Below are positions 1 to 55,517 of a stretch of DNA of 55,517 nt, piece after piece. Under the pieces are notes generated by a model, which was given only the letters and a program-made list of their open reading frames with translations, searched no databases and was not told where the DNA came from. The stretch comes from Macrostomum lignano. Taxonomy: Eukaryota. The stretch lies in the NCBI GenBank assembly GCA_002269645.1, contig NIVC01003497.1, positions 1 through 55,517 on the forward strand. The letters run 5' to 3'. The translations under genes were made by a program, and so were the position numbers. Each line of letters opens with the position of its first letter. Positions within the stretch are counted from its first letter, which is position 1.

Positions 1-34
1 GGATTCAGTCGGCGGCGTGGTCTTACTTCGCGGT

Positions 35-1775
35 ATTGTGTGTTGTGTTATTGTGTTGTTGTGGTATGGTGTTGTTTTGTGGTATTGTGTTGTTGTGGTA
101 TGGTGTTGGTGTGGTATTGTGTTGTTGTGGTATTGAGTTGGTGTGGTATTGTGTTGGTGTGTTATTGTGTTGTGTTATTGTGTTGGTGTGGTATTGTGTT
201 GGTGTGGTATTGTGTTGTTGTGGTATTGAGTGTTGTTGTGGTATTGAGTGGTGTTGTGTTTTGTGTTGTTGTGGTATTGAGTTGGTGTGGTATTGTGTTG
301 GTGTGTTATTGTGTTGTTGTGTTATTGTTGTGGTGTGGTATTGTGTTGTTGTGGTATTGTGTTGTTGTGGTATTGTGTTGTTGTGTTATTGTGTTGTTGT
401 GGTATGGTGTTGGTGTGGTATTGTGTTGGTGTGGTATTGTGTTGTGTGATATTGTGTTTGTTGTGGTATTCTGTTGTTGTGTTATTGTGTTGTTGTGGTA
501 TGGTGTTGGTGTGGTATTGTGTTGGTGTGGTATTGTGTTGGTGTGGTATTGTGTTGTTGTGTATTGAGTGTTGTTATGGTATCGAGTGTTGTTGTGTTAT
601 TGTGTTGGTGTGGTATTGAGTGTTGTTGTGTTATTGTGTTGTTGTGGTATTGTGTTGTTGTGTTATTGTGTTGTTGTGGTATGGTGTTGGTGTGGTATTG
701 TGTTGGTGTGGTATTGTGTTGGTGTGGTATTGTGTTGTTGTGTTATTGTGTTGTTGCGTTATTGTGTTGTTGTGGTATTGTGTTGGTGTGGTATTGTGTT
801 GTTGTGGTATTGTGTTGGTGTGGTATTGTGTTGTTGTGGTATTGTGTTGGTGTGGTATTGTGTTGTTGTGGTATTGTGTTGTTGTGGTATTGAGTGTTGT
901 TGTGGTATTGTGTTGTTGTGGTATTGTGTTGGTGTGTTATTGTGTTGTTGTGTTATTGTGTTGGTGTGGTATTGTGTTGTTGTGGTATTGTGTTGGTGTG
1001 GTATTGTGTTGTTGTGGTATTGAGTGTTGTTGTGGTATTGAGTGGTGTTGTGTTATTGTGTTGGTGTGGTATTGAGTGTTGTTGTGTTATTGTGTTGTTG
1101 TGGTATTGTGTTGTTGTGTTATTGTGTTGTTGTGGTATGGTGTTGGTGTGGTATTGTGTTGGTGTGGTATTGTGTTGGTGTGGTATTGTGTTGTTGTGTT
1201 ATTGTGTTGTTGTGTTATTGTGTTGTTGTGTTATTGTGTTGTTGTGGTATTGTGTTGGTGTGGTATTGTGTTGTTGTGGTATTGTGTTGGTGTGGTATTG
1301 TGTTGTTGTGGTATTGTGTTGTTGTGGTATTGAGTGTTGTTGTGGTATTGTGTTGGTGTGGTATTGTGTTGGTGTGTTATTGTGTTGTTGTGTTATTGTG
1401 TTGGTGTGGTATTGTGTTGTTGTGGTATTGTGTTGGTGTGGTATTGTGTTGTTGTGGTATTGAGTGTTGTTGTGGTATTGAGTGGTGTTGTGTTATTGTG
1501 TTGTTGTGGTATTGAGTTGGTGTGGTATTGTGTTGGTGTGTTATTGTGTTGTGTTATTGTGTTGGTGTGGTATTGTGTTTTTGTGGTATTGTGTTGGTGT
1601 GGTATTGTGTTGTTGTGGTATTGAGTGTTGTTGTGTTATTGTGTTGTTGTGGTATTGAGTATTGTTGTGTTATTGTGTTGTTGTGGTATTGAGTGTTGTT
1701 GTGTTATTGTGTTGTTGTGGTATTGAGTATTGTTGTGTTATTGTGTTGTTGTGGTATTGAGTGTTGTTGTGTTAT
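35..1775. repeat. TG-rich low-complexity tandem array (GTGGTATTGTGTTGTT-like units) with larger internal duplications; probably intronic to the kinase gene
   Basis: Almost exclusively G/T with recurring TATT/GAGT variants; all ORFs here are C/V/L/W repeat translations. Confidence 0.95.
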
Positions 1776-1799
1776 CTTAAATGCCCGACCAGGCCTCAC

Positions 1800-4700
1800 C
1801 CGGCACCGCAGTCGCTTCACCGTGGTGGCCAGCTTGGCCCTGCTGGACTTCTTGGTGCGCTGCTTTTTCAAGCCAACGCAGCCGAGGTCGGTGAGCAACG
1901 GGAACAGGTTGCTCAGGATGAGCGGGTGCGACAGCAGCTGCGCCGCCGAGGGCCGCTCGAGCGGGTCCACCTTCAGCATCTTGGAGATGAGGTCCGACAT
2001 CAGTGGGGAATATCTGAAAGAATTAAAAACAGAACTACATGTGAATTTCTAATTAGTGTGACACTGCCAGTTCTGACTAGTGTGACACTGTGCCAGTTCT
2101 GACTAGTGTGACACTGTGCCAGTTCTGACTAGTGTGACACTGTGCCAGTTCTGACTAGTGTGACACTGTGCCAGTTCTGACTAGTGTGACACTGTGCCAG
2201 TTCTGACTAGTGTGACACTGTGCCAGTTCTGACTAGTGTGACACTGTGCCAGTTCTGACTAGTGTGACACTGTGCCAGTTCTGACTAGTGTGACACTGTG
2301 CCAGTTCTGACTAGTGTGACACTGTGCCAGTTTTGACTAGTGTGACACTAACTAGTGTGACTAGTGTGACACTGTGCCAGTTCTGACTAGTGTGACACTA
2401 ACTAGTGTGACCAGTGAGGTGCGACATGGCGCTGTGGTATCTGTGAACCCCATAGCCCGAGAGCGCATCAAGCCAGCAGCGCCGCACCTGCGCGGTCGAG
2501 GGGCGCCCAGCTGCCAGCGGCAATCTGGGCCACCAGGAGCAGCAGGGTGTCCGCATCGAACGGCCTGCGCAGGCAGCACATTTCGTACAGGCAGCAGCCG
2601 AGCGCCCAGATGTCGCTGGGCTCCCGGCCAGCTGTGGCCAGCTTGTCCGAGCTGAACACCTCCGGGCTGAGGTAGGCAGGAGTGCCGACCAGCCCGCTGG
2701 CGGAGCTGCCTGCAGGGCTGTCTGCGGGATTGGCGGTGGGGATTGGGGGCGTTCTCAGGAGGGTTGGGGGCGTTCTCAGGGTGGGTTGGGGGCGATTCTC
2801 AGGGCGGGTTGGGGCGATTCTCAGGGCGGGTTGGGGGCGATTCTCAGAGCGGGTTGGGGGCGATTCTCAGGGCGGGTTGGGGGCGATTCTCAGGGCGGGT
2901 TGGGGCCGATTTTCAGGGCGGGATGGGGGCGATTCTCAGGGCGGGTTGGGGCCGATTCTCAGGGCGGGTTGGGGCCGATTCTCAGGGCGGGTTGGGGCCG
3001 ATTCTCAGGGCGGGTTGGGGCCGATTTTCAGGGCGGGATGGGGCGATTCTCAGGGCGGGTTGGGGCCGATTCTCAGGGCGGGTTGGGGGCGATTTTCAGG
3101 GCGGGATGGGGGCGATTCTCAGGGCGGGTTGGGGGCGATTCTCAGGGCGGGATGGGGGCGATTCTCAGGGCGGGTTGGGGCCGATTCTCAGGGCGGGTTG
3201 GGGGCGATTTTCGGGAGAGTTGGGGCCGATTCTCAGGGCGGGTTGGGGCGATTTTCGGGAGAGTTGGGGGCGTTCTCAGGGCGGGTTGGGGGCGTTCTCA
3301 GAGCGGGTTGGGGGCGTTCTCAGGGCGAGTTGGGGGCGTTCTCAGAGCGGGTTGGGGGCGTTCTCAGAGCGGGTTGGGGGCGTTCTCAGGGCGGGTTGGG
3401 GGCGTTCTCAGAGCGGGTTGGGGCGATTTTCGGGAGAGTTGGGGGCGTTCTCAGGGCGGGTTGGGGGCGTTCTCAGAGCGGGTTGGGGGCGTTCTCAGGG
3501 CGAGTTGGGGGCGTTCTCAGAGCGGGTTGGGGCGTTCTCAGAGCGGGTTGGGGGCGTTCTCAGGGCGGGTTGGGGGCGTTCTCAGAGCGGGTTGGGGGCG
3601 ATTTTCGGGAGAGTTGGGGGCGTTCTCAGGGCGGGTTGGGGGCGTTCTCAGAGCGGGTTGGGGGCGATTCTCAGGAGGGTTGGGGCGATTCTCAGGAGGG
3701 TTGGGGGCGATTCTCAGGAGGGTTGGGGGCGATTCTCAGGGCGGGTTGGGGGCGATTCTCAGGAGGGTTGGGGCGGTTCTCAGGAGGGTTGGGGGCGATT
3801 CTCAGGGAGGGTTGGGGCGATACTCAGGAGGGTGGGGGGCGATTCTCAGGGGAGTTGGGGCGGTTCTCAGAACGGGTTGGGGGCGTTCTCAGAGCGGGTT
3901 GGGGGCGTTCTCAGAGCGGGTTGGGGGCGATTTTCGGGAGAGTTGGGGGCGTTCTCAGGGCGGGTTGGGGGCGATTCTCAGGAGGGTTGGGGCGATTCTC
4001 AGGAGTGTGGGGGGCGTTCTCAGAGCGGGTTGGGGCGTTCTCAGGGCGAGTTGGGGGCGTTCTCAGAGCGGGTTGGGGGCGATTTTCGGGAGAGTTGGGG
4101 GCGTTCTCAGGGCGGTTGGGGGCGTTCTCAGAGCGGGTTGGGGGCGTTTTCAGGGCGGGTTAGAGGCGATTCTCAGGGGGTTGAGGGCGTTCTCAGGGCG
4201 GCTTGGGGGCGATTCTCAGGGGAGTTGGGGCGGTTCTCAGGGCGGGTTGGGGCGGTTCCCAGGGCGGGTTGGGGGCGGTTCCCAGGGCGGGTTGGGGCGG
4301 TTTTCAGGGCGGCTTGGGGCGTTCTCAGGGCGGGTTGGAAGCGATTCTCATGCGATTTGGGATAAGATGGGGCGATTCCAACCCCAACGTCACAACTCAG
4401 ACGCAGGCTCGCCTTTAGCAGGGCTGGTCTGACGCAACGCAGCGAGCCCGAAGTCTGCCAGCTTGCAGACATCGCGGGCGGTGCTGGCCAGCAGGATGTT
4501 GTCCGGCTTGAGGTCGCGGTGCAGCACCTGGCGGCTGTGCAGCTCCTCCAGGGCCAGCAGCAGCTGGCAGGCAAATCTGGCCACGGCAGACTCGGACAGG
4601 CCGAGGCCGGACTGCTGATGAAGCAGGCTGCTGAGCGAGCCGCCTGAGGCGTACTCCATCACCAGGCAGAGCTGCCTGCCGCCGGCGGACTCGTCCAAGA

Positions 4701-6452
4701 AGCTGTCCAGCAGCCGCACGATGTTAGGATGCCGCAGGCCGGCCAGGATCTCGGCCTCCTTCAGGAAGGCCTCGCGCTGAAGCTGGTCCGCGCCGCCCAG
4801 ATCGACTCGCTTGATCACCACCTGGCGAGGTCCAGCGAGGACAAGGAGGTTGGACTTCTTTTCTAGTGAACTATCGTCTCCGAATATGAACCGCCATGTA
4901 TTGCTCTTAGTGATTGAATTTGCGAAAGTCACTACTGACTGACGCGGCGGAGGAACGGGTTTACAGGTAGACTTGTCACACCTGAGACCATCGGAAGGTA
5001 AAACTTGTCACACCTGAGACCATCGGAAGGTAAAACTTGTCACACCTGAGACCATCGGAAGGTAAAACTTGTCACACCTGAGACCATCGGAAGGTAAAAT
5101 TGTCACACCTGAGACCATTGGAAGGTAAAATTGTCACACCTGAGACCATCGGAAGGTAAAATTGTCACACCTGAGACCATCGGAAGGTAAAATTGTCACA
5201 CCTGAGACCATCGGAAGGTAAAATTGTCACACCTGAGACCATCGAAGGTAAAATTGTCACACCTGAGAAAGGACTGTCACGCCTGAGATTGTAAGGACTG
5301 TCACACCTGAGATTGTAAGGACTGTCACGCATGAGATTGTAAGGACTGTCACGCCTGAGATTGTAAGGACTGTCACGCCTGAGATTGTAAGGAATGTCAC
5401 ACCTGAGATTGTAAGGACTGTCACACCTGAGATTGTAAGGACTGTCACACCTGAGATTGTAAGGACTGTCACACCTGAGATTGTAAGGACTGTCACACCT
5501 AGGATTGTAAGGACTGTCACACCGGAGATTGTAAGGACTGTCACACCTGGATTGTAAGGACTGTCACGCCTGAGATTGTAAGGACTGTCACACATGGGAT
5601 TGTAAGGACTGTCACACCTAGGATTGTAAGGACTGTCACACCTGAGATTGTAAGGACTGTCACACCTAGGATTGTAAGGACTGTCACACCTAGGATTGTA
5701 AGGACTGTCACGCCTGAGATTGTAAGGACTGTCACACCTGAGATTGTAAGGACTGTCACGCCTGAGATTGTAAGGACTGTCACACCTAGGATTGTAAGGA
5801 CTGTCACGCCTGAGATTGTAAGGACTGTCACACCTGAGATTGTAAGGACTGTCACACCTAGGATTGTAAGGACTGTCACACCTGAGATTGTAAGGACTGT
5901 CACACCTAGGATTGTAAGGACTGTCACACCTGAGATTGTAAGGACTGTCACACCTAGGATTGTAAGGACTGTCACACCTGAGATTGTAAGGACTGTCACA
6001 CCTAGGATTGTAAGGACTGTCACACCTGAGATTGTAAGGACTGTCACACCTGGGATTGTAAGGACTGTCACACCTAGGATTGTAAGGACTGTCACACCTG
6101 AGATTGTAAGGACTGTCACACCTGGGATTGTAAGGACTGTCACACCTAGGATTGTAAGGACTGTCACACCTGAGACTACAGTATCAGGATTCCTCAACAT
6201 ACTCGAGACCGCAGTGATGTCTCATTAATGATGGTCAGCTGTGAAGGTCACCACTACAGGCCACTGACAGCCCTTAATTTGTTGTCTGTCCGCCAGCCAG
6301 TCTCAAAAATCACTCCATAGACACACGCGAGCTGCATGGACACACGGACGAACCTTTTCAGGAGTTGAACAGTTTGCCTGGCGCCTCAGGTACAGAGCCA
6401 CCCGGCCAGCGGTGCCCTGGTCCAGGTTCTTCAGGTGCCGATAGTTTTCCAT
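1800..6452 (-). CDS. NEK (NIMA-related) family Ser/Thr protein kinase, multi-exon; 3' end not resolved
   Basis: Exons 6452-6354 (MENYRHLKNLDQGTAGRVALY...EK), 4821-4413 (VVIK, HPNIV, MEYA, HRDLKPDNIL, DFG), 2721-2488 (GTPAYLSPE, SDIWALGCCLYEMC-LRRPF) and 2013-~1800 (YSPLMSDLISKMLKVDPLERPSA). SDIWALGCxLYEM and RPSAxQLL are NEK-typical. There is a one-base phase conflict at the exon 3/4 junction. Confidence 0.85.
2054..2415. repeat. 26-bp minisatellite (GACTAGTGTGACACTGTGCCAGTTCT) in kinase intron 3
   Basis: About 13 near-identical tandem units. Confidence 0.95.
2735..4345. repeat. G-rich ~22-bp minisatellite (GGGGCGATTCTCAGGGCGGGTT) filling kinase intron 2
   Basis: About 1.6 kb of tandem variant units with multiple G-runs. 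Confidence 0.95.
4972..5268. repeat. 31-32-bp minisatellite (TTGTCACACCTGAGACCATCGGAAGGTAAAA) in kinase intron 1
   Basis: About 9 tandem units. Confidence 0.95.
5270..6175. repeat. 24-bp minisatellite (CTGTCACACCTGAGATTGTAAGGA) in kinase intron 1
   Basis: About 37 tandem units; shares the TGTCACACCTGAGA core with the adjacent 31-bp array. Confidence 0.95.
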
Positions 6453-6902
6453 TTCATTCGCAGTTCATTTAAACAGAAAAAACCATTTAGGCGCTCTGAA
6501 TAAGCTGCAGTGCTGGCTCAATCTCCGTCAGGCTTTGGCATTAACTGCATACTTGAAGGGTTGTCCCTGCTGCTCAGACAAGGCCTGCTTTATCTTCTCC
6601 ACTGCTAAAATTGAGTTATTAGCTAAGCAAAATAAATTCACCAAGGCCAAAGACGTGTTCAGTGTGAGTTCCGAATTGCTGACAAATGCAAACACGGTCA
6701 CAGAATAAACTATTCTGCCATTGTATTCATTTCAACAGTTGGGACAGGCAAAGTCAGGGAGCGGGTTGCAAAGACAATAGAAGTCAATCAATCGGTAAAT
6801 CGGACAGGCCTTCGAATACGGTGAAGCATAAGAAGCATGGAACCGATTTACAGAGAGACAGGCAGGTCAGCTCAAGCCAAAGTGCAGCCGCAGTCCACAG
6901 CT

Positions 6903-9222
6903 TCACTTCTTGCCCCTGCTGAGCTTCTTCACCTCGCCCTCCTGGTTGCCCAGCGCGCCCATCAGCTCGCGCACCTTCCGCTTGCGCTGCGCGTCCGCCC
7001 GCAGCGTCGTCTCCAGCCGCTCGCCGGCCAAGAAGTCGCGGTCGCGGGCCACCTCGCGCACAGCCGCCTTCATCGCCCGTTTGCGCGCCCGCAGCAGGCG
7101 TTTTCGCTCCTCGCCGCCGCTGCTGTCCGACTTTCGCCGGCCGGGGTCGAAATTGGCTTCGACCTGCGGCTCCAGCAGCTCCAGCATGCGGGGCGGCTCG
7201 CGCTCGCGGAGGAGGCGGGCGCCGGTCGCCTCGGCGGAGCAGTCGGCGAATGAGTTGAGGAAGCTGCGCGATGATGAAGAGTTAAGGAGTAATCGATAAT
7301 AGAAAAGTTCTTGATGGATAATTCCTAAATTTAGAATACCTATATAACTTCACAGACAAAACACAGCATTTTATAAATTGACAAGCAGTAGCATTAGCCC
7401 CCAAAGAGGGTCAAGCTGCTAGTCCACTATACAAAATATCCGAGATCAAAATACGAGCAGGCCTTCATGAGACCTGTGAATTTACCTGTCAGCTGCATTC
7501 AGAATCTCGGCCGGCCACAGCCCGCCACCCGCAGCGGCCTTGGCCCGCTCGGCAGCCTCAGCCAGCGGCAGGAAGGCCGCCCGCAGTCCGGCCGACGGCA
7601 GGCCGCCGGTGGCGCCGACGCCGTGCCAGGCGGTGAGCAGCTCGCCAAGGTCGGCGAACACGCGGCCAAGGCAGAGCAGGCGGAGCCCGGCTGCCTGCGA
7701 GCTGGCCAGACCGCTGGCCCGCTGGCACAGGCTGAGCGGCAGCGGTCCCGGCCGCCAGTCCGCTGGGACGGGTCGCGTTGCCAGCAGCAGCTGCTGGCGC
7801 CGGCGACGCGCTGAACTGGCGCCGCTGTCCTCCTCCTGCTCCTCCTCGGTATCCAAGTTCGCGTGAGGAGCTCCGCCACCGTCCCAACGACTGGCGTCAG
7901 CTGGCGAGGCCATGAGCAGGAGGCTGTGCAGACAGGCCAGGAGCTCCGGGCACAGGGGCCAGTGAAGGGCCGACAGAAGGCGCTTCAACGCCGAGACCAG
8001 CAGCAGGATGCGGCAGATCTGAGGATTCGGTGGAGTTGCTTAGGTAAATCGAACAACAAGAAAATTATCCTACAACCGATTTATTAATATCCCAGATGAA
8101 ACAGACACAGTCTACACAAGCTGCTCAGACCTCTTTGAGCCCCGTGGGTCTTCGCCGGACGCAGCAGTCTGCCAGCACCTCGGCGCAGAAGGCCACGCCC
8201 AGCCTGAGGCAGCAGAAGCGGCGCGCTTTGAATCCGCTGAGGTTGCACAGCCGCAGGATGAGGCGCACAGTCTCCAGGTAGGGGGCAGGCGGAGCAGCGA
8301 GCGCGCCAGACGCAGAGTGGCCGTCATCAGCGGCGGCGACTCGCTGACGACGCGCACGGCGCAGTCGATCAAGCTTGCTGCACAGCCCCGCCAGCTGCTC
8401 GCCAGCAGAGCGCCGCTCTGACGGCTTCAACTTTGCCTTGGCAACCGAGCCGCCATTGCCGGTGGGAGCGGCGTCCTTAGCAACCAAACGCTGCGACTGC
8501 ATCAGCTGGTCAGACAGCAGCTTGAAGGCGGACAGCTGATCGCCGGACTCCGGAGCCGCCTTCGTCGAAGTCGGCACCGACATCAGCGGACCCAGCTGGA
8601 ATCGAACCCGAGACTTCCACTCGGCGTCGATGGCGTCGGTGAGGCGGCGCGTCTCCTCCAGCTGCTCGCGCTTCTCGGCGCGATCGGCGCGCGTCTGGGC
8701 GATCAGCGTCTCCATGCGGTCCTTGAGCCCCGTGCCCTTGCGCAGCAGGCCGCCTTCGTCGAACAGCGCCTCGGAAGACATGCGGCCGCGGCCGGCTCCG
8801 GAAGCGTCGTCGTCGTCAAACTCGGCGTCGTCCAGCTCGGTGGCCAGCGGAGCGAACTTGTTGACAGCCGACAGCAGGCCGGAGTCCTCCGCCTCCGACG
8901 GCTGCCGCATCGCCGCCTCAGCTTCCGCCGCCAGAACGCGACGCTTCTGGGCGGCAAAACGGCGCAGCGCCACCTCGGCGGCGGCGTCGGCCACGTCGGC
9001 ATTGCCGTCGCTGCCAGCAGCGCCGAGGCGTCGGTCCAGCAGGCCACCTTTTTTAAAACGCCGGCCCAGTTCGGCGCCCAGCGTGCGGCGCCGTTTGGCC
9101 AGACCGCGGGCGGCGCCGCGGCCCGGGGCGGCGATGGCCTTGGCTGCCTTGGCAACGCCTTTGACGACGGCGGCTGGACGGCCAGCGGTGCCATTTGAAG
9201 CTTTTGCTGCGGACCGCTTCGC
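6903..9222 (-). CDS. NOP14: Nucleolar protein 14 (small-subunit processome component)
   Basis: Exons 9222-8131, 8018-7486 and 7263-6903 with GT-AG boundaries in consistent phase. N-terminal KRRRTLGAEL..LLDRRLG..ALRRFAAQKRR; C-terminal KRAMKAAVREVARDRDFLA...DAQRKRKVRELMGALGNQEGEVKKL matches the NOP14 C-terminus. No in-frame ATG at the first exon (see findings). Confidence 0.88.
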
Positions 9223-9685
9223 CTGGAAGTGGGTGGGAAAGTGAGGACACGGATTCACTCTTGGCCTAGGTACTGTCACTTGCGTCGCCCCAAAGTCGTT
9301 GCAGGTCAGCACAGGTAAGATAGGACTCTAGATCCCGTTGTCTGAGAGATCCCGTTGTTATTGCGACCACAAAACGACTCTGGGGCGATGCAAGTGGACT
9401 CTGGGCGCTTTTAGAATAACTCTGAGGTCGTAGAGTCACGGTAAAATTTTTTAATGGGTGGGCTAGTCTAGCAATCCATTCTAATTCCTTCATCTGATTG
9501 TCTAGCCAGATTAGCGATATATTATACTACTGCAAACAGAAATCGCTGTTGAGATATAAAAAATGCCAAATAAGGTACAAAAAGTTCCAACAGTTGCTAT
9601 CAATTCAATCGGTATCGATCGGAGAGACCGGGAGTACAAATGCACCAAATGGATCTGCTTTATTTAAGACTGAATCGAGCCGCCG

Positions 9686-12609
9686 CTACATATCGGCAGT
9701 AAAGCTGAACTTGATTGGCCCTCTGCCAGCAGCCGGCGCGGCTCCGGCCTTCTTCTTGTCGATTTTCGCCGCCTTCGCCTCGGCGCCGCCCTCCACAGCG
9801 GGGGTGGCAAGGTACAGCTGGTCCGTCAGCCGGCGCTTGCTGACGCCCTCGCTGCTGGAGGCCGTCAGGCCCTTGACCACCCGATCCCCAGCGGCTCGGA
9901 CACTCGACCGGGTCAGCTCGGACACGCCGGAGAGAGGCAGCAGGCCGGCCAGGCGGCTTTTGGCGTACAGCTGGCACAGCAGCCGCCTGCCGCGAAGGTC
10001 GAACACCCGCAGGTGCCGGTCCTCAGACGTTGCGAACAGCAGGCCGGCGTCGATGACCGCGTCCAGGGCCGTGACAGCGCCGGAGCAGCTCGGCTTGAAG
10101 TGGCCCAGCAGCTGCGCGGCGGCCGCGGCTGGCGACTTTGAAGAGGCAGCTGGCGGGCGGCGAAGGTCGAATAAGCCAAGATGGCCCGCTGAATTGCCCG
10201 CCGCGACTGCGGCTGCCGATGCTGCCTCGATGGCGCAGCAGGACTGCAGGATCAGAGGAAAAATTTATCCTAACTGAAGAAATGAAGCCAGCCTCCCACA
10301 TCCTCAGTTGCTGGGCCAGCCTCCCACATCCTCAGTTGCTGGGCAAGCCCCCCAAATCCTCAGGCTGGGCCAGGCTCCCAGATCCTCAGTTGCTGGGCCA
10401 GCCTCCCACATCCTCCTCAGTTGCTGGGCCAGCCTCCCACATCCTCCTCAGTTGCTGGGCCAGCCTCCCACATCCTCCTCAGTTGCTGGGCCAGCCTCCC
10501 ACATCCTCCTCAGTTGCTGGGCCAGCCTCCCAGATCCTCAGTTGCTGGGCCAGCCTCCCACATCCTCAGTTACTGGGCCAGCCTCCCAGATCCCCAGTTG
10601 CTGGGCCAGCCCCTTAAATCCTCAGTTGCTGGGCCAGCCTCCCAGATCCTCAGTTGCTAGCCCAGCCTCCCAGATCCTCAGTTGCTGGGCCAGCCTCTCA
10701 GATCCTACGTTGCTAGCCCAGCCTCCCAGATCCTCAGTTGCTAGCCCAGCCTCCCAGATCCTCAGTTGCTAGCCCAGCCTCCCAGATCCTCAGTTGCTGG
10801 GCCAGCCTCCCAGATCCCCAGTTGCTAGCCCAGCCTCCCAGATCCTCAATTGCTGGGCCAGCCTCCCAGATCCCCAGTTGCTAGCCCAGCCTCCCAGATC
10901 CTCAGTTGCTAGCCCAGCCTCCCAGCCCCAGCTCACCTGAATCGGATACTCGGACCAGGCCAAGTTAACAACAGGCCGCCGCTGCTCGCCAGGCGAGTAG
11001 AGCCGCAGCTCTCGGTGGCCGGTGCACACAGCCAGCAGTTGGCCGCCAGCAATCGGTCTGATGTCGCGCACGTCGACTGGACGGCGAAGGTTCAGCCGGT
11101 CGTTGGGCAGATTCTTGGCCTAGGAAATTTTGGGGGAACAAACAAAGGTTAAAATTGTAGCGGTAGCGTCTAACTTGACAAAAAATGAACCCGAGAATTG
11201 TTTATCTGATTTCATCAGATCCGCATGGATCAAAACCAGCTGCTCACCTGGAACACGCAGGACTCGGCCGCCACATCCCAGACCCGAAGGTCGGACTCGC
11301 GACCGCCGGTAGCCAGACGAGCGTCGCTGTCGCCCCAGGCGCGGACGACGCCAACGTGGCATCCGGCGCGCAGCTGGGCCGCATCGGTGCAGCTGGCAGC
11401 GGAGGCGGCGAAGGAGGCCAGCCTGACGGTGCCGTCCTCGTGACCAACTGCCAGCAAATCTCTCCGCTCGCCGCTGGAATCCGCCGAGGAACAACAGAAG
11501 GTCAGACAGGTCGTGGCGGCGGCTGGGACCTGCGAGATGGATTTGCACGGACTGGCAGTGTGATGGCCTCGCATGTTTGGCTTGTTGTGGCGGTAAATGG
11601 TGCTTAGCTACATGCATGTGCTACCGCCTTGTACATTGTTCCCTGCACAGACTCTGCTTTCACTCTCGTGTGAGGGTTAGGGTTTCGAAATAGGGTAGGG
11701 TTACAGTTCGAGTTTGGGTTGGGTTATGGTTAGAGTTATGGGTTGGGTTATGGTTATGGTTATGGTTAGGGTTATGGTTATGATTAGGGTTATGGTTAGC
11801 GTTATGGTTAGGGTTATGGTTATGGTTAGGGTAATGGTTAGGGTTATGATTAGGGTTATGGTTAGCGTTATGGTTATGATTAGGGTTATGGTTATGGTTA
11901 GGGTTATGGTTAGCGTTATGGTTAGGGTTATGGTTGTGGTTAGGGTAATGGTTAGGGTTATGGTTATGATTATGATTAGGGTTATGGTTAGGGTTATGGT
12001 TATGATTAGGGTTATGGTTATGATTAGGGTTATGGTTATGGTTAGGGTTATGGTTATGGTTATGGTTAGGGCTATGGTTATGGTTAGGGCTATGGTTATG
12101 GTTAGGGCTATGGTTATGGTTATGGTTAGGGTTATGGTTATGGTTAAGGTTAAAATTTTCGGTCATATGACATCAAACCCGAAATCATAAGGCTTAAACC
12201 TCTTTACTGACCGGTTTGAGTTTAAAACGCTTCAGGTCTAGAAACCTAGATGATGTTTTCGATTGCGGAATGCGGAAATGATGGCTAATGCCCTTTCTGA
12301 ACTTACCTCAGCTGGTGACGTCATCTCAGCTGCCGCAGCTTTTTCAGCGCTATCCATCTGTCGAAGGTCGTCGTCCAGGCGTCGCAACAGGCCGGTGGCG
12401 GTGGCGGCGTAGACGCGTGCCGGGCCGCCGCAGTCCGGGCTGGAGGCCAGACCGATCACCGGGTGCCGCTGGCCGAACTCCGCCACGGCCGACAGTCTGG
12501 GAGGCTGGGATGCATCATCAGACACTGCGGAGAATGTGACCGACTTCACGTGCCCGGTGCGGCAGGCCAGAAGAAGCTGCGGCGACTGATGAGGCTCAGG
12601 ATCCGGCAT
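9686..12609 (-). CDS. WDR74: WD repeat protein 74 (Nsa1 homolog, 60S ribosome biogenesis)
   Basis: Exons 12609-12307, 11529-11248, 11119-10937 and 10243-9686, all phase 0 with canonical GT-AG. Motifs ATGGRESDLRVWD, FQAKNLPNDRLNLRRP, AGNSAGHLGLFDLR, EDRHLRVFD, LYAKSRL. Confidence 0.9.
10285..10925. repeat. ~28-bp minisatellite (GCTGGGCCAGCCTCCCAGATCCTCAGTT) in WDR74 intron 3
   Basis: About 20 variant tandem units. Confidence 0.93.
11685..12150. repeat. Telomere-like hexamer array (TTAGGG/TTATGG mix) in WDR74 intron 1
   Basis: Tandem GGTTAT/GGGTTA hexamers with many perfect TTAGGG units. Confidence 0.9.
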
Positions 12610-12647
12610 TGCAACGGATTCATGAATAGTAGACAAATTATAAGACT

Positions 12648-12661
12648 GTTACCATGGCAAC
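12648..12661. promoter_or_regulatory. RFX X-box (GTTACCATGGCAAC) about 40 bp upstream of the WDR74 ATG
   Basis: Near-perfect palindrome matching GTYNCY-AT-RGNAAC. Confidence 0.6.
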
Positions 12662-12684
12662 AAAATTGATAACTAGGTGATCTA

Positions 12685-13020
12685 TCAGTGACCAGATAGG
12701 CTGGCAACCAACTGCATCAGTGACCAGGTGGTCTGGCAACCAACTGCATCAGTGACCAGGTGGTCTGGCAACCAACTGCATCAGTGACCAGGTGGTCTGG
12801 CAACCAACTGCATCAGTGACCAGGTGGTCTGGCAACCAACTGCATCAGTGACCAGGTGGACTGGCAACCAACTGCATCAGTGACCAGGTGGGCTGGGAAC
12901 CAACTGCATCAGTGACCAGGTGGGCTGGCAACCAACTGCATCAGTGACCAGGTGGACTGGCAACCAACTGCATCAGTGACCAGGTGGGCTGGCAACCAAC
13001 TGCATCAGTGATCAGGTGGG
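12685..13020. repeat. 32-bp minisatellite (ATCAGTGACCAGGTGGTCTGGCAACCAACTGC) upstream of WDR74
   Basis: About 10 tandem units. Confidence 0.93.
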
Positions 13021-13895
13021 CTTGCTGGATCAGATAATGCTTTAAATGAAGCAAGAGATAGAAATTAAATGTATAAAACAAAGTTTAACAGATATTCAAG
13101 TTTCCAAAGATAAAAGTGTATTTATCAAACATGCAATATAGAGCGCAAATTGAAGTCAGTTAACGCTTACAGTCGGGCAGGTCCAAATCAGTGAGCAGTC
13201 AGCCATCTGCATACAGAATAAAATCTATAGCGCAAGTAGCTATAAAAACCGTGAGATTTTTTTAAATCGAGCTGCACACTAAAAGTACAGATTGTGCTAA
13301 CAACTTGAAAAAACATTCGCTCAAGTACATACTCATATAATAGTAAAATAGAAAAATAAAAATAAATTATTGATAAATGTTGTACGCCTGCTCGCATGTG
13401 TGCTAAATAATATATAAATTATCATAGAATTCTCTCAAGTATTAGCTAAGGCAATTTGCTAGTGTAATATTAAAAGTTCCTTAGGAATAAAAATCACAAG
13501 ACTGTCAAGTTGGTGAGCTTGTTAGGCCTAACATGTCTAGAGCATGGACGCGACAGCCTGTTTTTTGCTAAACTCTAACAGATGCCAGGCAAAACAAAAA
13601 CTATGTACTGATATACTACTTAGCAAATATTGAATTCAGTAGTTTAACATAGGCCTAAAACATTTAGTTACTCCGGAATAACAGAAAAGCAATCAGATCT
13701 GCACAGTATACAGTGGCTTCTGAACAGTGCACCAATAGTATACTAATTTAGACATCGATTTTAACCATTCAGAACTCAAAACAGGGCCACAAAATGTCAT
13801 GCAGTGCACAATAACACTTAGGGACGGTGAAATAAGGCAAGGCACAGTTTAAATATTGGGGATTAGCACCGATGCATTGCCGCTGCACTGCACTC

Positions 13896-14270
13896 AGAGT
13901 ACTGGGTGCTCAAACTGCTGGGTGCTCAAACTGCTGGGTGCTCAAACTGCTGGGTGCTCAAACTGCTGGGTGCTCAAACTGCTGGGTGCTCAAACTGCTG
14001 GGTGCTCAAACTGCTGGGTGCTCAAACTGCTGGGTGCTCAAACTGCTGGGTCCTCAAACTGCTGGGTGCTCAAACTGCTGGGTGCTCAAACTGCTGGGTG
14101 CTCAAACTGCTGGGTGCTCAAACTGCTGGGTGCTCAAACTGCTGGGTCCTAAAACTGCTGGGTCCTCAAACTGCTGGGTCATAAAACTGCTGGGTCCTCA
14201 AACTGCTGGGTCCTCAAACTGCTGGGTCCTAAAACTGCTGGGTCCTCAGACTGCTGGGTCCTCAAACGCT
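13896..14270. repeat. 16-bp minisatellite (AAACTGCTGGGTGCTC)
   Basis: About 22 tandem units; resumes briefly at 14431-14460. Confidence 0.95.
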
Positions 14271-14282
14271 TGGTTCTTTAAA

Positions 14283-14425
14283 ATAGCTCGTACTGGGCCA
14301 CTAGAAAGGATTGTAGCCAAGTATATAGAGCACCGGACTCACGAATTGAAGGTCGGGGGTTCGATTCTCGGTCCCACAGGAACAATTTATCACGTGACTC
14401 TGCATCCTGGAGCAAGACTGTCAGG
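14283..14425 (+). mobile_element. tRNA-derived SINE-like insert within the 16-bp array
   Basis: A-box-like TAGCCAAGT (~14314) and B-box GGTTCGATTCTC (~14358); insert flanked by TCTTTAAA direct repeats (14275-14282 and 14426-14433). Confidence 0.55.
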
Positions 14426-14546
14426 TCTTTAAACTGCTGGGTCCTGAGACTGCTGGGCCCTTGAACTACTTCTTAAACTACAGAGCCCTAAAAATCAAAA
14501 TCTTACAAAGTTCGAAAAAATGATTGCGCAAACAGCTGGGACAGAT

Positions 14547-14922
14547 TCACTCATTGGAATCTCGGTCTCCAGCAGCAGCCACGTCTGAGGGCTTGGCCTC
14601 CTCCACAGCCTCAATCGCCTCCTCCAAGTCTTCCCCGTGGCCATTCCGCTCGGTGGTGTCTTCCCGGGCCTCGGCCTGCTCAGTATCACCAGCGGCAGCG
14701 TCGTCAACCTCGTCCTCGGCGTCGGGCAGGTGGTGCACCGCGAAGAAGGCGTTACCGCGCCGCTCGATGCTCAGCTCTCCGCGCCAATAGCCCGTGCGCT
14801 CGAATTCGGCACAGATCTCCGCCAGCTTCAGGAGGCGATCGCGGTCCTCCTGCCAGGGCCCGAACTGAAGACGGGTGGGGGAATGTGGGACTGTCTGTCT
14901 GTCTGTCTGTCTGTCTGTCTGA

Positions 14923-14956
<34 letters not shown>

Positions 14957-14981
14957 GTCTGTCTGTCTGTCTGTCTGTCTG

Positions 14982-15036
<55 letters not shown>

Positions 15037-15073
15037 GTCTGTCTGTGTCTGTCTGTCTGTGTCTGTCTGTCTG

Positions 15074-15116
<43 letters not shown>

Positions 15117-15205
15117 GTCTGTCTGTGTGTCTGTCTGTCTGTGTCTGTCTGTCTGTCTGTCTGTCGTCTGTCTGCCTGTCTGTATGTCGTCTGTCTGTCT
15201 TTCTA

Positions 15206-15246
<41 letters not shown>

Positions 15247-15282
15247 GTCTGTCTGTCTGTCGTCTGTCTGTCTTTCTTTCTT

Positions 15283-15331
<49 letters not shown>

Positions 15332-15838
15332 AAGCATTTCGCCCAACTCCCTGACAGCCCCTCCAACCTTTTCTAGCAGGCGCGCTCGCTCAGCCTCCAG
15401 TCCGCCATCATTTTGCCAGAGTCGCAGCTGAGCTCGAAAGTGAAAATTGGGCGCCACATCGTGCTTAGCGGCCCGCACAGCGCTGAGCACAGTGTCCCAG
15501 GGCAGGTCGGTGACGGAGGCCAGGTAGGCGATGATAAGAGTGGCGCTCCTGCTCACGCCCGCCATGCAATGGACGAAGACGGCCTCCCCAGCCAGCCGGC
15601 CAGAGTGGATGAAGTCATTGGACTGCTGGAAGAACTGCCGGATGTCCTGCTGGCAGCTGTCCGCCGCCAGAAACTGCAAATGGTTTCGCTGCTTAACGCA
15701 GGCCGGCATGCTGAACCTGGCGTCGAATATGGTGAGGATGTGCCGGACGCCGTTCTCCTCCAGCAGCTTAGCATTGTTGGCGCCCTGCCAGCTGCCCAGG
15801 TACAGATTGGGCGCGATCAAACTCATCTGAGCGCCCAT
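14547..15838 (-). CDS. DUSP22: Atypical dual-specificity phosphatase, DUSP22/DUSP15-like, with an acidic C-terminal tail
   Basis: Exon 15838-15368 ([15 protein letters not shown]..., catalytic [20 protein letters not shown]) spliced AAG|GT...CAG| to exon 14864-14547 ([11 protein letters not shown]...SNE*); Gly2 is a possible myristoylation site. Confidence 0.85.
14891..15331. repeat. (TGTC)n microsatellite in the DUSP intron
   Basis: About 440 bp of TGTC/TGTG tetramers. Confidence 0.97.
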
Positions 15839-15902
15839 TGTTGCTGTAGACAGGTGCTGGGCGCTGCAACAGGCATTGGGAGAATTGGCATTGGGGTGCG
15901 TT

Positions 15903-16330
15903 ATCTGCGCCTTGCCCTGCTGTCACCTTCCCCATCTGCGCCTTGCCCTGCTGTCACCTTCCCCATCTGCGCCTTGCCCTGCTGTCACTTTCCCCATCTG
16001 TGCCTTGCCCTGATGTCACCTTCCCCATCTGCGCCTTGCCCTGCTGTCACCTTCCCCATCTGCGCCTTGCCCTGCTGTCACCTTCCCCATCTGCGCCTTG
16101 CCCCGCTGTCACCTTCCCCATCTGCGCCTTGCCCTGCTGTCACCTTCCCCATCTGCGCCTTGCCCTGCTGTCACCTTCCCCATCTGCGCCTTGCCCTGCT
16201 GCCACCTTCCCCATCTGCGCCTTGCCCTGCTGTCACCTACCCCATCCGCGCCTTGCCCTGCTGTCACCTTCCCCATCCGCGCCTTGCCCTGCTGCCACCT
16301 TCCCCATCTGCGCCTTGCCCTGCTGTCATC
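15903..16330. repeat. 31-bp minisatellite (GCCTTGCCCTGCTGTCACCTTCCCCATCTGC) upstream of the DUSP acceptor
   Basis: About 13 tandem units. Confidence 0.95.
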
Positions 16331-17003
16331 TCCATAACAGAATTAAAACGATTAGTTTGACAAATAACTGCCGAGGACAAGGGATCGCTTAAATAACAAC
16401 AGCCAATGAGCTAAAATGTGACCAATAATAGCCGGGTCACAAAATCAGCAAACAGCATTGAACAATTAAACTAAAACTAGAGTTTATTTCGAACGCGAAC
16501 ACAATTCACACGAACGCTGACAACGCACGTTCCAAACGCTAACAGATACCATATGAAACTGGTCAAGACTAGAGATTACTGAGTGCAAAACGACAACAGA
16601 AAAATGAAATTAATACCGAGACGTGACTAGATACTAAGAGTAGCATATATAAAACCCGATAAAGGCGCTACTTAAAAGCCATGAATGTTTTTTGCCCGCA
16701 GCCGAAGCAAGCAACACGGATGCAGCAGGACCAAAGAATGATACGCTTTCGCCTGCCTAGTTATAAACATCAGCCTGACGACGAGATGTCACGGTACAAA
16801 TGGCCAAAAAGTCGTCGCCTGAGGCGTTCTAGAGTCACTGTAGAGTCATTGACTTGCGTTTGAAGTCCATTTGCGTCGCTTGATAAATCAGAGTCAAATC
16901 TCATGGCAACTAACAGCTGCATTTAACATATATGGAAATCCCAAGTCTTTTTAGTAACTTTCCCAGGCCAGCACAGTGAGTGTCCACTGAAATGAGCGGC
17001 TCG

Positions 17004-17597
17004 CTAGAGCAGGAAGCCGCCACCGGACACTTCCGTCCGGCGGGGACTGTCAACAAAGGACAGCCAGTCGGACTCGTAGGTAGGCAGCAGGCCCATTGTG
17101 TGGCACTTGTACACCGCTAGCGCCAGCACGGCCAGGTTGCCAATCAGGTAGACGAAGCGCTGCAGACAGGCCTGCCCGCCCTCGATCTGGGCGAAGGTGG
17201 CCTGCATGGCGAACACGGCCTGGATGGGGCGCATGAACAGCATCAGCACCATCATGATGGGGAATATCGATACGGAATTCCCAGCCATCCACATGATGAA
17301 CAGATTCATTGGCAACTGTTTCAGCGGACCGAGGGCCGCGTCCCAGCCTCTCTTGCTGATGAGGGCGCCGTCCGGCTCCCGGCCGCCGGCCAGAGGTGGT
17401 GGCCTGTCCATGTAGCCGGCCGGGGCGGCCAGCTGAGCAGTCGCCGTGCTCAGCGAATCGTAATGACGCGACTGGGAAGCTGGCGAGCGATGATGAAGCA
17501 ACGAGAATTCGATGGCCCAGCGCCTCCGTATGCCAACAGCGGCTGCCAATGAGGCAGAGTTGGGCACTGCCGCGGCTGCTGCCGGTTCATTGCGCAT
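17004..17597 (-). CDS. EMC4: ER membrane protein complex subunit 4, intronless
   Basis: RRRWAIEF...KRGWDAALGPLKQLPMNLFIMWMAGNSVSIFPIMMV...YLIGNLAVLALAVYKCHTMGLLPTYESDWLSF...GGGFLL*, collinear with EMC4/TMEM85. Confidence 0.95.
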   Translation of the reverse strand: MRNEPAAAAAVPNSASLAAAVGIRRRWAIEFSLLHHRSPASQSRHYDSLSTATAQLAAPAGYMDRPPPLAGGREPDGALISKRGWDAALGPLKQLPMNLFIMWMAGNSVSIFPIMMVLMLFMRPIQAVFAMQATFAQIEGGQACLQRFVYLIGNLAVLALAVYKCHTMGLLPTYESDWLSFVDSPRRTEVSGGGFLL

Positions 17598-20329
17598 CGC
17601 AGATTGAGCCGCTTCACAGCTGAAGCATTTGTTGATTTCAAATATTGTACAGCTGCAGTGCTTTACGCAAAAAGAGAAAGTCTACGCCTGCCATTTGGCA
17701 TCACACAAGAATCCAACTTTACTAGGGAGGGACCGCTGACCACTTTGACCTCCCAGGACCACTGCAGTAAGGCAAAGCATCCAATTTCAATGCTAGAGGT
17801 AAAATTTATGTTGCTAGGTAAACTCAAGCAAAGCTAAGATACCTTCAAGCCTAAGACACTGAATCCATTTAATTGGACTTAATAATGACTTTCTGATGCT
17901 TTTTACTCTGTTTAAGTAAGTAAGGAAAGTAAGCTGAATTTTAGCTAGTGTAATTTGGGGCTTTACATGTATGTGCAATAATAAATGACATTTTTTGTCT
18001 TCTCCTATTAACTTTCTTTCATGAATACTTCATAAATATTAAAACCTTGGCTTGGACCCTGCCTAGTAGCAAAATTATAAATGCTTCTATCTTTATTGCT
18101 TATTGGAATAAACAGAGATCTTTATTGATAGTCAGATACATAAATAAGGAAATCAATTGACAAGCTTCAACATTCCTAAATTGTAGGATCCTAATATTCA
18201 AATTGCAAAAATCTCATTTTATAATTTAAAAGTATAGTTATGTTAACAAAATATATATTGCCATGATCCTATATAGTTATGCACTTAAGATTACCCTTTC
18301 CTTAAATTCTTGCAAACTTGATAGGGTATCCAGACAAATTTTGTAGATATAGATCAAATATATATTTCATCTAAATTTATATGTCATAAGATGCTGATTT
18401 TTCAAGATTCTTCTACATAGCCCACAATTTAGTACAAAGGGCATCAGATATAGATAAGGTAAGCTATCTCTTGCTATAGACAACAAGTTTTTTCCTACAA
18501 AGATAATGTTTCATTTTGACAATAATATGTCATTGCTGATATATTATTATTTATTTAAACTGTTGCCTCTCAATAATTTAATAGGCATCATAAAAATTAG
18601 CTTTAGATGTTATCACATAAAGTAAATAATCACATGATATTATAGACAATTTACTAACTTTAAAGTTCCAAGCCAAGTGCTATTAAACCAATGTTCTTTG
18701 TTTAACTTTAATCATTTTGTCTAAAATAGAAAATCATCTATGAAGTCAAACAATTATTCTGTGTTATTGGTATTTATTGTAGTCAAAGCCATTATCAATA
18801 TATGCATGATTTGTTATATAGAGTCTAGGCCTAATAAAAATTACTATTTTAATTGTATTTCAAACTTTATATATTTCATGGACAATAGATTATTTAATAC
18901 ATGCCTAGTTTATTTGCCAATTTGGCTTTTGTATTAAACAAAATTTTCAATTCTATCTTTTTAGTAATTGAATAGACTTTGCAATTTGCATTACATATAA
19001 AATATAAAAACAATACTAATGATAACAATAAAAAATATAGGTAAAAAAATAGCATTTATATGTGATAGTGCCTCCTTTTTCTAGCAATATCTGTATGCTC
19101 TGTTAATAGTATAGTATATTCTTTTTAATATTCATTTTCTATGATTACTTTTCTTAGAATAGGCTACATTCAAATTTACACTAGAAAATAAACTTTTTGT
19201 TTAAATGTTATGTCCCGAAATACCAGTAATATTCTAATAATATTAAATTTCTAAAGGATTAATAGCCCCAATTTGGAAGCATTAAGAACCACTGAAAGCA
19301 AGAATTACTCAGTAGTGTAGTATAAGGAATATTGCCATAGAGCAGTAAAATTGCCTCAGAGCAATAAAACACCTAGAAGCTGTGACCCTCTGATCCCGGG
19401 AATGCCTTGGACTAAGAGAATTCCACTTTAGAAAGAGTAATTAGAAGTATAGAAATTGGGTTTAGTGTCAATAGACCACCCAGGCCAAGAAATAGTATAT
19501 ATGCTACTTGCTACTAGTAGATAAGTACATATACTATCAATAAGTACATTCATACACTACCAGTAATATTTGTATACATGAAACATTAGTAAAAGCATAT
19601 AAGTAATAGGAATATTAGGAGCCTTATGACAACTTAAGGTAATTTGACAAGACAAAAGTTAGCCCTAGCATAACTTTGGTGGCTTCATTAGGAAACAGTG
19701 AGAATGTCATTAGGGGCAGAACTTTTCCCCTACAACATATCAATATAAAAGTTTCCATGCTTTTTGGTGCCTGTGCTTTTTTGGTACCTGGTATTTTAGT
19801 ACCATAGCTTAGTGTAAATACAAAAATTTTTCATAAAAATATAATAAATACTTTACAACACTTCTGTCTTTATCTAATGAAAGTGTTATTCTTTTCATTA
19901 ATTTAATCCACTTTTTAATTTTAGAAAATCTCTCATTTTATTAAATTCTATTAGCTATATACTATTAGATAGACTGTAAAAACATTGCATTGATTCAACT
20001 CATGTAGTATTCAATGATCAAAATTAGAGTTCCACCATAGCTACAGATATGGCTATGGGAAGTTACAGATACAGAGGTTTTTTGGCAAAGTATATGAATA
20101 CAGATATGGTTACAGGAACATATATTTCCCATTTCTAGTTCTTGTATCTAGTAATACAACTCAACTAAGACTTGAAAGATCATTGGGCTTGGGGCTGTTG
20201 ATTTGATGGGAGTAGGGTAATAAAAATAACTTAATGTTGCCAGTTTTAAAATGAGGAGAACTTTTAAGTCTATGGAATTTAGGACTCAAGCATTAACATA
20301 GATTTTCAATGCCATGTCCACATCAAAGT

Positions 20330-20510
20330 CAGTGGCAGATCCAGAGGGAGGAAGGGAGCAACCACCCCCTTTTTTCCTGTGGCTAAACTTGCATATAAGG
20401 GAGAATATTGCAATTTTAGGCTTATTTAGGGCTTATTATGGGCCAACCCAAAAAGTTGGACCAATCTGCCCAGGACTACCCCTACTTTAAAAATTCTGGA
20501 GCCACCACTG
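20330..20510. mobile_element. Degenerate hAT-like MITE (~180 bp)
   Basis: Termini CAGTGGCAGATCCAGA / TCTGGAGCCACCACTG are imperfect inverted repeats; the flanking 8-mers match at only 5 of 8 positions. Confidence 0.55.
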
Positions 20511-21674
20511 GTTATAGTTGGGTAGAAGAGGCTAAAATAAAGATTCAAAATTTAAATTCATATAAATTCATATAAAGCATAAGAACAACTATGATAGTAC
20601 TATGTCCCACAAACTGGCTTTCCAAGCAGGGATGGGCAGACTTTTACCTCAAAGGCCAGATAAAGAATCTAGCTCATGGCCAAAGGTAGATGAGAATAGA
20701 AAGAAGAAAGAATATACAATTCAAAAAGAGAGGAGAGACAAGAGAGGGGATAAGAGAAAAGATACAAGAGAAGAAAGGAGAGGAGAAAGAGGAAAAAAGA
20801 AAAGATAAGAGAATAGAAAAGAAAGGAAATAGAAGAGAAGATAGAAGTTTCAAAGGATTCAAAGGACATAGAGAGAAGCCAATGCAGAGGCCAGAGTTTG
20901 CCAATACATGTTTTAGAGTCAGACAGATATTGCCTGAAATTCTGTGCAGCACCCCAGCCAACAATATCAAATTTTTGCCTCAAATCCTAATTTTATATGA
21001 TTTTACTCCATTTTATGTTTACCTTTACTTTTTTTACACCAAGACTAAAATTGTTTAGTGAATAAAATTGTTTTTTTATAAATTTTTTACACCAAGACTA
21101 AAATTTTATACGCCATTTTTTCAAAGCATATACATTTTTAAGAATTTAAAACTTTTACTAAACTTTAAAATGGCTATTTTTTTAAAACTGATATTCTTGG
21201 TTTTAATTTTGAGTTTCTTGTAATTGTGTTATTATTTTCTATTTTAGTTTTTGATTATTTTTAAAGAGCTTTTGATGTTGGTTGATATTTAAATAGCTAC
21301 ACAATTAGTCAATTACATTAGCCTTGAACTTGGCTATTTTTTTGTATGCCAACTATGTACACTTACTGTTGAAATAGAAAATTCTATATACTAAATATAT
21401 GCCAAGATTGTCAGCAAGACCAAAAATATGCTAGAAAATTCCAGTATTAAGGCCACCTTCTGGACTATGGATTTTAAGTATGAATTACAATACAATAAGT
21501 TATTTAAAGCAAAACTACTGTTAAGCATTTTTAGATTAGGCCAGGGCCTACTACCTAATTATATTTTTATCTGTTTTTAATTGATAATTTTGGTACCAAA
21601 AAGCAAATTGGATAACAAAATGCTAGGTAGGCTTACCACAAAGCACAAGTATCAAAAAGAGCTATCAATATGAA

Positions 21675-22982
21675 GGCGCATGACCAAGACCGCCACATAC
21701 CAAGACCGCCACAGCTCTTACTGACTATTGGAATTGAGGGGAAGCTACCAATCTTCCAGCATTGCTATTGGTTATGATGGGTTGTGGAGTTAGATGAGGA
21801 GGAACAGTGGTGTGATTGGAAAGTTTGCCAAATTTCGCGCCGACTGGAAATTTTCGCGCCATGCCAATAACATTCTACTGACAGCCAAATAAGTCAATTG
21901 ATGACACTTTTGAAGATGCGTCTGGCTACCAATTAGCATGTCTCTCAAGTCCCAGCCGTGTCCCACCTGAACTTCTTGTTGGCGATGTCTGCAGGCAGAC
22001 GACTGCTCCTGCTGGTGATTGACGACGTTGACAGCAGCTCAGCAGCCTTGCGCTTCAAGACGAGCTCAGCTAGCTTCTCTGCCTCCTCATACATGCGCAA
22101 CAGTCGGCCGAGTCGGCCGATCCGGCCGACCAATTTGGCAGCCAACCAAGGAAGTCGCAAAAATGCCACCCAAGAAAAACACCAAGTAGTAGTACTAAGT
22201 AGCTGACGAGACATTTTTGGTTAATAAGACAGTCATAGTTACTCCTGCCGTTTACCCAAAGTTGCGTTAATTTTTAATTTTAAGGTTTTTTTACATGGAA
22301 GTCGCATTTTTGGCCAAAAACTACGTCGCATTTTTGTTAAAACTAAGTCGCACGGCTGACCGAATTTTGGAAGTTGCGCATGTATGTGCCTCCTTCTGCT
22401 TCTTCTTCTGCACATTATGCTGCTGACGCCTCAGTTCTTCAATCTCGGCGTCCTTGCTCTTGGTGGCTGCCGTCAACTCGTGAAGCAGCAGTTAGATTAA
22501 TCTCCTAAGCTATGACATTCTTGTATTTCATACTGTCTGACAAGAGAATAAGTGTAAAAAGCAGAAAATAAGAATGCAATTTTCGCGCCCATGGTTCCAC
22601 AAAATTTCGCGCCAGACCCCCAGGATTCGCGCATTCGCGCCATTTTCGCGCCTGGCGCGAATTCGCGCCTGAATCACACCACTGAGGAGGAAGTGTCCTA
22701 AGATTGGTCACTAATAAGATGAATAAGTGGCCCAAAATGATTGCAAGTCAACCAGGGCAATTTTAACAATTCAAATTAAATGAAAAAAACAAGGAGCCTG
22801 GCTCACTCACCTACCTAGCCAGGCTAGCCTGCTTACCAGTTCCTCTCTCGTGGCCTTGTCTTGCTGGCTCTCCCCATCTCACCCCTCCTCAGCCCTATCT
22901 AATAACATGGCGAGCCAAATTCCTCCCTCCTATCTCCCCCAAGTGTGGCGGTCTTGGTGTGTGGCGGTCTTGGTCCTACACC
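21675..22982. mobile_element. 1.3-kb non-autonomous DNA transposon with GG...CC termini and an 8-bp TSD (Merlin- or Mutator-like; superfamily uncertain)
   Basis: ~39-bp TIRs GG(C/T)G(C/T)A(T/G)GACCAAGACCGCCACA(T/C)ACCAAGACCGCCACA; perfect TSD AATATGAA at 21667-21674 and 22983-22990. Confidence 0.88.
22088..22386. mobile_element. 299-bp MITE nested in the 1.3-kb element
   Basis: Perfect 14-bp TIR CATACATGCGCAAC / GTTGCGCATGTATG; perfect 8-bp TSD TGCCTCCT at 22080-22087 and 22387-22394. Confidence 0.92.
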
Positions 22983-25691
22983 AATATGAATACTATAAAT
23001 AATTAATAAGTTGGTGAATCTGACCAATCTTATGTTCTATGCTCAACCCTATAACAAATTTGCTTGTGACAAATTTATCCTAGGCCATAAAAAAGGCCTA
23101 AACAATTTTTATAAACACTAAATATTTAATAATAATTAGCCCGCCTAGTTGATACTTGATAGTTGATAAATACCAAAGCCAAGGGCAAGGCTTCATTCAT
23201 GGCACTTTCAATTTAAAAAAATGTAATTAAACCGACAAAAAGTTGTATATATATCCAATAGCCAATAGGCTCTTTCTATATGTCAACGCCTACTAGTGAT
23301 TTCTACTACTAGGCCTATGCTGCCAGTGTGCAGTCATTTCGTCTACCTATTTTAGGCCTAGATGGACAATGTAGACCTACCTATGAGTCTATGACCTAGT
23401 TCTTAATTGAGATTATTATCTACTCTTAGTATCTCTAAGCTAGGTCTAGCCTAGCTAACTTAACTACATTTATCGTTTTTAACCATTTTGAAACAAGCCC
23501 AGTGGAGTAGCGTAGCCAAGGTCATGACATGTGATGTGGCAATGGCATACGACCACATAACATAGCATGTTCAGTTTCATAATCAATGTCAATGAACACA
23601 AATTACAAGGACAACTTTAAAAGCAAAACGAGGCAATTAAAAGGACAAATTGGTACAACAGGGGTGCTGTGGTTCTATTTCGTGACCCACATATTAGAAA
23701 ATAGTACGACAATGACTTGCAGACACAACCAGCTTCATTTTGTTCTAAAAAGACGGTGGTTTGAAACAAACGCAAAATAAAACAAAATAGACTATTTCTA
23801 TACCTAGATGTCACGAAAATTTATAAGCATTAAAGAAAAAAATAGGAACCTTATTAGACCACATATTTTGCAACAGATAGGCTAAGCTAGAGTATTGTTG
23901 TATAAATATGTATAAAGTAAAGTGGTGCTGCGATCGTGGCAAGCTAGCAAGTGTAGCAAGCGCTCAAAAGACCAGCGTGCGCAGCATCCAGCTGCCGCTC
24001 CTGCAAGGTGGTCAGGGTTCACGTTTCAGCGTTGTAGATAATTTCAAATCTAACACTTAGCGCGCAACTACACACTTTGTAACTTAATTTAAAGGTCTTT
24101 AAAGCAAAATAATACATGTACATGTACATAGCGAACCCCGGGGGGAACTATTTTAGCAGGATTACGATATTTAACATGATTATTCTGACATGCTTTATTG
24201 ATTAGCTAGGGGTGTCAATTTTGGGTGGACAGCTATTGCAGCAATCTTATTGATCGGTTGATTTGCTTTGAATAGCGTAGTTATACTTTTTTCGTGATCT
24301 AATCGTCAGTGGGTTTAAAAGCATTGGTAATCTTAATTCTTTATGGAATATTCGACTTCTACTACTGTAAAATACAGTAAGACCGGGTAAACGTAAAACT
24401 TGGTCTCTGTCACTTTTGGCAGCTTATACGCGTTTGTCTCTGGGGCCTTTTGTTGTATTCTCGATCACTTTCGATAATATAGGTCTAGCGCGCGGTCTAG
24501 GGTTCTATAAACAGCTCAGCTTTATATCCTTTATCAGGCCGCCAGAGAAAACCGTATAAACTGACGGGATCTCCTAGTATCTAGGCTGAATTTGAATCTC
24601 ACGAGTATTTCGCTCTGCGTAACTTTAAGGCAAATAATTGGGTTGAAGACTTGAATTTGAGCCAACTGGATAGTCCAGAGATCAATACAAAAGGAGCGAG
24701 TTGAGATCTGAAAACTGCGCAGGAAAAAACGAAGCGCCGCTCCAGTTTAAGATGGGCGTCTATTTTATACCGATTGGCAATTTTGACCCCCCCCCCGCCG
24801 CCGGTGGGGTGTCTTCGCGTGGTTAGCAAAGGCGGGGGATTAATTTTAAGCAATAAAATTCTGGGACTCAGTCCCCTAGTTGTACACGAATTTAGTTAGT
24901 TCTAGTAGGTTGCTAAGTGCGAGGGTTAGAGATTATTCAGGGTTTTGCAAATCTATGTGTTGAGTTGGATAAAATTTGGGATACGCTCGTAGAACGATTA
25001 TAGAAAAAGAGCTTAATTTTCCGTCTCTTAACTCTGTCCATGGATGATTAAACAGTCTCTCTCTCAGCTCTCGGTTGTCAAGCTGTTTGGGGTTGATCTC
25101 GCCTTCTTGGGCCGCTTCAGGTTGGGTAGGAATCTGTAGGTGGGCCTCACGTTTTCTCCCTCAGGGTGCGCCAGATTCTGCTGCGTGCCGCGTCGTTCTT
25201 TAAGTCAGGTCGCTGCTCAGTTTGCTTTTCCCAGCCGGTTTGAGTGCCATTGTTCCTGCGGCAGGGTGACGCTACTGACTGGAATGGAAAGGGGCTTTAT
25301 TAGATTCGGCTATTCAAATTGACTTGACAATTGATTAATTATCTTAGAACTGCTTCTGTTTGCCCTTCTAATAGCTATCTAGGGGTTCCATTGTGTTTTT
25401 TCTGCCTCGGCCTTCACTGCGGCTGGGCCTTTCATAAATTTCTACCTATCTTCTAACTTAGGGTTAAAACTTCAGATGTCTAACTCTTATATGATTCCCC
25501 TTTTTTTCGAAATCCTTGTGATAACAAGGATTTGGGTCCTCTATGCTAGAACTAAATCGCGTTGTCGGTGCGTATTTCATCAAATATAAGACGTTAGAAA
25601 TCTGCAAAAGGTAGTAAACGTTGTATTAGGGGTAGAAGAGGATGTGCTAGCAGAGGTAGATAAGTGATTGTGTCAGAGGATGGATTATACT

Positions 25692-26078
25692 TCAAGCAAA
25701 AGTTTCAAGCGTATAGTTTGTTTTATATAGCTCGTATGTTGCGCCGAGGCCGTTTAGTAATATTCGTCCTTGACCGGGCGGTTGCCTATCTTCCATAGAT
25801 ATAGGCGGTAGCCCCTGTGGTGAGGGCCATGGCCTAATGGTGGCGGCCGCCTCATATGGGCCCCCGTCCCATGGAGTCTTTCTGGGGGCCAGGATCACCC
25901 CCCAGTCGTTATAGTCGGCGGCCGTTTGTGTAGCCACGGAGTGGCCGCCATCGATATCGCACTCGGCGACCTGTGTTTGTGCGTCTTTCTTGACGCACTT
26001 CCGAACGTGGAGGTCTACGTCCACAAAAGCCTGGTCAGGTCGCCGGGTGTAAGCCTTTTCTGGTGTGTAGGCGGCCAT
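25692..26078 (-). CDS. Orphan 128-aa ORF in the internal region of the LTR element
   Basis: ATG in good context (AAGATGG) 18 nt downstream of a strong acceptor TTTCTTATTTCTTTCCAG; non-repetitive composition; no recognisable domain. Confidence 0.4.
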   Translation of the reverse strand: MAAYTPEKAYTRRPDQAFVDVDLHVRKCVKKDAQTQVAECDIDGGHSVATQTAADYNDWGVILAPRKTPWDGGPYEAAATIRPWPSPQGLPPISMEDRQPPGQGRILLNGLGATYELYKTNYTLETFA

Positions 26079-26399
26079 CTTTGTGCTGAGTGTGTGCTGG
26101 AAAGAAATAAGAAATTGATTATCACGTCTGGGGGTTTGGCGTGTGTTCTCATCTGCCTATCCTCCTTAGTGGGCCTACTTTACATTGGTTCTATCCTCTG
26201 CGTACATGGTGTGGCGAGTGCGGCGGGACGTGAGGGGTGGGGTTTTTAGAAGCTGGGTTCGGAGCCGTGCCGCGTCTGACGAAGGGGTCCTTTCCTTCCT
26301 AATCTTTCGATTCCTTTCAAAACGCGGCGCATGGAAGCGTGCCCCCACAATTTGACTATTCGGCCGATTTCTGCGCCGTAGATACTATCTAATCTCATC

Positions 26400-26660
26400 A
26401 TGTCTGAGTTTACTGTGCGGAAGATAGTGCGTCTTGTTAGTGAGCTGGAGCAGCGATTACGGGCCATGGAAGATCGCTCTATTGGTTTAGAACGCTGGCT
26501 ACTCAATCTGGAGGCTCGGTCGGCGGTTCAGGATGGCGGGCTGCGCGCTCTTCGCGGTTGGCTGAGCGGGGTGGGGGGCGGTGGCCTCCTACTGTTTGTC
26601 GCGCTTCTACTGCTCCTAATCTGTCTTCTACGCCGGCGGTATCAGGGCCTGCCTGCTTAG
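26400..26660 (+). CDS. Orphan 86-aa coiled-coil plus transmembrane protein, antisense within the LTR element
   Basis: Heptad pattern (IVRLVSELEQRLRAMEDRSIGLERWLLNLE), hydrophobic segment GGGGLLLFVALLLLLICLL, then polybasic RRRY; ATTAAA at ~26781. Confidence 0.5.
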   Translation: MSEFTVRKIVRLVSELEQRLRAMEDRSIGLERWLLNLEARSAVQDGGLRALRGWLSGVGGGGLLLFVALLLLLICLLRRRYQGLPA

Positions 26661-26792
26661 TAAGCCATGTAATTCCGTGGATTTCACGTCAACCTTTAAT
26701 GACAATGTGTTCTCTTCAGTTCTGTTTTTATTTGTTATAAATACGGTTATAAATTCGGTACATCCAAGCATCAGTAAAGCATTAAATATCGC

Positions 26793-26847
26793 AGGATTCC
26801 TGGCTCTCACCCAGGCGGCCCGGGTTCGACTTCCGGTCAGGGAACCA
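26793..26847 (+). tRNA. 5'-truncated tRNA-Glu(CTC) copy with encoded CCA; acts as the primer-binding site (minus strand) of the adjacent LTR, not a functional tRNA gene
   Basis: AGGATT-CCTGG-CT(CTC)AC-CCAGG-CGGC-CCGGG-TTCGACT-TCCGG-TCAGGGA-A-CCA: intact anticodon and T arms, 3' acceptor strand and CCA, but no 5' acceptor strand or A box. Confidence 0.85.
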
Positions 26848-26849
26848 CC

Positions 26850-27196
26850 TGTAACAGGTCGTTTATCGGTAGTCTCTGAAGGCCTCTCACGCCAACTACC
26901 TTACACGCCTGCTACCCCTCTGCCGGCGTGTAACCTGCTACTACCCTGCCTGCTACCCCTCTGCTTAAACTTTACTCAACTCGGCAGTGGAGAGCCTCGG
27001 CTCTTTCAATTGCAATTGTATTTATAACGCTCGGCATTGTGCTCGGGGGCAGTGTTGGGGTGGTGGCGTGATATTTTTCCGCCCACCCATCTTATTTGCT
27101 TTTTTGCATAGATAGCTAGTTAGATGAATTAACACAGAGAGGGCACTGCGTGGTCTGCGTGGCTGTTTTAGTGCTGGCAAATGCGTGGGTCTAACA
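26850..27196 (-). mobile_element. 347-bp LTR (5' LTR of a minus-strand element)
   Basis: Minus strand begins TGTTAG and ends TGTTACA, followed by GG and TGGTTCCCTGACCGG (PBS); TATAAATA at 27026-27019 and AGTAAA at 26976-26971 in U3-R order; no second LTR found in the window. Confidence 0.72.
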
Positions 27197-27672
27197 TTAA
27201 ATATCTATGGTAAGTTTGTAATAGCATATCAGCGTTTTGAACGCTGATAACAGCTCATCGATAAAGAACTTAAATTAACAATATTGAAAAGTCGCGAAAA
27301 TGGTCACTGGTCAGATAGTCATATTCCATTTCGTCATACCGGATGACGAAGTGACCAGGAGCAAAGTAGCTTTGAAAAATAATATGACGAAGTGACCAAA
27401 TATTTAGTTATGCTGGATACTTCGTCATCAATCAATCAGTGAAATATATGGGGGATGCTTTTAACGTAGATAACAATTATGCACAAAAAATAAACCAGAA
27501 ATTGGTATCCGGCCTTTCACATCTACCAATCAGAAAAAAATAGTCGAATAGACACCGAATCTTTTAGATATTAAAAATTTTATAAAACTTTCAAGAACAT
27601 ATTCTTTTGCCATGAATTAGAAAATTCTCCACGCAACACCCTTATACAGTACGCATAACGTATTTCTTTACA

Positions 27673-27880
27673 ATGCCGGATAAACGTAGACCGCGAAAGT
27701 GCAAGAATCAATTGTGTGTTGCGTGCTCAAAAACAGTGCGCAATGATGATGAAGCCATTTCGTGTGACGTCTGCAAGAAATGGCAACATCGCTGCTGCGG
27801 AACAGGTGTGTCGAAAAAAGACTACAAGATGCTAATAATGCAGGATACAGCATTCATGTGGATATGCACTAAGTTCCGCT
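27673..27880 (+). pseudogene. N-terminal PHD-finger fragment of the MULE transposase gene, truncated by the LINE
   Basis: CVAC...CDVCKKWQHRCC...WIC: C4-H-C3 PHD pattern, then runs into the LINE 3' end. Confidence 0.75.
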
Positions 27881-27970
27881 GCAGGGCGGTCCGAAGACGC
27901 AGCGGGGAGGCGAGCGTCGCCCATTTCGCTAATCCCTGAAAGACCCGCAAAGGCTAGGGCGCGGGGCCGG

Positions 27971-30900
27971 TCAGGGAGGTCTGCCGGTCCTGTCTGTAGC
28001 GTTGTCTTCGGTGGGGAAGACAGAGGCTCGTTTGGTAGCCTGGAGGAACTGGATGAGCCGTGGGATGTTCTCGGGCCGGCAAACGTCGTCCAGGGACGGG
28101 TTGGGCCCGAGGTGGCTGGTCTCGGTTGAAGGCCGGGCAGTAGCAGACGAAGTGCTTGGCATCTTCGTTCTCGAGGCTGCAAAGGGGCAGAGTTCACTCG
28201 GGCGAACACTTCGGAGGAAGCAGTGCCTGGCAAAGCAACCGTGACCTGTGAAGGTCATAGTGAGAGCGCGGATATCTTTTCGATTTTGATTCAAAAGGAT
28301 TCTATGCAGCTTGAGGGATGGATTGGGCACTGCAGCACGGGACTGGCGGCAGTTGAAAATGCCACCCCATATGCGTAAGTGCAGGATGTCCGCCCAGTCA
28401 TTCATCTCACGATTAATGACCGTGGCGGGGATGGGGGCCAGGGGCACGGGGCCAAGGAGCGAGCCAGAACTACCCGCCTTTGCGAGCTCGTTAACTTTGA
28501 ACCCAGCGTGTCCTGGGATCCACGTAAGCCGGGCGGTGTTCCTCCAAGCCAGCTTGTTGAGCTGCCCGATACAGTCACGGACTGTTCGGGAGTTCGTAGT
28601 GGTGTGACACAGGGCCTGCAAAGCGGCTTGGCTGTCAGAGTCGAAGAAGATTCTTCTGTCCTTGAAGTCCCTGCAGTGGAGCTCAGCTGCACAGGAGCTG
28701 ATGGCAAGGACTTCGTTCTGGAAGACGCTAGAGAGTCTGTCAGTGTGTTGGGCGTGAGTAGAGATCACGCGGCCGTTGATAAGGATACAGACTCCAAAGC
28801 CGGATAAACCGTCTTTGGAGGATCCGTCAGTGAAGCAGTGAACCTCCTGAGGGGCCCAGCTGTCGTTGGCGTTCTCCCTGGAGGGGATAGTGACCTTGAA
28901 GCGTTGGTAGAGATTGAGGGAGCGCGGCTCAGCGTCCGAAAGAACAGCCGTACTCCCGCTCTCCTCCAGAACTTTAAGGCACAGGTCAGAGTGCGGCCGG
29001 AGCTTGCGCTTCGCCATCGCTCTTTGTGGCTTGAAGCTAACGCCACCCTCGATTAGCCGGCGGGTGGTTTTAGCAGCCTCGCGACGGACAAAGATGTCCA
29101 GAAGGGGGGGGGGGCAGAGAAAGGCGTTGAGGCCGTCAAAGGGAGCAGAGAGCGGGGCATTCAGAATCATGCGGCACGCGCGTCCCTGCACCTTTTTAAG
29201 GGCTTCGTAGCAAGTTTTAATCTGCAAAGCGCAGGTCCAGATTAGACCGGCGTAAGTAACGGCCGGTCGGACCATTGCGGTGTAGATCCACCAGAGCCGT
29301 TTCGGGGTGAGGCCCCAGGTGGTGCCAACGGCTCTGCGCAGCTGCGCAAGAATCTCGAGGGCTTTTTTGGTTTTGGCCTGAACGTGGGTGGACCAGCTCA
29401 GCCGGTGGTCCAGCGTAACGCCGAGACACTTGGTTTGCTTGCAGGATGGGATTTCCACCCCGTAAAGCTTTAGTGGGCGAATACGCCAGTTGACCCTGCT
29501 GGTGAACATGATCGCGACAGTTTTGGTCTCGGAGAGTCTGAGGCCGCACCTGTCCGCCCATTGTTCAGCAGAGCGAATAAAGTTTTGCAGAAGATCCCTA
29601 AGGGTTTGGGTGACGGTCTGGATGCTACGGCTGTAACATCATCGGCGTAACCGACCTTAAGGATGGGGTCAAGATGGCTGTCCTGAAGGAGCTCATCGAT
29701 GACCATGTTCCAGAGAACTGGAGAAAGGACACCGCCCTGGTGGCCCAGCAGGTGTGCGGTGGCAGTGCGGTGGCTGATCATATACATGATCCACCGGGTG
29801 AGGTGCGAGTGGGTTCCTCTAGCACGTAGAGCTCTGTCGAAAGCCTCAAAGAGGACATTATCGAAGGCTCCAACAATGTCGAGGAAGACAGCGAGAGCGT
29901 AGCCATTACCAAGAACGGCTTTCTCCAGCATGTCGACCAAGACATGAAGCGCACTCTCCGTGGACCGGCCTGCCCGAAAGGCGTGCTGGTTCTCACTGAG
30001 CGGCTTGTTCTTCAGTTCCACAGAGAGGAGGCGCCAGAGCACCAGTCTCTCTAACAGCTTCACCAGTGAGGAGGTGAGGCTGATTGGTCTGAAGGATTTA
30101 ATGGACCGGTAGTCCGGTCGGCCGGGCTTGGGGATAAAAACCACCTTGGCCTCGGTCCAGGGTTTCGGAACAAAGCCGAGAGCAATGCAAGCTTTCAGAA
30201 GCCGGCAAAGGTTCCGCAGGAAACCGGTGCATTTCACCGCCTCTCGCAGGAAAGCTGGCACAATGCCGTCCGGTCCTGGGGATTTGAAGGGTTTGAAGGA
30301 GGAGACTGCTTTAGCAACGCGGTCCTCCGTAATGATTGAGTCAGCCAGTACGTGTCCACCCACTGAATGATCAGGGGGGGGGGTCGGGCCTGGCTGGCTC
30401 GCACGAGAAAAACGCTGTTAGCATCGCCTCCAGCGTTTCTCCTGGGTTCTCAGTGAGCGAGCCGTTGGCTTTCTTTACTGAGGAGAGTTTGGACATTTTG
30501 TCCAGAGTGAGGGCTTTAACGATTCTGGAGGTGGGGCGGGAGCCCTCAAGTTCCTCACAGTATTCGCGCCACTTATTGGTTTTGGCGTTCCTAACCTGCC
30601 TCTTGAACTCGTGGATTGAGTTCAGGTAGGTGGTTTGGTCGGCCGGATTTTTAGTTTTTTGGGCCTACGGTGAAGTCTTTTGGCTCTGCGACGGAGGTCG
30701 CAAGCTGCGGGTTCCACCATGGGGCCGACTGTTTGCCTTTATATGCCTTTAGTGGGCATGAGGCTTCGAAGGCAGCAGTGAGCGAGTCCGTAAGTACGGC
30801 CGCAAATTCATCTGCTTCCTCGCAGGTTTTGATGGAGACTGGAGTGCTAGTGCAACGATAGGTCTCCTCCACGTCAAGCCTGAAGGCGGTCCAATCGGTA

Positions 30901-30975
30901 TTCCTAGCATTCCGTTTCCAGTAAAGCTGGCCTGCGTTTTGGGCGCTGGCCAGCGTGAAGGAGATGAACTTGTGA
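27971..30975 (-). pseudogene. LINE ORF2 (APE remnant, reverse transcriptase, RNase H), frameshifted
   Basis: RT motifs KSPGPDGI, FRPISLTS, QHAFRAGRST, FLDIVGAFD, QGGVLSPVLW, YADD; RNase H FTDGS, VFQNEVLAI, DSQAAL, WIPGH; frameshifts near 30700, 30370 and 29600. Confidence 0.92.
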
Positions 30976-32319
30976 TCAGAGAGGGACGCTAGATCTGATC
31001 TCTAGAGAGGATCTGATCTCTGTGATCAGAGAGTAATCCCACCAGTTGGAAGGCTGAGCCATGCCGTCGTCCAGTTCCCTCAGCTGGCTTTCAGTGTTTT
31101 TGCGAGCGGCACTAGTCCGCTCGAGGCGAAGTCTCAGAGACTGAGCTTCGTCAAGTGCGCGCTGGATTAGCCCGGACCGCCGGTTACTGCGGGCGGGTCT
31201 ACGCCCGCGCGAGGCGGACTCAGCAGCGCGAGTCTTGTTAGGCTTGTTAGGCTCGGGATCGGGTTGCTGCTGCCGTTTGGCCGGCGGAGCCTGAGCCCCA
31301 GCTCCGGGAGCGGCGCGCTTCCCGTCGTTCTTGGTCTCCACCTTGCCCTCCTCACAGCGGAGGATGATCAGTTGATGGAGACCAAGGTGGAGGTTTGAGC
31401 CATGCGTTAGCCGCTTGGCCCATCCCTCCGTCAGGCCGAGGATGACGGTGGCCCCGGTCGTGCCCTTGCGGACCGTGTTGTGGTACACAAGACCACTGAC
31501 GTCGAGATCCGGGTGCCGCTTGAGCAGGAGCTGCCGCAGCTGCTCCCCGGACTTGATTGCACTGTCGGCCGGGACCCAAATCATATGGCGGATGGTCTTC
31601 GGCCGCTCGCTCTCCAGGGCGAAGGTCAGCTGGCCCAGGTCGCTGTGCCAGTCGAACTTGGGCAGTTGATCTCGCAGGAGCTGGGTGCTCTCCTCGGATT
31701 TGCACCACAGTAGGCTGCACCCGTTCGCCTTGGTGGACTTGATGATGTCCACGAAGACGCCCTCCAGGGTTAGGTTTAGCAAGCCCTCGTCGATGGTACG
31801 CCACGCGACGTCGAGCTGCTCGGGCGTCAGGTCGAAATCCCCGCCGAGGATCATCATGGCGGGTTGCAGCGGCTGCTTGACCTTGGAGGCGTAGGATTCG
31901 GAGGTCTTGAGCGGGGCCGCTTTGTCCTTGGAAAGCGGTAGGCCGGCAGGATTGCCCCCCTGAGAGTCCGAGGACACGGCGGTTCCTGACGGCCCAGCAG
32001 TGCCACCGGACTCTCCAGAGGGCCTCCCCGCTGCGGTGGCTTCCGAAGGCCTCACCGCGGCTTGCCCGCCCTCCGCGGACGCAGCAGCAGCCCGCTTCTC
32101 CTGCCGCTTACGGTTGCGGCGGATATTTCGCTGCCGTCGGGACTCGGCCGTGCGCGGTCGGCTAGCCTGGCGGCCAGGGTGCTCGACGGCAGCGTCAGCT
32201 GGCCCTGTTGGACCAGGTTGGGCGTTGGTGCTACCAGTGGTAGCTACCGGAGCGGCTGATCCCGGTGAGCCAGAGGCGACCGGGTCAGTTTCTTTTGAGA
32301 TGGTGGCGTTAGTGGCCAT
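30976..32319 (-). CDS. LINE ORF1 protein (447 aa)
   Basis: Open frame from ATG 32319 immediately upstream of ORF2; low-complexity N-terminus and structured central region. Confidence 0.75.
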   Translation of the reverse strand: MATNATISKETDPVASGSPGSAAPVATTGSTNAQPGPTGPADAAVEHPGRQASRPRTAESRRQRNIRRNRKRQEKRAAAASAEGGQAAVRPSEATAAGRPSGESGGTAGPSGTAVSSDSQGGNPAGLPLSKDKAAPLKTSESYASKVKQPLQPAMMILGGDFDLTPEQLDVAWRTIDEGLLNLTLEGVFVDIIKSTKANGCSLLWCKSEESTQLLRDQLPKFDWHSDLGQLTFALESERPKTIRHMIWVPADSAIKSGEQLRQLLLKRHPDLDVSGLVYHNTVRKGTTGATVILGLTEGWAKRLTHGSNLHLGLHQLIILRCEEGKVETKNDGKRAAPGAGAQAPPAKRQQQPDPEPNKPNKTRAAESASRGRRPARSNRRSGLIQRALDEAQSLRLRLERTSAARKNTESQLRELDDGMAQPSNWWDYSLITEIRSSLEIRSSVPL

Positions 32320-32804
32320 AGCTGAAAGCGGGGGAGGGCTACTCGTTACGCGAGTTGAGTAACCCGACTGGCCGACACCTCAAGCCAACCGGTTTGAAAA
32401 AAGGACCGCTAGCGACCGGACTACTCCCCGGCCTTCCAGCCCATCGGCACGGTCAAACACCTTAGGCATTAGAGGGTACGTTAAGCAGTACCACGGCCTG
32501 CAGGCTGGCAAGCCAGACCCGCATGCCCAAATTCGGCCGAAGCCACTGGATGGGTCCCCAGCGCCGGAGCCCAGTCTGTCCAGCAGCCCTAGGGTCTGCC
32601 TTGAACACACGCGGGGACGGGTACCCCTCGTTCGACTTGCGCGACAGCGTGGGGGTCTGCGGCTGCCAGAGGCAAATAGAGGGTGCAGACCTTCCACCAG
32701 CCTTGACCTGCTGAAGATAGGGGCAGGCGTAAAGCATCGCAGACCTTAGCCCATGGGCCTAGTCTGTCTCATACTTCACTGGCATGCTGAATACGCCTTC
32801 GCGT

Positions 32805-33109
32805 GCAGTCGAGGGCTGCACAGGCGCCTCAGGGAGAGATCAGAGAGAGTGCAGCTTTCCTTATATCCACTAATCGATCTGTTGCACAGGGAGGCGACTC
32901 TCGTGCCACTTCAGCTTGCCCTGGTTCAGCAAGGTGTCCAAGAGCGTCAGCACAAAGTGAAGTACCGGGATATGCAGGAGAAAGTGGAGCGGTACTGGGC
33001 ACGCCATGACGCCGGACAGCTATCGCTAAGAGAATTTCTACAAGACTGCTCCCGCCTCGGCCACATCCCGCGATTCGGACACATTGGTGTGAATCTTGTG
33101 CAGCAGTGA
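32805..33109 (+). pseudogene. C-terminal fragment of the MULE-type transposase
   Basis: AVEG(W)HRRL...LYPLIDLLHREA..V..Q..LV...RQ..KYRDMQ...W..HD.G..S..EFL..CS, the typical post-DDE tail of animal MULE transposases (one frameshift). Confidence 0.65.
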
Positions 33110-33914
33110 TTTATTTCTTTCGTGAGCTCTATACTGGCGTTTTTATTCTGGCAATTGAGAAGAACAATGTATTTATTGCTTGCAACTTTATGATTTCCTA
33201 TGCATATGCAAAAATGTTTTCGCGACTTCTTTTGAAAATAAATAAATTTCATTTACATGCACATATACTGGTATTTGTGTTGTTAACATGTACTCCTGGA
33301 AGCAACTCCTTATTAATAGAAAAGTTGGTTTAAACCAGTTGTGACTCTTGTGTACAAGCAGTACAACAGTCTCTAAGCGGGAAGTTCTGTTATTTTTTCT
33401 TGCATATTTTCTTGCTCATTTGTGAATTTCGCAATACTCTCAATATTATAATTATTTATTTATTATATACCAGCTACTATATCTACAATAAATCAATCGC
33501 TAAAACTTCTTTATAAAAAATCGTTGTCGTTCCTTGTCTTGCGGTTTTATTTTATCAAATACAGTTAAAGTTGAAATGAAAGACATCAATGAATAAAGGA
33601 GATAGGGTATGTACATTCAATACATACATGTACAAACGTGCATGTATAGCTCGCTGAGTAGGTCAGAAATTAATTTTCAAAACAAAACACTTTTGCGAGG
33701 CCAAACTTGAAATGTTCGAACGTACAGAAACTGATAACTGGAAGAGCAGTTTATCCCTGTGCGGTTCATTTCAGGAGAGTGAAAAGTCGAGTAATATCTG
33801 TACATGAAAATTGAATAATTAGTCGGCGGTGAGTGAGTGCGATAATCTGTTTTTATGTGACAGTTATATGAGTGCAGTGTAGAAGTATTACTAATTTGTA
33901 CGAGTCACAAGAAT

Positions 33915-34625
33915 GGGTGAGAGAATTGGTGAGAGTGCAGAGTGAGAATGAGTGAGAGAGTGAGTGAGTGGGTGAGAATGAGTGGGAGAGTGATGAGTGA
34001 GAGAGTGCAGAGTGAGAATGAGTGAGAGAGTGAATGAGTGAGTGAGAATTGGTGAGAGAGTGCAGAGTGAGAATGAGTGAGAGAGTGAGTGAGTGGGTGA
34101 GAATGAGTGAGAGAGTGCAGAGTGAGAATGAGTGACAGAGTGCAGAGTGAGAATGAGTGAGAGAGTGCAGAGTGAGAATGAGTGAGAGAGTGCAGAGGGA
34201 GAATGAGTGAGAGAGTGCAGAGTGAGAATGAGTGAGAGAGTGAGTGAGTGAGTGAGAATTGGTGAGAGAGTGCAGAGTGAGAATGAGTGAGAGAGTGAGT
34301 GAGTGGGTGAGAATGAGTGAGAGAGTGCAGAGTGAGAATGAGTGACAGAGTGCAGAGTGAGAATGAGTGAGAGAGTGCAGAGTGAGAATGAGTGAGAGAG
34401 TGAGTGAGTGAGTGAGAATGAGTGAGAGAGTCCAGAGTGAGAATGAGTGACAGAGTGCAGAGGGAGAATGAGTGAGAGAGTTCAGAGTGAGAATGAGTGA
34501 GAGAGTGAGTGAGTGCAGAATGAGAATGAGTGACAGAGTGCAGAGTGAGAATGGGTGAGAGAGTGAGTGAGTGCAGAATGAGAATGAGTGACAGAGTGCA
34601 GAGTGAGAATGGGTGAGAGACTGAG
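33915..34625. repeat. GA-rich ~25-bp minisatellite (GAGTGAGAGAGTGCAGAGTGAGAAT)
   Basis: About 700 bp of variant tandem units. Confidence 0.93.
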
Positions 34626-35494
34626 TAAGATTGAGTTGATTCTACATGCTTGAGTAGTACAGATTCCGTTAATTCCTGGCAGTTTGTCCAGACAGCCAGA
34701 CCGAGGTTGACTCAGCAACTACAGCTATTTGAGATTCAGCTTGATAGATAATTTGAATATTATGTGGTTACAGTTAGGGTAGCAATTAAATAAGTTTTTT
34801 ATTTTCGAATTGACCCCGCAGTTTCGAAACAAATCGAAAGCAAACGAATCACTGGGCATATGTGCTTCTGGAAGTTGCCACTCGCGGATTAAATTAGTTG
34901 ACAGCTGCATGAGCCAGCGAATGCATTTTTTATTCCAGGTTCTGTGCTGTTGTTGTAGCATTCTATGCTTTACTGCCGGTGGGTTTTGAGACAAGCAATG
35001 TGTACGGGTCTCTCAAACTAAAAAATAACGACTTTGCGATGAGGTACAGGCGCAGATGGAGGAGTTGGGAAAGATAGCTATAGCTGAGATTGTTATCGAA
35101 ACTAGTACGCATATTTTTGTGCAGTTACTAAGCAACTGTTTTGTCAAGCACATCTGCTCTCTATGGAGATCATAAAACACTTAAAGGGCAGCTTAATTTC
35201 TATGCGCAAAATGACAATACTCATCCAGCATTGTGTAAACATACGGGTGATATATGAGTCGGCAAACTAGATCGCAAAAGGCCGTGTATATTGAAGACGT
35301 GAATGAGTTATTGAAATCATGCACAATCACGAGTAGCTTACCAATCAATTAAGACTATTGGTCGAAAATGTGTCTACCGGTACAGGCATGTCTCTAGCCT
35401 TGCATCTGAATCTGGTCATTCTCCGCTATTTTTTCCCAAAACATCCTTCCTGACTTCAAATATTTTTAACTCGTATGCACGCAGCAGCAGCTGT

Positions 35495-36126
35495 TTTCCG
35501 CTCTCTCTCTCTCTCTCCTTTCTACTCTCTCCCTTCTCCCTTCTTCTCTTTTCTCTCCTCTCTCTTCTCTCCCTTTCCCTCTCTCCTTGTCCTCTCGATT
35601 CTCCCGAATTCTCTCGATTATCTATACTCTCTCCTCACTCCACTTCTCTCTCCCATTGTCTCTCTCCTCTCTGCTCTCACATATTTCTCTTCCCTCTCCT
35701 CTCTCCTCTCATCTCTGTAATCTCTTCTCTCTCCTCTGTTCTAGCTCTACTCTCACATCTCTTGTCTCTGCTCTCTCATCTCTCCTTTCTCCTCTTTCAT
35801 CTCTCCCATCTCATCTCTTCTCTCTTCTTTCATCCTTCCTCTCTCGTCTCTCCCCTCTTCTCTCTCCTCTCGTCTCCTCTCCTCTCTGCTCTCCTCTCTC
35901 ATAACTCCTCTCTCCTGTCTCATCTCTCTACTCTCTCATCTCTACTCTCTTGTATCTCCTCTTCTACTTTCTCATATCTACTCTCTCCTCACTCGATCAT
36001 CTCATCTCTCTCATCTCTACCTCTTCTCACCTCTACTCTCTCCTCCCGTTTCTCTCGCCCCTCTTTTCTCTCTCCCTCCTCTCTCCCCTTCTTCTCTCCC
36101 CTCTCCTTGATCACTCCTCTCCTCTC
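35495..36126. repeat. CT-rich polypyrimidine low-complexity tract
   Basis: About 630 bp of mostly C/T. Confidence 0.92.
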
Positions 36127-36790
36127 ACAGTAAATGTATGAAATCTTCCGATGGAATAAGCTACGGGAGTTTTTTGATGAGGATCTGCCGGGAAAGTAGT
36201 ATGAAGTTGTATATAAATGAATTTGTATTTAAAATTTTATTTAGCTTTCTATTCAAAAGCCTTCCTGCAATTGCAAAACTACATGTATCTAGTAAAAATC
36301 CTAAAAAGCATTTTCTTGTGCTAAAAACATTTAGACTGTTAGTTAAATCAGCTTAGCTATTGTATTCATTCATTGCGAGGTATTTTTTAGATGTCATTTT
36401 AACTTTTCGGTGAAAATTTGCTTTTACAATAATTAAAAAAAGCTCATTCGATTCGAGATGTTGCCCCTTAAGTTTTTACTGGGCCACGACTGCCCCCCCC
36501 CACATCCTGAAACCTCTGGACGCGCCTCTGTTCCCTTTAATTTCAGCTCACTATCACACCTCCCTCCCTCCCAATCTTATCATAGCCACTATATTCTACT
36601 ATAAACTCCTATACTGATCCTGTTCTATCCCATTCGATTTTCGACTTTCGAACTCCATCAATGTTCGCCCCACACAGTAGTACATGTACACTTCACCAAC
36701 TTAATGGCATCATTTCAAGCACCATTGTAATTTGTAACTTTGTTACAATTACGAAGTCGACGAGGGTTGGGGATTCGAGTTAGTGGAAAC

Positions 36791-36825
36791 CACAGATACT
36801 ATATAATAGTTATATAGTATCTGTG
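36791..36825. mobile_element. 35-bp micro-MITE
   Basis: 15-bp perfect TIR CACAGATACTATATA / TATATAGTATCTGTG, 5-bp spacer, perfect 8-bp TSD GTGGAAAC at 36783-36790 and 36826-36833. Confidence 0.8.
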
Positions 36826-38157
36826 GTGGAAACTATTTTTTTTTATTAACTATAAGTTCCGGCAAGCAGAACCGGATCGATCGACAGGTTTTATCAACCG
36901 AGATGACAAAATGACTGGAATTCATTAGGATTCCAAGTACATGTAAATATGTTTGATTGCCACATTTGCTTCGTTGAAACTAATATGATTGGTGGATGAC
37001 GAAATGACTCTCTTCAGGTAGTGCCTGCTAATTAAGATGACGAAGTGACCCTAGTCGAGGTGGGGTGATGCACCACCCCAGATGACGAAATGGCAGACGA
37101 CGAAATGACTAGGAACTGCGAAAATCGAGATGTACGTTTCCATGTCAACAATTTGTACATGTAAATATAATCTGACGTCCTACTCTACATGACATGAGAT
37201 TTAAGTACACTTAAGCACCTATTATTAAGGTCCACATCAGCCATTAGCAAGACAAGCAAGAGGCAGCATCAAACGTTAAAAATTAGCCTTCAGCGATTGA
37301 ACAGGTAAACTAACTACCAAGGAACTATGGAAAGGCTTTATAAGTTTATAATGCAAATTAACTGGCCCAAATTACCGCAAAATTGGCCTACTCGTATTGA
37401 ATTCAAAAGGTGAACTGCTGTCCATGCTCAAATGCTTCTGAGTTTTTAACTAGCTCTCGTGACCAGATTGAGCACGAAATGGCCCAGACAGAACGCAAAG
37501 AGACATCAAAGAGACTGGTCTTGACGAACAGCTCCAAGATCTGATTCATGGCATTCATGTTGCTGCATAAGAAACGAGCGCGAGCTGTTTTATTTGCATG
37601 GACCAGTCAAAAATAATGTGAATTACATGCAGTTTCGCGGGAAAGAGATATGCCAAAATTAATTAGTTTTTAATACCAAATCAAGCAAGCAGCTAAAAAG
37701 AAGAGAGAAAATTGTAAAATTTTAGATACATTGTGAACGACGCAAACTGCAGCTGCAGGCAAAAAAATGCATCTGAAATTCGCCCGAGAGAGACCGGCAA
37801 TTGCGAAGCTGCCGCCCAGCCTCAGGCACTCACCGGTTATCTCACTGGTATTTAGCCTCAGGCGAGCGAGCATTATTGTGTTGTTACTCTCGCGTTTGAG
37901 AGTAAGTTGCCCAATGGAGAATAAAAATTTGACCAGGTTTAGTGCAAGCACAATGGCAAAAAACTCAGACTCACAGACAAGCTCAAACCCCGCCACAGTG
38001 ACCACCCCACACTCTCGGTTCCATAAAAGCCGCTCGCCCCCTCGAGCACCTGCTTTTTTCGCTGCTGCATCATCTCATTTTCGTCTGCCAGACTGCTGAG
38101 AGCTTAAGAGCCGAGCTTCGAAGGTCCAAGTCCGAAGAGGGAAGGTAGAGCACCAAC

Positions 38158-41100
38158 ATGTCTTCTGCAAACGAAACCAAGACCGTGAAGACGGTGAAGA
38201 CCATCACCTCCACCAGCGGCGGTCAGGCCGGCACCACCAGCGGCGGCTCCGTCACCTCCCGCTCTGAGAGCAGCAGCGGTAGCTTCACAAAACGTGGCCC
38301 AATCACCGCGTCAAAGACCGTCGTTATCAACAGGTCGCTGCCTGGCAGCTTGTCTGTGCAGACGAGGGACAGCGTTGACTCCGCCGTGCGAGTGCAGCGA
38401 AGCTACACCGCCGCCTCTAGCGAGCTGCAGCAGACAACAGCCGGGCTTAACAACATGCTGACGGGACGGGAGAAGGAGAAGAAGGACATGCGGGAGCTGA
38501 ACGAACGATTTGCCAGCTACATCGAGAAGGTAGGCAATAAGTGCTTTCCGTTCCGCATATCTCCAGCATGCACGTGCTCGCATGGACGGGGACTAATTTT
38601 TAAATCTGACATTTCTTATAGGTTCGCTTCTTGGAGGCCCAGAACCGCAAGCTGTCGGAGGAGCTCCAGAAGCTGCGCGACTCCTGGGGCAAGGAGACGG
38701 AGAAGGTGAGGTCCCTATACGAGACTGAGCTGGCCCAGCTGCGCAAGCTGCTGGAAGACGCGGATCAGTACAAGGCGACCATGGAGGTTCGCGTCACCAC
38801 TCTTGAGGATCAGCTGAACGAGATGGAGCAGCTGTGAGTTCAAAAAGACTTTCAACCCTTTCTCAAGTATGGACATGTCAAGGTGTAGTCGATATTAGGG
38901 CTTATGTTAAAATAACGCTTACAGATATACTCCATCAACTTTAGTACGAGTGCAGGATATATTCCATAAGGTATTCCACAAGGTAACCCATCGCACTTTC
39001 AGGCTGGAAGAGGCCAACCGCGTGCACGCTAACGACCGGGACACCATCGACAAGCTCAACCAGCAGATGGCTGACTACGACGGCGAGATCTCGCTGTTGC
39101 GCAGGCGCGTCGCTTCATTCGACGACGAGCGGGCGCGCGACCAGGCCGAGATCAAGCGGCTGAGGCAGGATGTGGCCCGGCTCAGAGGCGTGAGTTTCAT
39201 CGGGGTTGCCTGTGGCTTTGATTTGCACGGGTGTGATCCTACTTTGCGGGAAGCTCAAATCAGTCGATACTAGAGAAGAATTATTTTATAAATGTTTATT
39301 TCGCTTGGTAGAGGTCTCTGCAAACAAAGCAGTATGATGTACCCTATGTAGCAATATGTATCTGCATTGGTGACTCTAGAAGGTTCTCTAGCACTGTTCT
39401 CAAGCCCTAATAAAGCTTTTGCGAGACGCATGATTCAGCACTTTGCCGCGGGGTGAAAAGCGCTTGCGACAGCGAATAAACATAGGTAGGCTAATTGTAG
39501 CAACAATTGCAACCCATTGTCCAACTCTATTTGGGGGCTACTAGATGCTTCTTGCCAAGTCACGTCCCCTAAGACTGCGGCGGCGCCAACAAGAGCGGGT
39601 GCCTGAGGCCCTGGCTGGAGCATGGCAATCGCTTTAAACTCGTGCGGCAGAGAACATCAATAGAATGAAAGCCAGCTTGCAACTCAAACAGTCCCAACAA
39701 AAATATGGCGCCAGGGGCAATATTCTCCATCTCAGCCAGCGACTCGGGCAGCCGTAGATAACAAAGCACTTGATGAAAAATGCAAATTTGTGTTGAATTG
39801 AATAGCAGCAGTGGAAGAAAAAGCGAGAGAACGCAACTGCGCAGTCTTGCGCTCATGACTAGGCTGGGTGGGGCTACCTTCTCACAATTAAAAATGCAGC
39901 TTCAGTCCATTGTGAGTCCCCTACTGGCATAAAATGAAATTTGAAAAGAATAGGAACTTTATTGTCCAGCTCTAACCCACGATGACCCCCTCAAGACATC
40001 GCATGTCCATGCTACCTTGGGCATTGTTGCACCCTACCCATATTTTTCATTCTCCAAACAGCAGACAAACACAACCGTAGAACTGCAAAACAGGGCGTTG
40101 ACCGCTTATTCAGGTCATGGAGCCGAGCGAAAGAAGTTTCTTAGTGGACAAATTTGGTGATGCCTTGGCGCTTGGTCTCTGACAGTCTGGTCTGGGTGCT
40201 TTGAATGTGTAGCGCATGTGTGTTGTGTATCGTAAGGCACAATAAAAAACGTGTTCGCTGAGTCATGCAGAACTGAGTTATTGTCAGTATCTTCTACAGT
40301 AAGTGAGTGCGCTTCATTCAAACACGGTTTTTGCAGTTCGAACCAAATATTATGTTAGGACAAAATATGACTTCCTTTCTCATCCAAATGTAAACTAGAA
40401 TACGAAATACCTTCGTTAAATAGGATTGCTAAAGGCTTTATCTTCTTTCACGTTTCTTCTAACTTATAGATTTCATAACAAATGGCAAAATATTTACGTA
40501 TAATTAGGAATTCTGCGCCCCCGTTCGCAGGACCTGGACACGGAGACGCTGAACCACATCAACGCCGAGAATTCTGCCCAGTCACTGCGCGAGGAGCTTG
40601 AATTCCTTCGTGCTCTGCATGATTCTGTAAGTGAACTGTGTACTTTGTTACCAAACGGCTAGTAGGTTGAATCGGACATATAATTTAAATTTCATTTCTG
40701 CAGGAGCTCAAAGAACTTTCAGCCCTGGCCTATCGTGACACAACCTCGGAAAACCGCGAGTTCTGGAAGAACGAAATGGCCCAGGCTCTGCACGAAATCC
40801 AGCGCGAATACGATTCCAAGCTGGACGTTGTCCGAAGCGAGATGGAGTCTCAGTACAGCATCAAGGTGCAGGAGGCTCGCACGAGCAACACGCGTGACAA
40901 CATGGAGCTAACCCACCTCAAGGAGGAGAACCGGCGCATCAAGTCCCAGGTGCGTACGGCGGCGTCGCTCCGCTTAATACATTAATGCTAAAATGCGCGA
41001 GAATTGTACGCTTTTCCTCTGAAATTTTCCATTCGATCAGATCGGAGACGCTCGCAACCGGATCCCGGAGCTGGAGGCGCGCAACGCACAGCTGGAGCGC

Positions 41101-41562
41101 GAAATCGAAGATCTGCGCCGCGAGCTGGAGGAGACGATGCGCTCAAGCGAGCTGGAGAAGAACCAGCTGCAGGCCGACCTGTCCAGCTGCAACGCCACCT
41201 TGGCTGAGTACCTGCGCGAGCTGCAGACACTGATGGACGCCAAGCTCAGCTTGGAGCTCGAGATCCACGCCTACAGAAAGCTGCTCGAGGGAGAGGAGAT
41301 CAGGTTAGGGGCCAGAAACTGATTAATAACTTTCCGAACAAACTACGAGCATTCAACCGGTCGTCACAAGTCATCCAGAGTTTTGTCTCGCCAGTAAAAA
41401 AGCGAGAGGAGATCCCATTCGTCTAATGTGCTAATATGTTATTCAGCCCGATACCCTCAACCGCTGCAGGATCAACCAGACCAGCATCAGCAGCCGCGAG
41501 GGATCCTCGTCAAGGACCACCACCGTCATCGAGCAGCAGACCTCCTCCAGTTCTGAGATGTC

Positions 41563-41596
<34 letters not shown>

Positions 41597-43027
41597 ATTT
41601 CTCAGCAGCAAGGTTGGCACATCCATTAATGTGCAAATATTTATGCAGCAGAAATTGTATTAAATAACTAAAACAAATTGTACATTCAATATCTCCCTAC
41701 AACTCCCCTTCCAGCTCGTCAGCAGGGTAAGCTCACTTCTCAACCTTACTCGATACGCCATGGCTCTATTCCTTAAAAACTCAACTGCCCACCCCTCCGA
41801 TTGTAGTGAGCATCATGAAGGGCTCGATGACCGCCAAGACTTCGGCCCAGCGGACCTCGAAGGGCAGCATCACCATCCAGGAATGCGATAGCGAGGGCAA
41901 GTTCGTAACTCTGGAGTTCACCGGCAAGAAGGTTTGTCTATTTACTAATATTCTCTAGGTGTAACTCTGACTTGAAATTTCCCTAAAATAGCACCTCATC
42001 TGGTCTCTTACAGAAGGAGGATCTGAGCGACTGGACCCTGGTGCGAAACGTCGACAACGAGAAGCTCATCGTGAAATACACCTTCCCGAAGGACACCGTC
42101 ATGGATAGCGGAAACAAGACCATTAAGGTAAACCTACCGGGAAAAGCTTCATGAAGCTAGCAAAGGTGGACACAAACTACTAGCAGTAGTCGTGACACGT
42201 GAACGTCTCTACTCTGAATTTTCCGCAGATCTGGGCCAAGGGCCAAAGGCCTGCCGACAGCAAGGATCTGGAGATGAACGACCAGAGCTGGGGCATGGGC
42301 TCCCACATCGTCACGATGCTGTCCAACGCTGATGGAGAGGTAAACTGCGAAAACTCATGTCGGTCGCTATGCATACCCCTCTCTGCGTCAGTCTCTCCCA
42401 CAACCCCTCTCTGCGTCAGTCTCTCCCACAACCTCTCTCTGCGTCAGTCTCTCCCACAACCTCTCTCTGCGTCAGTCTCTCCCACAACCCCTCTCTGCGT
42501 CAGTCTCTCCCACACTGCCTACCCCTCTCTGCGTCAGTCTCTCCCACAACCTCTCTCTGCGTCAGTCTCTCCCACAACCCCTCTCTGCGTCAGTCTCTCC
42601 CACAACCTCTCTCTGCGTCAGTCTCTCCCACAACCTCTCTCTGCGTCAGTCTCTCCCACAACCCCTCACTGCGTCAGTCTCTCCCACAACCTCTCTCTGC
42701 GTCAGTCTCTCCCACAACCTCTCTCTGCGTCAGTCTCTCCCACAACCCCTCTCTGCGTCAGTCTCTCCCACAACCCCTCACTGCGTCAGTCTCTCCCACA
42801 ACCCCTCTCTGCGTCAGTCTCTCCCACAACCCCTCACTGCATTAGTCTCTCCCACACTGCCTACCCCTCACTGCGTCAGTCTCTCCCACACTGCCTACCC
42901 CTCTCTGCCTCAGTCTAATTTCCAACCCACAATACCTTAAGCATCTCTTTGAACCAAGCCAACCCAACCATCGCTACAACAGGAAAAGGCCACCCACACC
43001 CAGAAGACAACCTACAGCACTGAGTAA
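38158..43027 (+). CDS. Cytoplasmic intermediate filament protein of protostome type (long coil 1b, lamin-tail domain, no CaaX)
   Basis: Exons 38158-38529, 38622-38833, 39003-39189, 40531-40626, 40704-40949, 41041-41303, 41470-41612, 41715-41726, 41807-41931, 42014-42127, 42229-42339 and 42983-43027, phases consistent. Motifs LNERFASYIEKVRFLE, KLSLELEIHAYRKLLEGEE, LTD (SKGSITIQECDSEGKF..., WTLVR, IWA); ends TYSTE*. Confidence 0.95.
42370..42915. repeat. ~28-bp minisatellite (CTCTCTGCGTCAGTCTCTCCCACAACC) in the last IF intron
   Basis: About 19 variant tandem units. Confidence 0.94.
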
Positions 43028-44829
43028 GCCAGCGGTTGAAGAAAGAAGAATGACGTCGTTGAAGCGTGCTGTGATTGAAAACTTAAAGTTAAATTTAGTA
43101 AAAGACTAACAGCAGCGGAAGCACTGGAATTTGACTGGCAGATCGCTACCCCCTATTTCCATTAAATCAATTTCTTAGGTACTAAAAATTCAAAGCAGTT
43201 TTCAATAATACTCGTACCTTCAGTTAATTTACATTTACAGTATGTCTACTCGTATCAGCCATTATAACAGTAGTGCTACACGTGTTTTATATCACTTTTT
43301 AGTCTAATCCCAAAAGCGCTGAACATGATAAGTCTATAAAGTCAGCGAGACACTCTGTGACCCCTCCTCAGCATCTACTATTTAGCCCTATTAACATTAG
43401 GTAATACAATTTATCTATAACCAAATTTAAAGAAAACATTAAATACTTTTAAAATAAACTTCATCGCGTTCCATTTCATTATTACACAACTACTTACTGG
43501 AGTTGCTGTCCTCATATTTTTGTTTTCTTTAATTTTAAAGATGGCTCTAATGTCGATATTCTACTACTAACTTACTAAGTCGTTGGGGAGTAGAATACAG
43601 GCCACTGTGCGGTAAATTTTGATAGAAAATTTTCAGTTTATTTATAAAGCTTTCTTAATTATATAAAATCAAAGAGCCACCTCTACTGCCTGCTTACTCG
43701 AAAGTAGTGTACATTGAATATAATAATAATGCGAGCGTGACTAAATCTGACTCAGAGGGATTGTGGCTCTGTGATTAGCAGGCGAATGTCCGCAACAGTC
43801 GCTCGCCATCCAGTTCCAACCCAAGTGGGTTTTTAATTTCAACTATCAGAAAACCTCTTTGATCTGCTGTCCCGCTTCTCGATTGCTAAATAGTTTCAAA
43901 AATAGAATTTTAAAGGCCGATGGAGTCAGCTGGGCAAACTGCGGGGACAGTCGGGGTGCTGTCAGAGATCTGGGGGTGCTGGGTGGGCAGCAGCGAGCAC
44001 CCGCTGCCAGCCACCCAGCTCACTCCTCAGCAGAGCCTGCCCGTGGGTCTGGTGTACGCAGTCACTCTTCTCCGTCTCTCGCTTTTAATTCGGGAGAGAC
44101 AGAGAAGCTGAAATCAAAATAATGGATGGAGAGCGCGCAGGCAAGCGGGTTGGAGGCGGTGGGGTGGCCGACCTGTGCCCAGCAATGCAGCAGCAGCAGC
44201 AGCGGTCTCAAAGACTGACCTGCTGCTCAGTTTAGCTCATTTGAGTAGAAAAACAGGCACGAAAGCTCGGCAATGGCAGGCTTGGAGTAGCCAAATCTGC
44301 AGACCAGAGAGAGACGCAAGGGACTCTGAAAGGTGAGCTGTTGTTTTTTTTAGAATTCATTCGCCATCTGATTAGTAGGGAGATCTATCTCAGAGAAATT
44401 TTGGGAAAAGAAACTATTCGATCAGATTATTGTCTACTTAGGCTCTAAAAGTGGAGATTTATTGTCAACTTACTGCGACGAAATCTCACAGGATCACACG
44501 GGATTTCTCAGAATTTTGCCATTCTCAAATGTCAGTCTGAGGAGGTCTGCAATAAGCCTGCTTTAAACATATTCCCTGAGACTGCCCAGGATCCAGAACT
44601 GTGATCGCCTTGAGTAGCTTTAGAGTTGACATTCAATCAAAATTTTATCCTCAAAACTCAGTAAAAGTCCTTGGACGTCTTTGGGTTTCTAATCGATTGG
44701 TCCCTGCTAGTTTTCCACTGCAGTCGGTTCCGTCTAGAGCTGAACCTGGGGGTCCATTCCGGTTCTCATTATAACACCCCTTAGATCTACCCCTGTTGCT
44801 GTAAAGCTGAAGGCTGATTGGGTAGTTTG

Positions 44830-46775
44830 CGTTGGCTCACAAGTACTCTCTGACATGCGGATATTGTTGCACTGACATGCGGATATTGTTGCACTGACAT
44901 GCGGATATTGTTGCACTGACATGCGGATACTGTCACACTGACATGCGGATATTGTTGCACTGACATGCGGATATTGTTGCACTGACATGCGGATATTGTT
45001 GCACTGACATGCGGATACTGTCACACTGACATGCGGATATTGTTGCACTGACATGCGGATATTGTTGCACTGACATGCGGATACTGTCACACTGACATGC
45101 GGATATTGTTGCACTGACATGCGGATATTGTTGCACTGACATGCGGATATTGTTGCACTGACATGCGGATACTGTCACACTGACATGCGGATATTGTTGC
45201 ACTGACATGCGGATATTGTTGCACTGACATGCGGATATTGTTGCACTGACATGCGGATATTGTTGCACTGACATGCGGATATTGTTGCACTGACATGCGG
45301 ATACTGTCACACTGACATGCGGATACTGTCGCACTGACATGCGGATATTGTTGCACTGACATGCGGATATTGTTGCACTGACATGCGGATATTGTTGCAC
45401 TGACATGCGGATATTGTTGCACTGACATGCGGATATTGTTGCACTGACATGCGGATATTGTTGCACTGACATGCGGATATTGTTGCACTGACATGCGGAT
45501 ACTGTCACACTGACATGCGGATATTGTTGCACTGACATGCGGATATTGTTGCACTGACATGCGGATACTGTCACACTGACATGCGGATACTGTCGCACTG
45601 ACATGCGGATACTGTCGCTCTGACATGCGGATATTGTTGCACTGACATGCGGATACTGTCGCACTGACATGCGGATACTGTTGCACTGACATGCGGATAC
45701 TGTCACACTGACATGCGGATACTGTCGCACTGACATGCGGATACTGTCGCTCTGACATGCGGATATTGTTGCACTGACATGCGGATACTGTCGCACTGAC
45801 ATGCGGATACTGTTGCACTGACATGCGGATATTGTTGCACTGACATGCGGATATTGTTGCACTGACATGCGGATACTGTCACACTGACATGCGGATACTG
45901 TCGCACTGACATGCGGATACTGTCGCTCTGACATGCGAATACTGTCGCTCTGACATGCGGATATTGTTGCACTGACATGCGGATATTGTTGCACTGACAT
46001 GCGGATATTGTTGCACTGACATGCGGATATTGTTGCACTGACATGCGGATATTGTTGCACTGACATGCGGATATTGTTGCACTGACATGCGGATACTGTC
46101 GCACTGACATGCGGATACTGTTGCACTGACATGCGGATACTGTCACACTGACATGCGGATACTGTCGCACTGACATGCGGATACTGTCGCTCTGACATGC
46201 GGATATTGTTGCACTGACATGCGGATACTGTCGCACTGACATGCGGATATTGTTGCACTGACATGCGGATATTGTTGCACTGACATGCGGATATTGTTGC
46301 ACTGACATGCGGATACTGTCACACTGACATGCGGATACTGTCGCACTGACATGCGGATACTGTCGCTCTGACATGCGAATACTGTCGCTCTGACATGCGG
46401 ATATTGTTGCACTGACATGCGGATACTGTCGCACTGACATGCGGATACTGTTGCACTGACATGCGGATATTGTTGCACTGACATGCGGATATTGTTGCAC
46501 TGACATGCGGATATTGTTTCACTGACATGCGGATACTGTCGCACTGACATGCGGATACTGTCGCACTGACATGCGGATACTGTCGCACTGACATGCGGAT
46601 ATTGTTGCACTAATATGCGGATATTGTTGCACTGACATGCGGATACTGTCGCACTGACATGCGGATTTTGTTGCACTGACATGCGGATATTGTTGTACTG
46701 ACATGCGGATTTTGTTGCACTGACATGCGGATATTGTTGTACTGACATGCGGATATTGTTGCACTGACATGCGGA
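44830..46775. repeat. 22-bp satellite (ACTGACATGCGGATATTGTTGC), about 1.9 kb
   Basis: About 88 tandem units with a few recurrent variants. Confidence 0.97.
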
Positions 46776-47992
46776 TGCCTACACCTTGTGTGCCTCTGCA
46801 ACCTGCAGCCCTGCAGCCAATGGTCAGCGCTGTCGCCCCTGATTGGCCCTGCCGCCCACTCTGCTGTGCACGTCCTGCACGGCCTTGGGCTGCAGCGGTC
46901 CCGGCTGCTCGCACTCAGACCGGGGCAGTCAATTGGATCTGGCCGGGCTCGCTTGGACTTTCAGCAGGAGAAAGAGGAGAGGCCGGACTGGGCGGCGGGG
47001 AGAGAGAGAGTCAAACGGTCGCTGATTCCCGCACGCCCTTCATAAGCGCAATGCTTGAAACTTAGGCGCTGGCCGAAGCCCCCGGAGACAATCCCGAATT
47101 CAAACATTTTCCCGTCGCATTCTCTTCCTTGCCTTGTCAGCGAAGCTTGGCGTCACCGCCCCGGGTGTCGCTTTCACGCCTGGCGGTTTAGAAACTCTCA
47201 GCCTCTACCGACAAGGGCCTGAAGCAGGCGACGGACCCAATTCCCCTCCCCCACACTCTTGGCTCTCTCCTTCAAGTTATTCCTTTCCCGCTTTCTTTTG
47301 TAAGTCCTCTCCCAGCTGACCGCCAAGTCAAGAGAAGAGCTTGCCTAGTTAGGCTAAAGATATTACAGTTAAATGTCCTTCAGTGCGCCAGCAGCAGCCA
47401 CAGCGAGCCAGTTATTGTGCTGCTAGGCGCGCTTCTGTGCCTCAACCTGGACGGATAGTCGTGGCAACTACTCAAAAAGTCAGGGAGGGTGTGACAAGAT
47501 TCCAAGAACAGATCGGTCCTCCCGGATCCTGGCCGCACCTTGCGCTTCTGGCAACCGCTGAAACGTCAGAGGCACTCCAGGATCCTTGAAGAATTCGGTC
47601 CGAGGAAAGTAAAGTAAACTTCATGCCGCCAAGGAAGGTGTAAACCCGCAGGCAGGTAAGACGTGGCATCATTTTCTAGTGGGTCTGGGAAATCAAAAAT
47701 TGCGCTGAAAGAAATGGAAAGTGACGAGAGGCGCGGCTTGCGACTGGCGACCCGGCGAAAGGCAGCTGGAAGAAATTCAGCCAATGTACTTTTTTATAAC
47801 CCGGGCCTGCGACCGGGCACTGCGCACGCCTGCGCATTCCTTTATATCTGCGAGCCCCCGCCTTCGAACTGCCCTCTCTCCTCTCCCCCTCTTGATGAAT
47901 GCACCAATTTCTTACAGGTGAAAGGCAAAGAACTGTCCAGCTGGAAAACTTTCCATGGAAAAGTGGTTTGGCCTAAGCTGAGAGTGCCTGGA

Positions 47993-48640
<648 letters not shown>

Positions 48641-49007
48641 AAATGCTAACAAACCCTGGGAATTCGGAGCCCATACAATAAGCCAGAAGACAATGGTCTG
48701 CACACCTTCAATTCCAATTGAGTGCCCATGGGGCAAACTCTGCCTGAAGTCTCTATCTAGGGATTATTCTTCCCACCGGTACTAAAACCAAAATTTTTAC
48801 ATCCCGGTGTTTGCGTTTCCAGCAGCAGCAGATGCCCGCATGTTTGCCCAGCCATCAATAACTTTCGCTGCCTGCAGGAGGGCCGAGCAGGCAGCTGGGT
48901 GGCCAGCGAACATCGGGCAAATTGGTGAAAAGTCCAACTTTTTTTAAACAAAAGCGAGCTCACAGAGCTGTATGGTGCTGGATTAGTCAGGATTCTGTGT
49001 TAGAGGA

Positions 49008-49342
49008 GAGCTGGAGTGTGTCAGACACAAGTCTGCAGTGTCAGATGAGAGCTGGAGTGTGTCAGACACAAGTCTGCAGTGTCAGATGAGAGCTGGAGTG
49101 TGTCAGACACAAGTCTGCAGTGTCAGATGAGAGCTGGAGTGTGTCAGACACAAGTCTGCAGTGTCAGATGAGAGCTGGAGTGTGTCAGACAGAAGTCTGC
49201 AGTGTCAGATGAGAGCTGGAGTGTGTCAGACACAAATCTGCAGTGTCAGATGAGAGCTGGAGTGTGTCAGGCACAAGTCTGCAGTGTCAGATGAGAGCTG
49301 CAGTGTGTCAGACACAAAAGTGCGAGTCAGATGAGAGCTGGA
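49008..49342. repeat. 41-bp minisatellite (AGAGCTGGAGTGTGTCAGACACAAGTCTGCAGTGTCAGATG)
   Basis: About 8 tandem units. Confidence 0.95.
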
Positions 49343-49639
49343 TCATGACAGCAGTTCTAAATAATATTTAAGCAGATATGGTTTTCCCAACAAGCGCTAA
49401 TCGCGCCTTCTCACACGATTTCAACTGGAAAGCGTTGGGAGAATTTTTCAATTTTTTATTTCACTCCCAACAACTGCATGGCGAACGGTTCTGAAGGGAA
49501 GTGCATGCTACCGAAATTCTGCATTTTCAGCCAGCCAGTGTCAAGTTTCTGCAGTTTCCGGGTGAGAAATCTGCGATTCCGCTGGCCTTGTTGAGCTTGC
49601 CCCCCTCCCCCCCCCCGACAGCCCAACACTGGCGCGTCA

Positions 49640-49668
49640 GTTGCCATGACAGCAGTTGTCATGACACC
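49640..49668. promoter_or_regulatory. Tandem pair of RFX X-box-like motifs
   Basis: GTTGCCATGACAGC (49640-49653) and GTTGTCATGACACC (49655-49668). Confidence 0.4.
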
Positions 49669-49817
49669 TGAGTCGTGGGGCGACCCCTCGTGCCGGCGAG
49701 GGAGTTTTGGAGGCTGAGAAGTTTTCTAAAGCATTTTTAAAGTTATTGTGGATGGGTGCGCGCGAAGTTGATCGGATATCAATTCTTTGTTATCTTTGCT
49801 TTGTTGTTGCTGTTTTT

Positions 49818-50388
49818 TGTAGTGTCTGCCGTAGTGTCTGCCTTAGTGTCTGCCGTAGTGTCTGCCTTAGTGTCTGCCGTAGTGTCTGTCTTAATGTCTG
49901 CCTTTGTGTTTGTCTTAGTGTCTGCCTTTGTGTTTGTCTTAGTGTCTGCCGTAGTGTCTGCCTTAGTGTCTGCCTTAGTGTCTGCCTTAGTATCTGCCTT
50001 AGTGTCTGCCGTAGTGTCTGTCTTAATGTCTGCCTTTGTGTTTGTCTTAGTGTCTGCCTTTGTGTTTGTCTTAGTGTCTGCCGTAGTGTTTGTCATAGTG
50101 TCTGCCGTAGTGTCTGCCTTAGTGTCTGCCTTAGTGTCTTCCTTAGTGTCTGCCTTTGTGTCTGTCTTAGTGTCTGCCTTTGTGTTTGTCTTAGTGTCTG
50201 CCGTAGTGTCTGTCTTAGTGTCTGCCTTGTCTGTCTTAGTGTCTGCCTTAGTGTCTGCCTTTGTGTCTGTCTTAGTGTCTGCCTTTGTGTTTGTCTTAGT
50301 GTCTGCCGTAGTGTCTGTCTTAGTGTCTGCCTTGTCTGTCTTAGTGTCTGCCTTAGTGTCTGCCTTAGTGTCTGCCGTAGTGTCTGCC
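49818..50388. repeat. 12-bp minisatellite (TTAGTGTCTGCC)
   Basis: About 45 variant tandem units. Confidence 0.94.
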
Positions 50389-50549
50389 TGTTTTTCTTAT
50401 TGTCTGTCTGCCGCAATTCCGCTATTCTCCCTATACATTTCAATTAAAAAGCGCTTCATCACTTTCAGTCACTCAGTCGCGCCATTGGCTGGCAAAGCAG
50501 CAGAAGCAGCAGCCGGGCAGCAGCAGAGCTCGGGCCGCCGCAGGGGGGA

Positions 50550-50640
50550 ATGACGTCGGGGTCGTCAGTAGCCGCTGCCCGCTTGATGGCAGCCCTGGTC
50601 ACCATGGCACAGCTGCTGCAGCCGAGCCTGGGATTTGTTG
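50550..50640 (+). CDS. Putative first coding exon (signal-peptide-like) of an unidentified gene
   Basis: MTSGSSVAAARLMAALVTMAQLLQPSLGFV followed by a strong phase-1 donor G|GTGAGT; upstream acceptor ACTTTCAG at ~50468; downstream exons not identified. Confidence 0.35.
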
Positions 50641-50804
50641 GTGAGTTCAGCAGTTGTAGATTAGACAAGCAATCTACGCCCCCGCTGGGGAGCAAACGAA
50701 GAGTGCAATAAAAATTTTTAAACAAACTACACGTAGCTTCTGACCTCAGCCATTATATCTCAGCAAATTCCCCCAAGCCTTGACATCTTAGCAATTCTTG
50801 GCTA

Positions 50805-52015
50805 AATTAGCAATCCATTCTATTCCTGCACCCATGATAGGCTAGATTAGCAATCCATTCTATTCCTGCATCCATGATAGGCTAGATTAGCAATCCATTC
50901 TATTCCTGCATCCATGATTGACTAGATTAGCAATCCATTCTATTCCTGCATCCATGATAGGCTAGATTAGCAATCCATTCTATTCCTGCATCCATGATAG
51001 GCTAGATTAGCAATCCATTCTATTCCTGCATCCATGATTGACTAGATTAGCAATCCATTCTATTCCTGCATCCATGATTGACTAGATTAGCAATCCATTC
51101 TATTCCTGCATCCTTAATAGGCTAGATTAGCAATCCATTCTATTCCTGCATCCATGACTGGCTAGATTAGCAATCCATTCTATTCCTGCATCCATGATTG
51201 GCTAGATTAGCAATCCATTCTATTCCTGCATCCATGACTGGCTAGATTAGCAATCCATTCTATTCCTGCATCCATGATTGGCTAGATTAGCAATCCATTC
51301 TATTCCTGCATCCATGATTGGCTAGATTAGCAATCCATTCTATTCCTGCATCCATGACTGGCTAGATTAGCAATCCATTCTATTCCTGCATCCATGATAG
51401 GCTAGATTAGCAATCCATTATTTTCCTGCATCCATGATTGGCTAGATTAGCAATCCATTCTATTCCTGCATCCATGATAGGCTAGATTAGCAATCCATTC
51501 TATTCCTGCATCCATGATAGGCTAGATTAGCAATCCATTCTATTCCTGCATCCATGATAGGCTAGATTAGCAATCCATTCTATTCCTGCATCCATGATTG
51601 ACTAGATTAGCAATCCATTCTATTCCTGCATCCATGATAGGCTAGATTAGCAATCCATTCTATTCCTGCATCCATGATAGGCTAGATTAGCAATCCATTC
51701 TATTCCTGCATCCATGATAGGCTAGATTAGCAATCCATTCTATTCCTGCATCCATGATTGACTAGATTAGCAATCCATTCTATTCCTGCATCCATGATAG
51801 GCTAGATTAGCAATCCATTCTATTCCTGCATCCATGATTGGCTAGATTAGCAATCCATTCTATTCCTGCATCCATGACTGGCTAGATTAGCAATCCATTC
51901 TATTCCTGCATCCTTAATAGGCTAGATCAGCAATCCATTATTTTCCTGCATCCATGATTGGCTAGATTAGCAATCCATTCTATTCCTACATCCTAAATTG
52001 GATAGATCAGCAATC
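50805..52015. repeat. 40-bp satellite (GCTAGATTAGCAATCCATTCTATTCCTGCATCCATGATAG)
   Basis: About 30 highly similar tandem units. Confidence 0.97.
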
Positions 52016-52839
52016 CTTTTCACTCCTTCATCTATACGTAACTAGCTAGCCTACAGGCCTATAGTGTCTGTCGCAGCCGACTCTCGACCCAGTCTGAGGG
52101 CTGAGCAGTCGAGCAGGAGAGTTAAGGCAGCGCTAATCTTCACTGCCAGGTGACTCATGCCCGAGCCAGCAGCTCAGTGCAGCTCAGGCCCGGAGACCAA
52201 GACAACCACCTTATTCCATTGCCCAGCAGTAACGGCTAATCCCACATAATTGAGCTCTTCCCTGCGTCCAGAGCTCCCAACCCTTATGCTGACCATGCTG
52301 CCTGTAACCGCCAGTTCCCTAAGGCTTTCAGCTACCTTTTGTTCCAGGAGATAATCTCGCCAAGTGCCCCAACTTCCCACCCCCACGGCGCTGAGCAGTC
52401 GCAAGGGAAATGTCTGACTGGCGGGCTGGCCAGGACAGCAGTAGTATATAACTCTCATGCTGCAGTGTCCGCGCACACGCCTCAGCTCACAGTTGAAGGC
52501 TGTGAGAGCCGGTGGGGCGGTCAGGGGCTGTCAAGTCAGCCCGCAGCGCTGCCCCCCCCCCCAGTCCGCATGCCGCCTCCTGTCATTAACTGCAGGCCCC
52601 GCCTTAGTGTTTGCCAGCAGGAACGGTATAATGAGAGTACGGAGCACTGCAGCCCCCTTCCCCATGGGTTTATTGAGCTGGGCTTTGCTTTTCGGTTCAC
52701 TTAGTATGTTTAACGAGCCCACCTGATCGCTGGTGAGAGCTGAGATTCTTGGAGCCTTTGAGATTTAGCTGCGAAGCATCCGCGATTGGCATCAACTGTG
52801 TGAGCTTCAGATCAGGGAAGGTGTCGGCGGAGTGCGAGA

Positions 52840-53627
52840 CTGAGGGTGAGACAGAGAGTGAAACAGAGAGTGAGACAGAGTAAGACTGGGGTGAGACAGA
52901 GAGTGAGACAGAGAGTAGAGTGAGACAGAGAGTAGTGAGACAGAGAGTAGAGTGAGACAGAGAATAGAGTGAGACAGAGAGTAGTGAGACAAGGAGTGAG
53001 ACAGAGAGTAGTGAGACAGAGAGTGAGACAGAGAGTAGTGAGACAAGGAGTGAGACAGAGAGTAGTGAGACAAAGAGTGAGACAGAGAGTACTGAGACAG
53101 AGAGTGAGACAGAGAGTAGTGAGACAGAGAGTAGTGAGACAGAGAGTAGTGAGACAGAGAGTAGTGAGACAGAGAGTAGTGAGACAGAGAGTAGTGAGAC
53201 AGAGAGTAGTGAGACATGGAGTGATACAGAGAGTAGTGAGACAGAGAGTAGTGAGACATGGAGTGAGACAGAGAGTAGTGAGACAGAGAGTAGAGTGAGA
53301 CAGAGAATAGAGTGAGACAGAGAGTAGTGAGACAAGGAGTGAGACAGAGAGTAGTGAGACAGAGAGTGAGACAGAGAGTAGTGAGACAAGGAGTGAGACA
53401 GAGAGTAGTGAGACAAAGAGTGAGACAGAGAGTACTGAGACAGAGAGTGAGACAGAGAGTAGTGAGACAGAGAGTAGTGAGACAGAGAGTAGTGAGACAG
53501 AGAGTAGTGAGACAGAGAGTAGTGAGACAAGGAGTGAGACAGAGAGTAGTGAGACAGAGAGTAGTGAGACATGGAGTGATACAGAGAGTAGTGAGACAGA
53601 GAGTAGTGAGACATGGAGTGAGACAGA
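52840..53627. repeat. ~15-bp minisatellite (GAGACAGAGAGTAGT) with an internal higher-order duplication
   Basis: About 790 bp; the block at 52950-53290 is nearly repeated at 53295-53625. Confidence 0.94.
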
Positions 53628-55501
53628 AACAGGGAGGCGCCCTGCGGCATTCAATCTGGCCAATTTGCGGGATGGCGCCACAGGCGGGAGCGGCTGGCCC
53701 AGCCTGGGAGATCATCATCATCATCCAGCATCCCCAGCCACCGGCGGCAGGCCTGGCTGCGATATAGGCGCGGTGCGGCAGCGCAGGCAAAACATCAGCC
53801 AGCCAGAATTCAATCAATCGATCGGCGCCGATCGTCGGTTGAGCTGAGGACCCCCCCATCCCCATCCCGGCATCCCCATTCCCTCCCCAGCCGAGTCCTC
53901 GCGCGCCGGGCCGGAAAGGGCGGAACGCGAGAGATTCTGGAGCGCTTCATCCTGTGTAGAAGAATCCTTCATCTTGCGGGAGTGTCAGAGATTGCGGTCG
54001 GCAATGCAATTGTCTGTTTTTCTGGCTCAGGCTCAGGAGAGTCGGAGGCTACTCAGGGCCGGCGCAGTTTAGGATAAGAAGAGGGGAAATGGGATTATGT
54101 ATTTGCTTCCCCTGATTGCAGCGAGCGGCGGAGGCGCGGGAACACCGGCAGTGAAAGAAGAGGAGGCGAAGGGGAAGGGAGAGTCTGAGCGGCCACCGCA
54201 TCAGTGCTCGGCTGTTTGCCTGCGCACTTTGCTGCCTGTTCGACTTTCCATTCCTTCGCGGGCAGGCAGTTATCGCTTAAAGCAGCCTCTGAAGCCGGGC
54301 GATCCCCGCCCACGCCTCCAGCGAATTCCGCCGCCAGCTCGCGCGGCTAGGTGGGCCTGGGGACGCATAATCGATGTCCAAGGGCTGTCGGGGCGGGGAG
54401 GCTGAAATATTTATCAATGATCCGGCAGCTGAGCGCGCTCCATCTTGCCAGCGGCTCAGGAGGGCTCACGTGGCTGCGAGTCGCTTTTCCGGCCAGCCGC
54501 CCTCCTTCCCTTCGGCTGCCGCCGCCCTCCACCCGCTCACTGTGCTCAGGGGGGGGGGGGGCACTCGCGGCGCGATGCCCGGATGGACAAAAAATCGAAG
54601 GCAGCACGGCGGGAGGCCTTTAGCGCCCGGTTGCGGCCGGCAGCTGAGCTGCGGAGCTTTTCTATCGTCAGTGGCAGCTTGTTAATCTGCTAATCTACGA
54701 TCCCGCCGATCTACCAACCTGACAATCTACCACTCTACAGACCTAGCAATCTGCCAATCAATTAATCTACTAATCTAAAAGTCTATACAAATCTATAAAT
54801 CTATCAATCTACCAATCTGCCAGTCTACGATCCCGCCGAAAAATTCAACTGCGAGAAGGCAAAGTGAGCCGCCAGTAGAGCGCGACGGGGGTCTAAAAAC
54901 ACCCCTGCCACCCAAGGGGGGGGGGCAGGCGGCGATGTACAATCAACGCGCTGGCACTAAAGCCGGTTTGTGCACTTTCGCCGCACAAACCAGTCCAACC
55001 TGCCAATCTACCGATTTACCAATCTACGAATCTAACAATCTATAAATTTGCCAAACATCCAATCTATAAATTTACCGATCTACCAATCTACCAGTCTACC
55101 TACTAATGTACCAATTTACCTATCTATCAATCTACCGATACTCGTAAAGCCTTGACAAGATTTACAAGCTAAAAAATACAACTACGCATAGGGACTTGAA
55201 ACAGACTTGTCTCTCTCTGGCAAGTGCCGCCGACACTGTGGAGGCCGCGCAGCTCAGAGCTGCCAACACATCACAGCAGGGCTGACCCTGAGCTCAGTTC
55301 AATTGATAATGCAAGCAGCTATTTGCCTTGGTGCTCACTAGTTCTAGCCTAGCTACCAATCGATCTACCTAGCGATAAGCAGACCCGTCAGACAGCATGC
55401 CAATGCACCTATCAATCATTCACCGCACAGACCGCTGCGACCGCGGCGGCGAGATTATCATCTACAGTCCGGCTGTCCGGGCAGGCCGAGACGCGGTCCC
55501 G

Positions 55502-55515
55502 GTTGCTATGGAGAC
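55502..55515. promoter_or_regulatory. RFX X-box-like motif (GTTGCTATGGAGAC) at the window end
   Basis: Matches the X-box consensus; GC-rich promoter-like context. Confidence 0.45.
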
Positions 55516-55517
55516 AC

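What the first reader, a model, noticed from the sequence alone, without database searches (positions are those of the whole stretch)
9205..9245. NOP14 has no start codon of its own; its frame opens exactly at a 3' splice site, as expected if a spliced leader donates the AUG
Seen: on the minus strand a clean acceptor TTTCCCACCCACTTCCAG is followed directly by GCG AAG CGG TCC..., the NOP14 frame. The first ATG after the acceptor is out of frame, and no convincing ATG-bearing exon lies between here and the WDR74 poly(A) signal. Established: flatworm spliced leaders end in a conserved AUG that can serve as the initiator methionine. Inference: SL-AUG + GCG AAG gives M-A-K-R-S-A-A-K, resembling the MAK- start of animal NOP14. 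An essential ribosome-biogenesis gene would then be translatable only after trans-splicing.
Basis: partly seen in the sequence, partly recalled or inferred. Interest (0 to 1): 0.78.

Follow-up and report, generated by a model that had tools for sequence, protein, structure and literature searches.

The report
NOP14 start codon supplied by spliced leader
In the flatworm Macrostomum lignano the ribosome-assembly gene NOP14 has no start codon of its own and almost certainly borrows the AUG at the end of the trans-spliced leader, which is a well-known flatworm mechanism and so an ordinary, though clean, example.

Summary
On the minus strand the acceptor tttcccacccacttccAG (AG at 9224-9223) is followed at 9222 by GCG AAG CGG, the NOP14 frame. 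No usable cis ATG lies upstream, and the first ATG downstream (9194) is out of frame.

The window is Macrostomum lignano contig NIVC01003497.1 (assembly Mlig_3_7). GenBank annotates this gene (BOX15_Mlig003916g4) and two other copies as 5'-partial CDSs. These begin 0-3 nt after this AG, and exactly at it in the diverged copy.

WDR74 and NOP14 share one transcriptional-unit name. In that annotation such units were cut into genes using spliced-leader (SL) read peaks and poly(A) ends.

The M. lignano SL ends in ...TTGCATG, so SL plus exon reads M-A-K-R-S-A-A-K, a typical animal NOP14 N-terminus.

Between the two diverged copies, coding constraint starts at codon 1. The intergenic region, including the only candidate ATG exon, evolves freely, is repeat-derived and has no GTRAG donor.

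I could not reach an SL-junction read, so trans-splicing at 9222 is strongly inferred, not shown. Use of the SL AUG as initiator has been known in flatworms since 2006. This is a new member of a known kind, of low to moderate interest.

The parts
9223..9240 (-). Polypyrimidine tract plus AG (9224-9223): the inferred SL trans-splice acceptor. TTCCAG fits [T/C]TNCAG.
   Evidence: One search gives the sequence. The motif is from PMC8629364. It is conserved in the other copies apart from one C>T change at 9233.
9241..9245 (-). Possible branch point CTCAC, with the A at 9242, 20 nt before the exon. Inferred only.
   Evidence: the match to YTNAY rests on general knowledge.
8131..9222 (-). NOP14 exon 1: 364 codons, starts AKRSAAK, contains no initiator ATG.
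   Evidence: It matches PAA51138.1 and PAA90971.1.
8019..8130 (-). NOP14 intron 1 (gtctga...cctcag, 112 nt).
   Evidence: The spliced model equals the GenBank proteins.
7486..8018 (-). NOP14 exon 2.
7264..7485 (-). NOP14 intron 2 (gtaaat...gcgcag, 222 nt).
6903..7263 (-). NOP14 exon 3, through stop codon TGA 6905-6903.
   Evidence: The annotated CDS ends at 6903.
9223..9685 (-). Outron / intercistronic spacer between the WDR74 stop and the NOP14 acceptor (463 nt). It has no GTRAG donor, is repeat-rich and tolerates indels.
9659..9664 (-). AATAAA poly(A) signal of WDR74.
9686..12609 (-). WDR74/Nsa1 gene (ATG 12609-12607 to TAG 9688-9686), the upstream gene of the same transcriptional unit.
   Evidence: The best solved-structure match is human WDR74, E=5.8e-23.
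9192..9194 (-). First cis ATG after the acceptor. It is out of frame and opens a 163-codon ORF.
9461..9534 (-). Degenerate copy (about 77% identity) of the 40-bp minisatellite at 50798-52016. It holds the only two intergenic ATGs (9493, 9479).
9328..9330 (-). In-frame TAG that closes the NOP14 frame upstream of the acceptor.
9275..9399 (.). Imperfect inverted repeat / long hairpin inside the outron (arms 9277-9300 and 9373-9396).

Best explanation
WDR74 and NOP14 of Macrostomum lignano are transcribed as one precursor, a two-gene operon.

The precursor is cleaved and polyadenylated after the WDR74 AATAAA signal (9664-9659). The 35-nt spliced leader is then trans-spliced onto the acceptor at 9223/9222, and the 463-nt outron is discarded.

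The leader's last three bases, AUG, land directly in front of GCG AAG CGG and act as the initiator. This gives a 662-residue NOP14 that begins M-A-K-R-S-A-A-K. Without the leader, the first AUG a scanning ribosome meets (9194) is out of frame.

Shown:
- The gene structure and the lack of a cis ATG.
- The organism and its SL sequence.
- Annotation boundaries at the AG.
- Coding constraint from codon 1.

Inferred:
- SL reads really join at 9222.
- Ribosomes really start at the SL AUG.
For: (1) Identity. The window is NIVC01003497.1 of M. lignano Mlig_3_7. NOP14 is PAA51138.1 (BOX15_Mlig003916g4, 'partial') and WDR74 is PAA51139.1 (Mlig003916g3).

(2) 5'-partial CDS starts.
- In the diverged copy L002 the CDS starts at the first base after the AG, and the protein begins AKRSAAK.
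- In L003 it starts 2 nt after the AG, in a shifted frame.
- In the window it starts at 9219.

(3) Annotation method. Wudarski et al. 2017 (PMC5730564) state that transcriptional units were cut into genes at SL-read peaks and T-fill poly(A) sites. Genes of one unit share the name prefix, as in the example Mlig030697.g1/.g2. WDR74 and NOP14 share the prefix Mlig003916, and Mlig025845 in the other copy.

(4) The leader. The M. lignano SL ends in ATG, the trans-acceptor motif is [T/C]TNCAG, and the operon spacing rule is under 1 kb (PMC8629364). Here the acceptor is TTCCAG and the spacer is 463 nt.

(5) No cis start. There is no in-frame ATG before codon 105, no ATG in the 35-codon upstream extension, and no GTRAG donor in the outron.

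(6) Window versus L002.
- Exon 1 has 21 differing codons, 16 synonymous and 5 not.
- The first five differences (codons 1, 3, 19, 21, 22) are all synonymous.
- The spacer has 6.3% substitutions plus 214 gap columns.
- The candidate upstream exon has 9.3% substitutions.

(7) N-terminus. SL plus exon translates to MAKRSAAKASNG. This aligns with the MAKKKK/MGKKKK N-termini of other NOP14s.

(8) A distant orthologue. Its cDNA contig (L001, Logan SRR26183987) starts TGCAATTCATTGCATG|C ATG AAG. That is an SL-like 3' end (13 of 16 bases match the M. lignano SL), joined 1 nt before the orthologue's own ATG. NOP14 is therefore trans-spliced at its start in a relative too.

(9) Ab initio models. UniProt models built on the older assembly could not start NOP14. 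They fused it to WDR74 through bridge exons that differ between copies.

(10) Precedent. The SL AUG serves as initiator in S. mansoni (Cheng 2006, cited). It is regarded as the likely start codon in Macrostomum (PMC10468722).
Against: - No read, cDNA or peptide spanning SL|GCGAAG could be retrieved.
- The 'partial' flag alone is not diagnostic. The WDR74 CDSs are also flagged partial although they have an ATG.
- The window's own CDS is annotated from 9219, not 9222. This is probably a clipped 5' mismatch, GCG versus GCA, between the copies.
- The SL AUG has U at position -3, a weak context, and an out-of-frame AUG follows 28 nt downstream.
- In the rival upstream exon, 4 of the 5 substitutions between the copies are synonymous (nominal p about 0.02, post hoc). 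One older gene model splices that exon's donor (9439) to 9222.
Confidence: 0.8

Rival explanations
1. A cis-spliced first exon supplies the start. ATG 9493 (MKELEWIARLAHPLKNFT) would be spliced from the donor acc|GTGACT at 9439 onto 9222, from a promoter in the spacer.
For: - The ORF is phase-compatible.
- The donor and the ORF are kept in copy L002, with 4 of 5 substitutions synonymous.
- The UniProt model A0A1I8HAC7 (P0001) uses this donor-acceptor pair.
Against: - The ATG lies in a copy of a 40-bp minisatellite.
- GC3 is 0.33 against 0.81 for genes here, and the codon log-odds is -1.08 per codon.
- Divergence is 9.3%, against 1.9% in exon 1 and 6.3% in the spacer.
- The donor is GTGAC, not GT[GA]AG.
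- L002 carries a 193-nt insertion right at the donor.
- The other copy's ab initio model uses a different bridge exon, so these look like predictor artefacts.
- The evidence-based annotation starts at the AG.
Confidence: 0.07
2. The leader is added, but at the next AG (gcgaag|CGG, exon start 9216). This is also in frame and gives M-R-S-A-A-K. Alternatively both sites are used.
For: The AG at 9218-9217 is in phase 0.
Against: It has no pyrimidine tract of its own. The annotated start in L002 is at the upstream AG. Codon 1 changes synonymously between the copies.
Confidence: 0.05
3. Initiation occurs without the leader, either at an internal AUG (codon 105) or at a near-cognate codon in the 35-codon upstream extension of an untrans-spliced mRNA.
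For: GTG, CTG and ACG codons exist in frame in 9327-9223.
Against: - Codons 1-104 are coding: 8 synonymous changes against 1 non-synonymous, and the Pfam match begins at residue 26.
- The upstream extension has a negative coding score (-0.56 per codon).
- That extension contains the splice signals.
Confidence: 0.04
4. Artefact or pseudogene: the true ATG was lost through a PacBio indel, or this copy is dead.
For: The assembly does contain such errors. Copy L003 differs from the window by a 1-nt deletion in a C4 run (9128), which frameshifts its annotated N-terminus.
Against: Two independently assembled copies about 2% diverged (window and L002) share the same ATG-less structure with no gaps over the first 180 nt. 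The substitution pattern shows purifying selection.
Confidence: 0.03

Closest known systems
Schistosoma mansoni mRNAs that need the SL 3'-terminal AUG as initiator (Cheng, Cohen, Ndegwa & Davis 2006, J Biol Chem 281:733; as summarised in PMC9851317 and PMC12582326)
   Same: The flatworm SL ends in AUG. The acceptor is placed so that the AUG is in frame, and there is no cis start codon. In that work more than 40 cDNAs required the SL AUG.
   Different: The species is different (a free-living macrostomorph) and so is the SL sequence. Here the gene is the downstream member of an operon. No experimental translation data exist for this case.
M. lignano SL trans-splicing and operons (Wudarski et al. 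2017, PMC5730564; Ustyantsev & Berezikov 2021, PMC8629364)
   Same: Same organism and assembly. The acceptor motif, the under-1-kb repeat-inflated spacer and the shared transcriptional-unit naming all fit their description.
   Different: In the text I read and term-searched, neither paper mentions the SL AUG as a start codon or this gene pair. The GenBank record simply leaves the CDS 5'-partial.
slORFs: ORFs created by SL addition (slORFfinder, PMC9851317)
   Same: The start codon is donated by the leader.
   Different: Most of the slORFs reported there are alternative or extended ORFs initiated at NUG codons in nematodes, Oikopleura and trypanosomes. Here the SL AUG would initiate the main conserved protein.
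Caenorhabditis elegans SL2-type operons
   Same: A downstream cistron is released by 3' end formation plus trans-splicing.
   Different: C. elegans uses a specialised SL2 with about 100-nt spacers, and its leader supplies no 3'-terminal AUG (own knowledge). M. lignano has one SL and long spacers filled with repeats.

Membership tests
Flatworm mRNA initiated at the SL 3'-terminal AUG | The organism has an SL RNA whose leader ends in AUG. | tested here: met
   The window was identified as M. lignano. The SL CGGTCTCTTACTGCGAAGACTCAATTTATTGCATG is published (PMC8629364; PMC5173321). No SL gene lies in the window itself.
Flatworm mRNA initiated at the SL 3'-terminal AUG | A 3' splice acceptor that is not matched by an upstream cis donor (an outron). 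| tested here: met
   The acceptor is TTCCAG|G. There is no GT[AG]AG in 9690-9223.
Flatworm mRNA initiated at the SL 3'-terminal AUG | SL-bearing transcripts are joined at that acceptor. | tested here: inconclusive
   Support is indirect only. The annotated 5'-partial CDS starts at the AG in three copies, under a pipeline that cut genes at SL peaks. No junction read could be retrieved.
Flatworm mRNA initiated at the SL 3'-terminal AUG | The conserved ORF is in frame with the SL AUG and has no cis AUG that could encode the conserved N-terminus. | tested here: met
Flatworm mRNA initiated at the SL 3'-terminal AUG | Translation actually starts at the SL AUG. | not testable with these tools
   This needs ribosome profiling, N-terminal proteomics or a reporter.
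M. lignano operon (criteria of Ustyantsev & Berezikov 2021) | Adjacent same-strand genes less than 1 kb apart (repeat-adjusted), with the downstream gene SL trans-spliced. | tested here: inconclusive
   Strand and spacing are met: 463 nt from the stop to the acceptor, and the genes share a transcriptional-unit name. Trans-splicing of the downstream gene is inferred, not seen.
NOP14 (Pfam PF04147) | Scores above the curated cut-off on the N- and C-terminal parts of the family profile. | tested here: met
   46.4 and 66.1 bits against a cut-off of 34.9. It also matches Chaetomium Utp2/Nop14. The middle of the profile (positions 210-767) is not matched, and the protein is short (662 aa), like orthologue P0004 (606 aa).

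The most novel reading that the evidence does not exclude
The start codon of an essential ribosome-biogenesis gene has moved from the gene to the leader during macrostomorph evolution. A distant relative still has its own AUG 1 nt after the splice junction (L001). NOP14 synthesis in M. lignano would then depend strictly on trans-splicing. Together with the WDR74-NOP14 operon, which pairs a 60S factor with a 40S factor, this would let SL or TMG-cap-dependent translational control set ribosome production, for example in neoblasts.
Probability: 0.25. Interest if true: 0.45.

Novelty: new member of a known kind. Interest (0 to 1): 0.25.

Why it matters
The case is a clean, checkable example of a conserved, presumably essential protein that can only be made after trans-splicing.

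It explains why GenBank lists this protein as 'partial' and why UniProt carries artificial WDR74-NOP14(-kinase) fusion proteins. It also shows that annotation pipelines for flatworms should add the leader's ATG back before calling ORFs.

It adds nothing new in mechanism.

Tried and rejected
- **Word-indexed protein searches.** Three searches found nothing, not even the window's own protein: exon 1, the C-terminus, and an SL-encoded peptide plus the N-terminus.
- **Exact look-ups.** EMC4 and P0001 were not found as encoded genes. M+NOP14 for two copies was not in the collection.
- **SL RNA gene in the window.** None found: no TTATTGCATG and no ATGGTRAG followed by an Sm site. Rfam gave no hits for the window or the spacer.
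- **SL|exon junction scan of metagenome contigs.** No match.
- **Paper supplements.** Those of PMC5816591 and PMC5730564 do not list Mlig003916, Mlig025845 or the NOP14 gene.
- **My idea that the downstream NEK-like kinase also lacks an ATG.** This was wrong. Its first exon, MENYRHLKNLDQGTAGR, with its own ATG, lies in window 6464-6306, upstream of a minisatellite-filled intron.
- **My first codon test.** It used wrong frames for exons 2 and 3 and was redone.
- **Strand-specific conservation of the outron hairpin.** I rejected this because the antisense strand folds at least as well.

Full report
**1. What is in the sequence**

On the minus strand, 9240-9223 reads tttcccacccacttccag. Position 9222 opens GCG AAG CGG TCC GCA GCA AAA GCT.

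The frame runs 364 codons to a phase-0 donor, gag|gtctga (8131/8130). Two further exons (8018-7486 and 7263-6903) complete a 661-codon ORF.

Pfam Nop14 matches exon 1 (residues 26-204 to profile positions 27-209, E=2.4e-12). It also matches the last exon (profile positions 768-862, E=2.7e-18).

Upstream, the frame is closed by TAG 9330-9328 with no ATG in between. Only three ATGs lie between the WDR74 stop (TAG 9688-9686) and the acceptor:
- 9691, the last codon of WDR74.
- 9493, the ORF MKELEW..., in another frame.
- 9479, MDC*.

The first ATG after the acceptor is at 9194-9192 and is out of frame. The first in-frame ATG is codon 105.

**2. Which organism and which gene**

Two word-indexed protein searches found nothing. 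The exhaustive search found one near-identical protein, P0001, at 99% identity. In it the query occupies residues 451-814 of 1111.

Its cluster members identify everything. The species is Macrostomum lignano. The 55,517-bp contig carries PAA51138.1 (BOX15_Mlig003916g4, partial, 660 aa; NOP14) and PAA51139.1 (Mlig003916g3, partial; WDR74).

Looking up PAA51138.1 returned NIVC01003497.1 of GCA_002269645.1. That is the window, with the NOP14 CDS at 9219-6903 and the WDR74 CDS at 12603-9686.

The upstream gene is WDR74/Nsa1. Its best solved-structure relative is human WDR74, E=5.8e-23.

**3. What the public annotation says about the 5' end**

Two further genomic copies were fetched: L002 (NIVC01000099.1, genes Mlig025845g2/g3) and L003 (NIVC01003129.1, genes Mlig003916g1/g2).

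- In L002 the annotated 5'-partial CDS begins at the very first base after ...ccacttccag, and the protein starts AKRSAAK.
- In L003 it begins 2 nt after the AG, in another frame. That copy has a 1-nt deletion in a C4 run, at window position 9128.
- In the window it begins at 9219. My inference is that the first codon differs between the copies (GCG versus GCA) and was clipped when a transcript was mapped.

Wudarski et al. 2017 describe how these boundaries arose. SL-containing reads were trimmed and mapped. Transcriptional units, often polycistronic precursors, were then cut into genes at SL peaks and T-fill poly(A) sites by their TBONE pipeline, and ORFs were called with TransDecoder (PMC5730564). 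Genes from one unit share a name prefix, as in their example Mlig030697.g1/.g2.

WDR74 and NOP14 share a prefix in every copy. So the published annotation treats them as one transcriptional unit, with the NOP14 boundary exactly at this acceptor. Because the leader, ATG included, was trimmed, the CDS was left 5'-partial.

The 'partial' flag is not proof on its own. The WDR74 CDSs are also flagged partial even though an ATG is present.

**4. The leader**

M. lignano has a single 35-nt leader, CGGTCTCTTACTGCGAAGACTCAATTTATTGCATG. About 30% of its genes are trans-spliced. The enriched motif at trans-splice acceptors is [T/C]TNCAG. Adjacent genes under 1 kb apart (repeat-adjusted) with a trans-spliced downstream member are classed as operons (PMC8629364).

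Here the acceptor is TTCCAG and the spacer is 463 nt. Joining leader and exon gives ...UUGCAUG|GCGAAG, which translates to MAKRSAAKASNG.

All reported flatworm leaders end in ATG (PMC12582326). In S. mansoni more than 40 cDNAs need that AUG for initiation (Cheng et al. 2006, as summarised in PMC9851317). Wiberg et al. 2023 treat the Macrostomum SL ATG as a likely start codon (PMC10468722).

**5. Is there a hidden cis start?**

- The spacer has no GT[AG]AG donor.
- The only candidate exon is ATG 9493 to the donor acc|GTGACT at 9439. It sits in a 74-nt segment that is about 77% identical to the 40-bp minisatellite at 50798-52016.
- That exon has GC3 0.33 against 0.81 in local genes, and a codon log-odds of -1.08 per codon against +0.98 for the first 60 NOP14 codons.

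Comparing the window with L002:
- Exon 1 has 21 differing codons, 16 synonymous and 5 not. By codon position the differences are 5, 0 and 16.
- The first five differences (codons 1, 3, 19, 21, 22) are all synonymous.
- The spacer shows 6.3% substitutions plus 214 gap columns, including a 193-nt insertion at the candidate donor.
- The candidate exon shows 9.3% substitutions.

Constraint therefore begins at 9222 and not before.

One point in the rival's favour is that 4 of its 5 substitutions are synonymous. This is a nominal, post hoc signal that I regard as chance.

The UniProt models from the older assembly fuse WDR74 to NOP14 through bridge exons that differ between copies:
- ILAHPLKNVT in A0A1I8HAC7.
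- IPILPVLTCNDFGATQ in A0A1I8JCN7 and A0A1I8HEF2; the latter model also runs on into the downstream kinase.

This is what an ab initio predictor does when a gene has no start codon.

**6. Comparative support**

Other animal NOP14 proteins from the search begin MAKKKK, MGKKKK or MVKK. The reconstructed MAKRS aligns with them.

The only other short-form orthologue is P0004, at 34% identity. It comes from a cDNA contig, L001, from Logan run SRR26183987, and an Illumina adapter at its 3' end confirms it is cDNA.

Its 5' end reads TGCAATTCATTGCATG|C ATG AAG CCT. Thirteen of those 16 bases match the 3' end of the M. lignano leader, and the gene's own in-frame ATG follows 1 nt later. So NOP14 is trans-spliced right at its start codon in a distant relative of unknown species. 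In M. lignano the gene's own ATG is gone.

**7. Mechanism and confidence**

The most likely course of events is as follows:
1. A WDR74-NOP14 precursor is made.
2. Its 3' end forms after the AATAAA signal at 9664-9659.
3. The leader is trans-spliced at 9222.
4. Translation initiates at the leader's AUG.

I put this at 0.8. Neither the SL junction nor the initiation event was seen directly, because all routes to M. lignano transcript data failed.

The rivals and their weights:
- An upstream cis exon, 0.07.
- Use of the next in-frame AG at 9218-9217, 0.05.
- Leaderless non-AUG or internal initiation, 0.04.
- An assembly artefact or pseudogene, 0.03.

**8. Novelty**

The mechanism has been established since 2006. 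The organism's trans-splicing and operons are published, and the public annotation already places the gene boundary at this site.

What is new is only the explicit reading that this particular conserved gene depends on the leader's AUG. That makes it a new member of a known kind, of modest interest.

Noticed in passing
window 9275-9399: A long imperfect inverted repeat lies in the outron, 55 nt upstream of the acceptor, with 24-nt arms that are 92% complementary. As sense-strand RNA it folds at -62.2 kcal/mol (z=-6.0). It is retained in copy L002 (-74.3 kcal/mol) despite a 15-nt loop insertion. The antisense strand folds equally well. No other copy exists in the window and there is no Rfam match. 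It could be a foldback or MITE-like element, or a structured RNA.
   Followed up: partly
L003 (NIVC01003129.1), equivalent to window 9128: This near-identical duplicate contig differs from the window's NOP14 gene by only two changes: a 1-nt deletion in a CCCC run and a 1-nt intron insertion. The deletion makes GenBank protein PAA53126.1 start with a frameshifted EAVRSKSFKWHRW.... It is probably a long-read homopolymer error.
   Followed up: partly
UniProt A0A1I8HAC7, A0A1I8JCN7, A0A1I8HEF2 (P0001, P0028, P0027): Gene models from the older M. lignano assembly fuse WDR74+NOP14, and in one case also the downstream NEK/RCC1 kinase, into single proteins of 1111-1374 aa through invented micro-exons. 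These are operon-induced annotation artefacts.
   Followed up: yes
window 4965-6175: The first intron of the downstream NEK-like kinase is filled by two minisatellite arrays, with 31-bp and 24-bp units. The kinase's first exon, with its own ATG (MENYRHLKNLDQGTAGR), lies within 6464-6306, about 450 nt after the NOP14 stop on the same strand. Whether it belongs to the same transcriptional unit is unknown.
   Followed up: partly
window 11696-12152: A telomere-like degenerate array (GGTTAGGGTTAT units, about 38 copies of a 12-mer) sits inside a WDR74 intron. In all, tandem-repeat finding returned 32 rows (some overlapping) across the window, and many of the arrays lie in introns and spacers.
   Followed up: no
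window 27971-32379 (-): Retroelement ORFs: a reverse transcriptase (PF00078, E=5.9e-26), an RNase H domain, and an upstream 467-codon ORF rich in basic and low-complexity sequence.
   Followed up: no
window 38149-41955 (+): A multi-exon intermediate-filament gene with coil 1A and 2B motifs (LNERFASYIEKV, YRKLLEGEE) and what looks to me like a lamin-tail-like exon.
   Followed up: no
L001 1-20: In the distant orthologue's mRNA, the leader's AUG and the gene's own AUG overlap out of frame (GCATGCATG). The leader AUG would open a 5-codon uORF (MHEAS*) across the real start.
   Followed up: no
window 9623-9630 (-): The spacer contains CGGTCTCT, identical to the first 8 nt of the M. lignano leader, about 30 nt after the WDR74 poly(A) signal. 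It is probably a coincidence.
   Followed up: no

Follow-up and report, generated by a model that had tools for sequence, protein, structure and literature searches.

Two unrelated LTR retrotransposon families joined by a copy of their primer tRNA-Glu in the Macrostomum lignano genome: a likely product of faulty reverse transcription

Plus-strand strong-stop synthesis normally ends at m1A58 of the primer tRNA; on an unmodified tRNA, synthesis continues to the 5' end, and minor stops at later tRNA modifications have been reported (PMC13191261). Overrun of the primer followed by deferred second-strand transfer is already published for HIV, where 7-54 nt of tRNA lie at the deletion junction of 44 proviruses (PMC12657518). 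Copies of tRNA in retroelement DNA are known from two other settings: nearly the whole mature tRNA was copied in an MMLV circle (Colicelli and Goff 1986, as cited in PMC12220202), and the HITME inserts covered by the same source are tRNA-Asp and tRNA-Glu. Here, we describe a locus in Macrostomum lignano, found in a stretch of 55,517 nt (contig NIVC01003497.1, hereafter the window) and compared with the whole 764-Mb assembly by genome-wide searches. The MMLV circle and HITME involve non-primer or spurious tRNAs (PMC12220202), whereas in the window the element's own primer was copied, in its normal place. The locus also resembles the defective HIV-1 proviruses of Hardy et al. 2025 (PMC12657518), which have a 5' LTR, a primer site and more primer-tRNA copy, and in which the tRNA copy marks a large internal deletion with the 3' part and the 3' LTR kept. 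As in those products, the window has an LTR and a primer site that continues as a mature-tRNA copy, and at the end of the copy the sequence jumps to an internal site farther downstream, followed by a 3' LTR. The downstream part belongs to another family, so that the two LTRs do not come from one element; at a relic described below (C208), both LTRs do come from the same element. Unlike those HIV-1 proviruses, the window relic lies in an inherited animal genome, is gypsy-type and tRNA-Glu-primed, and combines two unrelated families and hence differing LTRs, and some of the relics reported here have no second LTR (PMC12657518). In the literature that we searched, with most subscription journals outside our reach, we found no germ-line or cross-family case of tRNA overrun.

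The junction reads on the minus strand. The first LTR ends in TGTTACA and is followed by a 2-nt spacer (GG, 26848..26849), the same as at normal junctions of its family, and by a 55-nt reverse copy of mature tRNA-Glu(CTC) (26793..26847). The copy runs from the CCA end to A21, spanning the complement of the CCA, acceptor, T arm, variable loop, anticodon arm and 3' D strand, and stops directly ahead of two D-loop uridines. The complement of about 55 nt noticed in the first-pass annotation is real, being identical at 54 of 55 positions to a genomic tRNA-Glu(CTC) gene plus CCA; the single change is at tRNA C61. The same annotation had named a mature tRNA as the template, and the copy's CCA bears this out because the genomic tRNA genes do not encode one: a tRNA-Glu(CTC) pattern had 24 matches, and 16 of the 20 loci fetched are ordinary genes without an encoded CCA. 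Since the window primer site also lacks the 2-nt bulge of its family, it was written from the tRNA in plus-strand synthesis and not from element RNA. We hold it very probable that the tRNA part is a one-off overrun, copied from the tRNA by plus-strand synthesis that went past A58. ARAGORN and Rfam called no tRNA in the window, as expected for a truncated copy. A tRNA gene or tRNA-derived SINE was considered and rejected: there is no such call, the 5' 20 nt are missing and the copy is at a single locus. DNA folding of the tRNA junction was uninformative (z = -2.1). The GT of a putative splice donor, read from the sequence, lies within the copy (26809..26810, minus strand).

The LTR belongs to a family that we call A. 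The segment 26850-27196 is indeed a repeated LTR (128 candidates, 40 of them scored; 30 loci were fetched among the 41 matches listed). Its proposed length of 347 bp, with a border at 27196, was too short: 53 further bases beyond that point are common to all copies, which places the 5' border at 27249. The LTR thus measures 400 bp (26850..27249, minus strand, TATCAG...TGTTACA) and starts with TA, not TG, the family ends being TA...CA. The window copy is 86.6% identical to the LTR of an intact two-LTR copy in contig C1145, and its U5 region carries a rearrangement peculiar to it. The C1145 copy has two identical 413-bp LTRs, a 633-bp interior, a primer site, a polypurine tract and the target duplication AATAG; the interior is non-coding, with a longest stop-free frame of 132 aa. 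Family A is a real, small, non-coding LTR family that makes 5-bp target duplications and whose primer, tRNA-Glu, binds a short site with a bulge. We take its layout to be that of a TRIM-like, non-autonomous element. There is no same-family partner for the window LTR in the 55,517 nt.

Is the long site a property of the element? Three normal family A junctions were found (C1145, C870 and C1376/C4593, the last one decayed), and the primer site there consists of 8 nt, a 2-nt bulge and 6 nt, followed by element sequence. The 27 other family A loci fetched all lack a long tRNA site. An exact genome-wide pattern combining the LTR end and the primer site matches only the window locus and one short-site element, that of C1145. 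An element or subfamily that uses 55 nt of pairing with tRNA-Glu and transmits this long site to its copies could be represented by the rearranged U5 of the window LTR, and 40 of the 128 LTR candidates were scored; yet no family A internal sequence follows the window tRNA copy, and the long CCA-bearing tRNA-Glu copies, detected by pattern at ten places, reduce to four loci (window, C566, C1626 and C259) with four different upstream sequences. We give such a heritable site hardly any credence. Across independent family A insertions the long site was found at the window locus alone; it is a one-off and not inherited. The first-pass annotation had presented it as a feature of the element, about three times the usual length, and had itself named short sites in other copies, which is what we found, as the observation that would count against this. 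Its idea that the reverse transcriptase copied the primer far past position 58 stands; its corollary, that the overrun became fixed as the element's long primer-binding site, does not, given the short sites of the other copies.

The DNA beyond the tRNA is not family A either. This had escaped the annotation: from 26792 on the window contains the inside of a different gypsy element, family Z, whose homologues run upstream into other sequence. The tRNA copy and the Z template overlap by 2 nt (CT, 26793..26794, minus strand), as seen in the closest Z copy (L068), which is 78% identical to the window. The 3' internal region of Z (25492..26792, minus strand) is 68-87% identical to other Z copies and ends in a polypurine tract (25507-25492). 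It is followed by the 3' LTR of Z (24425..25491, minus strand; 1067 bp, TATAAG...CGCGTATA). The internal region includes an ORF of 128 codons (25692..26078, minus strand) without a Pfam hit; upstream of it there is an acceptor-like pyrimidine-AG (AG at 26098-26097), present in the window and in all four Z copies read. An antisense ORF in the same region (26382-26657, plus strand) is also kept in four Z copies read; it has a coiled-coil-like stretch, a glycine run, a hydrophobic segment and a basic tail, and only a weak Pfam transmembrane hit.

Altogether, the window holds the 3' ~2.4 kb of family Z, and ~11.5 kb are missing. In Z copies with two LTRs (C1878 and C1405) the duplications measure 5 bp and the tRNA-Glu site 13 nt. 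The one in C1878 is ~13.8 kb long (C1878:37975-51761, L108-L099) and Pfam places in order gag (zinc knuckle), class III fusogen, protease, RT, RNase H and integrase, the fusogen being in the same frame as the protease. With this order from gag to integrase between its LTRs, which have TA at both ends, family Z is a Ty3/gypsy GAG-ENV-POL element. It resembles the GAG-ENV-POL errantiviruses with HSV-gB-type fusogens of flatworms, nematodes and bryozoans, which have gag, a class III fusogen and then protease-RT-RNase H-integrase (PMC13524379). The window holds only the 3' end of Z, and the likeness described here is one of layout. Families A and Z share no sequence, either between their LTRs or between their interiors; their right ends (CA and TA) and polypurine tracts also differ. 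What they have in common is the tRNA-Glu primer, the TA start and the length of the target duplication.

The pieces appear to form one unit of 2.8 kb, bracketed by AGCTG. The candidate left duplication lies at 27251..27255 and the candidate right one at 24420..24424, directly after the Z right end (both minus strand). A match within a 1-nt slip is expected for 0.3% of random pairs. The left copy is off by one base, an extra T (27250) preceding the LTR, unlike the exact duplication found at 16 of 25 single-LTR family A loci (one other has one mismatch and eight have none). The matches in C99 and C3129 have the same flanks, junctions, AGCTG and extra T, and are the same locus as the window. No empty allele was found in the assembly or in the contigs of four DNA runs, which can show presence but not absence, so that the duplication counts as a candidate. 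We consider a single insertion, composed of a family A LTR, a copy of mature tRNA-Glu and the 3' end of Z, as the likely product of one faulty round of reverse transcription.

Could the parts have come together by independent events? A LINE-made tRNA retro-copy or a SINE may have landed beside a solo LTR, and CCA-ending tRNA-like SINEs do exist in this genome, with a LINE 700 bp away from the locus. However, the copy has no poly(A) tail, begins exactly 2 nt past the LTR end, has the orientation of a primer site and comes from the family's own primer tRNA, and two further families (B and C, see below) show the same arrangement with their own spacers. Mis-assembly of the contig could also produce such a join, but three contigs share the same junctions and short-read contigs support the unique flanks. 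Over the tRNA-Z junction the short-read contigs extend by 30 and 24 letters, and the rule for bridging was 31. Independent events or mis-assembly, taken together, seem very unlikely. An 11-bp direct repeat around the interval first noted was considered as a LINE-type target duplication and discarded, since all family members have one of its copies inside the LTR and the second copy is part of family Z.

We infer the following course of events. Plus-strand strong-stop synthesis of family A would have run beyond A58, on a primer that probably lacked m1A58, and would have stalled at the D loop. Its overrun 3' end being unfit for pairing with the primer site, the strand may have annealed by 2-5 bases inside a Z minus strand present in the same particle, and been extended to the right end of Z. 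Integrase could then have used the two true LTR ends of the hybrid, leaving one 5-bp duplication around unrelated LTRs. The resulting hybrid provirus is predicted to be nonfunctional. Being without coding capacity, family A depends on a helper. No coding partner was identified by the leader motif that it shares with family C, all nine matches of which are small A or C elements. That A and Z were packaged together is only deduced, because no internal or LTR sequence is common to them and their right ends and polypurine tracts differ. Still, we favor the one-step chimera, in which transfer onto the Z template was followed by integration as a provirus with two unrelated LTRs, and regard it as reasonably probable.

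Its main rival is an origin in two steps, in which overrun family A strong-stop DNA was inserted one-ended into a resident chromosomal Z copy after which microhomology-based repair by the host sealed the tRNA end and removed the 5' 11.5 kb of Z. One-ended relics that lack a second LTR do occur in the genome (C1626 and C566, with C1774 and C259 as probable cases), the extra T breaks the exactness of the duplication, and the lack of sequence common to A and Z fits such an accident. On the other hand, the deletion would have had to stop within one base of the left border of Z, or else AGCTG is there by chance, at the frequency given above, and the window has no remnant of a Z 5' LTR. We therefore consider the two-step origin unlikely, though much less so than independent events.

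The window is not the only relic of this type. Besides it, the genome contains three confirmed and two probable cases of an LTR followed by a long tRNA copy, involving Glu and Ser. At C566 (103534-102984, L040; also in C1294 and C2009) a family B LTR is followed by a 66-nt tRNA-Glu copy ending at G10 and then by a 12-nt inverted copy of the left end of the LTR, with flanks CCAA/CCAG. This fold-back may have rebuilt the second integrase end, after which the lone strong-stop DNA may have integrated normally. Of 27 other B loci, 6 show the normal primer site of 14 nt, and none has a long one. At C1626 (L047:1430-1560) a family C LTR is followed by a whole 75-nt tRNA-Glu(CTC), which ARAGORN calls as a gene, and by an unexplained inverted piece of tRNA-Glu(TTC); at seven places the normal family C site is 14 nt, and none is long. 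On the other strand, C1626 has the order tRNA-CCA-LTR. This layout has reportedly been proposed for the origin of SINEs from a primer plus strong-stop DNA, and the literature that we searched yielded nothing on a strong-stop origin of SINEs. C259, on four contigs, is a probable relic with a decayed, intronic tRNA-Glu copy of ~58 nt.

A generic pattern of an LTR end plus a tRNA copy, with 43 matches as against 18 in the control, gave the remaining cases. Thirty loci were read, and the other 13 comprise 12 repeat strings already read and C2101; most matches are due to chance or are SINE-like or satellite sequences, and the window itself is absent because of its C61 change. C208 (L155:6108-8649, found twice; also in C2219) has a 272-bp LTR, a tRNA copy of ~50 nt and a jump into its own pol. 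Its 3' LTR is 99% identical to the 5' LTR and its TATA duplication is intact. It is a same-family parallel to the anatomy of the window, i.e., a read-through deletion provirus. C1774 probably has a 306-bp LTR and a tRNA copy of ~49 nt, with no partner LTR within the 20 kb read. In both, the tRNA is presumably Ser, judging from its structure. As these two relics appear to use tRNA-Ser, the overrun is not confined to Glu. Glu accounts for three of the five relic loci of the unbiased search, a proportion that, taken without family sizes, does not show enrichment. Copying of tRNA-Glu stopped at A21, at G10 and at the 5' end, and that of the probable tRNA-Ser near A37; A58 was read correctly in all four Glu relics. 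Another locus (L138, C396:570402) is a tandem repeat whose unit includes a 3' tRNA end similar to that of tRNA-Glu or tRNA-Asp.

The first-pass annotation had offered extended primer pairing as an alternative explanation. This fails to account for 55 nt, but pairing may be extended to a lesser degree, as there are short additional matches to the D arm and to positions 57-61 in the normal leaders of families A and C and in Z. In normal family A leaders, 8-9 nt that match the tRNA D arm lie ~10 nt past the primer site, the family C leader has a 7-nt match in the same place, and family Z has a 10-nt match in U5; family B has none. The chance of that 7-mer in a random stretch of 200 nt is ~1.3%. 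The A and C leaders are related, and for this reason the D-arm boxes count as two independent cases. In addition, GAGTC, which could pair with tRNA 61-57, lies just past the primer site in families A, C and Z (L005, L232, L108) and may pair through A58 in the manner of an over-extension sequence. On sequence grounds, the two motifs in three tRNA-Glu-primed families suggest that the primer site is split and that an over-extension sequence is present. The second D-arm matches of the A and C leaders, and that of Z in U5, recall the bipartite primer sites of Ty1/Ty3 (PMC5371799). The matches described here are 7-10 nt long, are separate from the 55-nt relic and represent putative pairing. Neither the putative D-arm contacts nor the putative GAGTC ones account for the 55-nt copy.

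These results have several implications. The apparent threefold lengthening of the primer site does not amount to a new way of priming. With the relic, an error documented in the HIV reservoir is extended to inherited invertebrate retrotransposons. It also raises the question of how elements primed by a tRNA that possibly lacks m1A58 end their plus-strand synthesis. In human data, GluCTC is one of two tRNAs with little m1A58 (PMC5066629), and tRNA-Glu is not among the m1A58-bearing primers that a review lists (PMC13191261). The relics provide a way of pairing non-autonomous elements with their helpers from sequence alone, which is usually guesswork, and a simple pattern search can find them in any assembly. 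If the reading is true, the chimera physically documents that reverse transcription of a non-autonomous element and of an unrelated helper with an envelope gene took place in one particle. We give an even chance to the broadest version: that the window is an inherited chimeric provirus made by cross-family second-strand transfer between two such elements in one particle; that it is one of a class of relics, spread over the genome, which log where reverse transcriptase stopped on primer tRNAs in germ cells (D20, G9, A37 and the 5' end); and that tRNA-Glu-primed elements cannot rely on a stop at m1A58 and cope by means of additional pairing boxes that they have evolved.

Two further features lie in the vicinity of LTR A. 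A short, highly repeated element adjoins it (27302-27438), and 27971-32379 on the minus strand is occupied by a LINE-like element that is broken and has RT and RNase H.
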